Notes under the pieces: generated by a model
What the model saw: the letters and a program-made list of their open reading frames with translations, nothing else
Told to the model about the DNA's origin: nothing
The model's database searches: none
NCBI GenBank assembly: GCA_030390025.1
Contig: CM059426.1
Location: 109,120,001-109,184,000 of the forward strand
DNA: 64,000 nt
Direction: 5' to 3'
DNA from: Squalus acanthias
Taxonomy: Eukaryota
Made by a program: the position numbers and the translations under genes
Shown: in pieces, positions 1-64,000 of the stretch
Position numbering within the stretch: the first letter of the stretch is position 1
Layout of the letters: each line of letters starts with the position of its first letter

Positions 1-1054
1 TAAATAGTGTGCTAGGGTTAAGGAAAACAGCCTAAACTTGGCTGACTGCTTTTTAGTTTCTTTACTCCAATGGGTGATGACAAATCACCATCACTGGATT
101 TGATTTGATGTTGCTTTAAACATGCTTTCCTTGAAAAGCCAAAATACAGAAAAGGTGGTTCACTGTGTATCACTTCGATTAACTATTTAACATCTTACAG
201 GTAATACCTATCCTACAGTTGTCTGTAAGTGTTTGTTATGAAAGGCAGTGCTGTTTATCCAGGTGTATAAGGATCTGGCCTTAGGAAATCCAGATGGGAC
301 AGGAGATTTCATTCTTTACTTTGTCTTGATGTGGTTATTTGTCCGTACTGTATAGGCATCAAAGCTTTTCTCATCAAAGATTTTTCCCTCAATATTGAAA
401 TAGCTGATTCTTGCAGCTGAATTTATCTGTGCTTCCATCTCTTCATAATGTAGATGCTATTGTCAAATTCACAACCATGCACTGATGAGAAACCTTGTGA
501 CTTTACTGTGATCTATCTTGGGGTACATTTGTTTACAGCAAAATTCTAAAGTTTCCTAACTATTGCTCAATATTTCTGACAACTAATTCATATTTCTATT
601 GAAAATAAAGACATTTTCAGTATCGCCTGTCCAGTACTTTTGAACATTGATTGAAGTTACTTTTTTTCTTAACTTTTAAGTTTCCAGTTGTGTCAAAATG
701 TAATTTCCTAATGTTTCAGATGAGTGAAATAGTGTAAAAGGCCTCTTGCCACTGTTTCCCCCATTTTGTCGTTGGTACCAATCTGACCCGTGATACGCTA
801 GATACAGAAACCGGTTAAAATTTACTTGTGTATGTGATAAAGACAGAGCACAATCAATTTTTTTTTTGTTTGTAATACTATAATGTAGTGTTTTATTGGA
901 ATGCATTGTGAGTTAAGCAACAACTTGCATTTATATAGTGCCTTTAACGTAAAGAACATCCCAAGGTACTTCACAAATTAATGAATATATATATATTGCT
1001 GTTCACATAAAATGTCTCAAGGTGCTTTATAGTGGGAATGGCAGCCAATAGGAA

Positions 1055-1505
1055 AGAAATAACTTGCAGTTAGATAGCACCTTTCATGAACTCAGTATGA
1101 CCCATAGTGCTTTACAACCAATTAAGTACTTTTGAAATATTGTCACTTTTTTAATGTAGGAAACGCGGTTGACAGTTTGCACACGGCAAGGTCCCACAAC
1201 CAGCAATGAGATACAACGCCAGATAATCTCTTTTAGTGATGTTGTTTAAAGAGATGAATATTGACCAGGATACTGGGGAGAACGCCCCTGCTCCTCTTCC
1301 AATAGTGCCATGGGATCTTTTACTGAGAAGACAAACGGGGCCTCGGTTTATTATCTCATCTGAAAGACTGCACATCTGACAGTGCAACGATCCCTCAGTA
1401 CTGCACTAAAGTGTTAGCCTAGATTATGTACTCAAGTCTGGAATGGGAGTTAAACCCTCAACCTTCTAACTCTGAGGCGAGAGTGCAATCAACTGAACCA
1501 TAGCT
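1055..1505 (-). mobile_element. tRNA-derived DeuSINE-like SINE with L2-type tail
   Basis: Homologous to the copies at ~5020-5585, ~31790-32110 and ~49905-50345 (shared ctcagtactgcact, aatagtgccatgggatc and tail motifs). Family name is from recall; boundaries approximate. Confidence 0.7.
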
Positions 1506-1519
1506 GGCACAGTTGGATA

Positions 1520-2062
1520 CAGGCCACATGTTTCTGAAAGAACTAGAATTTGTACAAGCTGAAGTTGGGGAATTTGGTGAGGAGGGCACTGGAGAAATTG
1601 AGCTTTGATGTGATGAAGGCATCCCATGGCTGATGGGCATGGGTGGCTGATGTTCTGATGTGCAAGTAATTGGTCTTCATGATGGATGTGGAGTTAAAGT
1701 TGAGCTTGGAGTCAAACAGGAAATGGAGATTGTGCAACTATGGGTTCAGATGACCAGCAGCTGGGGAGGGAGATGGAATGGATGTCCGAGGTACAAACTT
1801 TCTGGCAGAGGTGAACATTCTGCTTCAGGCTTGTCATTGTTGCATGCAAAAAGTTTTCATCTATCCAGTACTTGATATCATTTAGTCAGTCACACAGTGC
1901 AGCAGTCATCATGGAATCAAAGGCGGAGGTGAAGAGTTGGGTATCATCAATGTACATATGGAAGCTGGTCTTCCAATTACAGATGATGTCACAGAAAAGC
2001 AGCATATAGATGAGGAATGAAAGAGGGAGTGGAACAAGGACAGACCTTTGGAGCATACCATG
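1520..2062 (-). mobile_element. Old degenerate L2 LINE RT fragment
   Basis: Minus-strand peptide FLIYML...SFHMYIDDTQLF (YADD-like). Decayed; boundaries approximate. Confidence 0.65.
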
Positions 2063-3025
2063 TAATGGAATAGCCATATTTCAGAAAAATGCACCATCCT
2101 ATGAACAGATTTCTGATATTAATACATGACATACTGGGTTTAAAAGTCTGGAAAGCCTCGGTGACACAGGCTGCAAACACAATACAGGCTTTTGAGATAA
2201 GAACAGTTGATAACAAAAGCTGTAAACACCAAACAAGCTTTGAAATGGGAATTGGTTTGTAAATACTAACACAATGGCCTCATTGAAAAAGCAAAGGCTT
2301 GCTTCTGAGATGTCTGCAGTTTGGAACAACACAATACCATTACCCAGTTTAAAGTGTCAAAATCTAACACGTTGAACAGGTGCACAGAACATTAAAAAAA
2401 ACAAGTGCCTTTGGAAAAAATGACCAAGTAAAAGAAATACCTGCCGTAAAATAGTTTTATGTTAAACTTAGAACAAGGAGACATGATTCTTAATACAACC
2501 AATTGAAGTAAATAAGAAATGCAAAGAACACCTTAGATGAAGTGTTTTTAATTTACATGTTGTAAAAGAAACCAACCAGACTTTGAAAATATAATATCAA
2601 TAGATGACACCAAGCAATTACATTGTGTTTGTATTGAAAATGGAATAGTTAGGAGACACGACGTCTGCTAACAAGCAGCTAAAGTGATTTAACAATTCAA
2701 TGGAAAGACTTCCTAAGAATGGCATCAAATAGATAAATCGATAATAACCATAAAAATTATAAGTTTTTGAAACACCTATACAGCAGACAGGATTCTGAGT
2801 TAGCAGCTGGGTTGACAGTAAGAATAGAAAGAAGTCAACAGAAATATGGCTAGAGATAATTAGCTTACATCAGCAGAAAACTTCAAAGAATAAACCACTA
2901 AAAAAAGATATAAAAATAGAGCTTTTCAGATAGAGAGTCAGAAGTCGCTGGGAAGCGGCAGAGCGATTCTCGGCTTCAGAACCACTCTGTAGGCCTACAA
3001 GTCTGAGTCTCGGGTAATCAAGGTA

Positions 3026-3372
3026 CAGGAAACTCTTTTTTATCCGGGACCGACGTGGTGCCGGTTGATCAAAAAGTCTGGATTACAGAGAGGTATACTT
3101 ACCAAGGTACGAGAGCCCCGTACACAGCCACAGGTGCAGGAGCCCCAGTTACACGGCACTTGTGCAGAAGTCCCGGTTACACGGCCACAGATCCAGGAGT
3201 CCCTGGTGCACGGCCACAGGTGCAGGAACCCCGGTTACACGGCCACAGATCCAGGAACCCCAGTTACACGGCCACTAATATACAGTAAAAACTTACCTGA
3301 ACCTACTCCTGAATTTTGCCAGTTAAGAGAGATTTCCGGATATTTAGGTGCCGGTTAAAAGAGAGTTTCCTG
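3026..3372. mobile_element. Tc1/mariner-pogo (Tigger-like) MITE with internal minisatellite
   Basis: TIRs CAGGAAACTCTTTTTTATCCGG / CCGGTTAAAAGAGAGTTTCCTG, flanked by TA on both sides. Confidence 0.8.
3113..3275 (+). repeat. ~29-bp minisatellite, ~5.5 copies
   Basis: Units of GAACCCCGGTTACACGGCCACAG(A/G)T(C/G)CAG in direct tandem with no spacers. Confidence 0.9.
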
Positions 3373-5019
3373 TATTTGATTTTGGTGGATATTCTGGATT
3401 AAGAAATAAGTAGAAGTGTGGAAATGTAACGAAGTTAAGATTTGAGAATAAGGATTTCTGATAAGAAATGTAAGCTATTTGTATTTTGAACGGTTAAAGT
3501 TGCGATTGCCATACCAGCTGTTAACTAAATGTCGGTTCTTTAATAAATCTATATATTTTTTAAATTGTCTTAGAGTAATTTCTGTATCAATCTCGCAAAC
3601 TCAATTTCTGTACACTCTTCAGTGAGGAGTTGCAGAATTCTGGGGGGTTTTCCGGATCCTCATAATATCCGGAAGGTTACAGTCTAGTTAAACTTGTTAC
3701 CGTCCTCCGGATAGCACTTTTAACATCTTCAGGCCGTTTCTTTCCTTTAGGGAGAGGTAGTCTGACCTTTAGACCCAATTAAGCATCTCTAGGATTCGGC
3801 TACCGCTAACTTTAGTCGAAGGGAATACACCTGATCTGGGGTAGCCCGAAAAGGGCTAGGACTTGTAATTATCCCTTCAACCAGATGTGACCAAATGGAC
3901 ACAAGAGGAGAAACCATTGACTTTGTTGGGACAGGTAGAATGATCCTGTGGAGGTGAATCACTAAGGAGAGACAAGAAGAAGGATGAAATGATTAACCAG
4001 GACAAATGCTGCTTGGTTCAAGGAGGGATAAAACATTTCGGTTGCAATTACAAAGGATTTTGCTGGTGACTATGGCCAGAATAGAAACTGGATGAGAGAT
4101 ACTTGAACAGGGAGTGATGAGAGGTGGACAGATAATAAAAAGAAAGAGGGAAGGTTGGGGATTAAGTGGTAGTTTGAGAAGACCGAGGGTTTGAGGAAGG
4201 AATGGTATACAGAAATTGCAATGCCAAGATGTGTTGTATTCATTAATGTTTGTTTTATTTTTTTTTAAAGTTATCTTCTCTGATGAAGACTAATCTAGTT
4301 GAGAAGCTAACTGTGGGTAGGAATAGACTCGAGATTGGTTGATCTTTTTGTCGTGGTATGAATGCAAACCCATTGTGCTAACGTGGAAACTGAAGTATAC
4401 TGGATAGCTAACAAATTACGAGAATGTCATCCAGTTGAGTGACTTCATAAACCATAAGAGGAAAGTTCCAGCAATGTTTATTTACTATAAAACCCCTAAA
4501 TTCACTGAGATCCATTCAGTATTTAGCTATCCTGCATGTGTAAGATGATGAGTTGGGATACAGCAGTGTTGGGTTTTGTGCATGTATACAGAACCAAAAA
4601 GTTGGTTGGAGGGTATAATGCAATCTTGTGATTCAGATGAAAAGTACGATAAATTGACTTTGAAATTAATATCTGACAACACTCTAGCCTCCTGCACCAG
4701 AGAAAGATACCTCTTCAGGTGCTATTTGGCATTCCAGTGGTAATTGCACCATTTTACCTTCCAACACTGCTGTCAGTTTTGATTTCTTTCCTGTGGCATG
4801 TAACTGTCCTAGGGAATTGCAGATATGTTAGTTAATTCAAAAACTAGATCTGTAATCCGTTCCTTCTGTACCGTGGCATTCTTGGGGGGCACTCTTCCAT
4901 AATAACCTGTGTGGTGGTGCGTGTGCATATTTAGGGTCTTGAGGTGATCGTTTTAAGTTTGGAGCACTTTAGGGCAGAAGCAGAAGTTCAGATGTTTTGC
5001 TAGTGTTAACTTTGCTTAT

Positions 5020-5585
5020 TTGGTAACAACTTTGTCTTTGAGTCAGAAAGTCATAGGTTAAAACCCCAGTCAAGGACTTCAGCACCTTATCTAGGCTGAT
5101 ACTCCAGTGCAGTACTGAGGTGTCATTTTATGGATGAGATGTTAAATCGAGGCTCGATCTATCTGTTAAGGTAGATGTAAAAGATCTCAATCTTAGTATT
5201 CAAAGAAGAGAAGGTATTTATCTGTGTCCAACCAACAGCACAGAAGACAGTTTAACTGCTGCTTGATGTGCACCAGTTGATTGCCAGGTGTCCCTACATA
5301 ATGTGGAGATGCCGGTGTTGGACTGGGGTGGACAAATGTGAGAAGTCGCACAACACCAGGTTATAGTCCAACAGTTTTATTTGAAATCACAAGCTTTCGG
5401 AGCAGCGCTCCGAAAGCTTGTGATTTCAAATAAAACTGTTGGACTATAACCTGGTGTTGTGCGACTTCTCACATTTTCCCTACATAATAACAGTGATTGC
5501 ACTTCAAAATACCAATTCATTGCATATGAGAACTTGATGTCCCAGGGATGTGACAAGGTGCTATATAAATGCAAGTTCTTTCATC
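5020..5585 (+). mobile_element. DeuSINE-like SINE interrupted by fold-back copy 1
   Basis: tRNA-like head (agtcagaaagtcataggttaaaacccc), body, and tail ggtgctatataaatgcaagttc. Boundaries approximate. Confidence 0.7.
5303..5476. mobile_element. Penelope-like pLTR-derived fold-back insertion, copy 1 (inside a SINE)
   Basis: Perfect 70-bp inverted arms (5334-5403 / 5407-5476) with a 3-nt loop, a one-sided tail at 5303-5333, and TSD TCCCTACATAAT (5291-5302 and 5477-5488). Confidence 0.85.
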
Positions 5586-6354
5586 TTCCATTTAATGATG
5601 AATGAGATGTGAGCTTGCAGTTGAAGACTGTATGTTTCAGAATGTTTGTTTACATTTGCTTTATGTTAGGTTTGTGTTGCGTTATACCATATTGCAACAT
5701 CAGTTCAACAGTGCAGCTGCTTTAAATATAGTCAGTGAATTTTTAAATGGATAGATTATAACGAGTCCAGATAATTAGACTTAATCCATCTCTAGCTTGC
5801 ACAAGTTTTGTCATAAAGATGATACTGGATTTCAGAATCATTCTGCAATAAGGATGTACCATATGCACGAGAGAAGCGATCTATCTCTATTTGAGCAGAG
5901 GCACTACTTATGCCTGAGCTACGTTAGAAGACATTTCTAAAATAATCCATGATGTATTAGTAACACAGGCCACATATGTCAGATAAGCATAAAGTCACTA
6001 CTTCCTGTAGTTAAGGCTGCTGCTTCTCTTTTTATTGTTGATATTTGGCGATGACTAAACATTTTGGTATTAATTAAAATTTTGCTTTTACTGTTGGATA
6101 ATATTTTCTGAGACTAAAAATAAAGGAATTCAACTGTGCAGCGAAACTGTAGGGACCATTGCCAGGGCCTGCTCATATTATAGAAATGATTCAAATAGAA
6201 GCAGTTACAGTACTCTGAAAGTTGTGTGCTGTGGAATCTTACCAATTATCGTTGCCCAATTGAATGTTATAGCATTGGAAAAACAAAGAACTAAATATGT
6301 ACAACCTTCTGTGCATCTAGTTTGAAAGCTGCAAATCACAAGTTTATTTTCTCC

Positions 6355-6865
6355 CCATAAACCTGAGCTCATCCAAAACTCTGCTGTCCGCATCCTAACT
6401 CTCTCCAAGTCCCGTTCACCTGTGCTCGCTGACCTACAATGGCTTCCAGTTCGGCAATGCCTCGATTTAAAAGTTCTGGTCTTTGTGTTCAAATCCCTAC
6501 ATGGCCTCATGCCTCCCTATTTCTGTAACCTCCTCCAGCTCTACAACCCTTGAAGAACCCTGCACTCCTCCAATTCTGGCCTCTTGTACATGATCAGTTT
6601 TCATCGCTCCACCATTGGCGGCCGTGCCTTCAGCTGCCTGGGCTCCAAGCTCTGGAATTCCCTCCCTAAATCTCTCCGCCTCTCTACCTCCTCCTCATTT
6701 AAGTCGCTCCTTAAAACCTACCTCTTGGACCAAGCTTTTTGTCACCTGTCCTAATATCGCTTTATATGGCTTGGTGTCAAAATTTTGTCTGGTAATGCTC
6801 CCGTGAAACGCCTCGGGACGTTTTTACTACATTAACGGTGCTATATAAATGCAAGTTGTTGTTGA
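6355..6865 (+). mobile_element. L2 LINE 3' fragment
   Basis: Encodes IQNSAVRILT...DLQWLPV; ends gctatataaatgcaagttgttgttg. Homologous to 25510-25990. Confidence 0.8.
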
Positions 6866-7599
6866 GGGGCTCTCCCTGATGCCTGAGGAAGGTGCACAAG
6901 ACCAGTGATTAGAGAAATCATATTGCTGGCTTCTATGAGCAGCTGCGCATTTAGCCCACTCGCGGGATAAACAAATGGTGACATGCTGCAGCAAAAGTAC
7001 AAATTTCAGAAACTTAATTTCCACAAGGTTGGTTTATTTTAATAGTATGTCTCGACACTGACTGCAGGATTGAGACATATGGCTATTTCTTCAAGGTCCC
7101 TTGACACTGCAGGCCTGACTAACGTAACAAACATTCCAGGGGCCTCCTCAGAGCCTTGCACTGTTGCCCCAGTTTGTGTTATTTCATCTGGGTGGATTTT
7201 CAGAATTACATTTCTTGTCTGCTTTAGGCATCAACATTTTTGTAGATTCAATTCCATCTGCTAATTGTACTGTGATTGATGATTGAATTTCTGAACAGCA
7301 TAGTGATGTAACATATAGATGATGATGCAAACATTCATTCAAACAGTCTATTTCTTTAGAAATTTTTACTATGTGAATCCAATAAATTTTGAGTTTTAAA
7401 TATTTTTAAGTAAAGCTGCAAATAAATGCATTGAAGCAATTAATTTAGCAAAGGGTAAATCCCTGAGCATTAGTCAGTCCAATTCTGTTGCTGTTTTGTT
7501 GTTCAATTGAAAAAAATTGTAGCTGTTACATTATGCCCAACCTCTGATGAATAGCAGAAGTGAAGAGTTGATAAATGTACCCAACATGGGTACCCAGTT

Positions 7600-7960
7600 A
7601 GTAAAGCCAGCATGTAACTGAGCTATGTAGACTAGTTAGCCTTTGGTTCGATTCCCAGTCCGTGCTGTGTTAGCTGATTTCAACCAGGTTGACTACAAGG
7701 GCTCTATAGTTGGCCTCTGTACCCATGGACCAGGGTGGGGAAAGTCTGTCTTGGTTTGCCCTCTTGATTGCTACCAGTGAACCCGTGCTAGAAAATGCAT
7801 GTGTGAAAACAGGATGAGACTCTCCCGCGACGCCGCCTATGATTAAATAACCTGCAGCTATTGTTGCTTAGGCTGACACATGAAGAGTGAACCACTTGAC
7901 AAGGTAACTGGAGGGAAACAAGCTCCTGGGAAACTAGCATAAGGCAGCACTTACAGGAAA
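7600..7960 (+). mobile_element. Probable old tRNA-derived SINE
   Basis: B-box-like GGTTCGATTCCC followed by gtccgtgctgtgttagctg. Weaker similar segments near 27720-27990 and 41060-41200. Confidence 0.45.
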
Positions 7961-8986
7961 AAAGGAAAAAGCAGTTTTGCAATAAGGTTGATAATTAAGG
8001 GTGGGGGACTTGGAACACAACTCAGTCGATGGATCAGAAATTATGTTCATTTTCCTTAAGGTGCAGTGTCCCCACATTGCATTATGTTAATTCACTGTCA
8101 GTAGAAATTCAAAAGGAACACCTAATCCGGGTATGTTTCACAACAGTTTCAAGAATATCTATAGAGTCTGTGGACTTCTGTGCGGTTAACTAAATAGTAA
8201 TTGCTTCACCTTGTGTAGTTCTGATGTCCCTTTGTGGCATAGCACAGGAAGCTAAATCCTCATTTACATTCCAGTAGAATCCACTTAAGTGGGATACTTA
8301 AATTGGATACCTGCTTTATATTTGAAAACCTATTTCCCTTAATGCATTCTGTGGATGAACCCTCTGGTTTTAGCAGCACAACCAAATTTCATCCTTCGTT
8401 CGGTGGCACAACCTCTGAGTCTTGGTAACATTTTGTGATTTTTTTTTTTTCCCCAACTCTTTTTGACAGCCAGTAGAAAGATAAATCTCACAACTGAATG
8501 GAATGCCAGTTGATTGAAATGTTAGTACGTTTGAGAGATCACTGCCAAACAGAACAATTAAGTGGGAAGCTCAGCTATTCTACGGGTGCACAAGTAGAGC
8601 GGAGTCTCTCACTGACGCCAATTTCAGAGAAACTACTGCACAGAAGGAGGCCATGCGGACATCATACTGGTGCTGGTTTAACTGGAGCTGTCTACTCCAA
8701 TCCCAATTCCATGCTCTTTCTTTTAGAATTGGGAACTCCAGTGAACTTTTTTCTTCCCCCCCCCCCACCCCCACCCCCCGTCCAAACCCAGGGGCGCTAA
8801 CACTAATTACTGTATTTGTACAGCAGCCCAGTAGAAATCAAGCAACTCCGCACAGACCAGGAATCAAACCTCTTCTGGTCTGACTGGGTTGACCAGCTGA
8901 GCTATGAGTGAGGTACAATTTGGTTTATATTTTACAACAACAACTCTGTACTTCTGTAGTGCTCGTTGCGTGCAGAGAAATGATAA

Positions 8987-9371
8987 AAACATAGAATCTA
9001 GGAGCAGGAGTAGGCCATTCGGCCCGTCGAGCCTGCTCCACCATTCAATACAATCATGGCTGATCATCCAAGTCCAGTACCCTGTCCCTGCTTTAATCCC
9101 CACAGTACACATATCCCACCCTACCCCCGTAACCCCACGTACACATATCCCACCCTACCCCCGTAACCCCACGTATTTAGTTCCCCCTAACATATCCCAT
9201 CCTATCCCCATAACCCCACATATTTAATCCCCCCCTAACACTAAGGGTCAATTTATCATAGCCAAATCAACCTAACCCGCACATTTTTGGACTGTGGGAG
9301 GAAACCGGAGCACCCGGAGGAAACCCACGCAGACACGGGGAGAATGTGCAAACTCCACACAGACAGTCACC
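8987..9371 (-). mobile_element. HE1/V-SINE-like SINE with CR1-derived 3' tail
   Basis: V-domain-like tggactgtgggaggaaaccggagcacccggaggaaacccacgcagacacggggagaatgtgcaaactccacacagacag joined to a CR1-type 3' end. Near-identical to 19143-19418. Confidence 0.8.
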
Positions 9372-9523
9372 TGGTATGTTGGCCTTCATTGCAAGAGGAT
9401 TTGAGTACAGGAGCAAGGATGTCTTACTACAGTTATGATGCGGAGATGCCGGTGTTGGACTGGGGTGGACAAAATTGAGAGGTCGCACAACACCAGGTTA
9501 TAGTCCAACAGTTTTATTTGAAA

Positions 9524-9566
9524 TCACAAGCTTTCGGAGCTATCGATTTGCTCCTTCCTCAGGTGA
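9524..9566 (-). ncRNA. Minimal type I hammerhead ribozyme motif (antisense twin)
   Basis: Exact reverse complement of 9588-9630. Confidence 0.78.
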
Positions 9567-9587
9567 AGTAAATTACTTCAATTTACT

Positions 9588-9630
9588 TCACCTGAGGAAG
9601 GAGCAAATCGATAGCTCCGAAAGCTTGTGA
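9588..9630 (+). ncRNA. Minimal type I hammerhead ribozyme motif (Penelope type)
   Basis: UCAC-CUGAGGA-A-GGAGC(AAAUCGAUA)GCUCC-GAA-AGCU-U-GUGA: stem I, conserved core, stem II, palindromic AGCU stem III, CUU cleavage triplet. Confidence 0.8.
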
Positions 9631-9751
9631 TTTCAAATAAAACTGTTGGACTATAACCTGGTGTTGTGCGACCTCTCAATTTTACTACAGTTATACAGGG
9701 CCTTGGTGAGACCACATCTGGAGTACTTTGTGGAGCTTTGGTTTCCTTATC

Positions 9752-9848
9752 ATTGTACCTTTACCTGACGAAGGGGCGACAGCTCCGAAAGCTTGTAATT
9801 TTAAATAAATCTGTTGGACTATAACCTGGTGTTGTGCGACTTCTCATT
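9752..9848 (+). mobile_element. Penelope-like pLTR fragment, one-armed divergent copy (inside CR1 ORF2)
   Basis: Same arm sequence (gctccgaaagcttgtaattttaaataaatctgttggactataacctggtgttgtgcgacttctcat). Apparent short TSD TTATC; interrupts the CR1 codons for FWxPYL. Confidence 0.8.
9761..9798 (+). ncRNA. Minimal type I hammerhead ribozyme motif (covariant)
   Basis: UUAC-CUGACGA-A-GGGGC(GACA)GCUCC-GAA-AGCU-U-GUAA. Stem I has a compensatory C-G to U-A change relative to the other copies. Confidence 0.8.
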
Positions 9849-10905
9849 TTTATCTAAGAAAGGATATACTTGCCATAGAGGGAGTGCAGCGAAGGTTCAC
9901 CAGACTGATTCCTGGGATGGCAGGACTGTCGAGGAGAGATTGGGTCGACTAGGCCTGTATTCACTAGAGTTTAGAAGAATGAGAGGGGATCTCATTGAAA
10001 CGTATAAAATTCTGACACGGCTAGACAGACTGGATGCAGGGAGGATGTTCCCCCTGGCTGGGGAGTCTAGAACGAGGGGTCACAGCCTCAGGCTACGGGG
10101 GTAGGACATTTAGGACTGAGATGAGGAGAAATTTCTTCACTCAGAGGGTGGTGAACCTGTGGAATTCTCTACCACAGAAGGCTGTGGAGGCCAAGTCACT
10201 GAATATATTTAAGAAGGAGATAGATTTCTAGACACAAAAGGCATCAAGGGGTATGGGGAGAGAGCGGGAATATGGTATTGAGATAGAGGATCAGCCATGA
10301 TCATATTGAATGGTGGAGCAGGCTCGAAGGGCCGAATGGCCTACTCCTGCTCCTATGTTTCTATGTTTCAAAGGGATTTACAGTGCAGTGGACAGAGTAG
10401 GTTGTATGCCACAATCTTTCGTAGACTCATCTTTACTTGTGTGTTGTAAGAACAACTGACAAATGGCAGCTGATCGTGGGCTGGGAGACTGTTGAAACAG
10501 GGAGATGTACAAACAGAATAGTCAGCTGTGACTCCTTAGTTTAAACCCTCCCCGAGTGCTGTTGGGGAGGGTTTAAATTAGCTTGGCAGGGGGATGGGCA
10601 CCAGGATGTAGCATTAGAAAGGAGAAACAAGGTGCATAAAGTATTGGGAGAGACAGAGAGCACTAGAGTAAGAAATAGTACGGTATTAAGTGGGGTCAGA
10701 GTAAGAGAGAATACAAGAAGGTCGAAGATAGATTTACAGTGCATGTGTGTAAACGCATGAAGAGTAGTTAGTAAGGTTGGTGAGCTGCAGGTGCAAATAG
10801 CCACATGGGAATATGATGTCGTGGTGATAACAGAAACCTAGCTCAAAAAAGGGCAGGATTGGGTACTAAATATTCCTGGATATAGGGTGTTCAGGAAAGA
10901 TAGGG

Positions 10906-12356
10906 AACATAAGGACTTATTAAATAGGAGCAGGAGTAGGCCATTTGGCCCCTTGAGCCTGCTCCGCCATTCAATAAGATCATGGCTGATCTTCTACCTC
11001 AACTCCACTTTCATGCACTATCCCCATATCCCTTGATTCCCTTAATATTTAAAAATCGATCGATCTCTGTCTTGAATATACTCAATGACTGAGCTTCCAC
11101 AGCCCTCTGGGGTAGAGAATTCCAAAGATTCCACCACCCTCTGAGTGAAGAAATTTCTCCTCATCACAGTCCTAAATGGCCAACCCCTTATTCTGAGACT
11201 GTGACCCCTGGTTCTAGACTCACCAGCCAGGGGAAACATCCTCCCTGCATCTACCCTGTCTAGCCCTGTAAGAATTGTGTATGTTTCAATGAGATCACCT
11301 CTCATTCTTCTAAACTCCAGAGAATACAGGCCTAGTCTACTCGATCTCTCCTCATCGGACAATCCCCCCATCCCAGGAATCAGTCTGGTGAACCTTTGTT
11401 GCACTCCCTCAATGGCAAGTATATCCTTCCTTAGGTGCAAGGAGACCAAAACTGTACACAATGCTCCAGGTGTGGTCTCACCAGGGCCCTATATAATTGC
11501 AGTAAGAAGTCTTTACTCTTATACTCAAATCCTCTTGTATTTTTCCTACCAAAGTGGATAACTTCACATTTCTCCGCATTATATTCCACTTGCCATGTTC
11601 TTTCCCACTCACTTAGCCTGTCTATATCCCCTTGAAGCCTCTTTGCATTCTCCTCACAACTTACATTCCCACCCAGCTTTGTATCATCAGCAAACTTGGA
11701 TATATTACACTTGGTCCCCTCATCCAAATCATTGATATAGATTGTGAATAGCTGAGGCCCAAGCACTGATCCTTGCGGTACCCCACTAGTTACAGCCTGC
11801 CAACCCGAAAATGACCCGTTTATTCCTATTCTCTGTTTTCTGTCCATTAACCAATCCTCAATCCATGCCAGTATATTACCCCCAATCCCATGAGCCCTAA
11901 TTTTGTTTAATAACCTCTTGTGTGGCACCTTATCAAATGCCTTCTGAAAATCCAAATACACCACATCCCACATTATCTATTCTACTAGTTACAACCTCAA
12001 AAAACTCTAAAGTTCGTCAAACATGATTTCCCTTTCATAAATCTGTGTTGACTCTGCCCAATCCTATTATTATTTTCTAAGTGCCCTGTTAACCAGTCCT
12101 TAATAATAGATTCTAGCATTTTCCCTACTACTGATGTCAGGCTAACTGGTCTGTAGTTCCCTCTTTTCTCTCTCCCTCCTTTCTTAAATAATGGGGTTAC
12201 ATTTGCTACCTTCCAATCTGCAGGAACCGTTCTAGAACCTATGGAATTTTGGAAAATGACAACCAATGCATCCATTTTCTCTATAGCCACCTCTTTCAAA
12301 ACCCTAGGATGTAAGCCATCAGGTCCAGGGGGTTTATTGGCTCTTAGTCCCATTAA
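10906..12356 (-). mobile_element. CR1 LINE, 5'-truncated, nested in the + strand CR1
   Basis: ORFs 11042-12434 with [10 protein letters not shown] and KFADDTKL. Same subfamily as 47134-49128, with an internal deletion near 11538. Confidence 0.92.
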
Positions 12357-14362
12357 GGAAAGAAAGGAGGTGGGGTGGCAGTATTGATTAAGGAGAATAT
12401 TAGTGCTGGAGAGAGGATGTCCTGGAGGGGTCAAGGACAGAATCTATTTTGTTAGAGTTGAGAAACAATAGAGGTGCCATTACACTACTAGGTGTATTCT
12501 ATAGGCCACCAACTAGTGGGAAAGATATAGAGGAGCAAATTTGCAGGGAAATTACAGAGAGGTGCAAGAACTATAGAGTAGTGATAATGGGGGACTTCAA
12601 TTATCCTAATATAGACTGGGATAGTAATAGTGTGAAAGGGCAGAGAGGGGGAAGAATTTCTGAAGTGTGTTCAGGAGAACTTTCTTATCAGTACGTTTCC
12701 GGCCCAACGAGGAAGGAGGTATTGCTGGATCTGGTTCTGGGGAATGAGGTCAACTGGAGCAAGTGTCAGTAGGGGAACATTTAGGGAACAGTGATCATAG
12801 TATCATAAGGTTTAGATTAGCTATGGAAAAGGACGGGGGTAATCTGGAGTAAAAATGCTTAATTGAAGGAAGGCCAATTTCAGTGGGTTGAGAACGGATC
12901 TGGCCCGGGTAAATTGGAATCAATGATTGGCAGGCAAAATTGTAATCTAAGAATGGGCTGCCTTTAAAGAGGAGATGGTTTGGGTACAGTTGAGGTACAT
13001 TCCCACGTGGGGGAAAGGTAGGGCAACCAAAGCCAGAGCTCCCTGGATGACGAAAGAGATAGAGAGTAAGATGAAGCAGAAAAAGGGGGTGTAGAGATGT
13101 CCGGTTGAGAGTATAAGTGAGAACCAGGCTGAATATAGAAAGTTCAGAAAGTGAAAACGAAATGAGGGGCAAAGAGAGAGAGTATGAGAATAGATTGGCA
13201 GCTAACATAAAAGGGAATCCAAAAGTCTTCTATAGCCATATAAATAATAAACTGGTCGTAAGAGGAGGGCTGGGGCTGATTTGGGACCAAAAAGGAGACC
13301 TTCGCATGGAGGCTGAGGTACTAAATGAGTACTTTGCATCTGTCTTTACCAAGGAAGAAGATGCTGCCAAAGTCATAGTGAAAGAGGAGGTAGTTGAGAT
13401 AATGGATTGGATAAAAATTGATTCAGGAGGTACTAGAAAAGCTGGCTGTACTTAAAAGTAGGTAAGTCACCAGGACTGGATGCTGGGGCAGGTAGGGTGG
13501 AAATTGCGGAGGTGCTGGCCATAATCTTCCAATCCTCCTTAGATATGGGGGTGGTGCCAGAGGACTGGAGAATTGCTAATGTTACACCCTTGTTCAAAAA
13601 AGGGTGCAAGGATAAGCCCAGCAACTACAGACCAGTCAGTTTAACCTCGGTAGTGGGGAAACTTTTAGAAATGATAATCAGGGACAAAATTAACAGTCAC
13701 TGAGACAAGTGTGGATTAATTAAGGAAAGCCAGCACAGATTTGTCAAAGGCAAATCGTGTTTAACTAACTTGATTGAGTTATTTGATGAAGTAACAGAGG
13801 GGCTTGATGAGGACAATGCGGTTGATGTGTACATGGACTTCCAAAAGGCGTTTGATAAAGTGTCACATAATAGGCTTGCCAGCAAAGTTGAAGCCCAAGG
13901 AATAAAAGGGACAGTGGCAGCATGGATATGAAATTGGCTAAGTGACAGGAAACGGAGAGTGGTGAACTGGAGAGTGGTGTTCCCCAGGGGTCGGTACTAG
14001 GACCACTGCTTTACTTGATGTATATTAATGACTTGGACTTGGTGTACAGGGTGCAGATGACACAAAACTTGGAAATATAGTGAACAGTGAGGAGGATAGC
14101 GATAGACTTCAAGAGGACCTAGACAGGCTGGTGGAATGGGCGGACACCTGGCAGATGAAATTTAACGCAGAAAAGTGCGAAGTGATACATTTTGGTAGGA
14201 AGAACGAGGAGAGGCAATATAAACTAAAGGGTACAATTCTAAAGGGGGTGCATGAATAGAGAGACCTGGGGGTATATGTGCACAAATCGTTGAAGGTGGC
14301 AGGGCAGGTTGCGAAAGCGGTTAAAAAAAGCATATGGGACTCTGGGCTTCATAAATAGAGGT

Positions 14363-14557
14363 CATGATGCGGAGATGCCGGTGTTGGACTGGGGTGGACA
14401 AAAATGAGAAGTCGCACAACACCAGGTTATAGTCCAACAGTTTTATTTGAAATCACAAGCTTTCGGAGCTTCACCTGAGGAAGGAGCAGCGCTCCGAAAG
14501 CTTGTGATTTCAAATAAAACTGTTGGACTATAATCTGGTGTTGTGCGACTTCTCATT
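14363..14557. mobile_element. Penelope-like pLTR-derived fold-back insertion, copy 3 (inside CR1 ORF2)
   Basis: 69-bp arms (14401-14469 / 14491-14559, one mismatch), 21-nt spacer, TSD TTCATAAATAGAGGT (14348-14362 and 14558-14572). Confidence 0.88.
14471..14507 (+). ncRNA. Minimal type I hammerhead ribozyme motif
   Basis: UCAC-CUGAGGA-A-GGAGC(AGC)GCUCC-GAA-AGCU-U-GUGA. Confidence 0.8.
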
Positions 14558-17084
14558 TTCATAAATAGAGGTATAGACTACAAAAGCAAGGAAGTTATGA
14601 TGAACCTTTTATAAAACACTGGTTCAGCCTCAACTGGAGTATTGTGTCCAATTCTGGGCGCCACACTTTAGGAAGGATGTGAAGGCCTTAGAGAAGGTGC
14701 AGAAAAGATTTACGAGAATGGTTCCAGGGATGAGGGACTTCAGTTACGTGGATAGACTGGAGAAGCTGGGGTTGTTCTCCTTAGAGAAGAGAAGGTTGGG
14801 AGGTGATTTGATAGAGGTGTTCAAAATCATGAGGGGTATAGATAGAGAGAAACTGTTCCCTTTGGCGGAAAGGTCGAGAACCAGAGGAGACAGATTTAAG
14901 TTGATTGGCAGAAGAACCAAATGGCGACATGAGGAAAAACATTTTTACGCAGCGAGTGGTTATGATCTGGAATGCGCTGCCTGAAAGGGTGGTGGAGACA
15001 GATTCAATCGTGGCTTTCAAAAAGGAATTGGATAAGTACCTGAAGGAAAAAAATTTGCAGGGTTATGGGGAAAGGGCAGGCGAGTGGGACCAGCTGAAGT
15101 GCTCTTGCAGAGAGCTGGCATGGGTTCGACGGGCCGAATGGCCTCCTGTGCTGTAATCATTCTATGATTCCTGTTGGGTACTATGATCAGTTCATTGGGG
15201 CAAATCGATTTTCACTGTGTTCAAGAGAAAAATATCACCCATTTAGTCACTGTATAAGTCAAATTCTATCTAAGTTCCAGAATGATGTGTTTATGCAAGA
15301 AGTAAATCAACTGGACACAACATATTTACAGTTGACTGCTTGTGCATTTTATAGTCGATGTCTCAGGTGCAAATATTGTGTATCCTATTAATGCATAGTC
15401 ATAATATTAAGTACATCCCCAGGAGTGGGGAAGTAAAAATCTAATCAAGGCAAATCCTGACAAACTTTTGATGACAGAATATGAAAATATTTAAAGGGGG
15501 CTTTACCATGGCTGTGGTGAATGCTGCAATAGAAATTTAATGGTTTACTGGTGGCGCAAAGGCCTCGTTGCCCAACTAGTATAATTACCAAACCAAAGCT
15601 TCACAAAAGAATATTTGTGCTGTACAATTTAAAACATGTTGCTACTCCATGAGAATGAACCTCTCATTGTTTCTAAACTTAACACTTTTCTGGGTGCAAA
15701 CCTAACTGATGTGCCCTTTTAAATTGCCTTTTAAGATAGTGCAGACTGTGAATTCCCCCACTATACCACAGTCATTCTTCTGTGTTTTGAACTCACTTAA
15801 AGTTGTTATTACAAGGGTTATAAATCAAGAAAAGATTAAAGAACCAAACACACAGGGTGGTCTGATAGGTTAAGTGGCCGAGCAGGGTCACAGGAGAAAT
15901 TTTTAAGAGAATAAATTGCTTATGTCTGAAAGATACTGTGGAACATTTTAGTATTCTAGGTAACACTTCTTGCTTTCAAAAGGTTTGATAAAGTCCTTTG
16001 CTTTATACTTGATTTACATCTCCATTGCTCTACCACCAGAATTTTTTTGAAAGCTGACACAATCTGTATCTGTTTTATGCTAACATGTTTGTAATTCAAA
16101 ACCTTTCTTTTACCAATTTTGTCCCATTCCATGCATCTTCCTCCCAAATTTAATGAATTCTGCTCCAATATTTCCCACTGAGATTATGGAAATGAAAAAA
16201 AAAATCTAACTTAAAATAAATTATATGTTTAAAAACTAATAACCTGTGTTTTGCTAATGGAATGTACACTGGGGATCTATGTTTAATGGAGCATAAGCTA
16301 TTCATGTCATGGCTGACGTAAATCCCAAGCACCAATTGTGTACTGGACTCCATTCTTGAGATGTATTTTCAGAGGAGGTTTGATCAAGAATACTGCTATT
16401 TCAAATGTATTTGTTTGCTTTATGTACATAAAAGGCATATAATGCAAAAACAAAAGTCAATATTTTGAGTTGGAAATTAATTCCACAAAAATCTCCTTGA
16501 AGTGCTGTACAGTATACGCTATGTACACGTTGGAACACGTTTTTAAACAAACCTTTCCTATTATTTGCCTCTGGGCACTTCTAAAACTTGTAGTTTTAGA
16601 TCTTGGGCTCGTGAGTTTTGTCTATTTTAAGCAGGATTTTTACATCCTCCAAGACATTTTACAGCTTCAAGTTACAGGAAGAGGATTGGGTTACAGACCC
16701 TCTTGTCTTTTAGACTTAAAAATTTTCACTGGTTCACAGTCAACAAAGTAAATAGTGTACTGAACAGAAGTTAGTTCCAAATTTTAAATATTTTGACAGT
16801 CTGCATGTTTGAAATGTACCAAAATGTATGTATAAAATGTGGTTAGTTTTGTTTTAATAACATGAAAAACAAAATCTAATTATTGTGGCACTTGGGTAAT
16901 TATAGGAAATACTTATTTTAAAGTGCTTAGTTATAGGACATTTGCAGACAGAGAGTGGCAACATCCAGAATTAATGCATATGTGTTTTGTCTACCCTGGG
17001 TTACTGGCTGCACTGTTTGATCTGACTATTTGATGTGTCTTGTTCCTCCCAGACTAATCTCTCTTCTGTCTGAATGTATTCTGT

Positions 17085-17087
<3 letters not shown>

Positions 17088-17115
<28 letters not shown>

Positions 17116-17124
17116 GCTCTCTCT
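17088..17124 (+). repeat. (CT)n microsatellite
   Basis: Direct CT dinucleotide run with one interruption. Confidence 0.9.
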
Positions 17125-17247
17125 GATCTCTGTGCCAAGACTACCAGTAATCTATCCAATAGTGAAAAGATCACTGCTGCCAGCTGACTGATGCAGAGTG
17201 CAAGTGAACAAGAGCAGCTGATGGTAGCACATGTGAAGGAATATATT

Positions 17248-18241
17248 GGCTCGGATTTTGTGATCGCCGGCGTAACGAATGATTGCGCTACCAGCATCCG
17301 AACCGAATGCGCACTTAATTGCTGGGAACTCTCCACCAAGAAGCTGCTATCAGACGCTGCGGAGTAGAGGGCAGCGTAGTGGCCCACGGGTCCCAGGGTG
17401 CACTGTGTGTGGAAGCTTACCTGGAATCACGTGGGCCGGTGCTCGAATCAGCAAACTGAAGGTGTCTCATTAATACTATTAGAGATCGTAGGGCTATTCC
17501 CCATTTAATCTTTAGTACTTCAAAAATATACTTACATTTGTGATTTTGGGGTCTGTGGTGTTTAAAAAAAGAAGTATGGATAGCTCGAAATTGTGGTGCT
17601 ACTTTGCTTTTTAAAAAAGAACCGATTCAGAGCAAGTTACATTTCCAATAATTTAGATTGAAAATCACCACTACACTTCTGGGTTACACACAACCAAGTG
17701 TTCTCCAGTTAGAATGCTTCCATCCAGAGAAGACTGACCCCAGACCTGCTGCGAGTAGGGCTGAAGAAGTTTTCTCTCTGCAAAGCAAAATTTGAAGTGT
17801 GGCTTTCTTACAGTCTCTGGGAACTATGCCCAGTCTTCCATAATATGCATTTCAGAATCGTCTATTTATTTTTTTCATGTACAAATTGGAAAGCTATTTT
17901 CACCACTTCGTATTACTGTTTAACCTTTCTAATTAAAGGAGTGCAATTTCTTAATTATCTTGTCAGGAGCTATCCCCTTACACTTTGCAAACAGGCTCTG
18001 TGCCTGTTTGCACCAGCCGTAAAATTTTCATACGTAATTACTGGTCAGTTGGTGGGCAGTTAGCCCAACACTGCGCCAGCAATTAGGATTTCAATGTCGG
18101 TGCGGATCATTTGTCAAGACGGAACTTGACATCGCAAGTTTGGGATCTAGCGCATGCGGAAATCCCAAACTTGCTGTCCATTTCAAAGGCGGTATGACGG
18201 CGTACTCAGTACGCCGTCATACCGACCGCATATTCTGGCCC
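17248..18241. mobile_element. Non-autonomous DNA transposon (probably Harbinger-derived), old
   Basis: CpG-rich ends with imperfect TIRs (ggctcggattttgtg / cgcatattctggcc). Terminal segments resemble 52139-52920. Confidence 0.5.
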
Positions 18242-19142
18242 ATTGCTGCTTAGAGAGTCAGGAAAGGTCCACTCTCGGCTAACGAGGCTTTTAATCTGGA
18301 TCTTTTGGATCCTGCATTTTAAAGAACGATGCTGGTAGAGCATCAAGCATTAGTGCAGACATTAGGGAATATATTGAACAGTGTGCTGCAAATGATGGGT
18401 CAAGTGGAGGAATTCAGTCGCAGGAAGTGCAGGACATTGGAGAACAAATTAACAGCATTGCAGTCCACCGTAGAGCATTTGGACATCTGCAGCAGAGACT
18501 TTTATGGCAGCCTGTGCTTCCTCAATGGATGATGAGACTTAAACTGTAAAGGTCCGGGGCGCCATGTTGCAAAAGGCAATCTCTTCCAACTTCAACATGC
18601 TTGCCAACTGGTTGCAGAAGGTGCTGAGACAGTACATCACTGATCTCATTGGTACCATTGGCTCTGCTTTCCTGAAGATCCCTACAGACCCAGTGGCCAG
18701 TGTTAGTAGCATGGCCGGAACATGTTCAGATAGTGCTGTCTCTTGCATATATCACATCACTGGCACCTAAAAAAGTACGGTGATGAGAAGGACTAGGAAC
18801 ATACACAGCCAGTATGGGTTCACAATAAAATTATGGAGGTACAAAAGATGTTGTACATGCAGACTTTTTTTTTAGAAGATCTGGCAGTTTTCATTAGGTA
18901 ACATGAATTGGAGTTCAGTTAGTTGGGCACAGAAAAGTGGCTGCAGATGGTGGCCTCTTTGTGGAGGAAAGGGGCAGCACAAAACCACAATTATTGAGAT
19001 CTGCGCAGAACAATATTGCAGGGTGCCCATATTAATCCAGGAGCCTAAAATGCACCTTTAGCATGCCAGTGATGTGCTCAATTATGACCATGGTAGCTGC
19101 ATGGACCTCACTGTACCAATGCTCATCTCATGTCCTGAGATA

Positions 19143-19418
19143 ACATAGAAACATAGAAACATAGAATCTAGGAGCAGGAGTAGGCCATTCGGCCCGTCGA
19201 GCCTGCTCCACCATTCAATACGATCATGGCTGATCATCCAAATCCAGTACCCTGTCCCTGCTTTAATCCCCACAGTACACATATCCCACCCTACCCCCGT
19301 AACCCCACGTATTTAATTCCCCCTAACATATCCCATCCTATCCCCATAACCCCACATATTTAATCCCCCCCTAACACTAAGGGTCAATTTATCATAGCCA
19401 AATCAACCTAACCCGCAC
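19143..19418 (-). mobile_element. HE1/V-SINE-like SINE, 5'-truncated
   Basis: Near-identical to 8987-9281, with an (aacataga)n tail. Confidence 0.8.
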
Positions 19419-21399
19419 TGTTGCACAGGCGTCGTTAGTCATGGTTGCAGAAGATAACCGTAATCTCCCAGTAGCGACCCTTTTTGGAGTGGAAGATTGC
19501 TAGCATGAAGGATTACCTTAAAATGAAGGCACCAAAGCCTGGAAAGTGAGCTAGTCAAAAATGAGCTGCACGGAGAGATTGGAATCCTTTCCTGTTGATG
19601 GAGGTGGCAGTATTGAGCAAAGGTGCCCTTAGGCTCATGTTGATGCAATTTTGACTTCTTGGACCTTTGGAAACATGGCCACACTAAGATTGCAGTGCTC
19701 TGTCCTGCTGCCACTAATTGTCCATGGGCAAGGAAATTAAATTTCCCAGAATTATTGTACATTCACTTGGTACTTCAGTTTAATTTCTGCTCCCCCTTTT
19801 TATTTGAAAAGCGTGTGCAATTTATTCTGTCATTTGATTGTAAATACTTTTGAAAGTTTGTATGTATGAATTATCTTCATACTGAAATGAAGAGCAAGAA
19901 AGACACTTGTGAGCAAAATTATCAAATTTGTTGAGCCCACAAGCCTTATGCACTGTAGGGAGGGGCCTTTGATTGCAACAATGGAGCTTGCACTGAGCTG
20001 GCCTCTGCTGTCTGCTTTCACTGCAGATACAGAAGCACGCAAGAGTTGTGAGTACCGAAGACAATAGACATGAAACTACGACTGAGTCATTACAGCTGCG
20101 TGATTTCTACTTTTGTATTGGACAACTTGTGCTAAATCATTAGATGAAAAATGCCTCGTTACTTAGAAGATGTTGATCAAAAAGATTGTGGCCTGAGATT
20201 TTAAGTTGTCAATAAGGGAGATGTGGGTACAGTTAGCTGAAGAATATTGAACTAATCTAGCAATTGCAGAATTGTGTAAGTAAGTGCTGTTTTTATTTTT
20301 ATAATCCAAAAATATTAGCATCTACAGAAATCTCTGTTGCTACTAAATGCTGCTGTTATACTGGAGTCCAAACAATGTGACTGCAAAGCTGGTGGCAGTG
20401 CAGTTACACCAAATTGTAATTCAGTGCTGGTGTACTGTACATTTTTTCTACATCAAAATGTAAGTATATTTATTGGGAAAAAGTTAGGTCATGTATGTAC
20501 TGTAAGCAAAAGCCTGCTACAGCAGCAAGCTTCCAGTTACTTGTACTATGGTGAGACTTATTCTTCAATTATGTGTAAATTTCAGTTTTGACTTTCTCTC
20601 TATCACTGTGTGGGCACTGAAATAAGATGGTAATAAATTTAATATAAAGACCTCTGGTAAGTAGATCTATTCAATAACTAATGTAATTGACAAATTAACC
20701 TGTCAAGTACTTCACTAATTTCAGCTTTCAATGTATATACAGTAGTCACCAAATGAATATGTTTTAATTTCAGTAGTAATTGCTCTTCATTTTTCACCCT
20801 CCACACATTGTAAGATCAAACACAGACATTGCACTGGAGCAGGAGAAAGCAGTCCATGCCCTCGATTTCAGAGCAAGATCGATGGCTTCTTGTGTGTTGC
20901 TCGTCAAACTGTTAATGGCTACATTTAGAGTCAGTCTCCTGGGAATATAACAGCAGCTATTACAATCATCTTTTGACAGGAAAAGTATATTTGCAGGACA
21001 GGCAGAGGAATTGCTGGAATCTTAGCTTAACTTGCATACTGTGACAAAGTTGGTTAGGAAATCTATGATCCCTCTTAAGAACCCTCCTTTAGTTAACTGA
21101 CAGCCTGTGGTAAAGCTTTGCTAAGCCATAGCCCCTTTGTTCCACTGGAAAAATACATAGAGCATCCTCACACTTTTGAATCCTTCTGTGAATTCTGATC
21201 ACCATGCATCTTGCTGGATATTCTCCTCTGTCCTGGGACCTGAGTCCGGGGTCATCTGCAGAAATTTATGGCAATAATTGCATAACTACTGATGTACGAG
21301 TCCTAGAGAGAATAGAGAGGGTTACCCACTTCCTTCCACAAGTACGTGTCTGAGATTTTCTGGGATCAGCAGATCTGTGGGACTGTATCATAGAAGCAT

Positions 21400-21885
21400 A
21401 ATTGAATCATAGAATCATACAGCACAGAAGGAGGCCAGTTGGCCTATCGTGTCTGTGCTGGCTCTTTGAAAGAGCTGTCTGATTAGTCCAACTCTTTCCC
21501 CATAGCCCTGCACATGTCCCTTTTTCAAGTATATATCCAATTCCCTTTTGGAAGTTACTGTTAAATCTGCTTGTACAACCCTTTTCAGGCAGTGCATTCC
21601 AGATCTCTCAAACAACTTGCTGCATAAGAAAATATTGTCTCATTTCCCCTCTGGATTTTTTGCCAATTATCTTAAATCAGTGTCCTGTAGTTACTGTGAC
21701 CCTCCTTCCAGTGGAAACCGCTTCTCCCTATCTACTCTATCAAAACCCCACGTAATTTTTGAACACTTCTATCAAATCTCCCTTTCACTTTCTCTGCTCC
21801 AAGGAGAACAACCCCAGCTTCTCTAGTCTCTCTACATAACTGAAGTTCCTCATCTCTGGTACCATTCTGGTAAATCTCCTCTGTA
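21400..21885 (-). mobile_element. CR1 3' fragment
   Basis: CR1 3' UTR and C-terminal ORF2 remnants; resembles the 14680-15166 subfamily. Confidence 0.8.
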
Positions 21886-21959
21886 TCAATTTAATGGCAA
21901 ACATTTAAAGAAATATTCCAAAATTCTCAACAAATATACATTCCATTGAGAAATAAAAA

Positions 21960-23153
21960 CTCCATGGGAAAAGTGATCCATCCGTGGCTAACTAAAGAAG
22001 TTAAGGATAGTATTAGATTAAAAGAGGCATATAATGTTGCAAAGAATCTTAGTAAGCCTAAGGATTTGGGAGAGCTTTAGAAACCAGCAAAGGATGACCA
22101 AAAAATTGATAAAAAGGGAGAAATTAGAATATGAGAGTAAACTAGCAAGAAATCTAAAAACAGATCGTAAGAGCTTCAAGTATGTAAAAAGGAAGAGAGT
22201 AGCAAAAGTAAGCGTTGGTCCCTTAGAGGCTGAGACAGGTGAAATTTTGATTGGGAATAAGGAAATGGCAGAGATGTATTTTGTATCTGTCTTCACAACA
22301 GAAAGCATACCAAAAATAATGGGGAACCAAGGGGCTAATAAGAGTGAGGAACTGAAAGTAATTAATATCAGTAGAGAAAAAGTACTTGAGAAACTAATGG
22401 GACGTAAAGCCGACAGATCCCCCTGGACCTGATGGCCTACATCCTAGGGTTCTAAAAGAGGTGGCTGCAAATATAGTGGATGCATTGGTTGTGATCTTCC
22501 AAAATTTCCTAGATTCTAGAACAGTCCCAGCGGATTGGAAGGTAGCAAATGTAACCCTGCTATTCAAGAAAGGAGGGAGAGAAAACAGGAACTACAGGCC
22601 AGTTAGCCTGACATCAGTTGTCAGGAAAATGCTGGAATCCAGTATTAAGCAAGTGGTAACAGGGCACTTGGAAAATCATAATATGATTAGGCAAAGTCAA
22701 CATGGTTTTATGAAAGAGCGATCGTGTTTAACAAATTTATTCGAGTTTTTTGAGGATGTAACTAGAAGCGTAGATAAAGGGGAACCAGTGGATGTAGTTC
22801 ATTTGGATTTCCAAAAGGCATTCGATAAGGTGCCACATAAAAGGTTGCTACGCAAGATAAGGGCTCATGGGGTTGGGGGTAATATATTGGCATAGAATAG
22901 AGAATTGGTTAACTGACAGAAAACAGAGAGTAGGGATAAATGGGTCATTTTCAGGTTGGCAGGCTGTACCTAGTGGGGTGCCGCAAGGATCAAAAAGAAA
23001 AAGAAAGACTTGCATTTATATAGTGCTTTTCACGACCACCGGATCAGTGCTTGGGCCTCAGCTATTTACAATCTATATTAATGACTTAGATGAAGGGACT
23101 GAGTGCAACGTATCCAAGTTTGCTGACGATACAAAGCTAGGTGGGAAAGTAAG
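21960..23153 (+). mobile_element. CR1 internal RT fragment lacking its 3' end
   Basis: ORFs 22034-23235 with [26 protein letters not shown] and FADDTKL. Confidence 0.9.
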
Positions 23154-23859
23154 TTCAGAAAAGATTTTCAAACTACAACATGTTCAAAGTAATATCTTGT
23201 CTTATTTTGCCTCTTCTGTTTTAAAATCATTTTAGTTTATGGTATAATGAACTGGTAAACATCAGGTACCTACAACTCATCCAATGTTCTACAGTTCTCA
23301 ATTACAGCGTTGAAAGCTAAAGGCCAGCAAGTCACATTTTGAGACTGTGTTGTCCCTGCATTTCAGTACTTTTATCTAGGTTTTAGTATTTTCAGCAGCT
23401 CATATTTTGGACATGTGTATGATTTAACATGTCTCAACAAGATAAAATGAAGCACTTGCATGTTTTACAATGAAGTTTGTCACTCTGGGATTGCTCTGCA
23501 GTGTACAGCACAGGCCATAAAAGAGATTGCTTTTCAGTGATATGTTTGTCTTAGCATCGTGGCCCTTGACCCACGGCTGTGAATTTTTGAAGAATTTATC
23601 ATCAGACTAAAATGAGGTTGCTGTGGAGAAGATTGTGAAGTTGCAGCAGTTAATGTAAAGAGCTTTCCTTTTTGTGTGAGATGGCCTCAAATGTAAGATG
23701 AGTTCAGTTTTTACATCTAAATACATGTAAAATGAAGTGCTGTGCTTTATTTTTGTCGAGTGCACTTAGGTGGTAGTAGAAGAATATGAATTTGAGAGCT
23801 GTGCAAATTGTTTATATTCTTTGTAAGCACTTTATTTCCCTTTGTCTCTTTTGAAGCCC

Positions 23860-25990
23860 CAGTGCTCAGCAGGGGGAGTCATACTTCTGTGCATGCCATC
23901 CAAGTGCTCCCCCTGCTCAACCACACCCTCACCACCACCTTTGATGCCCTAGTCCCCATTAAAACAATTACCCTCACCCTGGCCGTTTCCCCGGTGCAGC
24001 TGTCCTTCGCTCCATTAAGTCCAAGGGACGCAGACTTGAATGGATATGCTGGACAACTGGTTTAGCCATTCACCGCCAGATCTGGCTGGACCACATAAAG
24101 GGTCCTGCTCTCGTCTGCCAAAACTATTCAGTATTCCAGGATAGTCCTGGAATGCAAAGATAACCCCCGGCTTCTTTTCTCTACTGTAAACCGTCTTCTA
24201 AACCCCTCTCCCTTGTCTCCTCCACCCTCGCCTCCAACAACAAGTATGAGGAGCTCATGAACGTTTTTGTCACTAAGATTGAGACCATCTGACCAGCTGA
24301 CTCTGCCGCTTGCCTCCCTTCTCCTAGCCCACCGGGTCAAACTTCCACTAAGGTTTCCCCCTTCCCAAACTCTCTCGTTTCCCTATCTCCCCTCATGCCC
24401 TCTCCAAGCTCATTTTGTCCATGAGACCCACTTCCTGCTTCCTCGACCCTATTGCCACTAAACTGCTGACCACCTAACTTCCCTTCCTGGCTTCCAAGTT
24501 AGCTGATATTGTTAACGGTTCTCTCTCATCAGATACTGCCCCCTCTCCTTCAAATCTGCCCTCATCACCCTCTCCTCAAAAAAAAAACAACCCTTGACCC
24601 CTCCGTCCTTGCAAACTACCACCTCATCTCCAACCTCCCTTTCTTCTCCAAAGTCCTTGAACGTGTCGTCACCTCCTAAATCTGTTTCCATCTTTCCCGG
24701 AACTCCATGTTTGAATCCCTCAATCAGGTTTCCGCCTCGCCACAGTACAGAAACGGCTCTTATCAAAGTCACAAATTACATCCTATGTGACTGTGACAAA
24801 AGTAAATTATCCTTCTCGACCTGTCTGCAGCCTTTGACATGGTTGACCACACAGTGCTCCTCCAACGCCTCTCCACCGTTATCCAGCCGATTGGGACTGC
24901 ACTCGTATGGTTCCGTTCTTATCTATCTAACCGTAGTCAGAGAATGACCTGCAATGGCTTCTCTTCACACTCCCGCACCGTTTTTTTCTGGTGTCCCCCG
25001 AGGATCTATCCTTGGCCCTCTCCTATTTCTCATCTACATGCTGCCCCTCAGTGACATCATCCGAAAACACAGCGTCAGTTTCCACATGTACGCTGACGAC
25101 ACCCAGCTCTACCTCACCACCACCTCGCTCGACCCTTCCCCCGCTGTCTAAATTGTCAGACTGCTTGTCTGCCATCCAATACTGGATGAGCAGAAATTTC
25201 CTCCAACTAAATAGTGGGAAGACAAAAGCCATTGTCTTCGGTCCCTGCCACAAACGCCGTTCCCTAGCCACCGACTCCATCCCTCTCCCTGGCAATTGAC
25301 TTCGCAATCTTGGTGTCATATTTGACCCCGAGATAAGCTTCTAACCACATCCACGCCATCACAAAGACCGCCTGTTTCCACCTCCAGAACATCACCCAAC
25401 TCCGCCCTTGCTTTAGCTCATCTGCTGCTGAAACCCTCATCCATGCCTTTGTTACCTCTAGGCTATTACAACGCACTCCTGGCTGGCCTCCGATGTTCTA
25501 CCCTTCATAAACTTGAAGTCATCCAAAACTCTGCTGCCCGTGTCCTAACTTGCACAAAGTCCCGTTCACCCATCACCCCTGTGCTCACTGACTTGCACTG
25601 GCTCCTGGTTAAGCAATACTTCGATTTTAAAATTCTCATTCTTGTTTTCAAATCCCTCCATGGCCTCGCCCCTCCCTTTTTCTAATGTCCTCCAGCCCCA
25701 CAACCCTCATATATCTGTGCTCCTCTAATTCTGCCCTCTTGAGCATCCCCAATTTTAATCGCTCCACCATTGGTGGCTGTGTCTTCAGCTGCCAAGGCCC
25801 TAAGTTCTGGAATTCCCTCGCTAAACCTCTCCGCTTCTCTACCTCTCTTTCCTCCTTTGAGACGCTCCTTAACACCTACCTCTTATCTGCCCTAATACCT
25901 CCTTATGTGGCTCGGTGTGAAATTTTGTTTTATGATGCTCCTGTGGGACGTTTTATTTTGCTAAAGGCACTATATAAATACAAGTTGTTG
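23860..25990 (+). mobile_element. L2 LINE, 5'-truncated and frameshifted
   Basis: Encodes [55 protein letters not shown]; tail tatataaatacaagttgttg. Confidence 0.92.
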
Positions 25991-27149
25991 GTAACCCCAA
26001 CAAGTAACCTGAAGTATGCATTCAAACTCCTGAATGACGAGAAATGTAGAGCTGAAAGTTAAACAGGAGAAATCCGAACCTCCCATAGTACTTTTAAAAA
26101 TGCAGTGGAAAATTATTTGTTTTGCTGTTCAAATACATATATTTGCAGATTGTTCTTTTTATGCTGGATACAATTTCTTGATGTGTAATAAGCAGAAAGG
26201 CTGACTTTCAAACCATATAGTTCCCATCATTGAGGCAATCTTGAATTTGTTTCTAGGGCTAGGTGGAGAGAGAAAGGGTAGGAGAGGGCCTTTATATTCC
26301 TTGGCTGGCATATCATGCAGTTATAGTGCTGCATTAGTGTAAATTAATAAAGTAGGCTAATTTATCAATTATGCTTCTTGACTAATGGGTTCCCCTGCTT
26401 CCCACAGTTCTTCAGTCAACTTGTGATTTTTGTTATTACTACAGTTCCTTTAGCCTCACTTCTTTTATCATTCTTTTGGCTTCTGGTTGTTTTGTTGGAG
26501 GAGGAACAAAATTGTTTTAATCTAAGATTAATGTAATTTCATCAGCACAGAGTTAAGTGTTGAATATGATCTGCCAATTACTTTTGTTTGGATGAGATAC
26601 TATTTTACAGAACAAATTAACAGCTAAACTCTTATCCAGAAAATGCATATTTCACAACAGTCTAATTTCTTCCACAATAAATCTAGGTTATTTTTAGTGA
26701 AATTGTCATACATTTCCAAAATAGCAAGAAAATATATATTTTTTCTATTCTTGCTTCTAAATCTAATCAACTGGGCAATGCATGTCCAAGAATAACTCCT
26801 TCCCTTTTGAGCACAGTTGCTATTGGAAGTTTTTTAAATTTGACTGCACTATATGAAAACATTTGTTTCACGCAGTAAAGTAGTAATCATAGCACTGTTA
26901 TATCTTGGATCAATAATTTATTAATTTGTACTAAAAATCAAGTGGATGTATCTTGATCCTTGGGTAAATATAGTGAGTGGTATGGCACAACAAGCCTGAA
27001 ACCATCCTGTTCAGCTCCGGCCAGAAGCTGAGCACCCTAATCCTGATTTTTTTTTTTTCTGCCCCCTTCTTGGGTTCTTAGTCAGGCCTGATCTGACGGG
27101 GCACAGCTTTTGCATACTGTATGACCCAGAGCTGAGCATCTCTCTTTCT

Positions 27150-27661
27150 CTAACACTCTCCTCAGTGGTCTCCAGAACTTCACCCTACACAGACACAAAT
27201 TCATCACTCAGCACTACTGTGCATCCTATTCCATACCAAGTTCTGCTCAACTATCACCTTTCTTGCTGACTTTTGCTGGCTCCCTGCTTTCCATTGTATT
27301 CATTTCAAAATCCTGGTACTTGCCTAAAAATAATTTCATAGCCTTGCACCACCTAACTGCTGCAGTCTCCCCAGCCTGCCATTATAATGCCCATGCCCAG
27401 TTCACATCCTTTGCTCTTCTATTTGGATTTAGTGTGTGATCCCCCTCTTCCTCCCCCCCCCCCCTCTTTAGTGGCAAAGCCTCCAGGCATCCTGCCCGTG
27501 CACTCTCGAAGTCCATTACTAAACTCATCTATAAAAGCCACCTCAAAACCCACCTCTTCATCCAACAATGCCTTCAGCCAATTGCTGCTCCATGTCCAAC
27601 CCCTTCCTCTTTGTGAAATATCTTGGATATATTGGGAACATTATACAAATGTAGGTTGTTG
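27150..27661 (+). mobile_element. Very old L2 3' fragment
   Basis: Decayed WLP...IHFKILV-like segment and L2-like tail tatacaaatgtaggttgtt. Confidence 0.5.
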
Positions 27662-28588
27662 AACTGTTTCCCCACGAAACTTCCAAGTTTGATTCATGAT
27701 TTGTGCTAAGTTTGTTCTCATTTGGGTCAGCAATGGTGACTGCTACAAATGGCAAACAATATCCTTGGGCTGGGGTGGAGGTAATCAGCTCAGAGACTGA
27801 GTCCTGCTGGAGGTGTGCATGTGTAGATAGTGGATGCAGAGAGGAGTGGGCTTGGATGTGACAAGTCCATGATTAAATATCCTACCTGACATTTATAATC
27901 CATATTTAGAGGGCTGCTGCTGCTGCTTGTGGAATTGTAACCTGTCATGGGTTGCTTCCTTTAGGAGAGTTGGGGCAAGAGGAGAAAGTTAAAGTGGAAA
28001 AAAAGATTGAGTCCTATCTTTTTAGAGGAAAAAATGGGATAGAGGATTGGTACCCATCTCAAAATATTTTTTAAGAAGTGTAGTTGGTTTAGAAGTAGGC
28101 ATATTGTCAAAACAAGGTAACTATATTATTTTCCACATTTTTATTGTTTCAGTTTTAAGTGGCAGATGCACACTTTTTTCTTTGTGGTCTTTCTGATGTG
28201 TTTTTTTTTTAATACGCTGATGTTAAAAGTGCATTCGAGTCTCATTAATTGTACTCCTTTTAAAAGCCATTTAACAAAGATTTTGGATTATTTCATTACA
28301 TTAAGTGTTTGACTATAGTAACTTCAGTTGTAATTTAGCTACACATCTACAAAATGTTACCAATAAATTGCCTGAGTGAAAATTTTTATTCATTGGCATG
28401 TATATTCTGAGTCAGCTATTCGCAGCTAGAAAATGAGCTGTTACATGAAAAATGCTCTCATTGATGTTTTGGACTTTACTTATCAAGTATCCTTGGTACT
28501 GGATCATTCAGAAAGGAAGAGAAAGCACTGTGTTCTAACTAATTGGAATATAAACATTATAATTAATATTTGAATGTTTTTCTTGCAG

Positions 28589-28660
28589 AGATGTGAGGAA
28601 CAATCTCATCAGTAATATAGAATCAGGTGCTTTCTGGGGACTTTCAGCACTGAAAAGACT
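28589..28660 (+). CDS. ADGRA3: ADGRA3/GPR125 coding exon (LRR; probably exon 3)
   Basis: 72-nt exon bounded by ttcttgcag|...|gtgagt. Encodes DVRNNLISNIESGAFWGLSALKRL, matching the ADGRA3 LRR as I recall it (DLRNNLISSIDPGAFWGLSSLKRL). Phase 2-2. Confidence 0.95.
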
Positions 28661-28776
28661 GTGAGTATTGAAATAATTGATGCATACACGTATGAGGCCG
28701 CAAACAACCTATTGTAGTTTCTGTCGTTGGTATTATGAATTGAAAAGTGCTGCTTTGGAGCAAGTTTCAACCGTCG

Positions 28777-28950
28777 GAACTTTCAACTTTGGGGGTGTAA
28801 AATAGGCGATATCGGATCGGTGGTACGTTTATAAACCCATCCGATTTTCATTTCCATTGACTTCACGGAGTGGAAAATCGGGAGGAGGGATGTATAATGG
28901 GCGGCCAATCTCGTATTGCCCATTTTACGCCCCAACAAAGTTGAAAGTTC
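28777..28950. mobile_element. Palindromic MITE
   Basis: Perfect 14-bp TIR GAACTTTCAACTTT / AAAGTTGAAAGTTC plus internal symmetry (ccgattttc / gaaaatcgg). Confidence 0.75.
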
Positions 28951-29252
28951 ACCCAACATTTAAGTTGGTCTGAGTTTAGCCTGTGATAAGGACCTAGAGT
29001 ATAATGCATCTCGAGTTGTATGCTGTCACTAAAATATTAGGGCTTTGAACCTGAAGTATGAATTTTCCCAGATTGTCATCCTTACTGCTGGTACAGCCCA
29101 AACTCTGCATTGTCTTCCAATTTAGAAGACTAAGGTTCCAATAAGTAAAAGTAGAGCTGCAAAATCCAGTAGTTTGTTCAATCCTGGTCTTTGTCTAACC
29201 CACGTGAGCACTTTCCAATATGAACCTAAAGAGAAGTGATTCAGTAGATTCA

Positions 29253-29300
29253 TGTCAATTGTTGAGCAGATTTGTCAATTGTTGAGCAGATTTGTTAATT
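29253..29300 (+). repeat. 20-bp tandem duplication
   Basis: TGTCAATTGTTGAGCAGATT twice plus a partial third copy. Confidence 0.85.
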
Positions 29301-29794
29301 CAATATATATAACATGGCTACTACATTAAGATTTTCAAAAACAGTGCATTCATTCATCAGCCCATCCATCCATCCTTAATTTCAAAATTGTTTCTTTCAA
29401 ATTCAATGGTTGACAGCCTAGGTTGTGAGCTATTTATAATATACTACTATTTTCCACCACTTCCACCTGCCATTCACAGTCCCAGTCTTAGGCCCTGCTC
29501 ATTTCTACCTCCCAAACCCCAACCTCTGTTTCCTCTCAGGCTCCAGCCCCTTGTTTCCCTTGATGTGCGCATGATGCAGCAGGTGACTGTGAGACACTGA
29601 GTGCTGCTTACTTTTAAATTGTTTGGCATTGTGAACTTCCTTGGAATGGTTCAGCAGAAGAGACATCTGGGCCAAGTTCTCCATCAGGATTTAAGACCCA
29701 CTCTTCCTTTTGCAAACAGTCCCACAGTTTTGCTAGAAAAAAATAAAAAGCTTGGATCCGGAGGTGCAGCCTGCTGGGAGTTCCTAAGCCTAAA

Positions 29795-30448
29795 ACTTTG
29801 GTTGCTAACGGGGCGCAAAGCAACTAGCGCCTGGGCGCAGTGCCGCTGCCAACGCCTCCCGCGAAATTCAGCGGGAGGTTAGCGGCAGCGGTAACCGTTA
29901 GCGCCCCGCGGCACTGCGCCGCCAGCGATGACGCTATCGCCGTGCGCAGCGCCCTGCTCACGCCCCGGCCGCGATCTTCGGTAGCGCCCCCTGATTTATC
30001 GCCGGATGCTATGTCCGACAGGGTCAGGGGGGCCTATCTGCGGCTGGGGCGGTGTAAATTAAAGAGACGGTGGCGGACGGCCATTTTTGTTGCTGGCTGC
30101 CTGGCAGCACCTGCCCCCGTTGCTGTCCCCGGCCTCCTGTGAAGCCCCCCCCCCCCCGCGGGGTGCCGGCTGCGTTCCGTGAGCCCGGCACTTCTCTTGA
30201 GTGCCGGGCTCTTTTGCCGGCACTCCGATCCCTGGTGGCCCAGCTGGGCCCCGGGTCGCGCTGCGCAAGGCCCCCCCCCCCCTTTAATAAGGGGAGGAAG
30301 GCCTGCTGTACCGCGGCGCGACGTGCTGCGATATTCACTCGCAGCGCCCCAAGAGGGAGGTGGGGCGCTTCCAGTAGTGCCCCGCTACCCTCTTGGGGCA
30401 CTACCGGTGAATTTCGGGCGCGGGGGCACGACCCAATTTTTCCCCCCC
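29795..30448. mobile_element. GC/CpG-rich non-autonomous DNA transposon (Harbinger-like), left end truncated
   Basis: Right end CCCAATTTTTCCCCCCC resembles the TIR of 50372-51261; shares ggggcgc/agcgcccc motifs. Confidence 0.6.
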
Positions 30449-31318
30449 TAGTATATTATTTGACACTAATGTTTCTGTAGTGGTTAGGCTCTTCCGAATG
30501 GAGTTTGAGGATGCACAGGAGGAGAGCTACAATTTTGCACAGAGGGAGGAGGTCATATCTTTGGCTGTCAGAAGACCTGAATCTTCAGGTCTGCCTCCAG
30601 GTCTCTTTGAAAGGTAAAAGGAGAATAAGGGAGCGATCTAAAGAAAGAAACTGTTGTAGAGTATATTGTGTGTGAAACATACAGATTGAAACATAAAAGA
30701 GAGAAAGAGAAACATATAACGAGTGAGAGACATACAAGAAGGGAGACCAAAAGAAACAAGACTTGCGAATAAGAGATAACAAAAGTTGAAATTATGGATG
30801 TACAGATATGAAGAAGACAACAGGAGATAGTGTGTAAGAGCCATGCAGAGAAAGAGAGAGGGGTTAACTTCTGGGATGTTGGCCAGTGGAGCACTCTGGC
30901 AGCCTGCCCATTCCATGGGTGAAGAGGTTGAAGCTATTTTGAGGCTTTGGCCTCATTTAATTGGAACCGGCTGCTAAATGGCCAACCCAAAGTACCTCAC
31001 TGGATTTAAGCCAACCAAACATCGGGTGGCTCAGAGGCTGCCGGGCCACCAGCTGGGTGTTGGGGGAGGGGGGGTTGCGATCGCAGAATGTGGCAGTGGC
31101 CCAGATTATATTGTGAGGCACAGTGAAGCACTTCTACTCCTCCTGGCCCCTCAAAAATCATTTCAAACATACCTTCCAGTGCCTTTTTAGCTGTATCACC
31201 AGTGAAGCTTTTCGGCAAGTGCACGGTGTATGCTCCAACCAGTACTATCCTAAAATGATAATCAGGATTGCATGTACATCATAGGACCTTGCTTTACATA
31301 TTATAAGGGGCCTACCAC

Positions 31319-31445
31319 CTGAAACAGGCAGGCAGGCAGGCTCTGGCAGTGGTCGGACCCTCTGAAACAGGCAGGCAGGCTCTGGCAGTGGCAGGACCCT
31401 CTGAAACAGGCAGGCAGGCTCTGGCAGTGGCAGGACCCTCTGAAA
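31319..31445 (+). repeat. 39-bp tandem repeat, ~3 copies
   Basis: CTGAAACAGGCAGGCAGGCTCTGGCAGTGGCAGGACCCT units; the first has an extra CAGG. Confidence 0.9.
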
Positions 31446-31789
31446 GTGGCAGTGGGATGATCGTCGACACTAAAGGGACAGTAAGTCTAACGACACAATT
31501 TTGAAGAAGTTACTGCCCCATTAATGCTGATTCCAGCAAATTAAAATCAAACCAAGAGAAATAAGTATAGGGAGACAGGCAAAGAATTGGAGAGTGGCAA
31601 TCTGTCAGAGAGGAAGAGGGAGAAAATTTACCTTTTTTTCCCACGAGTAATCTCATAGAAGGAAAATCTGATTACGTTCTTCGCGCCACCACCCACCCAC
31701 CCCCCCCCAACCAATTAATATACAAGTTGTTGTCTTCGCTTCATAAGTTGTTGCTCCTCTTCTACACTTTTCACGCACACGCAGTTGTA

Positions 31790-32110
31790 CATAGCAATGT
31801 TTCATAAAAAGCAAATTAAATGACTCGCCAGTTAATTTGGTTTTTTTGCGAGTGTTTGTTGAGGAATGAATGTTGGCCAAGACATTGGGCAAACTGCCTG
31901 CTCTTCCTTTGAATAGTGCCATAAGATATTTTGCATATACATGAACAGGCAGATAGGGCCTCAGGCTAACATTTCATCCTAAAGATGGCACTTCCAACAA
32001 GGCAGCATTCCCTCTGTACTCTACTGAAGTGTTAACTTAGATTTTGTCCTCAAATTGTGGAGTGGGGCCTGAATCCACTCTGACTCAGGCGAGAGTGCTA
32101 CCATCGGAGT
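31790..32110 (-). mobile_element. DeuSINE-like SINE (diverged)
   Basis: Homologous to 1055-1505 and 49905-50345. Confidence 0.65.
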
Positions 32111-32517
32111 GAAATTGTTGCTTGTTGGAAAATAACTGCTAACAGTACTGATAGTGGCGAACGCATTAGCTTATTAATTGTCTTCATAACTGGTGTGGTG
32201 GTCAGAGTCTCGTCGGACACAGGCTCAATTCCCCTGAGCTTTGGATCTCAGCTGCCTTGCTGAAGAGGGTTCAAGCATCATCGCATAGAGGAAGGGGAGA
32301 ATCTGATGGGAATCCACATCAGCATGCTCCTGGTTGCCTCTTGGCAGCTGACCAGTGATGGAGCTGTGCGCTATGGGAGAGGAGAATCCAAAAAAGGAGA
32401 GAAAGATGATGTATGGGTGTGTGCCTTCATAAGATTAGACACTCTGCAAAAAGGAAAAAAGCCTCTCCTATTACATAAATTCACTGATATAACCTGGTGG
32501 ATTATTTTTTCTTGCAG

Positions 32518-32589
32518 GGATTTATCCAACAACAGGATAGGCTGTCTAAATGGGGAAATGTTCAGAGGCTTATCAAATCTTGTCCGATT
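32518..32589 (+). CDS. ADGRA3: ADGRA3 coding exon (LRR)
   Basis: 72-nt exon, cttgcag|...|gtaagt. Encodes DLSNNRIGCLNGEMFRGLSNLVRL; in phase with the previous exon (CT+G=Leu). Confidence 0.95.
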
Positions 32590-32690
32590 GTAAGTGATCA
32601 GTTTAAATCTATTCACATTTTAATTTAAAAATGGTATATAATTTGACTTTATTTTGATCCTGACATTCTATATATTTTGTTAATTTAATT

Positions 32691-33663
32691 ACATAGAATA
32701 TACAGCCCAGAAACAGGCCATTCGGCCCAACCAATCCATGCCGGCGTTTATGCTCCACTCGAGCTTTCTCCCATCCTGCCTCATCTAACTCGATCAGCAT
32801 TACCCTCTATTCCCTTCTCCCTCATATGCTTATCTAGCTTCCCCTTAAATGCATCTATACTATTTGCCTCAACTGCCCCCTATGGTAGTAAGTTCTACAT
32901 TCTCACCACTCTCTGGGTAAAGAAGTTTCTCCTGAATTCCCCATTTGATTTCTTGGTGACTATCTTATATTGATGGCCTCTAGTTTTGCTCTTCCCCACA
33001 AGTGGAAACATTCTCTCTGTATCTACTTTATTAAAACTTTCATAATTTTAAAGACCTCTATATAAGGTCAGCCCTCAGCCTTCTCTTTTCAAGAGAAAAG
33101 AGACCCAGGCTATTCATCCTTTCCTGATAGATATAACCTCGCAGTTCTGGCATCAGCTTTGTAAATCTTCTCTCCAGTGCCTCTATATCCTTTTTATAAT
33201 ATGGCGACCAGGATTGTACGCAGTACTCCAAGTGTGGTCTAACCAAGGTTCAATACAAGTTTAACACAAATTCTCAACTTTTCAATTCTATCCCTCTAGA
33301 AATAAACTCTAATGCTTGGTTTTCTTTTGATATGGCCTTATTGACCTGCGTTGCAACTTTGTGATTTTTGTATTTGTACTCCCAGATCCCTTTGCTCTTC
33401 TACCCCATTTAGATTCTTATTTTCCAAGTAATATGTGACCTCCTTATTTTTCTTATCAAAATGTAATACCTCACACTTATCTATGTTGAAATTCATTTGC
33501 CAATTATATGCCCATTCTGCAAGTTTATTAATGTCTTGTAATTTGTCGCAATCCTCGGTGTTGACTATCCCTCCCAATTTGGTGTCGTCCGCAAATTTAG
33601 AAATTGTGTTTTTGATTCCAAAGTCTAAATCGCTAATATAAATTGTGAACAACAGTGGTCCCA
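32691..33663 (-). mobile_element. CR1 LINE, 5'-truncated
   Basis: Encodes [33 protein letters not shown]; has a CR1 3' UTR. Confidence 0.9.
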
Positions 33664-33716
33664 CTGTTGATGAAACAAGACAGTTAATTTTTTTGAACTG
33701 ATTTTCTTTTTTCCAG

Positions 33717-33788
33717 AAACCTTTCAGGAAACCTGTTTTCGACACTGTCACAAGGGACATTTAAGAACCTTCTGTCACTGAAATACAT
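33717..33788 (+). CDS. ADGRA3: ADGRA3 coding exon (LRR)
   Basis: 72-nt exon, ttccag|...|gtaagt. Encodes NLSGNLFSTLSQGTFKNLLSLKYI; phase consistent (TT+A=Leu). Confidence 0.95.
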
Positions 33789-34211
33789 GTAAGTGATGTA
33801 CTGAGTTTACTTCTTTCTTTGCTGCTTCTCACTTTCTCAAAGTTGTATCTATATTTATTTTCCACTCACTGTAAAATTTAAATCCTGACGTAACAAGAAT
33901 CACATATGCGGTAGCCTTTGGTTGATTCTATTTAATATGTTTCTCCCTGAAACATTTATTGTTAACCCATGTACTTATTTTACATTCCAGAGAGAAAAGT
34001 AATGGTTAAATTGAAGTGTTAATTTATAATTAGCTATATTAAATTCATGTTGAATAATTTTGTGCAATTGATGTACAAAGTTACTAAATAATGAGATGCA
34101 TATATGCTTTGTGTTCTGCCACTTGCTACACAGAGCAAGGAAAAATTAACTGCTTTACATTTTTAAAAAAACAATATGTATCCCATAGTGGTAAATAGGG
34201 AATTAAACCAT

Positions 34212-34370
34212 GGGGTAGAATTTCCGTGGGGGTTCTCCTGATCTACCGCTGTAACCTTGGTAGATGATGAGCGGAATCCCCAAAGAAATGGCGGTTTAAC
34301 GTCATTTCTCCGAGACTTCCACCTGCGTTACGGTGGGAGATTGGGAGATGCCTTGTGGAAATCTACCCCC
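34212..34370. mobile_element. Short palindromic MITE (Harbinger-like G-rich TIR)
   Basis: GGGGTAGAATTTCC / GGAAATCTACCCC termini with imperfect internal symmetry. Confidence 0.65.
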
Positions 34371-35868
34371 CCTGTATATACCAAAGGTCAGGGACTGTGT
34401 TCCATACTTGGCAGTGAAGGAATTAATAGAAAAATAAGGATTCTGTCTTTAAACTGTTTAAATATATTTCCCCTCCAGTAATAGAGTATTGACTGATACA
34501 GGGAAGGACAGAATCTTTACCTTGCATGAGAAAAAATAACTGATGACAAAAGATGGGGTTAAAGGGTATGAAAAGCCAACAGGGCCCTCTTAACAAATTC
34601 CACTTTAACTATTGCTTTAGCTACTAAATTACATGTTGTGAAGGTCACAGACATGAGAGAATTTCTATTGCTATCCGAGTTATACAATGATTTCTTGGTT
34701 GATGCGCTCTGCCAATACATAGAATATACTATATTTAAAACCTTGATACAAATGGAATATGATATTTCTTCATACAAGAGCAATAAATTGTCAGTGACGC
34801 CCACATTCCGTGAATGAATAAAGAAAGAAAAAGAGCAATTTGAATAGGAAGCTCTAAAAGTGAAATTGTTCCTCATTCGTTTCAGGATGTGTGCATTGAA
34901 AGTGCTGTAAGTCAACCTAATGTTGAACTGTTTTAGAAAAATAGCTAATTTTTGCTTTTCTAATTTTGTGCTAGTTTCTTGTTTTTCTTTTGTACATTAG
35001 CCAGTCACTTACCTTGGCCTCTGTGTGCCACACAGCAATTGTGGTGCAGAATGCAGGCAGGTGAACTACTCCTATGCTTCTGTCTGTTCCTCTGTTTCAA
35101 CCACTTGAAATTACATGAAAGTGCCCTGGGCGTGATTCCCACAATGTATTTTCCTCCCATGTAAATAACAAAGCAGCTGGTCTCTGTTCAACACCTCCCC
35201 ATGCTGACAGTGCAAAGAACAGCAAGTCAACGGTGTGGGGCATTATGGAAACAACCTACATCCCATCCTATGCTCACGGTCTGACGCATTGCACCACCTA
35301 TATTACGGAATATTTGCAATTGGCTATTTTATCGAATAAAAACTTGCTGTTGATTTAATGACTGTCAAATAGTTCTTGCAGGTATTTTGACAAAGTGTGT
35401 GTACATGAGCAAGATCCAAATGTCATGGTTTCATTAAAATCACAGGTCATATAAAAGGTTCTTACACAGTAAATAATGTTTGATTTCTTTAAGTTTGCAA
35501 ATTGTCACAATTTCCACACAAGTTATGTGAATTTTAAAATGTAGTTTTATTTTATTGTTGACTTGAATATATTTCAGTTACTATTTACATAACACAAAAT
35601 GTATTTTTATTGGCTTTATCTAATTTTTACAAAATTACATAAAATCGCTAATTTCAGGCAATGAAATTGGGAAAATATCACAAATTACACTTAGAAAACT
35701 TTGATAAACACAAAATTAATTTAAGTGCCATCAAACATGTTTTAGGTGCCTTTTATCGATAGCATGATCTCTGGTTTTGTAACTTAAGAGTATGTTGAGA
35801 GAGCACCTTTTGTAAATTAAAAGCTATTTGAAAACATTGTTTTTAATTTTTAATTTTGTCATTGTTAG

Positions 35869-36029
35869 AGAATTTCAGACGGACTATCTTCTGTGTGATT
35901 GCAACTTGCTTTGGATGATTCAGTGGATAAAGACTCAAAATATAACAGTACGAGAAACTAAATGTGCCTTCCCAAAGTCTCTGCAAAGTCAGCTTGTGAT
36001 GAGTGTGAAGCAAGAACTTCTGACTTGTG
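35869..36029 (+). CDS. ADGRA3: ADGRA3 coding exon (LRRCT cap)
   Basis: 161-nt exon, gttag|...|gtaaga. Encodes EFQTDYLLCDCNLLWMIQWIKTQNITVRETKCAFPKSLQSQLVMSVKQELLTC, with the CxC...C...C LRRCT cysteines. Confidence 0.95.
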
Positions 36030-38370
36030 GTAAGAATTCAAGATTAAGCTTTATATCGTGTACTAGTAGTCTTAATGTAACTCTTCACTGAGTAATAAGG
36101 CAATTATAGGAGGGAAGAAGTCTTACTTTACCAAACTTGGAACAACTAATTATTAAATCATTAGGAATCACATTAATTAAGGTAAGTTTGGTTAATTCCA
36201 ACATTATGTTTCCCCAATAAAGCAAATCAATACGTTCTAGCTCTAAAACTTGGGCTACCATGGAACTAATGTTAAGGAATAATAAATTAAACCTCTTGCA
36301 TAATAGTTTATCCAGTTAAATATACCTTTTATGCATACTCATAGGAATATTCTGTTTTAAATGACATGTAATTGAGCAAAGCATCATTTTTATATACACA
36401 CAAGCTATGATATTCTCCATTATCCATTTAAATACATTCCAATATTACTTTTTGTCAAATTGCGATTTATTTGTGGGGGCCTGCTGTCCACCACGACCCC
36501 ACCCCTTGGCCAGCAAAAAAAAATTCAACAGATAAGAGCTGCTTATTTGTGATATTTATTTTAGCAGCTCTTGTGTTGTCATGACCGTGTTTGTTAAAAG
36601 GGGTTTCTGAGCAGTACAAAGTACTTGGCAACACTTGGTGTGTTCTCCATTAATACTAATATAAGCAATACCAAATGTCCATGACATCACAACAATTTCA
36701 AACTCCCATGCAAAAATTGGCTGGCTGCAGCTCCTTGCTCTCTGCATTCTAGTCATCTGGTGCAGTGCCTGGCCTGATCTGCTCCTACGCTGCCCATTCT
36801 GCTTTCAGCCTCTGATCTCTGTTGCTGTCTGCTCTCTGAAGGCACAAAGATACTTTTTGAACTTCCCGGGTCTAAAGGATAGGTAAAGGCTGCTCCCTGA
36901 TTGGTCTAGATCCACCAATGAGGAAGTCGTCTCTTCTAGTCCTCCATGCCCCAGAGGTTCAAAAGGCTGACGCCAATACCAAAAGAAAGTTATGTGCACC
37001 AACAAGAAATAACTGACGCTTTAGTGCCTGGACAATGGCTCATGGGCCATGTCTTGGTCACCTAACACTAGAGGCTAGGCACTGGAGCAGGTCATGGTTT
37101 ATCCCTTAAGGTATATTACCTAGTGGGTGAAGACAGCACTGTGAGCACTATACTAAGAAGTTGCACATTCTACCTCAATCTCTGAGGGATTGTTAATTAT
37201 ATTGAGCAAGGAGTTGGACCAGTTATGTTCCTGAAGCTAAACTATAGAGAAATGTTAATGTTACTTAGGAGCAGCACAGTCACGAATGGACTGCACTCAA
37301 GGCATCTGAAAATCCAACTTGTATGAGGTATATGGAGATCTTTAACTGAGCACTGGCTGAGGTGACATGGAGATATTGCTCATTCTGCAGATGTTGTTAC
37401 GATGCGTCTGCAATTCACATTCTTCAGATGGCTTGCTTTCATTAATGATGGTGCTATTCTTTAGTAAGATTTATATTCCTTCAGTTGCAGCTCCCATTAG
37501 TACATTGCAGTATACAATAAAGCACCAAACTTGTTTTACCCTCCTCCCAAATCTAATTTCAGAAAAGTTCTCTGATGCTGAGATTGGGAGAATGTGGAAA
37601 GTAGCACAACAGCTGAGATTGCTAGGCATTAACATGCCACTCAGTTCTTACCTTTGCTGTTGCATTCCTGTCCGTGTGCAAAGGCTGCAGTTACAAGCAA
37701 TAACTGCCTGAGGCCATTCAAAAATTCTGACTTCTGTTCTTGACAGAATTGGGAAAATAACATGTATAAGAAAAATACATTGTATAATGCATGGAAATCA
37801 CTTTTAGGGATGTGGAGGCGCGGGGGTGTCACACAATAAGAGACATAAATATGTTTCCTGTCGAAATCCTGAACACCGATACAGAAAATTTATTTTCTTA
37901 TGGGCTTCAGTGACTGAGTTATTGCCATTACATGTGGAGTGAAACTTATTTATGAGAATCAAAAATACTTCGTCTTTTCAGCTAAAATGCACCTAAAAAT
38001 TAATTTTCCTATAATTGCACTGTTCATAGTCATAATGGCACAGAAGGAGGCCATTCAAATCAATGATATTGTAGATTTTCTTTTGATTTTTCAGTTATCT
38101 ATTAAATTCTTTTTTTTCTCAAACTTTGTTTAAGTTACAGTTCCTATACATTAATAGTCTCAAATTCGTGATGATAGAACACATGTCCTACTGAGTTTCA
38201 ACTCAGTATTTATAGATTCAGGTCCTATGGTTCCAAGTCACTTACGAAATTGAGCACACAATTGTTTTGTGCATTTGATTTTGCATTTTATAAATGTGTC
38301 ATTATTGTATTCTGTAAGCTAACTGAAGTCAATAGGTTTCATTTTTAACATATCTTCGTCGTTATTGCAG

Positions 38371-38584
38371 ATGCTCCTCTCGAGCTGCCGTCCTTTCAGC
38401 TGACCCCTTCCCATCGTCAGGTGGTGTTTGAGGGAGACAGTCTCCCTTTCCAGTGTATGGCTTCTTACATTGACCAGGACATGCAAGTGCTGTGGTATCA
38501 GGATGGAAAGATGGTGGAAACTGATGAGTCCCAAGGAATTTTTGTTGAAAAAAATGTGATCCATAATTGTTCCTTAATTGCAAG
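38371..38584 (+). CDS. ADGRA3: ADGRA3 coding exon (Ig-like domain, first half)
   Basis: 214-nt exon, ttgcag|...|gtaata. Encodes DAPLELPSFQLTPSHRQVVFEGDSLPFQCMASYIDQDMQVLWYQDGKMVETDESQGIFVEKNVIHNCSLIAS. Not called in the supplied ORF track; read by hand. Confidence 0.95.
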
Positions 38585-39397
38585 GTAATAAATTAACTTG
38601 CGTAATTTACATCTTGGAATTCAGAGTAAGAGTGTTTCTTTTTTGAATATGTATCATCTTAATCATGGATAAATGTTTTTTTCCTATATATGAAGTAGAT
38701 CTTCAACACTAAAACATTTTATTCATAAAACATGCATCTCTTGGTTTTATGAAGATCAGTTTAGTATTTTTTTTTAAATGATCGTCTTTCCAGTCCACTT
38801 CATTGAGTTATTACATTTCAGGACACACCTAAAACCTGGCTATGATGCCATGCACACTGTGCTTAGCATAGATTTTGTACCATTCGTAAATCTCCAAATA
38901 TTTGCTCAAAAGCAGAAGACTTTATAAATGCAGAAGATATGGTTTTACTAGATTGCAATACTCAATGTTATTTCAGGTCTCCATGAAAGTGTCCTTTTAA
39001 TTGCGGATTAATTGCCAGGAATTCAGTATTATATTTGGACTCCTGCAAACATTTAGTGCATAACACTGGATTTTCAGAAAAGTATAAATTTTGTGCTCAA
39101 TGGGTTAAGATCCTTAAAGATTTTGTGCTGCTTCAAAGTTATAATCTCTATTTTCAGTGAGTTTCACATTTAAAAAAAAATACTGTTTAGCATTTAATAA
39201 CTGTTCAAAGCTATTCAAACTGAACCATTTCAAAATTGAGTTCATGGTTATTGAACTTCGTATGCTTGCATGTCTTGTAGCTGTGGATATTTAAAGTAAG
39301 ATGATGTATTCTGTTTTTCAAAGTGCAATTTTGTCCAAACTTGAGTATTCCTTCCTGTGTTTCTGTTGAATGGTAATGTAACTGTTTCTAAATGCAG

Positions 39398-39562
39398 TAC
39401 TCTAACTATCTCAAATATCCAAATGGGTTCCACTGGAAACTGGGAATGTCAAGTCCAAACCAAACGTGGAAACAACACAAAACAAGTTGACATAGTTGTC
39501 TTGGAGAGCTCAGCAAAGTACTGCCCACCGGAGATGGTGATGAATAACAAAGGGGATTTCAG
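39398..39562 (+). CDS. ADGRA3: ADGRA3 coding exon (Ig-like domain, second half)
   Basis: 165-nt exon, atgcag|...|gtaatg. Encodes TLTISNIQMGSTGNWECQVQTKRGNNTKQVDIVVLESSAKYCPPEMVMNNKGDFR. Confidence 0.95.
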
Positions 39563-40659
39563 GTAATGAGCTTTCACAAAAAAAACTTCATCATGAAAGA
39601 CTGGCAGCAAGTTTCATATCTGTGGTGGTGTCCTTTTCTCAGCAGACTTATTGTCTAGAACTAAAGTGCTTTCTTTATAACTAGACATAATGTAGCTCAT
39701 CACACTACTGATTACAGTTAATGAGTTTGTAATGATAGAGTTGCTGACTGCAAGGCATTATTGAGATACACTGTATATTTGAAAACTAGCCTCAGAATAT
39801 GTGTGACCTTTACTAAAAATTAATTTCAACAAAAACTATTATGTTAATGTGCACAGGGGTTTGGGGAATTTGAGCAGCTGATGCTTGAAGATAGTGAAAG
39901 CAATGTGTAGTTATTCTATAGTAACTTGGTTAAGTTGAAGATCATTTTTCTTCTGGGCACATTTAATTGGTTATCTAAATGACCAATAAGTACTAAGTTT
40001 CTAAATATACATAGATAATGGCAGTAAAGAAGATAGGACGATAGTTATTCTCTGATACTGCAATGGTGTAATGCTCTTGGGTTACAGAACAGAACTTTGT
40101 TTTGAGTTCGTAGAACTCTCGCCTTTGTCAGAAGATTGTGGGTTCAAGCCCTACTTCAGGACTTGAGCACGTAATTTGGATTGATACTTGTTTAGTACTG
40201 AAGGAGTGCTGTATTATGTTCAGGAGTTCTCCCATACTGCACAGTACCTAATTATACAATAACGTGAGCTGGGTTGTAACAATAGGGCCCCCTTTTGAGC
40301 TGAACTGCATATCTTATTATTGCATGTGCCTTGCATGCTTAGCCAATCTTCTGGTGGAATTGATAATTACTCTGGTGAGCAGAAGTTAATGTTAAATCAG
40401 GACGCTTTAATTTTGCATAATACACATGATTGAACAAAATAGTAATTCCAGATTTTAACTTCTATAATGATTCCTGTAATATGTAAAGCAATAACAATGT
40501 GCTGTGTTAACCCAAATGATGAGCATAATGCTCACTTTTGAGTTTTTGTTTATTACTGGTCAACCACTAGCTGTAAAAGCTGATTGGCTGTACTTCAATT
40601 TCCAGCCTCTGCCTCTCCAGAGCTTAGGGGCGAGAGGGCAGAAGGTACGGCTGCGAATG

Positions 40660-40950
40660 GTGCGGCAAACAAAGTGGGGGAATGCATGAGGTCAGAGTTG
40701 GAGGAATGCAGAATTCAGAGGTTTGCAGGGCTGGAGGATTTTAAAGGTAGGGAGGGGTGAGGCCATGGACGGATTTGAACATAAGGGTGAGGATTTTAAA
40801 TTTGAGGCGTTGGTGGACTGGGAGCCAATGTAGGTCAGCGAGTAAAGGAATGACGGGTGAACGGAACTTGGTGGGAGTTGGGATATGGGCATCAGAGTTT
40901 TGGATGAGCTCAAGTTTATGGAGGGTGGAAGATGGGAGGCCCCCATGGAA
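40660..40950 (-). mobile_element. L2 3' fragment
   Basis: Reverse complement of the segment seen at 6360-6610. Confidence 0.75.
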
Positions 40951-42228
40951 TAAGCTGCGATTGTCATAAATGGTGTATCCTCTGAATCATGAGCAATGCT
41001 ACAAGAGAGCTACTAATAAATATTTACCGCTCTTGCAGATATAACTATTCTAAGTTCCAGTAGCTGAGCCATACAAACTAGAAATTTCCTGTGTTCAATA
41101 TTTTGTTCATGCTGAATTAGTACATCTCGCCCATGTAGGTAAAAGGGACCATAGGGCACATGATGCCTGTGTTACTGCACACCAGTAAGGAGAGGAAAGA
41201 AAATGAGTGAAGAAAAAGAAAAGCTCCAATTTCCTAAGCAGGCCCAATCTGTGAAATTCTGCTCTGGTTTCCACATAATGAGACCTTCCTTTTAGGCTGT
41301 AACTTTTGAAGCTGTTAAAGTACCAGCTCCAGTATTAGACTCACTGTAAAAGTCTGCACAAGATCCACCCCCCCCCCCCGGCCCCCCTCACTCCCTGGAG
41401 TATGGGTACATTTCACTGTTATTTTAAACGGTTGTCTACACTGTACACTGTGATGTGTAGACATGTTCCCAAAATGTTAGAAAATGCAGTGCTAGTCCTT
41501 ATGCAGCTAAAGAGTATGTTAGACTGTGGTATATTTATTCACTCCTCTCCCATTCATTCTATTTGTGCTGTTTTCCTTATAATTTCTGATCTGTATTTTT
41601 GAATTCTTATTTTTGCTGCTTCTAGAGTAGCAATTTTTCCTCTGATTCCCTCCCTCAACAAAGACTATATACCAAATGATTTTGTGTGATAGCATTTAGA
41701 GTTGGTCATCGGTTACAGAATTTCAAAAGCATGGATGATGTTGGGTTGTAAAGTCCTATGTAGCTTCCAATTTGTAAAGGGTGAGATTTAATTTAGCCCG
41801 GCTATAGTGTACATTGTTATGAGCGCCACAGTACTTAAACTATGACATTATTTTGTATTTTCATAAATATGTAATATTGCACAATGTTAGGATTAAGATG
41901 CTGAACTGATTGCTTTTATATTTCTTCAGCTATAGACATATCAGTACCAGCCAGTTTAATAATTCAATTCTAGTGTAATGCTGTAGTAACTTTCCACTAT
42001 TTTCTTTAGAGTTCTATAGGTGAAGGAGTCGTGAGTATTTTTTCCAATTTGAAGAGCTTTCAACAAATATTCAAAATTATCATAGACCAGATAGGTTTAG
42101 AACTGTTAACCCCGATAGTTGATTTAAAATAAATTCTTGTTTTTTGTTTGTTATGAAAACTTAGCTTAAATTTCTGTTTTGAGCTTAATTTTGAGTAAAT
42201 TGAATAGAAGAATTTTCTTACTTTCCAG

Positions 42229-42430
42229 GTGGCCTCGTACACTGGCCGGCATCACTGCCTACCTGCTGTGTACCCGTTACTCTGCAGGCACCGGTATATA
42301 CCCTGGTGGCTCTCAGGATGAAAAGAAAGCTTGGCGCAAGTGTGACCGAGGAGGATTTTGGTCCGATGACAACTATTCTCGATGTCAGTATGCAAATGAT
42401 GTTACACGGGTGCTTTACATGTTTAACCAG
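42229..42430 (+). CDS. ADGRA3: ADGRA3 coding exon (hormone-binding/HRM domain)
   Basis: 202-nt exon, ttccag|...|gtacat. Encodes WPRTLAGITAYLLCTRYSAGTGIYPGGSQDEKKAWRKCDRGGFWSDDNYSRCQYANDVTRVLYMFNQ, with the WPxT...C...C...G.W...C HRM motif. Confidence 0.95.
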
Positions 42431-43149
42431 GTACATAACGAGTGCTCGCTTGTATTAGACAAATTTTCTCATGCTGTATAAATATACAAGCTTAAATTTA
42501 TATAGTAAATTCACTTAGAAAATAAATGTAAAGATGGTATTCACTTAAAGTAATACAGCAATGCACATTGTGATACGCAAGATACTTTTTTGTAGTTGAG
42601 CAGCAGTTTGTCATTGCTAAGCTCCACTTATTGCATGTTGTAGATTGTGTGTCAGCATGACTCTGCGGGAATTTATTAAATCTCTTGTTCCAAAGGTTGT
42701 GGGTTTAGATACCACACCAGGACCTGAGCGCATAATCCAGACCTCCGCCAATACCACCAAAAATGCATTTTGTTGATGTTTGCGAGAATGGCAGTGACAT
42801 TTGCTTGCACAGCAATCCCTGCACCACAATAGTTCATTGTGCAAACCACTTAAAGATATTCTGGCAACAGAGTAAGGCACTGTATAAATGCAAGAACTTC
42901 TTTTAGAATGCGCAATAAATCTGTGAGATGAGGTGCAATTAATTCTTGGAACTTTTTTCCTGATGTATTCTTTTTAGTGTCGTTAACACAGCACTTTTCA
43001 GTTTTCTGGTTTGAGTGTTTTTACATTATGGGTGGTGAATACAATATAAAAGGTAAATTAAAGGAGTTTATGCAAAATCTTTACGAATTGTTTATCTGGG
43101 TTAGTCCATTGGCTACAATAAACTTTCTGGTACTGAGTCTTACATCAGT

Positions 43150-44716
43150 AAACATAGAAACATAGAAGATAGGAGCAGGAGTAGGCCATTCGGCCCCTCG
43201 AGCCTGCTCCGCCATTCAATGAGATCATGGCTGATCATCCAAATTCAGTACCCTGTCCCTGCTTTCTCCCCATATCCCTTGATCCCCTTAGCCTTAAGAA
43301 ATATATCTAACTCCTTCTTGAATATATTTAATGAATTGGCCTCAACTGCCTTGTGTGGTAGAGAATTCCACAGGTTCACCACTCTCTGGGTGAAGAAATT
43401 CCTCCTCATCTCTGTCCTAAATGGCTTACCCCTTATCCTTAGACTGTGACCCCTGGTTCTGGACTCCCCCGCCATCGGGAACATCCTTCCTGCATCTAGT
43501 CTGTCTAGTCCTGTTAGAATTTTATAAGTTTCAATGAGATCTCCCCTCATTCTTCTAAACTCCAGCGAATATAAGCCCAATCGACCCAATCTCTCCTCAT
43601 AGTCATTCCTGCCATCCCAGGTATCAGTCTGGTGAATCTTCACTGCACTCCCTCCATGGCAAGAACATCCTTCCTCAGATAAGGCGACCAAAACTGCACA
43701 CAATACTCAAGGTGTGGTCTCACCAAGGCCCTGTACAACTGCAGCAAGACATCCTTGCTCCTGTACTCGAATCCTCTCGCTATGAAGGCCAACATACCAT
43801 TTGCCGCCTTAACCGCCTGCTGCACCTGCATGCTTACCTTCAGCGATTGGTGCACAAGGACACCCAGGTCTCGTTGCACTTCCCCTTCTCCCAATCTATT
43901 GCTGTTCAGATAATAATCTGCCTTCCTGTTTTTGCCACCAAAGTGGATAACCTCGCATTTATCCACATTATACTGCATCTGCCCAATCACCCAACCTGTC
44001 CAAATCATACTGGAGTTTCTCGGCATCCTCCTCACAGCACACACGCCCACCCAGCTTTGTGTCGTCTGCAAACTTGGAGATATTACATCTAGTTCCCTCG
44101 TCTAGATCATTAATATATATTGTGAATAGCTGGGGTCCTAGCACCGATCCCTGCGGTACCCCACTAGTCACTGCCTGCCACTCGGAAAAAGACCCGTTTA
44201 TTCCAACTCTTTGTTTTCTGTCTGCCAACCAGTTCTCTATCCAAGTCAGTACCTTACCCCCAATCCCATGTGCTTTAACTTTACACGCTAATCTCTTATG
44301 CGGGACCTTATCGAAAGCCTTCTGAAAGTCCAAATACACCACATCCACTGGTTCTCCCTTATCTATTCTGCCAGTTACATCATCAAATAATTCCAGCAGA
44401 TTAGTCAGGCATGATTTACCTTTTGTAAATCCATGTTGACTTTGTCCGATCCTGTCACTATTTTCCAAGTGCTCTGCTATTACATCTTTTATAATGGACT
44501 CTAGCATTTTCCCCACTACCGATGTCAGGCTTATAATTCCCCGTTTTCTCTCTACCACCTTTTTTAAATAGTGGGGTTACATTAGCTACCCTCCAATCCA
44601 TGGGAACTGTGCCAGAGTCTATAGAATTTTGGAAGGTGACCAGCAATGGCCACTTCCTTAAGTACCCTAGAATGTAGATTATCAGGCCCTGGGGATTTAT
44701 CGGCCTTCAATCCTAT
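43150..44716 (-). mobile_element. CR1 LINE, 5'-truncated
   Basis: ORFs 43245-44646 with RT motifs; (aacataga)n tail. Confidence 0.93.
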
Positions 44717-44765
44717 TTACAGTAAAAAAAAAAAGTACTATTTACTTTTGATTTTAAATAAACAG

Positions 44766-44915
44766 ATGCCTTTGAATCTTACAAATGCTGTGGCAACCGC
44801 GCGACAACTTCTGGCTTACACTGTGGAAGCTGCAAACTTTTCAGATAAGATGGACGTCATCTTTGTGGCTGAAATGATTGAAAAGTTCGGCAGATTTGCA
44901 GAGAAATACAAAGAG
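44766..44915 (+). CDS. ADGRA3: ADGRA3 coding exon (GAIN region, helical subdomain)
   Basis: 150-nt phase 0-0 exon, aaacag|...|gtgagt. Encodes MPLNLTNAVATARQLLAYTVEAANFSDKMDVIFVAEMIEKFGRFAEKYKE. Confidence 0.95.
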
Positions 44916-45156
44916 GTGAGTTTCTGCGACTATTCATCATCAGAAAGTCACCTGTAAATATTTATGCATGTTTAAATATGCTTTAAATTTACATATAAAA
45001 ATGTTGGGGCGGGGTGATTAATGTTATGCTGATAAGAGTAAGGGATCTTCTGTCTGGTGAATGGATCATGTTTCCACTTTTTGTATATATGAATCACTTA
45101 ATACAAATGTGAAGCACTGCTAAGTCAGATACAGAATGGCAAGCTGCTGAGAAAGA

Positions 45157-46740
45157 GGCCGCGATTTTCCCTGGGTCGGTGGTGGGTCGCGGCCCCACCC
45201 CTGTCTCCATCCCGGCCTCCACCATGACTTTCCCCTAATGGGGCTTGTTAAGCCCGCCCAGCGAGTTTCCCGGGCCAATTGATGGAAGCGGGTCTGATGA
45301 TGTGATTTGATGACACTTCATCAGTCGGTTTCCTTAAAGGGGCCATGCGCAAATTTACTTTGACATTTGTGCTGTCAGTGTTCCACAGCATTGAGGTGCC
45401 GCAAACACTGACAATGACTGCACAGAGGTGCACGGCTGCACCCAGGCTCTCCAATGACTCTCTCCATATGCTTATGGAGGGAGTAACAGCACAAAGGGAG
45501 GTTCTCTTTCCTTCCAATGGGCGGAAGAGACCTCCCCAGGATACCAACGCAGCCTGGTTGCACATTGCACAGGAGGGCACAACCAGGGATGTCGTCAGGA
45601 GGACCAGGCTGCAGTGGCGCAAACCTTTCAATGATCTCAGTAGATCACGAAACGTTACTGCAAAGCCACACTCATCACATCCCCATCACTCTGCCTTCCC
45701 TACCCTACTCCTGCACATCCTTACTCACACCAACTTACCTTGCACCTCCACCCATCCCCCTCTATCTACGTTATCACTTCCCTTACTATCCACCCCTCAC
45801 ACTCACCCTCATCCTAGTCCAGTCATACCAACTAACAACACACAAGGATAGGTTTTAGTCAATGTTCATGTGAAGTTTCTGTTAATGTGGTGTAAAACAT
45901 TGAAATCTTTATTTTCAACACTTTGCATTCGTGGTCAGATTTGTGTGCACCTTTGGAAGTGGCTTAGTGAGTTGCAGTGAATGGTGAAACATAACGGTCC
46001 CCGTCCCCCCCCCCCCCCCCCCCCGCAATGCTGATGAATGTGAAAGGAATGGTTTGGGCATTGTAGGGATGCTTTATATTGTTGGTGTGGGGTGGTGTCA
46101 ACCTGACGCATCATGTGGCAGCCAGGGTGTGCAGTGTCAAATGAAGTAAATGTGGCCATGGTGAGGCAATGTGGTTGGGTATTGATGCCCTCTGTCCTGT
46201 GCAGCACCAGGTGATTGTGGAGAAGGTTGGTGTGCCTAGTGATGCTGGTGTTGGGGCTGATGGTGGTCAGATTCTGAGGACCAAGGTGAGAGAGTATAAA
46301 GTGCACCATGCCGATGTAATAGATGGCAGGTGAAGTAGAGATGACAGAAGCAATCTGTCAATGGTGGGAGAGGTAATGAGGTCAGACTGGATGGAGACTT
46401 TTGTAAAGACTTGTAGCACTCTGAATCTGTAGTGGAAATGCAGTTTAGAGAAGCTAGTGGTTAAGGGAACATTTCTCAATCAGCTAGGAGCTTTGACTTG
46501 ATATTTGAAGCTGTCAACTCAACAGCTGATGCAATAGCAAGTGACCTCCTGCCTCAGCTTCACAGACAAGGTCTAGACACAACGGGAAACTGGTGGGTGA
46601 CATTTCAAATTGAGAAAGCTGGGGGGAAAAAAAGCATTGTTAAGTGGCTGTAAACAAGCCGTAATGGTTTGAATTGGATCCCCACCGCTGCCTGTCGGGT
46701 CTGCTCGGTGCTGGCAGACCCGACATTGGGAAATGCAGGA
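45157..46740. mobile_element. Internally deleted PIF/Harbinger transposon (Myb/SANT gene on +, transposase remnant on -)
   Basis: + strand APRLSNDSLHMLMEGV...VLFP...AAWLHIA...RTRLQWRKPFNDL is a Myb/SANT trihelix pattern. The convergent segment is homologous to 56830-57407. Ends approximate. Confidence 0.72.
45414..45650 (+). pseudogene. Harbinger Myb/SANT-like DNA-binding domain remnant
   Basis: Within ORF 45345-45851. W...RT..Q.RK.FNDL spacing of the MSANTD/trihelix family. Confidence 0.75.
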
Positions 46741-47133
46741 GTGCGCGTTTTGACAGCGGGTTCCCAACTTGGGTGGGGGAGGTGGTCAGAAACCTGGGGG
46801 GGGGGCGAGGTACGTCAGAAACTGGGGGGTGAGGAGGTGGTCAGAAACTTGAGCGGGGGGAGGAGATCAGGAGCTTGAGGGCCGAAGGTCAGGAACTTGT
46901 TGGGGGGGGGGGGGGAGTGGGTGGAAGAAGGCATCGAGTGCGCATGCGTGCCTCCGGGGTACTGCGCACATGCGCAGAAGGCCATGCAGAATATTCGTGC
47001 AAGTAATCACTCCAATGTTGAAATCCATTTGCCTTAGTTTTGCCCATTCGCTTAATCTATTTCTCTTTATCTCTTTGTAATTTTATACTTCCATCTGCAC
47101 TGCTTACAATGCCACCTATCTGTGTGTCATGTG

Positions 47134-49128
47134 AAACATAAGAACATAAGAATTAGGAGCAGGAATAGGCCATTTGGCCCTTCGAGCCTGCTCCGCCATT
47201 CAGTAAAATCATGGCTAATCTTCTACCTCAACTCCACTTTCCTGCACTATCCCCATATCCCTTGATTCCCTTAATATCCAAATTCTATTGATCTCTCTCT
47301 TGAATATACTCAACGACTGAGCCTCCACAGCCCTCTGGGGTAGAGAATTCCAAAGATTCACCATCCTCTGAGTGAAGAAATTTCTCATCTCAGTCCTAAA
47401 TGGCTGACCCCTTATTCTGAGATTGTGACCCTGGTTCTAGACTCCCCAGCCAGGGACAATATCCTCCCTGCATCTACCCTGTCAAGCCCTATAAGAATTT
47501 TGTATGTTTCAATGAGATCACCTCTCATTCTTCTAAACTCCAGAGAATACAGGCCTAGTCTACTCAATCTCTCCTCATAGGACAATCCCCCCATCCCAGG
47601 AATCAGTCTGGTGAACCTTTGTTGCACTCCCTCAATGGCAAGTATATCCTTCCTTAGGTAAGGAGACCAAAACTGTACGCAATACACCAGATGTGGTCTC
47701 ACCAGGGCCCTATATAATTGCAGTAAGACGTCTTTACTCTTATACTCAAATCCTCTTGTAATAAAGGCCAACAAACCATTTGCTTTCCTAATTGCTTGCT
47801 GTACCTGCATGTTAACTTTCAATGATTCATGTGCAAGGACACCCAGGTCCCTCTGAACACCAACATTTCCCAATCTCTCACCATTTAAAAAATACTCTGC
47901 TTTTCTATTTTTCCTACCAAAGTGGATAACTTCAGATTTCTCCACATTATATTCCATTTGCCATGTTCTTGCCCACTCACTTAGCTTGTCTATATCCCCA
48001 TGAAGCCTCTTTGCATCCTCCTCACAACTTACATTCCCACCCAGCTTTGTATCATCAGCAAACTTGAATATCTTACATTTGGTCCCCTCATCCAAATCAT
48101 TGAGGTAGATTGTGAATAGCTGAGGCCCAAGCACTGATCCTTATGGTACCCCACTAGTTATAGCATGCCAACCTGAAAATGACCCGTTTATTCCTATTCT
48201 CTGTTTTCTGTCCGTTAACCAATCCTCAATTCATGCTAGTATATTACCCCCAATCCCATGAGCCCTAATTTTGTTTAATAATCTCTTGTGTGGCACCTTA
48301 TCGAATACCTTCTGAAAATCCAAATACACCACATCCACTGGTCCTCCCTTATCTATTTTGTTAGTTACAACCTCAAAAATCTCTAACCGAGTTGTCAAAC
48401 ATGATTTCTCTTTCATAAGTCTGTGTTGACTCTGCCCAATCCTATTATTATTTTCTAAGTGCCCTGTTACCACGTCCTTAATAATAGATTCTAGCATTTT
48501 CCCTACTACTGATGTCAGACTAACTGGTCTGTGGTTCCCCGTTTTCTCTCTCCCTCCTTTCTTAAATAGTGGGGTTACATTTGCTATCTTCCAATCCGCG
48601 GGAACCGTTCTAGAATCTATGGAATTTTGGAAAATGACAACCAATGCATCCACTATCTCTCTAGCCACCTCTTTCAAAACCCTAGGATGTAGGCCATCAG
48701 GTCCAGGGGGTTTATCGGCTCTCAGTCCCATTAATTTCTCCAGTACTATTTTTTTACTGATACTAATTTCTTTCAGTTCCTCATTCTCACTGGACCCTTG
48801 GTTCTCCACTATTTCTGGGAGGTTTTTTGAGTCTTCCGTGAAGACAGACACAAAGTATTTCTTTAATTTCTTTGCCATTTCCTTATTCCCCATTATAATT
48901 CTTTTTGTCTCTGCCAGTAAGGGACCCATGTTTACTTTTGCTAATCTTTTCCTTTTTACATACCTATAGAAGATTTTACAACCTGTTTTTATGTCTCTCG
49001 CTATTTTCCCTTTCTTTATCAATTTCTTGGTCCTTCATTGCTGAATTCTAAAATCCTTCCAATCCTCAGGCTTACTACTCTTTTTGGCAACATTTTAAGC
49101 CTCTTCCTTTGAACTAATACTATCTTTA
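47134..49128 (-). mobile_element. CR1 LINE, 5'-truncated
   Basis: 263-aa and 240-aa ORFs covering RT and the C-terminus; (aacataag)n tail. Confidence 0.94.
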
Positions 49129-49904
49129 AGGACAGATGTCACTTAGCCAAGCCCAGAAATGTGTTGTATTTAAATGTAAAACCATCTTAAATGTATGCAA
49201 TGAGCTGCAGAAAATAAAGCAGTAAAAGTAGCGTCATTAGAAGACAGATGAGAGTTAATACATTAAAATGGATCTGTTCCATCTGAGCTTTTTGTCTATG
49301 CATTGTTTACTTGCGTGCAGTGAGTGGAAATGCATATTGTCAGGTAAAATAGTTTAGAATGTGTTCTGTTGTTCAGTGGCTTCTGAATGAAATGTGGTTC
49401 ATGTTTACTTCGAGCTCTAGTCAGCTCCGCAATATAGGGCAGAGTCTGTCAGTTTTTCTTAGACCTGTGTTCTTGGAAATAATTGTTTAAATGCTTATTG
49501 TAATCTGACAGTAAGTGTTGTGCTTTAGTAAGTGTCATACTGGCTAATAGTGATAAAATTATTTTAACCATTTATAGTTGAAGAAATCTCATTTTGTTTT
49601 TCATATAGGTAGCTCAACTTGGTATGAAAGTTGTGGAGCTCTTTATTACTAGTTGTGATTGCTAACCAAAATTGCAACCTAACATGGCAGTACCTGGATT
49701 TTTATTTTGCACATTAGAAGCATGTTTGCAATAACTGTTCATTTCCTTCGCCCAATATTAGCATACTTTTCCCTTCATTTAGTTTTCAGTTATTAACAAT
49801 AATAAAGAACTTAGGAAGCTGGATAAAAGAGGTGGTAGACAAAACTACAATAAGGCAAGGACGGTAAAGCAGATTAATTGAAGAGACAAAAGAAATGAAA
49901 CCCA

Positions 49905-50345
49905 AGAAAGAACTTTTATTCATATAGCACCTTTCACGACCTCAGGGCGTCCCAAAGCACTTTACAGACAATGAAGTACGCTTTGAAGTGTTTTAATGTA
50001 GGAAATGCGGCAACCAATTTGAACACAGCAATGTTCCACAAATAGCAATGTGATAGTAACAAGATAATCTGTTTTAGTAATGTTAGTTGAGGGATAAATA
50101 TTGGCCAGGACACCAGGAAGAACTCCCCAGCTCCTCTTCAAATAGTGCCACGGGATTCTTGCGTCCACCTGAGAGGATAGATGGGGTCTCGATTTAACAT
50201 CTCATCTGAAAGACACCAGCTCTGACAGTGCAGCACCCCCTCAGTACAGCACTAAAGTGTCTGCCTAGATAATGTGCTCGAGTCTCTGGAGTGGGGCTTG
50301 AACCCACAACCTAACGAGGTGACAATGATACCCACTGAGTCCAGA
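49905..50345 (-). mobile_element. DeuSINE-like SINE, near full length
   Basis: Tail, body and tRNA-like head (ggggcttgaacccacaacc) all present. Confidence 0.75.
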
Positions 50346-50371
50346 TTGACAAGAACCGAGCTAAAGTTAAA

Positions 50372-51261
50372 GGGGGAGAAATTCGGTATCGCCCCATTTG
50401 GGGCGCAATTATCGGCCGGGCGCAAAGTTTAGCACCTGGCGCTAATTATCACCTCCGACTGTAAACTTGGCTTCTATCGCCCCTGGAGGTGATTGGAGTG
50501 CTAAATCAGGCGCTACACACCTCTCTTAAGGTGCTAACGTCGAGGAGCGAGGCACTACCTCAGAGCGCTGGCGAAGCTCATGTGATGTCAGTCAGCAATG
50601 GAACATAGACACACTGGCGCCAGCCAGTTCTTAAAGGGGAGGGTCGATCTTGCTCTCCATCCACACCCTGCTCATTGCAGCCTTGAATCTTGGCTTGGAG
50701 AGACCTGTACATCAAATCTGCTGCAAAGAACAATGGAGAGGCCCAGGGAAAGAGCTCAGAATGCAGCCCCCATAGTCTCTTCTAAATCGATGCAAGGAAG
50801 GTTAAATCAAAATGAACCTGCAAAGTGCTGCTCAGTACCCAAAACTCCTTCACACAGTGTTGAATCTCTCCAGAAGTCTCAATCTCTCTCTCAGAATGTG
50901 TGGTGCAAAAATGTCGCCAACAAAAAAAGGCAGGAAACGGTCGCCTTTAAATAGTGCTCCCCCAGTCCCTTCCCGACTGCAAAACGCTCCCCTCAACCTG
51001 TCGTCGTTACGGCAGGCGGTAAGGCGGGGGCGCCACTCAATATCCGGTCTGGGGCGCTACCGGGGCGTTGCATGCTCGATTGACGTCACGATCTGCGGGC
51101 GCAGGAGATCGTGGCGGTAGTGTTTAGTGCTGCCGCAAAATATCTGGTCAATTTCACAAGTGGTGCAAACATTGCTGTGTCTGGGCGCTAGCTGCTTTGT
51201 GCCCCATTAGCACCCTCTTGGGGCGCTAACGGGAGGCGCAAAGCAACTGAATTTTTCCCCC
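50372..51261. mobile_element. Non-autonomous Harbinger-like DNA transposon
   Basis: 16-bp TIR GGGGGAGAAATTCGGT / ACTGAATTTTTCCCCC (2 mismatches); AAA on both flanks as a candidate 3-bp TSD. Confidence 0.72.
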
Positions 51262-52138
51262 AAAGAATGTTTAAAACAGCTAAAACATTAATGAATTGAA
51301 TTGGAAAATGGGAGAGCAATTAGTTAAGTAAAGAAGCAAGGGAGGAGGTGAAGGGAGAATACAGAAAACAAGGGAATGAAACAAAAAAGAATGTTTAAGA
51401 AAAGGCAAGACTTAATTAACATTAATGTGGACATTGTAAGATGGCAACAGGAATAAATTAGAAATTGGCTACTGGAGGGTTCCACAGCATGTGATGAACC
51501 TTGTGTCACAATACTAATAAACAAGGCCACTAATTTGCAGTTTTCATATAAAATGAATAGGATAGCAAAATAGAATCCCAAAACACTAGCAAAAAATGCT
51601 AGAAAATCCTGTGTAATAGATTTTGATTTATTTAAATTAGAGAGCAAGTTTATAGAAAATGTTAAATCATGATGCTGAGAATTTGTCTGTGAGTAACTGA
51701 AGTTTATTCTGCTTTAAAAATCTCTTATAGTATTCAGAAAACCAGGAGTATTGGACTGTAAATATGCAGGCATCCGCAGGGATATGAAATTCTCTGCAAT
51801 TTTATTACAACTTTTTGTTATGCATAGGTTTATAAAGAGCACAGAAAATCTGTTAACTTGTAATTGCAAGACACCATTTTGAATGAACACAATGTTTTGG
51901 GACTTTAAATCTCATTCGCCAAACCATTTATACACTTGAGAGGAAGCCAATCACACTGGGGCATGGTTTTCGTCTATGAAGGTGTTATTAAATCGATACT
52001 TGCACAGGATTTTGTATCCTATTCTTTATATTGTTTGGTGATTTCCATTGATGGGTCAATGTAATCCTAGCTGACGCAAGCCAGTTGAAAGCCACATCTT
52101 GAAAATGAGTTATGAATTCACAGCTGTAAAAACATAAT

Positions 52139-52920
52139 GGGCCGGAATTTGCGGTGGGCAATAACGGCAAACTAACAGTGTTCGCTGTTATTACCCCTTT
52201 GAAACTGACCGCAACTTCAGGATATAGTGCATGCGCATCTAAACACAGAACTCCTGAAGTTCTGGTCAGTCATTCACTGCTCCGACACTGGCTGCATTGT
52301 GGGCCATTCTCCCCCCCCCCCCCCCCCCCATAGCCGGCAATCAGTTAAACTGGTGAAGACTTAGGCTTTTCCGCAGTAATATCACTGAGTACCCCCTGTT
52401 AAATATACTGTTAAAGTTAGACCTTGTTGGATTAGGTGTAAATGGGGTTTTAACAGCATATTGACTGCTAAACAAATGTTAAGGCCCTGGAAAAACTCAT
52501 TTTAATTTTGTTGAGCATCAGATTTCTCCATTATGATAAAAATGACAATTTTTAAGAAATTTTTCAAAAAACTTTTTTTTTTTTAAAGTTTGTTCATGAT
52601 ATTTCAGGTTCTACCTTATCTGAGGGCCCCAACCTTTGTTTTGCTCTCTGTAACATGTTTAAAAAGTTCGGATAAAAGCAGCTTCTCATTTCCTGGTTCC
52701 CTGTCTGAGAATTCTGGAATGTGATTGGCTGTTTATACAGCATGTTGGCGTTACAGCAGCATCGCACTAGAGAATTCCCACTGCAGAGCGCTGAAATCAC
52801 TTGAGCGTCGAAAAAGGCAACCTTTTCGCCACAGAGATCGTGATCACGAGATCGCTGTCGGCAGCTTTCTTTGGGGCCAGCGGCGAATGCCTTTGCTTCA
52901 CTGCTGACCACAAATTCCGT
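52139..52920. mobile_element. Non-autonomous DNA transposon (probably Harbinger-derived)
   Basis: GGAATTTGCGGT / ACCACAAATTCC imperfect TIRs, CpG-rich ends, AT-rich middle. Confidence 0.6.
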
Positions 52921-53498
52921 GTTGTTCTGATTGTTTGGATGGAGGGTAGTAGGGGTTGGGGATATAAGATGAGGTTAGTTTCAGCTAGAGACTAGTTAAA
53001 TATTCCTGCTTGTCCAACCAGCTGACTGACAATAGTTTTGCAACTGACTGACAGATTAGTGTTGCATTTGATTTAAATGAAGCCACCTCTAAAAATCAAA
53101 ACACTCCATTTTCTTTGCTTGGTTTGGTTTATGTTTTAAGACCTGGAGAGACACATATTGAATGGAACTCATGTAATCTGTATGGCACCCTAAATATTGT
53201 ATTGCATTTCTGGCAGTAGAACTGTTAAAATAAATATCAGTTATTATATAAGCATCTCATTTGTGAAAGACAACGCAGTGTGACAGTACAGTGGGAATTT
53301 TGTACTCCATATTTTCAAACAAAAATAATGTCAGTGTTTGTATTTTGTTCCCAAAGATTATTGGTTTATCAGTTTTGACCAGTCTTGGGTTTTTATAGTC
53401 TGCACTGTTTAATTGTGCACAGTAATTTTTCTGTCAAAGGATGACATTTTTTTATAATGGCTGCACTGATTTTTTTTAAATGTGTTTATTTATTTTAG

Positions 53499-53660
53499 CT
53501 TGGGGACGTCATGGTGGATATTGCTAGTAACATCATGTTAGCAGATGAACACGTCCTCTGGATGGCTCAATGGGAAGCAAAGGCCTGCACTCGAATTGTT
53601 CAGTGTTTACAACGCATTGCTACTGACAGGCTAGCCAGTGGAGCCCAGGTTTATTCCACA
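53499..53660 (+). CDS. ADGRA3: ADGRA3 coding exon (GAIN region)
   Basis: 162-nt phase 0-0 exon, ttttag|...|gtaaga. Encodes LGDVMVDIASNIMLADEHVLWMAQWEAKACTRIVQCLQRIATDRLASGAQVYST. Read by hand. Confidence 0.93.
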
Positions 53661-53903
53661 GTAAGAAAGGGGCTTTAAAATATTTTGTAGCTATCAAAAT
53701 TTTAGTACCTGTTTAACAAAATTGTAAAATGTCGCTTTCCTTCCGTGCATCTATGAGCCATGATCAGTAATTTTTGCTAAACCGAGTTTCATTGTTAAAG
53801 AAATAAAACACACATCCTTGTTTACAGGTTTTTTTTCCTCCAAATAAATATGTTTACCATTTTGTAAATGTGTATTCTAACAACTTGTCTGATGTTTCCA
53901 CAG

Positions 53904-54116
53904 TATTCTCCAAATATTGCAATGGAAGCTTCTGTGGTGAAGGCCAATGGCTTCCCTGGAATGACTTGCACTGTATTCCAGAAGGTAGCCATGGCAGACC
54001 GAACAGGACTTGCTGACTTTGGACGACGAGACCCTGATGGCAACCTGGACAAACAGTTCAGTTTTAAGTGTAGCCCTGGCAATATTAGCAACACACTTTC
54101 TAGTTTTGTAATCAAG
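53904..54116 (+). CDS. ADGRA3: ADGRA3 coding exon (GAIN region)
   Basis: 213-nt phase 0-0 exon, ccacag|...|gtaggc. Encodes YSPNIAMEASVVKANGFPGMTCTVFQKVAMADRTGLADFGRRDPDGNLDKQFSFKCSPGNISNTLSSFVIK. Confidence 0.93.
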
Positions 54117-55327
54117 GTAGGCAAGTAATTAGGGATGAGAAAAATGCCTGTACATTTTATTATTTTTATATTAAGTTTTAATTGCGGTGTGTTTGGAATT
54201 CAATTGTTCTGATAACACTGCCTTGATTAATGCTCAGAAGTGGTTTTGCAAAGTTAAGGCAATTATCTAACACTGAAATTGGGAGCTTTTCTAAACCAAA
54301 AAATTGTTCGTGGAGGTTCACCAAGTAATCTGCTGACTTCTTTGGATTTTCAATAATTATTGGTAAAAGACATTTGTGTGTTCTACCTTTTCAGCAACGT
54401 GTATCAATGCCTCTACATTTCAGTTTATTATTGAGTGCTTTTGTTAAAATACTATAATAAACTCCTACGTGAGTAGGAAAAGAGAACTAGGTGGTTGGAG
54501 GGTTATCTCACAGTTTTTTTTTATCTGTAGAACTTTCTGAATCCAACCCTGACTGATGCAGTGAAAATCTCCTCACTCTGTTAAAATTCTTTACATAAAA
54601 TCTGCAGTTAATTTAGCAGTAACTGGAACTGCATTGGAAATCTCACTGAGATTGTAAGGATGGCTGTTATGGGAAATGGAAATCTCCATCTCCACCCTTG
54701 CACAGTGGGGGCTGCTCTTCAGAGTTATTGTCAAGACACTTTGTTAACACATAACCTGGAAGTGTTTAATGTTGATTAAAGCAGAAAAGTGTTCCAGTGA
54801 TCAGCACAGACATTGCTTGCTCTGAGAACATAAAATACTGTAAATAAGTTTATTAAAAGCTGAGTGAAAATGTTAAAGTTTTGAAATTTTTAAATATTTT
54901 ATTTATGGATCAGTTGACTGCATCTGTACTGGTGGGATGTGGGGGAGCCTAATTACATCAGGTGCATGAATAAAACTGACTGCAGAACCCAACTGCTTAT
55001 GTTGAAGGATGATTTATGACTGAATGCACAAGCATATGATTTCAGTTCAGCCTTGTCCACAAACGTGATGTAGTTGGAGCTTCCTGAATAAATTCTGATT
55101 GTATTTTAAATATTTCATTTTTTTTGCGCTATTGACTTTCTATCAAATCTTTGATCAGTACATTTTGTAGAAATTCATGATTATTTTAATATATGTCTGA
55201 GAGAGAAAACAGTAAAATATCTGGTCATCTGCAGCTTTAGATTTGAATGTTGAAACACACAAGCACAAAACTATGTACCTTAGATATCGTTAAAGGCGAG
55301 CTTACAGAAATACTGATTCAACTGTAC

Positions 55328-55465
55328 AAAAGCAAAATACTGCGGATGCTGGAAATCTGAAATAAAAACAGAAAATGCTGGAAATACTCAGCAGGTCAGG
55401 CAGCAACTGTGGAGAGAGAGAAACAGAGTTAACGTTTCAGGTCAATGACCTTTCGTCAGAACTGA
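55328..55465 (-). mobile_element. Second Penelope-like family, terminal pLTR fragment
   Basis: Minus strand reads cagttctgacgaaaggtcattgacctgaaacgttaactctg...ccagcatccgcagtattttgctttt. Begins with a hammerhead core; sequence unrelated to the fold-back family. Confidence 0.75.
55427..55463 (-). ncRNA. Minimal type I hammerhead ribozyme motif (second family)
   Basis: AGUU-CUGACGA-A-AGGUC(AUU)GACCU-GAA-ACGU-U-AACU: palindromic ACGU stem III and GUU cleavage triplet. Confidence 0.78.
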
Positions 55466-55586
55466 AAGTATTTGCTTTTCAAGAAAATAGAAATTCTGGA
55501 TGGATTCCATTTGTCCAATAAAGAGGCTTAACTTAGTGACGTCGTTGGCTGTGAAGCGCTTTGGGATGTCCTGAGGACGTGAAAGG

Positions 55587-55790
55587 AACATAGGAACAAG
55601 AATAGGCCATTCAGCCCCTCGAGCCTGTTCCGCCATTGAATGAGATCATGGCTGGGCTGTATCTTAACTCCATCTACCCTCCTTGGTTCCATAACCCTTA
55701 ATACCCGCGCCTAACAAAAATCTATCAATCTCAGTTTTGACATTTTCAGATGACATAGCCTCAGCAGCTTTTTGGAGGAGAGTTTTCTAG
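55587..55790 (-). mobile_element. CR1 3' tail fragment
   Basis: aacataggaacaagaataggccattcagcccctcgagcctg... is the CR1 3' UTR in reverse. Confidence 0.8.
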
Positions 55791-55794
55791 AATT

Positions 55795-56733
55795 AAAGTA
55801 GTAGACAGGGGAATGTCTATGGATGTAGTTTATATGGACTTACAGAAGGCATTTGATAAGGTTCCATACAAGAGACTGTAAACTGAAATTAAAGCTCATG
55901 GAATTGAAGGCAAATTATTGTCCTGGTTAGGAGATTGGTTAGGCGGTAGAAGACAGAGTAGGGATAATGGGTATGTACTCGAATTGGAAGGAAGTAAGTA
56001 GTAGTATCCCACAAGGATCTGTGCTGGGGCCTCAACTATTAACTATATTTATTAACACAATAGAGAACCATATTTCCAAGTTTGCCGATGAAACAAAGAT
56101 TGGTGGTACAGTCAGTAGTGTAGACGGGAGCATAAAATTACAAAGTGATATTGATAGATTAATTGAATGGGCAAAACTGGCAGATGGATTTCAATGCAGG
56201 TAAGTGTGGGGTCATCGATTTTGGACCAAAAAAGGATAGATCCGAGTATTATTTAAATGGTAAAAAGCAGGGGAAGCACAGATTCACCAGAATGTTACCA
56301 GGATTAGATTATGAGGAGAGAATACGTAAACTAGGCTTGTATTTCCTGCAATATAGAAGTGTAAGGGGTGATTTGATTGAGGATTTTAGGATTTTGAAAG
56401 GAATGGATAGGGTAGACAGAGAAACATCTTCCACTGGTGGGGGAGTCTAAGGCAAGGGGACATAACCTTAAAAACAGACCCAGGCCATTCAGGAGAGAAG
56501 TTAGGAAACACTTCACGCAAAGGATGGTAGAAGTATGGAACTCTGTCTCTCAAAAAGCAGTAGATGCTAGCTCAATTAATAATTTAAAATCTGGGATTGA
56601 TAGATTTTTGCTAGAAAAGGGTATAAAAGGATATGGAGCCAAAGCAGGGGGATGGAATTAAGATACAGATCAGTTATGATCTCATTGAATGGCAGAACAG
56701 GTTTGAGGGGCTGAATGGCCTACTGTTTCTATG
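55795..56733 (+). mobile_element. CR1 LINE 3' portion with internal deletion
   Basis: Encodes [32 protein letters not shown]; has a CR1 tail. Confidence 0.85.
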
Positions 56734-56744
56734 ACTGAGCAGAC

Positions 56745-58190
56745 TCGACCGGCAGTGGCAGGCGACAGCTTCAAATGTACAGTAAAAGCTCCCACTTGAC
56801 AGAGATCACTTTCCTCAGCCACAAGCTGTTCCTCACTGCATTTCCACAACAGATTTAGCATGCTGCAAGTCTTTCCACAAGTCTTCATCCAGTCTCACCT
56901 CATTACCTTTCTCACCATTGACAGATCGCTTCTGTCATCTGTACTTCACCTGCCATCTATTCCATCAACATGGGTGCCGTTTGTACTGTCTCGCCTTGGT
57001 CCTCAGAATCTGACCACAATGAGCCCCAGCACCAGGCACACCAGCAGCACCAACAACACCAACCTTCTCCGCAATCACCTGATGCTGCACAGGACAGAGG
57101 GCATCAGCACCCGAGCACATTGCTGCCTGGGAGGCCAGGGATGGCCTCACCATGGCCAGATTTACTTCACTTGACGCTGTACACCCTGGCTGCCACATAA
57201 TGCGCCAGGTTGGCACCACCCCACGCCAACACCATAAAGCATCCCTACAATGCCCAAGCCATTCCTTTTACACTTATCACCATTGCAGGGGGTACCGTTA
57301 TGTCTCACCGTTCACTGCAACTCACTAAGCCACTTCCAAATCTGTCCAAGACCAGAAAGTGTTGAAAATAAAGATTTCAATGTTTGACACCACATTAATA
57401 GAAACTCAGAGGAGGGAGGGAGAGATCGGGTGGGGGTCGGTGCCGGGTGGGGTGGGGGGGGGGGGGGGGGAGGGAGTGTGAAGAATGATCGGGGCAGGCG
57501 AGGAAAATCGGGGTCATCGAGGGACTGGGGTGGGTAGAGGGGAATGAAGATCGGGGTGGGAGGAAGATCATCAGGGCCGTTGAGGGACTGGGTGTGTGGG
57601 GGGTGGGGCGGTGCGGAGAAGGAAAATCAGGGCTGTCAAGGGACTGGGGTGGGGGCAGGTAGTGGGAGAGAAGGAAGATTGGGGCCGCTGAAGAACTGGC
57701 AAGGGAAGAGAAGATCGGGGCTTTTGAGGGATTGGGGGGGTGGGTGGGAAAAGAAGATTGGGGCCTTCCAATGATTGGGAGCGGGGTCGGAAGGATCGTG
57801 GCCGGATTCTGGATCATCAGGGGGGATGGAGGGGATCTGGGAAGGTGGTTGGAGGCCTCGTGGGGAAGTCTCTGATCATAGGGGGGTTGGGTTAGGCAGG
57901 GACCCTGGCTCCAAGAGATGTGTGCAAAGGCACTTAGCTCCTAGATGCAGCAGTCCTCACTTTGCTGTAACTGCCGGGTTTTACGAGGTGTGTAAAACCC
58001 GTCCAGCTGCAGTTAAAAACAAAATGTAGGTTAAAGAAGAGGCTTCCAACTTCATTGTAATATTTAAATTGACGTCCCGCCTTCTGGCAGTGGTTTGGAG
58101 GCGGGTTCAGGTCGGGATTCAGATTTTTAACAATTTAACTACCCCCCATAGCTCCAAACCTACCTTTTTTTTAACGTTAAAATTCCCCCC
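56745..58190. mobile_element. Second Harbinger derivative (deleted transposase remnant on +, G-rich interior)
   Basis: 56830-57407 is a diverged reverse-complement homolog of 45873-46480. Right end GTTAAAATTCCCCCCC is TIR-like. Confidence 0.6.
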
Positions 58191-61100
58191 CAAAATGTCT
58201 CCGCTCTGGGTTGGAATGTGATTTTTTTTTTTGTCTTCACTACAGAGCATGAGTTTGAGTTGTAATATGATTCCATGTCTTTAAAGTGCTCCAATGTTGG
58301 GATGACTGCTTTATAGCTGTAGAGGGAAGTTACAGCAGCAATGTGAAACTTGGCTATAAGGTGTGCATTACAAGGATCAAAAAAGTCCTGCAAAAGGTGA
58401 TAGCAACCTGCACAAGGGACCACACCATTGTACAAAATCAATATTCCTTGCTCCATCAAAATTAATCAATCTGATGTGTTCAGCCTGGTGAAAATCATGG
58501 CTGTTTTCCAAAATATTTCATGATTAGATATGTGCAGAGTCGGTCAGTGCACTCCTCCAATAGATGCCTTCAGTAGTAGTTTGTTCATAACAATTGTAGG
58601 AAAATTTTATGTCGTGCTCGTTTTAGAAGTGCTGATGGTGGAAAAACTCCTCTTGTCAGCCTTGATCAGCTCTTCTGACATTAATAGACATTTAATATAT
58701 TGTAAAATGAAAAAGTTATAGATTTTAATTTTTCTTCCTCTGCCTCTTCAATTACTGCAGAAGATCAGTTTGAAATTCTTCAGTTACCATAATTTTGTCT
58801 TAGACTGCTGAACAATTTAATTTTGTATGTAGTCTGAATATTGTATCAGTGGTACTCATAAAATAGATAGCTTTGATTGTCCTGGAATATTTGTGCTTTG
58901 GTGTACCACACATTCTCATATATAAGTGCTAGTGAGTATAGGAATAGGAGGATAGAGCAGATGAATGCGTGGCTGAAGAGTTGGTGCAGGAGGGAGGGCT
59001 TTAGTTTCCTGGATCACTGGGTCTGCTTCTGGGGAAGGTGGGACCTGTACAAGTCGGACAGGTTGCACCTGAACCGGAACGGGACCAACATCCTTGCAGG
59101 GAGGTTTGCTAGTGCTGTTGCGGGGGGGGGGTTTAAGCTAACTTGGCAGGGGGATGGGATACGGAGTGGAGCTATAGTAGGGGGTGATGCACAGCCAAAT
59201 ATAGAGGAAAAAACAAGTCAGCCTGGAAGGCAGAGCAAATATGTAACGGCACAAGGGAGTATGGCAAGGCTGAATGGCATTTATTTTAATGCAAGGAGTC
59301 TTGCGAGTAAGGCCGATGAATTGAAGGTGTTGATGAACACATGGGAGTATGATATTGTTACTATCACAGAGACATGGTTGAGGGAGGGGCAGGACTGGCA
59401 GCTCAATATTCCGGGGTATAGAATCTTCAGGCGAGACAGAGGGGGGTGTAAAAGAGGAGGGGGTGTCGCAATATTAATCAAGGAGTCAATTACTGCTGTA
59501 AGGAGGGATGATATCTTAGCAGGTTCCTCTGATGAGGCCATATGGGTAGAACTTAAAAACAAAAAGGAGGCAAGCACTTTGCTGGGAGTGTACTATAGGC
59601 CCCCAAACAGTCAGGGGGAGATAGAGGAACAGATATGTAGGCAAATCTCAGAGAAGTGTAGAAATAATAGGGTAATAATAGTAGGGGATTTCAACTTCCC
59701 CAATATTAACTGGGATAGTCAGAGTGTGAAAGGCTTAAAGGGTGCGGAATTCTTAAAGTGCATCCAGGAGAGCTTTTTGAGCCAGCATGTAGAAAGTCCT
59801 ACAAGAGAGGGGGCGGTACTGGACCTAATTCTAGGGAATGTAGCTGGGCAAGTGGTAGAAGTGTTAGTAGGAGAGCATTTTGGTGACAGTGACCATAATT
59901 CGGTGAGATTTAAGGTAGTCATGGAAAAGGACAAAGATGGACCGGAAATAAAGGTTCTAAATTGGGGGAAGGCCGATTTTAATATGATAAGGCAGGATCT
60001 GGCCAAAGTGGACTGGGATCAGCTACTTGTAGGAAAATCCACATCAGAGCAGTGGGAGTCTTTCAGAAAGGAAATAGAGAGAGTACAATGCCAACATGTT
60101 CCCGTAAAAGTCGAGGGTGGGACCAACAAACCCAGGGAACCCTGGATGTCAAGGGATATACAAGAATGGATTACGAAAAAAAGGGAGGCTTTTGGCAGAT
60201 ACAAAGGACTAAACAGTGGAAGCCCTAGAGGAGTATAGAAAGTGCAGGAGGGTACTTAAGAAAAGAAATTAGGAGAGCGAAGAGGGGGCATGAGAAAACA
60301 CTGGCGAGCAAAATAAAGGAAAATCCCAAGGTGTTTTGTAAGTATATTAAGGGCAAGAGGATAACCAGGGAAAGAGTAGGGCCCATTAGGGACCAAAGTG
60401 GCAATCTGTGTGTAGAGCCGGAAGATGTAGGTGAGATTTTAAATGAATACTTTGCATCTATGTTCACTATGGAGAAGGACGATGTAGGCATAGAAATCAG
60501 GCAGGGGGGTTGTGATATACTTGAACAAATTAGTTTTGAAAGGGAGGAGGTTTTAGCGGGCTTAAAAGTGGATAAATCCCCAGGCCCTGACGAGATGTAT
60601 CCCAGGCTGCTGTGTGAGGCAAGGGAGGAGATTGCAGGGGCTCTGACACACATTTTCAGAACCTCTCTAGCCACAGGGGAGGTGCCAGAGGACTGGAGAA
60701 CAGCTAACATAGTACCATTGTTCAAGAAGGGTAGTAGGGATAAACCAGGGAATTATAGGCCAGTGAGCCTAACATCAGTGGTAGGGAAATTATTGGGAAA
60801 AATTCTGAGGGACAGAATTAGTCTCCACTTGGAGAGGCAGGGATTAATCAGGGATAGTCAGCATGGCTTTGTCGGGGAGATCATGTCTGACCAATTTGAT
60901 TGAATTTTTCGAGGGGGTGACTAGGTGTGTGGATGAGGGTGGTGCAGTTGATGTAGTCTACATGGACTTCAGTAAGGCTTTTGACAAAGTCCCACATGGG
61001 AGACTGGTCAAGAAGGTAAGAGCCCATGGGATCCAGGGCAATTTGGCACATTGGATCCAAAATTGGCTTAGTGGCAGGAGGCAGAGGGTGATGGTCGAAG

Positions 61101-61538
61101 GTTGTTTTTGTGACTGGAAGCCTGTGTCCAGTGGTGTACCGCAGGGATCGGTGCTGGGTCCTTTGCTGTTTGTAGTGTACATTAATGATTTAGATATGAA
61201 TGTAGGAGGTATGATCAGTAAGTTCGCAGATGACACCAAAATTGGTGGAGTGGTAAATAGCGAGGAGGGAAGCCTCAGGCTACAGGACGATATAGATGGG
61301 TTGGTTCGATGGACAGAACAGTGGCAAATGGAATTTAACCCTGAAAAGTGTGAGATGATGCATTTTGGGAGGACTAACAAGGCAAGGGAATACACAATGA
61401 ATGGTAGGACCCTAGGAAGGACAGAGGGACCTTGGTGTGCATGTACATAGATCCCTGAAAGCAGCAGGACAGCTAGATAAGGTGGTTAAAAAGGCATATG
61501 GGATACTTGCCTTCACTAGCCGAGGCATAGAATATAAG

Positions 61539-61750
61539 TCATGATGCGGAGATGCCGGTGTTGGACTGGGGTGGACAAAATTGAGAGGTCGCACAACACC
61601 AGGTTATAGTCCAACAGTTTTATTTGAAATCACAAGCTTTCGGAACTATCGCTCCTTCCTCAGGTGAAGTAAGGAAGGAGCGATAGTTCCGAAAGCTTGT
61701 GATTTCAAATAAAACTGTTGGACTATAACCTGGTGTTGTGCGACCTCTCA
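61539..61750. mobile_element. Penelope-like pLTR-derived fold-back insertion, copy 4 (inside CR1 ORF2)
   Basis: 81-bp arms (61580-61660 / 61672-61752), 11-nt spacer, TSD ATAGAATATAAG (61527-61538 and 61751-61762). Confidence 0.88.
61630..61667 (-). ncRNA. Minimal type I hammerhead ribozyme motif
   Basis: Minus strand reads UCAC-CUGAGGA-A-GGAGC(GAUA)GUUCC-GAA-AGCU-U-GUGA, with a G-U wobble in stem II. The + strand twin is truncated and lacks CUGA. Confidence 0.75.
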
Positions 61751-62842
61751 ATAGAATATAAGAGCAGGGAGGTTATGATGGAGCTGTACAAAACGCTAGT
61801 TAGGCCACAGCTGGAATACTGTGTGCAGTTCTGGTCGCCACACTATAGGAAGGATGTGATTGCATTGGAGAGGGTGCAGAGGAGATTCACCAGGATGTTA
61901 TCTGGGCTGGAGCGCTTCAGCTATGAAGAGAGACTGGACAGGCTGGGGTTGTTTTCCTTAGAGCAGAGAAGGCTGAGGGGGGACCTGATTGAGGTGTACA
62001 AAATTATGAGGGGCATAGATAGGGTAGATAGAAAGGAACTTTTCCCCTTAGTAGAGGGATCAATAACCAGGGGGCATAGTTTCAAGGTAAGGGGCAGGAG
62101 GTTTAGAGTGGATTTGAGGAAAAACTTTTTCACCCAGAGGGTGGTTGGAATCTGGAACTCACTGCCTGAAAGGGTGGTAGAGGCAGGAACCCTCACAACA
62201 TTCAAGAAGCATTTAGATGAGTACTTGAAATGCCATAGCATACAAGGCTATGGACCAAGTGCTGGAAAATGGGATTAGAATAGACAGGGCTTGATGGCCG
62301 GCGCGGACACGATGGGCCGAAGGGCCTCTTTCTGTGCTGTATAAATCTATGACTATGACTCTAAGATGAGAATTTTATGCCACTCTTCAAGCTTATTAGA
62401 GGGAGGTATCTTATTTATAAAGTGGAGTTGGGAGACTGATGTTAGATAACTGGTACTGCATAGAGTGGAGGTTACGTATTCTACTTGTAATGCTTTGATC
62501 ATTCTCCCACCAGTAAGTGGAGTTGGAGACTGACTACAGCATCTGATGGAATTGGCAAGTACAATATCCACAACATCCACTCTCGACAGTGCCAGTTTCC
62601 TGTTCCACTTTATCCAGTGCCCTTATTTTTGGCTGGAAAGTAGAATGGTGATTTGATATGCAGCTTCTCTTATAGTAGAGAATGTACAGTAACTGGAGTC
62701 TTTTTTTTAAAAAAAAAAAGAATTTTTTTTAAAATCCTGTTGTTTATAGTTCTTTACACTATCTAGCATATGACTAATCGTAACAGCGAGGAAACATTCT
62801 GTGTGACGCTTCTCAAACTATTTTATTTTAAACACTCTATAG

Positions 62843-63050
62843 AATACTGTTGCAGAGGCATCTGTTCAGTTGCCGCCATCCTTGTTTGCCCACAATTCTG
62901 TACCAACCCAGATGGACGATGCAGTCTACAAGTTGCAGCTTATTGCTTTCCGGAATGGCAAACTTTTTCCAAGCACGGGGAATTCTACAAATTTGGCAGA
63001 CGATGGAAAGAGACGGACTGTGGCCTCTCCAGTCATCTATACTAAGATAG
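62843..63050 (+). CDS. ADGRA3: ADGRA3 coding exon (GAIN region); gene continues beyond the window
   Basis: 208-nt exon, ctatag|...|gtagga. Encodes NTVAEASVQLPPSLFAHNSVPTQMDDAVYKLQLIAFRNGKLFPSTGNSTNLADDGKRRTVASPVIYTKI, including the FRNGKLF motif. Confidence 0.93.
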
Positions 63051-63559
63051 GTAGGAATCTGGGAGTGTGCAGTCAAAATGTCTAAGTGCCATTTCTTAAT
63101 TTTTGAAAATAAAGCATTGGAGGAGGAGACGGAAGAGACTTCATTCACAGCATTGTTTGTACTTGCACTTTTTTTTAAATTACCTTTTAGCGTAGATATC
63201 TTGCAGTTATTTTACTAAGATTTAAATTGAAAAGTTTGCAATAATGGATCTTCAGATGGAAGTACAGGCGACACAGACACTAGTACAATGGCTCACTGCC
63301 ACCTTACTGATTCTGGTTACCTTAGTTTCTGCCCAAGCAGTTTCAATTTATAGTCTTGATATTAGAAAGCAATCTAGCTGGTTATAGTGTGTGAGCAGTT
63401 CAAAACAGCATTTTCTAAAATGGTTTATGTTCCTAAAGTGATGTCTTTTTCTCTCTCACTGATGAATGCGGAGAAAAAAATTCTGTACTTTTTGTTTTGA
63501 TCTTCATCTTCTGTTCTGTAATTGGTCACTTGTTGTGTATGGCTCCACCTATACTGCTT

Positions 63560-63950
63560 TAATTCGTTCCTGAGATATGGGCGTCCCTGGCAAGGCCAGC
63601 ATTTATTGCCCAGCCCTAATTGCTATCGAGAAGATGGTGGTGAGCCGCTGCCTTGAACTGCTGCAGTCCATGTGGTGAAGTTACTCCCACAGAGCTGTTA
63701 GGGAGGGAGTTGTAAGATTTTGACCCAGCGACGATGAAGGAAAGGCGATATATTTCCAATTCAGGATGGTGTGTAACTTGGAGGGGAACTTGCAGGTGGT
63801 GGTGTTCCCATGAACCTGCTGCCCTTGTCCTTCTAGGTGGTAGAGGTCGTGGGTTTGGGAGGTGCTGTCGAAGAAGCCTTGGCAAGTTGCTGCAGTGCAT
63901 CTTGTAGATAGTACACACTGCAGACACGGTGCGCCAGTGGTGGAGGGAGT
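63560..63950 (-). mobile_element. 3' end of a further non-LTR retrotransposon (clade uncertain); a second terminus starts near 63965
   Basis: Minus-strand peptide SFIVAGSKSYNSLPNS...FKAAAHHHLL resembles a LINE ORF2 C-terminus. The motif ctggcaaggccagcat occurs near 63587 and again at 63985-64000. Confidence 0.65.
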
Positions 63951-64000
63951 TTTTTTAAAATTTGTTTATGGGATGTGGACGTCGCTGGCAAGGCCAGCAT

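Follow-up and report, generated by a model that had tools for sequence, protein, structure and literature searches.

Inserted copies of Penelope-like elements (PLEs) typically carry an inverted copy and a tail on one side, as stated in passages of PMC8557442, where the cycle is called undefined, and more briefly, with the same points on inverted copy, tail and cycle, in a part of PMC8969392. An inverted pLTR and a 31-bp tail within a 9-bp TSD are presented in the portion of PMC3846280 considered here, and palindromes at the junctions are taken there as self-priming on an antisense template. For the anole element Poseidon PAc, excerpts of PMC11167929 on in vitro target-primed reverse transcription report that both strands are cleaved and extended, that AT-rich DNA is preferred and that the protein is a predicted dimer; two reverse transcriptase (RT) start sites bound the tail, uncleaved RNA is the main template and ribozyme cleavage is not needed. 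Figure S2 of the same paper maps genomic ends and, as far as these excerpts go, may bear on the newness of a two-strand reading of integration. Passages of PMC4209133 also describe metazoan PLE hammerhead pairs that lie on opposite strands, 100-700 bp apart.

We analyzed a window of 64,000 nucleotides from Squalus acanthias (GenBank assembly GCA_030390025.1, contig CM059426.1, positions 109,120,001 to 109,184,000 of the forward strand), to which all coordinates below refer. An inverted repeat of 143 nt spanning 5334-5476 is one of four head-to-head inverted pLTR pairs (copies 1 to 4, at 5301-5476, 9435-9683, 14361-14559 and 61538-61752), and a solo arm, copy 5, lies at 9752-9851. A search of the 64-kb window with one arm as the query recovered nine arms in these five insertions and no further match above noise. 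Their features are as follows.

5291-5302, left TSD of copy 1, 12 bp; its final 2 nt coincide with the tail end
5301-5333, minus strand, tail of copy 1, 33 nt, 3 nt less than the tail of copy 2
5334-5403, minus strand, pLTR portion of the tail-bearing arm of copy 1; halts atop the 3' strand of stem II
5399-5411, plus strand, hammerhead stem II, the symmetry axis of copy 1; 5399-5403 is a 5-nt overlap of the arms and loop 5404-5406 has sense polarity
5399-5476, plus strand, tail-less arm of copy 1; finishes in the T-run at the tail base, with hammerhead cleavage predicted from the consensus at 5419/5420
5477-5488, right TSD of copy 1
9424-9436, left TSD of copy 2, 13 bp, within a LINE; right TSD at 9682-9694
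9435-9577, minus strand, tail-bearing arm of copy 2, 143 nt, with a 36-nt tail and the full hammerhead
9578-9579, junction filler of copy 2, 2 nt; near-absent elsewhere (depth 7.7 vs 174,000 in the preceding bin, public run X1)
9580-9683, plus strand, tail-less arm of copy 2, 104 nt
9752-9851, plus strand, solo tail-less arm of copy 5, from a more diverged subfamily; 5-bp TSD at 9747-9751 and 9850-9854, compensatory change in helix I
14348-14362, left TSD of copy 3, 15 bp, within a LINE; right TSD at 14558-14572
14361-14469, minus strand, tail-bearing arm of copy 3; halts atop stem II, as in copy 1
14469-14559, plus strand, tail-less arm of copy 3 with the full hammerhead; reaches 22 nt further 5' than the partner arm and alone has the change at 14534
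61527-61538, left TSD of copy 4, 12 bp, within a LINE; right TSD at 61751-61762
61538-61672, minus strand, tail-bearing arm of copy 4, 135 nt, with the full hammerhead
61672-61752, plus strand, tail-less arm of copy 4, 81 nt; starts within the catalytic core and overlaps the other arm by 1 nt

A single TSD surrounds both arms in all four hairpins, and solo copy 5 is TSD-flanked too (12, 13, 15, 12 and 5 bp in copies 1 to 5, respectively). The TSDs are 75% AT, against 58% for the window, and the emptied sites of copies 2 to 5 align gap-free to sister LINE copies. In each of the four hairpins the tail is confined to one end, where it extends 33-39 nt past the T-run. The inverted arrangement of the pLTRs in four pairs, the TSDs, a minimal hammerhead motif inside the pLTR and a one-end tail of the 30-40 bp class are all features of membership in the Penelope-like group. 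Canonical endonuclease-positive PLE units, as presented in passages of PMC3846280 and PMC8557442, likewise have head-to-head pLTRs, a tail at one end, TSDs and a palindrome or overlap at the junction; they are built from an inverted 5'-truncated pLTR and a 30-40 bp tail, whereas the hairpin copies studied here are truncated, with no ORF between the arms and every pLTR arm shorter than 150 nt. No PLE-type RT or GIY-YIG ORF is attached to these copies, and the 52 long frames of the window searched, out of 104, gave no GIY-YIG match. The best explanation is that the insertions were dead on arrival and derive from a PLE whose own enzyme presumably included an endonuclease. Pattern scans for extra pLTR copies gave none in viral contigs and none in prokaryote genomes; in metagenome contigs a first scan gave none and a second gave two (L001 and L002), which were dropped as chance because they consist of a 20-nt match only, without the pLTR.

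Within the arm, read in sense, a motif scan identified a minimal type I hammerhead that consists of helix I (4 bp), the core, one additional A, stem II (5 bp), GAAA and, where helix III would be, the palindrome AAGCTT. Pairing is intact in 36 of 36 cells over four arms, and one helix I change in copy 5 is compensatory; covariation was no better than in shuffles (115/500; four sequences) and Rfam returned no match at the gathering score. The minimal type I hammerheads in the passages of PMC4209133 share the core, the extra unpaired base before stem II, the G-C closing pair, the palindromic helix III remnant and the 4-bp helix I, and differ in a stem II of 7-8 bp in Schistosoma versus 5 bp in the hammerhead predicted here. 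Cleavage is predicted to occur after AAGCTT, 3' of the core. The nine arms begin 13, 21, 50, 47, 13, 35, 39, 27 and 43 nt upstream of this site, which rules out truncation at the ribozyme cut (9/9 arms extend past it) and indicates that the template was uncleaved. Among the entries listed for public runs, signal at the cut site was restricted to single ones, a joint at 9527 in run X5 and a loose end at 9526 in run X18 (two contigs).

At the opposite side, the tail-less ends fall between +54 and +57 from the predicted cleavage site in all five tail-less arms, a 4-nt window, and the tail ends fall between +90 and +96 in 4/4 cases with a target overlap of 1-2 nt. Clustering of the 5' ends exceeds an exponential-truncation null run with nine mean lengths (tail-less arms, n = 5, <=0.001; tail arms, n = 4, 0.002), with a window that was picked post hoc. 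Most of what a preliminary description had reported on the geometry of the hairpins is borne out: the axis of copy 1 is stem II, one arm of copy 3 stops there (its tail arm ends at 14469), and copies 2 and 4 turn within about 15 nt of the core (15 and 12 nt upstream of it in copy 2, 9 nt upstream and inside it in copy 4). The same is true of the tail that is always at one end, of the constant pLTR boundary at the other, of the clustering of inversion points, within this window, and of the 2-nt microhomology to the target in three copies (2, 3 and 4), which extends to copy 5, with 0 nt in copy 1. A short RNA with a 5' limit near the ribozyme, as it proposed, may exist. The clustering of 5' ends in the window is real, and self-cleavage accounts neither for it nor for such a limit because no arm halts at the cut site. 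Contig depth along the arm is uninformative on the 5' limit of the RNA, as its upstream fall is confounded by stem II variants and the reference end. No arm folded better than shuffles (z from -0.56 to +0.18). On the minus strand of 9435-9527, a predicted pairing of about 9 bp between tail and pLTR would place the T-run boundary in a loop, in an overall fold not above shuffles.

Partner arms differ at 0 of 70 positions in copy 1, 0 of 104 in copy 2, 1 of 69 in copy 3 (position 14534) and 0 of 81 in copy 4, and the four hairpin copies differ from one another by 1-4 mismatches in a common core of 67 nt. The inverted identity halts at the tail-less end, with none in the flanks. We placed contigs of four public runs on the tail arm of copy 2 (with a reference of 152 nt), which yielded 13,229, 8,487, 2,179 and 2,349 contigs; summed depth gives a rough allele share only. 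Runs X1 and X5 are DNA runs from one organism, X1 may be the source sample of the window itself, and X18 is presumably RNA, which is a guess. By summed depth, the two boundary alleles of copy 1 have shares of 37% and 15% in X1 and of 30% and 14% in X5, and the C allele common to copies 2 and 4 has about 29% and about 26%, respectively. The variants shared by partner arms are thus common subfamily alleles, not private to one copy. Independent draws would give the observed alleles in all four partner arms with p <= ~0.001 (one site per copy, depth-based), which argues against such draws and shows one donor. The preliminary description had concluded from variants present in both arms of an insertion that the two come from one template; the match between arms is confirmed, its label 'copy-specific' was wrong, and 'one template' can only mean a donor haplotype, not one RNA molecule, because the shared variants are common alleles. 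The stem II allele of copy 4 (9539) reaches 8% of depth in X1 (10 contigs) versus 0.1% in X5, an imbalance that hints at a recent or individual-specific burst. Among the matches listed, loose ends at 9540-9547 were rejected as inversions, being loop variants, and those at 9435 are the reference leaving the element.

A strand that folds back copies only its own content, so that the second arm is nested in the first. This relation fails in copies 1 and 3 and holds in copies 2 and 4, where the turn has a stem of 0-1 bp or filler. The stem II loop of copy 1 is AGC when read on the top strand, the same sense polarity as in copy 3, and the loose-end consensuses of runs X1, X5 and X6 show the matching antisense reading among the entries listed. 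Because of this polarity, the copy 1 hairpin belongs to the tail-less arm, an argument that requires the donor loop to have had the polarity of copy 3 and of these consensuses. The tail-less arm of copy 1 then has no tail to template, and the tail arm has no loop; in copy 3, 22 nt of the tail-less arm are missing from the tail arm. Since each arm has sequence absent from its partner, copies 1 and 3 did not arise by a single fold-back of either cDNA or antisense RNA, and the self-priming reading given in part of PMC3846280 is not matched by them. Copies 2 and 4 are nested and formally fit fold-back, with a primer stem of 0-1 bp in copy 4 and, in copy 2, either the 2-nt filler or, on a reading of the sequence, a 3-nt self-primed extension followed by a slip. 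Copy 5 terminates at the common tail-base boundary and has no partner arm. Overlap between the tail-less end and the target amounts to 2 nt in four copies (2, 3, 4 and 5) and to 0 nt in copy 1; at random sites in the window, at least 2 nt is reached in about 10% of cases, and AT-rich targets inflate such overlaps. An overlap of 5 nt at the inner junction, as in copy 1, is reached by about 2% of random junction pairs. The copy 1 target (5290-5294) opens with GTCC, as does the sequence that follows the T-run in the element, and the G is missing at the right junction (5474-5480), a near-overlap with one base skipped.

In twin priming of L1, which is said to go back to Ostertag and Kazazian (2001), the two cDNAs reportedly derive from stretches of the RNA that do not overlap, with a second site that is variable. 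Passages on this process are also found in 10.1101/2024.12.14.628481. The likeness to the hairpins is that both target 3' ends prime cDNA, as proposed here, that the inversion lies within one TSD and that the junction has little or no overlap; here, too, the inversion sits inside one TSD with both RNA 3'-side ends toward the target. The L1 form differs, as the cDNAs here have 69-104 nt in common and start from two constant sites. The hairpins therefore work like twin priming but not in its L1 form. Passages of PMC11167929 on Poseidon PAc provide further parallels, namely a pair of start sites that bound the tail, two target strands that are each cut and extended, AT-rich targets and an uncleaved template. 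In these passages the start sites are not assigned to opposite strands within a single event, nor are inverted copies accounted for, and PAc priming proceeds without target homology in contrast to the 2-nt overlaps found here.

We consider twin priming at two start sites to be, with good probability, the mechanism of the hairpin insertions. The element protein would cut the two strands of an AT-rich target at points separated by 12-15 nt (by 5 nt in copy 5), which matches the observed TSDs and would leave 3' overhangs. One 3' end would then pair over about 2 nt with the end of the RNA tail, and the other would pair with the U-run at its base, a presumed priming that fits the ends and overlaps seen at the insertions. 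Both cDNAs would copy one uncleaved stretch of pLTR RNA; they stop inside the hammerhead or a short way beyond it, at 13-50 nt upstream of the predicted cleavage site, possibly owing to a stall in the folded ribozyme or RNP or to an RNA 5' end located there. The cDNA 3' ends, which share polarity, would be able to anneal only at self-complementary sequence, so that stem II (5 bp) is a natural joint in copy 1 and fold-back is not needed; the other hairpins would have been joined through the 1 nt or the 2-nt filler seen at their junctions. A single donor haplotype may have served both cDNAs as one RNA copied twice or as two RNAs within one complex. Two RNA-templated cDNAs explain all five insertions, and twin priming is favored because of the one TSD per hairpin, the fixed outer ends, the non-nested copies 1 and 3, solo copy 5, the probability attached to allele sharing and the parallels in the passages of PMC11167929. 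The two priming events, at the tail end and at the internal boundary, that the preliminary description had put forward are supported and agree with the two in vitro start sites of that paper, as excerpted; its other option, cDNA fold-back at stem II, is not supported in pure form. The evidence consists of five insertions in one window, and against twin priming stand the copy 1 tail-less end without exact target overlap and the absence of an element ORF in the frames scanned.

Part of the overlap could instead be DNA-templated, if the tail-base cDNA folded, for example at stem II, and copied itself, and the new sense strand annealed to the tail-end cDNA. Such a combination of two primings with fold-back would give identical arms without copying the RNA twice, and the bottom-strand cDNA of copy 1 does end in a perfect 5-bp hairpin (-4.2 kcal/mol as DNA). 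We regard it as improbable, given that copies 3 and 4 offer no more than a 0-1 bp primer stem, that the reverse direction fails for copies 2 and 4 and that both priming sites are still required. Lower again ranks pure fold-back, which seems quite unlikely: a single priming would take place at the tail end, and the cDNA, or else an antisense RNA (as in the passages of PMC3846280), would fold and copy itself until joined to the target at the pLTR boundary. The hairpin at the copy 1 axis, the nested arms of copies 2 and 4, the small palindrome where copy 2 turns and the way in which palindromes at inverted junctions are read in that source all speak for it; it is contradicted in two of the four hairpins, by loop polarity in copy 1 and by the 22 nt in copy 3, and leaves the fixed tail-less end and solo copy 5 unexplained.

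Perfect hairpins are able to correct themselves, and two separately inserted arms might have been homogenized after insertion by gene conversion or quasi-palindrome correction. The preliminary description expected gene conversion to carry identity into the flanks, which it does not reach; correction need not extend that far. This origin is highly improbable with both arms within one TSD, common variants that are subfamily alleles and not private mutations, identity that halts at the tail-less end, and 14534, the sole change not listed at >=1% in the runs, present in one arm only. Long palindromes are unstable and difficult to assemble. Such assembly problems are mentioned in a passage of PMC8557442, and the clustering of turning points could reflect the deletion or non-assembly of long perfect palindromes and the persistence of short ones, a bias that would explain the upper bound of arm length and is just as hard to credit, as it leaves the lower bound unexplained (every arm runs past the cleavage site, and nothing shorter came up when the window was searched with high sensitivity) and solo copy 5 halts in the same zone.

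Copies 2, 3, 4 and 5 all map to a single segment, about 100 nt long (99 nt or 109 nt depending on the reference copy), within the 3' part of a LINE RT gene, their sites at 9424-9436, 9747-9751, 14348-14362 and 61527-61538 being homologous to 43786-43678. Four of the five insertions are thus in this segment, in three different LINE copies and with the tail arm on the LINE 5' side in all, and copies 2, 3 and 4 lie within 38 nt of each other. Simulation gave P = 4e-5 for three of four sites placed uniformly in the window and about 1e-3 with all three first confined to LINEs, AT weighting being similar; it leaves out copy 5, whose host is common with copy 2, and is post hoc for one window. Exact cut sites differ among these insertions. 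Homology-guided targeting was rejected as unsupported, as the similarity of the pLTR to the segment was no higher than that of shuffles (p 0.09-0.88 in 12 comparisons). Among the matches listed, 138 X1 contigs exit the tail end into long, low-agreement flanks, which indicates varied targets for many insertions. A LINE hot spot is possible. The host LINEs, which have RT and APE-type endonuclease domain matches, are presumably CR1-type. One long LINE copy at 58877-62278, with esterase-like, endonuclease and RT domain matches, is split by copy 4.

The hairpins are a real and mostly ordinary footprint of Penelope-like integration, and their inverted-pLTR-plus-tail architecture, palindromic junctions and two start sites are already published. 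What is new here is a simple genomic test between published models, and the possible LINE hot spot. According to passages of PMC8557442, it is undefined how PLEs come to form inverted copies that are tailed on one side. The test of nesting and loop polarity needs a genome only and, in a family abundant enough to place 13,229 contigs of one run on 152 nt, could decide between self-priming and twin priming. Fixed-site overlapping twin priming was not proposed for Penelope in the titles and abstract openings searched, most of the subscription literature, including early Penelope work, lying outside that search; the LINE-segment hot spot, if true genome-wide, would be a target preference not found described in the literature surveyed. 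A far-reaching extension, which we put forward tentatively and think rather doubtful, is that all such insertions result from fixed-site overlapping twin priming by a dimeric Penelope complex with two RNA start sites on opposite strands, that the short arms arise as run-off products from the pLTR-ORF junction, close to the RNA 5' end, like retroviral strong-stop DNA, and that the family is steered in fixed orientation to the ~100-nt RT-gene segment of host LINEs, so that one retroelement would favor a particular region of another as its target.

Several minor observations concern the insertions and their surroundings. At the left junction of copy 5 (9750-9753), a 4-nt match to the tail end runs 2 nt beyond the TSD and may be an abortive 2-nt tail arm, a weak signal that chance could produce. 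The tails of copies 3 and 4 end in ATG on the minus strand (14361-14365 and 61538-61542), possibly an ORF start, and low-agreement loose-end consensuses of X1 and X18, among those listed, extend in the same way. Palindromes at 18190-18224 and 30329-30416 are local, GC-rich and not related to the pLTR. The frame at 45306-45851 has a Myb/SANT-like domain match (PF13873, E 5e-5) and is, we assume by association, possibly a DNA-transposon remnant.

Follow-up and report, generated by a model that had tools for sequence, protein, structure and literature searches.

Very probable Penelope-derived palindromic insertions with predicted hammerhead motifs, clustered in CR1 ORF2 within one Squalus acanthias window

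Introduction

Penelope-like elements (PLEs) comprise copies in which an inverted, 5′-truncated copy is accompanied by a tail of 30–40 bp, often at one end only (PMC8557442), and those of Adineta have inverted pLTRs, a 31-bp tail, target-site duplications (TSDs) of 8–10 bp and head-to-head palindromes (PMC3846280). Non-autonomous PLE derivatives also exist, while the origin of the tandem and inverted structures and of the tail is regarded as an open question (PMC8557442). In vitro, both target strands are nicked and extended by the anole PLE protein, a predicted dimer that favours uncleaved RNA and begins reverse transcription (RT) at two sites, one on either side of the tail; the later steps of PLE insertion are left unvalidated (PMC11167929). 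The window analysed here is a stretch of 64,000 nucleotides of Squalus acanthias DNA (contig CM059426.1, positions 109,120,001–109,184,000 of the forward strand), which is repeat-rich vertebrate DNA.

Structure of the insertions

Four insertions had been predicted in the window from its sequence, S1 (5303–5476), S2 (9437–9681), S3 (14363–14557) and S4 (61539–61750), and all of them are borne out at these coordinates, with exact TSDs and head-to-head arms in the layout TSD – tail – arm – centre – arm – TSD. A fifth copy, S5 (9752–9849), had been overlooked; it is single-armed and tail-less, has a 5-bp TSD and differs from the other copies at 3–6 of 66 nt. No sixth copy of the family is found in the 64-kb window. 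The features of the five copies are as follows, strands being given where one is assigned.

5291–5302 and 5477–5488: S1 left and right TSD, 12 bp, exact duplication
5303–5333: S1 tail
5334–5403 and 5407–5476: S1 arms
5291–5488: S1 with its TSDs; arms joined through helix II with a 5-nt overlap, without a complete hammerhead core; the element lies in a plus-strand SINE-like repeat
9424–9436: S2 left TSD, 13 bp; the empty site restores the CR1 frame
9437–9472, minus strand: S2 3′ tail, 36 nt, on the left arm only
9473–9574, minus strand: S2 left arm, antisense copy, with a predicted minimal hammerhead at 9524–9566
9575–9579: S2 unpaired centre, 5 nt, either upstream unit sequence or a stuttered fold-back
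9580–9681, plus strand: S2 right arm, tail-less, with a predicted minimal hammerhead at 9588–9630 (loop II of 9 nt)
9682–9694: S2 right TSD, 13 bp, exact duplication
9747–9751 and 9850–9854: S5 TSD
9752–9849, plus strand: S5, single-arm tail-less copy
9761–9798: S5 predicted hammerhead with a compensatory helix I pair
14348–14362 and 14558–14572: S3 TSD, 15 bp, exact duplication
14363–14402: S3 tail, followed by the left arm to 14469
14469–14557: S3 right arm
14471–14507, plus strand: S3 right-arm predicted hammerhead
61527–61538 and 61751–61762: S4 TSD, 12 bp, exact duplication
61539–61581: S4 tail, followed by the left arm to 61672
61630–61667, minus strand: S4 left-arm predicted hammerhead
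61672–61750: S4 right arm

The TSD length of 12–15 bp given in the original prediction applies to S1–S4 (12, 13, 15 and 12 bp), but the range becomes 5–15 bp once S5 is included. Likewise, the tail is one-sided as had been stated, consisting of extra 3′ bases on the left arm only, but its length is 31, 36, 40 and 43 nt in S1–S4, respectively, instead of 31–41 nt. The paired arms of S1–S4 span 70, 104, 69 and 81 bp with a single mismatch in 324 pairs, which belongs to S3. A flanking 12-mer is repeated by chance in 7 of 20,000 random 200-nt segments. All family copies in the window are short, the palindromic ones measuring 174–245 bp.

When the element and one TSD are removed, the CR1 ORF2 frame is uninterrupted at S2, S3, S4 and S5, and these copies are therefore true insertions rather than assembly palindromes. 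Four insertion-free CR1 paralogues span the same segment without duplication, one of them beginning only at position 381 of the common CR1 ORF2 axis. Palindromic structures of this kind do trouble assemblies (PMC8557442), but an assembly or read artefact (palindromic chimeras) is hardly credible here, since the TSDs are exact and specific to each site, the empty sites recover the CR1 frame, the tail is asymmetric, no two centres agree and the arms of S3 contain one mismatch.

These insertions share with miniature inverted-repeat transposable elements (MITEs) or fold-back DNA transposons their short length, the lack of an ORF and long inverted repeats between duplications, and the original prediction had warned of confusion with MITEs. 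Such an identity, with the hammerhead likeness arising by chance, is extremely improbable, as TSD length varies (5, 12, 12, 13 and 15 bp), the tail makes the two ends asymmetric, the hammerhead topology occurs at 6 loci against 0.01 expected, and no transposase hit is obtained among the 226 window ORFs of at least 68 aa. Unlike those of MITEs and other TIR transposons, the inverted repeats do not reach both termini, and it is on the variable TSD (5–15 bp) and the one-sided tail that the MITE reading fails. Copies of this type will nevertheless be mis-called as MITEs or as microRNA hairpins, sub-threshold microRNA matches having been returned by Rfam.

Predicted hammerhead motif

The CUGANGA...GAAA cores expected in the arms are complete in four of the eight (both arms of S2, the right arm of S3 and the left arm of S4), but absent in complete form from S1. 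The loose core pattern alone is a weak criterion, with 18 matches in the window against 6 expected, whereas the full minimal-hammerhead topology is found at 6 loci, compared with 0.01 per window in 100 shuffles. Five of these loci belong to the family (S2 both arms, S3 right, S4 left and S5), the sixth being an unrelated one at 55459. Helix I of the motif has 4 bp, and A9 is followed by an additional base; the motif further comprises the pair G10.1–C11.1, a helix II of 5 bp, a loop II of 3–9 nt and a two-base palindrome (15.2–16.2) in place of helix III, and is flanked by U-rich sequence upstream and AU-rich sequence downstream. The PLE ribozyme consensus in PMC4209133 (Fig. S3) lists these same features of minimal type I hammerheads, so that the predicted minimal type I hammerhead of this family matches that consensus in full. 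Its helix I is identical to that of the lamprey PLE, GAAA is followed by the same four bases as in the turtle entry, and U at position 17 is also present in several PLE-linked entries of Fig. S3, while no entry from a cartilaginous fish is found in the available part of the Fig. S3 file (PMC4209133). Pairs of hammerheads on opposite strands lie 100–700 bp apart in Schistosoma (PMC4209133), whereas the cores here are closer, about 30 nt apart in S2, or are partly deleted at the junction.

The helix cells are paired in 32 of 32 cases, with one compensatory and two G–U changes, but the covariation is not significant (equalled in 120 of 500 shuffles, with only 4 distinct rows). Folding energies are no better than those of shuffled sequences, with weak z-scores from −1.55 to +0.09. 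In the predicted folds the tail pairs with the arm over 9 bp (z from −1.0 to −1.55 for three arm-plus-tail fragments); these folds were viewed against the RT start inside an AC-rich stem-loop that is a feature of EN+ PLEs. Covariation and folding energies alone thus do not support the RNA structures. Scanning with Rfam gives no hammerhead at E ≤ 1 and 5 matches, all below the gathering score, four of which are microRNA models reflecting the perfect hairpins.

A second minimal hammerhead, unrelated to the family, is predicted at 55427–55463 (minus strand) within a single-armed unit at about 55330–55470 that has no other copy in the window. This unit is probably another PLE 3′ end.

Relationship to Penelope-like elements

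The Penelope-like character proposed for the insertions is well supported by their anatomy, namely a minimal hammerhead, an inverted truncated copy, a one-sided tail and a variable TSD, while the link to an RT/GIY-YIG ORF that would complete it is not found in the window. An inverted 5′-truncated copy in head-to-head orientation is present in four of the five copies, S5 being single-armed; the 30–40 bp tail on one end has its counterpart in all four palindromic copies (31, 36, 40 and 43 nt); TSD length and 5′ truncation both vary (TSDs of 12, 13, 15, 12 and 5 bp, with differing inner ends); and a hammerhead near the 3′ end is predicted at the five family loci of the topology scan (0.01 expected). 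Judged by this non-coding anatomy, the insertions are very probably derived from a PLE, and formal membership of the group is likely. They share with EN+ PLEs (PMC8557442, Fig. 2), including Pen2/Pen2a of Adineta (PMC3846280), a head-to-head inverted copy, a TSD of variable length, a tail of 30–40 bp confined to one end and a hammerhead, here a predicted one, close to the 3′ end, but differ in that both halves are only about 70–140 nt long and contain no ORF. The TSDs of S1–S4 (12–15 bp) are also longer than the 8–10 bp of Adineta (PMC3846280). As this architecture has already been published for PLEs, the insertions, their possible target preference aside, are a clean example of a known pattern.

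No GIY-YIG, transposase or PLE-specific family is detected by Pfam among the 226 window ORFs of at least 68 aa, a threshold that shorter or more decayed pieces would escape; the same ORFs yield RT, AP endonuclease and host-gene domains, one Myb/SANT, one GDSL and two DUF hits. Word-based searches of longer proteins with the conceptual translations of the unit return 1, 10 and 3 candidates, none of which scored, and this is weak evidence. The single phmmer hit, a repetitive protein of 4,818 aa from Gordionus (a horsehair worm), is a sum of weak repeat matches and is rejected as unrelated. Exact-motif scans of prokaryotic genome contigs give 0 loci each and blastn against plasmid and phage collections gives no match, as expected of a vertebrate repeat.

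One sense frame is open across the arm and tail in all four tailed copies (61540–61629, minus strand, and its equivalents), and in S3 and S4 it ends in an ATG at the tip of the tail. This frame may be the lead-in to the ORF of the parent element. The ORF of Anolis Poseidon PAc starts inside the ribozyme (PMC11167929), whereas the only sense-strand ATG here, a candidate start, is at the end of the tail.

Separate origin of the palindromes

Two origins had been considered in the original prediction, a recurrent truncation product and a non-autonomous ribozyme mini-element. The former is upheld; copying of the latter as a unit is at odds with centres that differ in all four copies and with private arm variants. 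The two arms of one element differ at 0, 0, 1 and 0 of 66 nt (S1–S4), while S1–S4 differ from one another at 1–4 of 66 nt. Loop II also varies between elements, but is common to both arms where both include it (S2 and S4), and the four palindromic copies have four different unpaired centres. Each palindrome therefore arose separately from its own template variant, and the insertions are supported as recurrent products rather than copies of one mini-element, although four copies are few.

It is accordingly quite improbable that the insertions represent a non-autonomous, retrozyme- or SINE-like palindromic mini-element copied whole by a PLE protein in trans. Non-autonomous derivatives of PLEs are known (PMC8557442), and all four copies do have one layout and a length of 174–245 bp, with no longer copy in the window, but a unit copied whole is difficult to reconcile with four centres and four loop II/arm variants in four copies, each variant on both arms of its own element, with the lack of a ribozyme core in S1, or with the existence of a single-arm copy.

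Junctions and putative priming mechanism

All 9 arms run through the predicted ribozyme cut site and stop 5–44 nt upstream of the catalytic GAAA, and the template RNA would therefore have been uncleaved. The outer ends fall into two clusters past the cut site, tail-less ends at 52–57 nt and tailed ends at 88–95 nt, which match the two in vitro RT start sites of the anole PLE (PMC11167929). Primer and template share 2 nt at 6 of the 8 scorable outer junctions (binomial probability 1.8e-5), as read by eye and with the distal junction of S4 left out because it has no longer template; the proximal microhomologies sit in a U-run and could mean a preference in nicking rather than pairing. The inner overlaps of S1–S4 are 5, 0, 1 and 1 nt. 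In polarity, the unpaired centres of S1 and S3 agree with the tail-less arm, and the sequence that continues each target 3′ end is antisense to the ribozyme strand.

It follows from the duplications that both strands were nicked, with 3′ overhangs of 12–15 nt. As fold-back of a tailed cDNA cannot give the centres of S1 and S3, and that of a tail-less cDNA cannot give the tail, the insertions are most simply interpreted as primed from both nicks. A PLE protein, probably a dimer, would nick both target strands 12–15 bp apart, and each 3′-OH would pair over about 2 nt with uncleaved sense RNA and prime RT on it. One cDNA would start at the proximal site, the U-run 52–57 nt past the ribozyme cut site, and the other at the distal site (88–95 nt), which would produce the one-sided tail. 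Synthesis of both cDNAs would end within the 5′ half of the hammerhead or shortly after it, perhaps by run-off where priming occurs near the RNA 5′ end, or by stalling of the RT at helix II. Joining of the two cDNAs inside the ribozyme with an overlap of 0–5 nt, followed by fill-in, would then generate TSD – tail – arm – centre – arm – TSD, while the use of only one nick would leave a single-arm copy such as S5. The parent element would, in addition, prefer a segment of CR1 ORF2 as its target.

In the twin priming of L1, the element RNA is primed by the two target 3′ ends, and the resulting inversion is closed by microhomology, the second priming being internal and non-overlapping. Unlike those of L1, both primings proposed here would copy the same 3′ segment and thus yield a palindrome.

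The published interpretation of head-to-head palindromes with a tail is fold-back followed by trimming (PMC3846280 and PMC8557442), the palindromes being explained in PMC3846280 by self-priming on an antisense template. Applied to the same PLE parent, the palindrome would form by fold-back or self-priming, with an antisense transcript as one conceivable template, into a symmetric hairpin that loses one tail to the endonuclease during integration. The centre of S1, which is exactly the helix II hairpin, the centre of S2, which is readable as a stuttered fold-back, and the same private variants on the arms within one element all agree with such an origin. For S1 and S3, however, whose centres are part of the tail-less arm, one more step, trimming, would have to be assumed; nor does such an origin predict the 2-nt identity at both outer junctions (6 of 8), and the end clusters match two in vitro RT start sites. 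Fold-back is for these reasons considered unlikely.

Priming from both nicks, the preferred interpretation, has its closest counterpart in PAc of Anolis, with its two RT start clusters bracketing the tail, nicking and extension of both strands, use of uncleaved RNA and AT-rich target (PMC11167929). RT start shows no strand difference in PAc, whereas one tailed end is combined with one tail-less end here in four of four copies; neither this pairing nor the joining step is described for PAc in the available part of PMC11167929. Within about 200 bp, each of these near-pristine products preserves the positions of the two nicks, of the two priming sites and of the join, and a genome-wide census could thus separate twin priming from fold-back; the junctions are a usable in vivo test of the priming model. 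Taken as a whole, it is likely that the insertions are recent, short, twin-primed products of a hammerhead-bearing PLE that prefers CR1 ORF2 and whose coding part lies outside the window.

Clustering in CR1 ORF2

Four of the five copies (S2–S5) sit in one polarity within 109 bp of CR1 ORF2, in three CR1 copies, a clustering missed in the original prediction. The host elements are:

9372–10370, plus strand: CR1-type LINE 3′ fragment, host of S2 (axis 414–426) and S5 (axis 479–483)
13553–14885, plus strand: CR1-type LINE ORF2 fragment, host of S3 (axis 375–389)
58877–62278, plus strand: near-complete CR1-type ORF2 (AP endonuclease and RT), host of S4 (axis 390–401)

On the common CR1 ORF2 axis, the TSDs thus follow one another as S3 (375–389), S4 (390–401), S2 (414–426) and S5 (479–483). 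CR1-type LINE sequence makes up about 22% of the window, but the target segment, present in 7 copies, only 760 bp (1.2%). By simulation, four of five insertions fall by chance within 104 bp in 25 of 4,000,000 trials (15 when AT-weighted), and three of four within 39 bp in 172 of 4,000,000 (157 when AT-weighted), the latter test leaving out S5, which shares its host copy with S2. AT-richness as the cause of the clustering is rejected on these AT-weighted values. Given insertion in CR1, the chance is 888 in 1,000,000, and for any repeat family it is 14 in 194,684 (four of five) and 46 in 194,684 (three of four). Against these values it must be set that the clustering was noticed after the fact and in one window, that S2 and S5 share a host, and that S1 lies outside CR1.

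The three host CR1 copies are only 60–76% identical and the insertion sites differ, which argues against one event amplified together with CR1. Inserts are present in 3 of 3 plus-strand copies of the CR1 segment and in 0 of 4 minus-strand copies (0.029); since the five inserts do not differ in polarity, CR1 orientation cannot be told apart from the plus strand of the window or from the direction of the host gene. Comparison of the unit with each empty site ±60 bp gives no homology (p 0.43–1.0), and no sequence motif is common to the sites apart from the overlap of S3 and S4. CR1 ORF2 does contain a look-alike of 8–11 nt of the ribozyme core and the start of helix II (14670 and 61847, plus strand; 11424, 43668 and 47647, minus strand), which lies about 60–110 nt downstream of the S2–S4 sites and adjoins the S5 site. 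This stretch is exact in the hosts of S3 and S4 and in three of the four insertion-free copies, but inexact in the host of S2 and S5, and does not separate hit from unhit CR1 copies, so that it is a lead only.

Known PLE targets include (TA)n, (CA)n and (C)n microsatellites, and 28S rDNA in the case of a spike moss PLE-X (PMC8557442), while another Penelope and a non-LTR element have each been recorded as the target of a single insertion (PMC3846280). The insertions here resemble the target-biased PLEs of PMC8557442 in their non-random target, but are staggered over 109 bp of a coding segment within another retrotransposon instead of falling on one base or in a microsatellite. In a literature search by title or the beginning of the abstract, with most subscription papers outside its scope, nothing on point is found for CR1 preference, PLE twin priming or this family in sharks, and the available part of PMC12602865 contains nothing relevant. 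Of all the features described, the CR1 clustering alone may be new, and it is known from one window.

It is tentatively proposed, as a serious possibility, that a vertebrate PLE homes in fixed orientation to a CR1 ORF2 segment of ~110 bp just downstream of the RT core, with a nick ladder at axis positions 375, 390, 402, 414, 427, 479 and 484, and that CR1 ORF2 is disrupted by the twin-primed mini-palindromes it leaves behind. Homing would possibly be mediated by the CR1 stretch that mimics the PLE's own ribozyme core. Such a preference, if true throughout the genome, would represent a new kind of PLE target and a defined GIY-YIG substrate, and one retroelement would be inactivating another; in that event, the paired nicks and paired RT starts used by the PLE in vivo could be read from a large natural data set in the genome.

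Other features of the window

Exons with LRR, Ig, Ig and HRM domains follow in this order at 32264–42478 (plus strand), a layout suggestive of an ADGRA-type adhesion GPCR gene across much of the window. The CR1 element at 58877–62278 (plus strand) contains a GDSL-like esterase piece in addition to AP endonuclease and RT, and is broken by frameshifts and by S4. A Myb/SANT-like frame is located at 45306–45851 (plus strand), and a repeat occurs in two inverted copies (46019–46515 and 56764–57292); both are possibly remnants of Harbinger-type transposons. An old imperfect palindrome of about 175 bp (28777–28950; 68% identity), unrelated to the family, is MITE-like in its long terminal inverted repeats. 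Further short palindromes are identified by self-comparison at 18190–18224, 10537–10580 and 30329–30416, the last of which lies in a GC-rich stretch.

What the first reader, a model, noticed from the sequence alone, without database searches (positions are those of the whole stretch)
9761..9798. Covariation across copies supports a conserved hammerhead fold
Seen in sequence: stem I is UCAC/GUGA in most copies but UUAC/GUAA here, a compensatory double change. Stem II varies only by wobble pairs (GGAGC/GCUCC, GGGGC/GCUCC, GGAGC/GUUCC). Its loop is free (AGC, GACA, GAUA, AAAUCGAUA). The core changes only at the variable N7 position (CUGAGGA vs CUGACGA). Stem III is the palindrome AGCU and all copies have an extra A after A9. 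Established: minimal PLE hammerheads with palindromic stem III are proposed to cleave as dimers. Inference: structure was under selection in the source elements, and several source subfamilies were active.
Basis: partly seen in the sequence, partly recalled or inferred. Interest (0 to 1): 0.7.

Follow-up and report, generated by a model that had tools for sequence, protein, structure and literature searches.

The report
Known-type hammerhead in Penelope retroelement ends
The 38-base motif is a real minimal hammerhead ribozyme fold carried by short dead copies of a very abundant Penelope-like jumping gene, a kind described in 2014, so the catch is correct but ordinary.

Summary
The motif at 9761-9798 (+) is as described: a minimal type I hammerhead with an extra A after A9 and a palindromic AGCU helix III. 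It lies in a 98-nt insertion with a 5-bp target duplication, one of five short insertions of one family. The other four have the inverted-copy-plus-tail layout of Penelope-like elements (PLEs).

Inside the window the covariation is one base pair in one of four independent copies and is not significant (99 of 500 shuffles). Outside data strengthen it. Two distant metagenome relatives, picked by a downstream box and not by their stems, raise it to 4 two-sided pairs (0 of 500). Both stem I alleles are common in four organisms.

Corrections: position 17 also varies (U/C), and no Rfam hammerhead model matches. No insertion arm starts at the cut site (0 of 9), so the copies came from uncleaved RNA. 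Cleavage is untested and no PLE ORF was tied to the family here.

The extra nucleotide, palindrome, covariation and dimer model are all in Cervera and de la Pena 2014. This scan noted the same kind of element before on other DNA. Verdict: new member of a known kind.

The parts
9761..9798 (+). Minimal type I hammerhead, UUAC/GUAA subfamily: stem I 9761-9764 with 9795-9798; core 9765-9771; extra A 9772; stem II 9773-9777 with 9782-9786; GAAA 9787-9790; palindrome AGCU 9790-9793; U17 9794; predicted cut 9794/9795
9752..9849 (+). Whole insertion holding the finding: single, tail-less, 5'-truncated terminal-repeat copy; target duplication TTATC at 9747-9751 and 9850-9854 (edges blurred by microhomology); host is a LINE 3' part
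   Evidence: (loose ends at 9850 show host copies running on without the insert)
9813..9832 (+). Conserved downstream box shared with distant relatives L095 and L120; its first 8 nt can pair with the tail in tailed copies
9437..9681 (.). Head-to-head insertion: minus arm with 34-nt tail (9437-9470) and hammerhead 9524-9566; plus arm without tail and hammerhead 9588-9630; 13-bp target duplication 9424-9436 / 9682-9694
14363..14557 (.). Head-to-head insertion: tailed minus arm cut off in stem II; plus arm with complete hammerhead 14471-14507; 15-bp target duplication 14348-14362 / 14558-14572
61539..61750 (.). Head-to-head insertion: tailed minus arm with complete hammerhead 61630-61667 (G-U variant in both arms); plus arm starts inside the core; 12-bp target duplication 61527-61538 / 61751-61762
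5303..5476 (.). Head-to-head insertion whose centre (5399-5411) is the stem II hairpin itself; no complete hammerhead; 12-bp target duplication 5291-5302 / 5477-5488

Best explanation
The motif is the minimal type I hammerhead of the pseudo-LTR (pLTR) of an endonuclease-bearing Penelope-like retroelement family. It is seen here in dead, 5'-truncated copies from at least two source subfamilies. SHOWN: fold-compatible sequence, target duplications, inverted-arm-plus-tail layout, high abundance, two common stem I alleles, compensatory changes across relatives. FROM THE LITERATURE: in the parent element two hammerheads on one tandem transcript pair their AGCU palindromes to complete helix III and cut slowly, possibly helped by the element's protein; reverse transcription starts at two nearby sites, which gives tailed and tail-less ends. 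INFERRED: the copies here were reverse-transcribed from RNA not cut at this hammerhead; synthesis stopped in or just 5' of the hammerhead; the 9752-9849 copy is a lone product of the inner (tail-less) start site. The compensatory changes arose and were selected in the source elements. The copy at 9761 is a passive record and is not itself shown to be under selection.
For: Core, extra nucleotide, G10.1-C11.1 and palindrome fit the published consensus; a turtle example in supplementary Fig. S3 of PMC4209133 has the same G-C-U-U after GAAA. 4 of 5 insertions have an adjacent inverted copy and a tail on one end only, with 12-15 bp duplications, as described for PLEs. Covariation with relatives: 4 two-sided pairs, 0 of 500 shuffles; slid controls pair 28-49% of cells. 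Both loci with the exact 12-nt box have stem I and stem II of 4 bp or more, against 5 of 121 metagenome core matches and 0 of 56 prokaryote control matches. All 6 differences between this copy and the 61663 copy spare core and pairing; random placement does that in 0.6% of trials, and with a two-sided change in 0.29%. The only variant listed in the core is U17 to C, which the NUH rule (recalled) allows. 10,382, 938, 584 and 1,148 contigs of four runs align. 0 of 9 arms start at the cut; they carry 13-47 nt 5' of it. Contig depth shows no step at 9794/9795. This matches the finding in PMC11167929 that unprocessed RNA is the main template.
Against: No PLE reverse transcriptase or GIY-YIG frame was tied to this family: none of 55 frames scanned (of 56 listed) hit a GIY-YIG family, and no genome is held. 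The only protein clue is a 29-residue peptide upstream of L095 that looks, from recall only, like a PLE C-terminus. No Rfam hammerhead model matches even at E 10. Window-only covariation is not significant. The fold is not unusually stable (z -1.15 to 0.06). The with-relatives test has only 6 sequences and each two-sided change is seen once. Linkage of 9762-T with 9797-A across copies is indirect. Cleavage is untested.
Confidence: 0.88

Rival explanations
1. The fold and core are kept in the source elements mainly as a structural signal (stop or fold-back point for reverse transcription, protein-binding fold), and cutting is weak or dispensable.
For: All 9 arms end 13-47 nt 5' of the cut and none at it. 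One inversion centre is the stem II hairpin. In the predicted cofold of two copies of this motif the 6-bp palindrome AAGCUU pairs A14 with U17 and blocks the core. Hammerhead mutants did not reduce insertion in vitro for the anole element. Naiad PLEs spread without canonical hammerheads.
Against: The catalytic core letters are kept in all 5 complete window motifs, and the only listed core variant is U17 to C (weak, because contigs drop rare variants). The anole PLE hammerhead does cut when protein is present. This rival can hold together with the best explanation.
Confidence: 0.2
2. The two stem I changes are chance or repair-templated changes without selection on an RNA fold; the apparent covariation comes from few related sequences.
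For: In the window 99 of 500 shuffles reach the observed value. Both changes are transitions. Each two-sided change in the six-sequence set is seen once.
Against: Three different stem I pairs and one stem II pair change on both sides, with no broken pair in 52 cells. The A allele at 9797 is common in four organisms, so it is not private. The stem I strands are 30 nt apart and only 4 bp long, a poor template for palindrome correction (inference).
Confidence: 0.07
3. The insertions are a self-standing non-autonomous hammerhead element (non-LTR retrozyme type) of about 150 nt, not truncated PLE ends.
For: All five insertions are short, and their 5' ends cluster near the hammerhead. Aligned depth falls steeply 5' of the motif. 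A preprint links animal retrozymes to pLTRs and finds them in one chondrichthyan genome.
Against: No head-to-tail array with hammerheads is present. Helix I is 4 bp, not the canonical 6. Junctions differ in every insertion. Loose ends in three runs show that the family continues upstream of 9750. The depth fall is confounded by clipping of the other subfamily.
Confidence: 0.12

Closest known systems
Minimal hammerheads (min-HHR) of metazoan Penelope-like elements (Cervera and de la Pena 2014, PMC4209133)
   Same: Type I topology, short helix I, an extra nucleotide between 9 and 10.1, G10.1-C11.1, palindromic 15.2-16.2, many families with covariation per genome, mostly solitary truncated copies, some close pairs on opposite strands. 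The turtle example has the same G-C-U-U ending and the lamprey example the same UCAC/GUGA stem I.
   Different: No shark or ray name was found in the one supplement file searched (file 1 not searchable). The stems and the downstream sequence are family-specific. No ORF was linked here.
Insertion units of endonuclease-bearing PLEs with inverted pLTR and tail (Arkhipova et al. 2013, PMC3846280; Craig et al. 2021, PMC8557442)
   Same: Adjacent inverted 5'-truncated copy, 30-40 nt tail at one end, target duplication (here).
   Different: Here the units are only 98-245 nt and hold no ORF; the copy of the finding is a lone tail-less arm.
Poseidon element of Anolis carolinensis (Frangieh et al. 2024, PMC11167929)
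   Same: Hammerhead shortly upstream of two reverse-transcription start sites that define the tail; AT-rich targets; uncleaved RNA as template.
   Different: There the ORF starts at stem II; here no ATG lies in stem II. The clade of this family was not determined.
Non-LTR retrozymes (bioRxiv 10.64898/2026.07.22.740005)
   Same: Type I hammerhead, no protein, related to pLTRs.
   Different: Defined by tandem units each with a hammerhead; none here.

Membership tests
Metazoan PLE minimal hammerhead | Core CUGANGA ... GAAA ... UH between helices I and II | tested here: met
   5 of 5 complete motifs
Metazoan PLE minimal hammerhead | Extra nucleotide between 9 and 10.1; G10.1-C11.1 pair | tested here: met
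   A at 9772; G9773-C9786; invariant in 6 of 6 sequences of A3, though the scan pattern fixed these letters for L095 and L120
Metazoan PLE minimal hammerhead | Palindromic 15.2-16.2, no stable helix III as a monomer | tested here: met
   AGCU 9790-9793; the monomer fold has helices I and II only
Metazoan PLE minimal hammerhead | Covariation among families | tested here: met
   Not significant in the window; 4 two-sided pairs with two relatives; small sample
Metazoan PLE minimal hammerhead | Lies in the pLTR of an element with RT and GIY-YIG ORF | tested here: inconclusive
Metazoan PLE minimal hammerhead | Self-cleavage as dimer or with protein | not testable with these tools
   All runs offered were contigs, which cannot show RNA ends
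EN+ PLE insertion unit | Adjacent inverted 5'-truncated copy | tested here: met
   4 of 5 insertions; the copy of the finding lacks it
EN+ PLE insertion unit | 30-40 nt tail at one end only | tested here: met
   About 31-39 nt on the minus arms of 4 of 5 insertions
EN+ PLE insertion unit | Target site duplication | tested here: met
   12, 13, 15, 12 and 5 bp; the 5-bp one is short enough for chance but fits the empty host site
Rfam hammerhead families (e.g. Hammerhead_1) | Match to the curated covariance model | tested here: not met
   No hammerhead family at E up to 1 on the window or E up to 10 on 9745-9855
Non-LTR retrozyme | Tandem repeat with a hammerhead in at least two consecutive units | tested here: not met
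   None of 13 tandem-repeat rows overlaps a hammerhead

The most novel reading that the evidence does not exclude
The hammerhead, the downstream box and the tail form one compact cis-module, conserved across distant organisms. Its fold is selected less for cutting than for steering reverse transcription. The box pairs with the tail in an 8-bp helix that would place the two start sites; the uncut hammerhead marks where synthesis stops or folds back; and the element may prefer one stretch of CR1-type LINEs as a target (4 of 5 insertions within about 105 nt of homologous host sequence). The common U17 form could even be a self-damped ribozyme through A14-U17 pairing in the dimer.
Probability: 0.15. 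Interest if true: 0.5.

Novelty: new member of a known kind. Interest (0 to 1): 0.17.

Why it matters
As found, it adds one more vertebrate family to the known PLE hammerheads and gives a small, clean covariation set. What the hammerhead does for a PLE is still described as unclear (PMC8557442). A family this abundant, with two common stem I alleles, a natural U17/C17 pair and many truncation points, would be a convenient test set for whether cutting matters in transposition.

Tried and rejected
No whole genome was held, so no genome-wide alignment was possible. Rfam gave only hairpin-driven microRNA matches and one weak sRNA match below the gathering scores; these were rejected as effects of the inverted repeats. 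An exact 22-nt family pattern found 0 loci in metagenome contigs. The core pattern found 1 viral locus without stems, taken as chance, and 56 prokaryote loci, used as a control. L129 (box with 2 mismatches, prokaryote control, no stems) was left out of alignment A3; 3 of 177 loci carried the box within 2 mismatches. The records behind L095, L120, L013, L056 and L086 could not be searched further. The 29-residue L095 peptide was too short for the protein search, so the clade stays open; it has no match in the window (best E 2.2). The box-tail helix pairs in 48 of 48 cells but shows no two-sided change, so it is not established. Covariance-model scores on pattern-selected loci were not used as evidence, since controls reach 31 bits by construction; on the window the model found no further family copy. 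Nearest-neighbour energies do not favour the double-hammerhead over two monomers (-18.5 against -19.4 kcal/mol); this is uninformative because tertiary contacts are not modelled. Lunse et al. was not held (one search used a wrong id and returned an unrelated paper). No passage on CUU versus CUC rates was found in PMC1636495.

Full report
Observation. BLAST and a pattern search found four more complete motifs, with C3 at 9592 (+), 9562 (-), 14475 (+) and 61663 (-); all have UCAC/GUGA. Those at 9592 and 9562 are the identical arms of one insertion, so there are four independent sequences. A generic minimal-hammerhead descriptor gave 6 hits in the window and none in 60 shuffles; the sixth hit is an unrelated family at 55427-55463 (-). 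Single-strand folding gives helices I and II in all four folded copies, with unremarkable z-scores of -1.15 to 0.06. No Rfam hammerhead model matches.

Surroundings. The motif lies in a 98-nt insertion (9752-9849) between two copies of TTATC. Contigs of four runs show host copies running on across this site without the insert (loose ends at 9850). The host is the 3' part of a LINE: its flank aligns to the element at 58877-62500, which has endonuclease and RT Pfam hits. The name CR1 is from recall. The four other insertions (5303-5476, 9437-9681, 14363-14557, 61539-61750) have 12-15 bp duplications and a head-to-head layout, in which the minus arm carries a tail of about 35 nt that the plus arm lacks. 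This is the layout described for endonuclease-bearing PLEs (passages of PMC8557442, and PMC3846280). The copy of the finding ends at the same inner point as the tail-less arms. That the genome is shark-like comes from earlier scan notes and recall, not from a test of mine.

Covariation in the window. All 45 cells pair, but only one pair changes on both sides, in one copy, and 99 of 500 shuffles reach that. The title claim is therefore not carried by the window. A second view is more favourable. The six differences between this copy and the 61663 copy all spare core and pairing; six random substitutions do so in 0.6% of trials, and with a two-sided change in 0.29% (70% transitions assumed, structure taken from these same sequences).

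Covariation with relatives. Stem II of 4 bp or more formed in 68 of 121 against 6 of 56; both stems of 4 bp or more formed in 5 of 121 against 0 of 56. Many metagenome matches are copies of a few repeat families and are not independent. Three of 177 loci carry the window's downstream box within two mismatches. L095 and L120 match its 12 nt exactly and also share the tail motif; L129, a control without stems, was left out. L095 and L120 were thus chosen without regard to their stems, and both form them. With them, 52 of 52 cells pair, three stem I pairs and one stem II pair change on both sides, 0 of 500 shuffles reach this, and slid partners pair in only 28-49% of cells. The set has six sequences and each change is seen once, so this is support, not proof.

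Subfamilies. Laying contigs of four runs (organisms A-D) on 9715-9890 aligned 10,382, 938, 584 and 1,148 contigs. At 9797 the G allele holds 25, 51, 42 and 30% of summed depth, so the A of the finding's copy is a common allele and not private. No variant row appears at 9762. Loose ends show UCAC-type contigs clipped there, one group with A at N7. Pieces spanning 9762-9821 with only two differences occur in organisms B and C. Linkage of the two positions is therefore likely but indirect. Position 17 is C in 16, 6, 6 and 6% of depth; it is the only core variant listed at 2% or more. One contig of organism B suggests a U-A pair at the top of stem II, together with a damaged core. Summed contig depth is not copy number, contigs drop rare variants, and local alignment clips the other subfamily. 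Both arms of an insertion share private variants (the G-U form at 61539-61750, the 9-nt loop at 9437-9681), so these were in the template or were copied from the first arm.

Mechanism. From the literature: two such hammerheads on one tandem transcript can pair their palindromes to form helix III, and cleavage in vitro was low even so (PMC4209133, parts 1-2 of 4 read; review passages of PMC6765202). In the anole element, reverse transcription starts at two nearby sites that define the tail, the hammerhead cuts only with protein, cutting is not needed for insertion, and unprocessed RNA is the main template (PMC11167929, parts 1-2 of 4 read). The window fits this. None of 9 arms starts at the predicted cut; they carry 13-47 nt 5' of it (junctions are blurred by microhomology). 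Depth in organism A is flat across the cut (3.9, 3.8, 3.9 million), and no end cluster is listed. I infer that the copies came from uncleaved RNA, that synthesis stopped in or just before the hammerhead, and that 9752-9849 is a lone product of the inner start site. Selection acted in the source elements; the copy itself is a record. Cleavage was not tested.

What is not shown. No PLE ORF is tied to the family. None of 55 frames scanned (of 56 listed) hit a GIY-YIG family, and no genome was held. L095 has, about 210 nt upstream of its hammerhead, a frame end that resembles a PLE C-terminus from recall only.

Comparison with what is known. Cervera and de la Pena list as recurring features many families with compensatory changes, a nucleotide between 9 and 10.1, G10.1-C11.1 and palindromic 15.2-16.2. 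Their supplementary alignment (file 2, part 2 of 3) includes a turtle motif with the same G-C-U-U ending and a lamprey motif with the same UCAC/GUGA stem I. Supplement file 1 could not be searched, and the supplements of the 2026 preprint were not seen; either could hold a chondrichthyan example. Searches for a paper on shark PLE hammerheads gave nothing specific (1 paper, where 'shark' refers to the shape; 1 unrelated listing; 0). The preprint on animal retrozymes (part 1 of 5 and passages) reports retrozymes in one chondrichthyan genome. Lunse et al. was seen as a title in a reference list only. Earlier notes of this scan describe the same kind of insertions in other windows.

Verdict. The kind is known: new member of a known kind, interest 0.17. 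The residual value lies in the side leads: the conserved box and its possible helix with the tail (48 of 48 cells paired, no two-sided change), the clustering of junctions at the hammerhead, the U17/C17 pair, and the apparent clustering of insertion sites in one LINE segment.

Noticed in passing
window 55427-55463 (-): A second, unrelated minimal hammerhead (palindrome ACGU, extra A, 4-bp stems), single in the window; probably the end of another Penelope-like family.
   Followed up: partly
window 9424, 9747, 14348, 61527 (target duplications): 4 of 5 insertions lie within about 105 nt of homologous LINE ORF2 3' sequence (offsets about -15, 0, +24, +89 relative to 61751; two from BLAST, one by eye), although the window holds only 9 such segments.
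   Followed up: partly
window 9813-9832; L095 349-367; L120: A 20-nt box downstream of the hammerhead is almost unchanged in two distant relatives and lies where contig depth peaks in four organisms. Its first 8 nt can pair with the tail; only two wobble changes, no two-sided change.
   Followed up: partly
window 9588-9630 and 9761-9798 (+): Two hammerheads of different subfamilies lie 173 nt apart on one strand by independent insertion: a natural tandem that could form a mixed dimer if transcribed.
   Followed up: no
window 9789-9794: With U17 the palindrome extends to 6 bp (AAGCUU), and the predicted cofold pairs A14 with U17, which would block the core; the C17 variant avoids this.
   Followed up: partly
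window 5399-5411: The centre of this inverted insertion is exactly the stem II hairpin, as expected if the new strand folded back there.
   Followed up: no
L002-L121: Several unrelated multi-copy families in metagenome contigs share the same core with the AGCU palindrome and different stems, e.g. L013/L021/L056, L007/L075/L099, L086/L098 (two opposed motifs in L086), L017/L093.
   Followed up: no
window 45306-45851 (+): Frame with a weak Myb/SANT-like hit (PF13873, E 5e-5), possibly a DNA transposon remnant.
   Followed up: no
window 9098-9240 and 19262-19376: The same 47-nt C-rich tandem unit occurs at two places.
   Followed up: no
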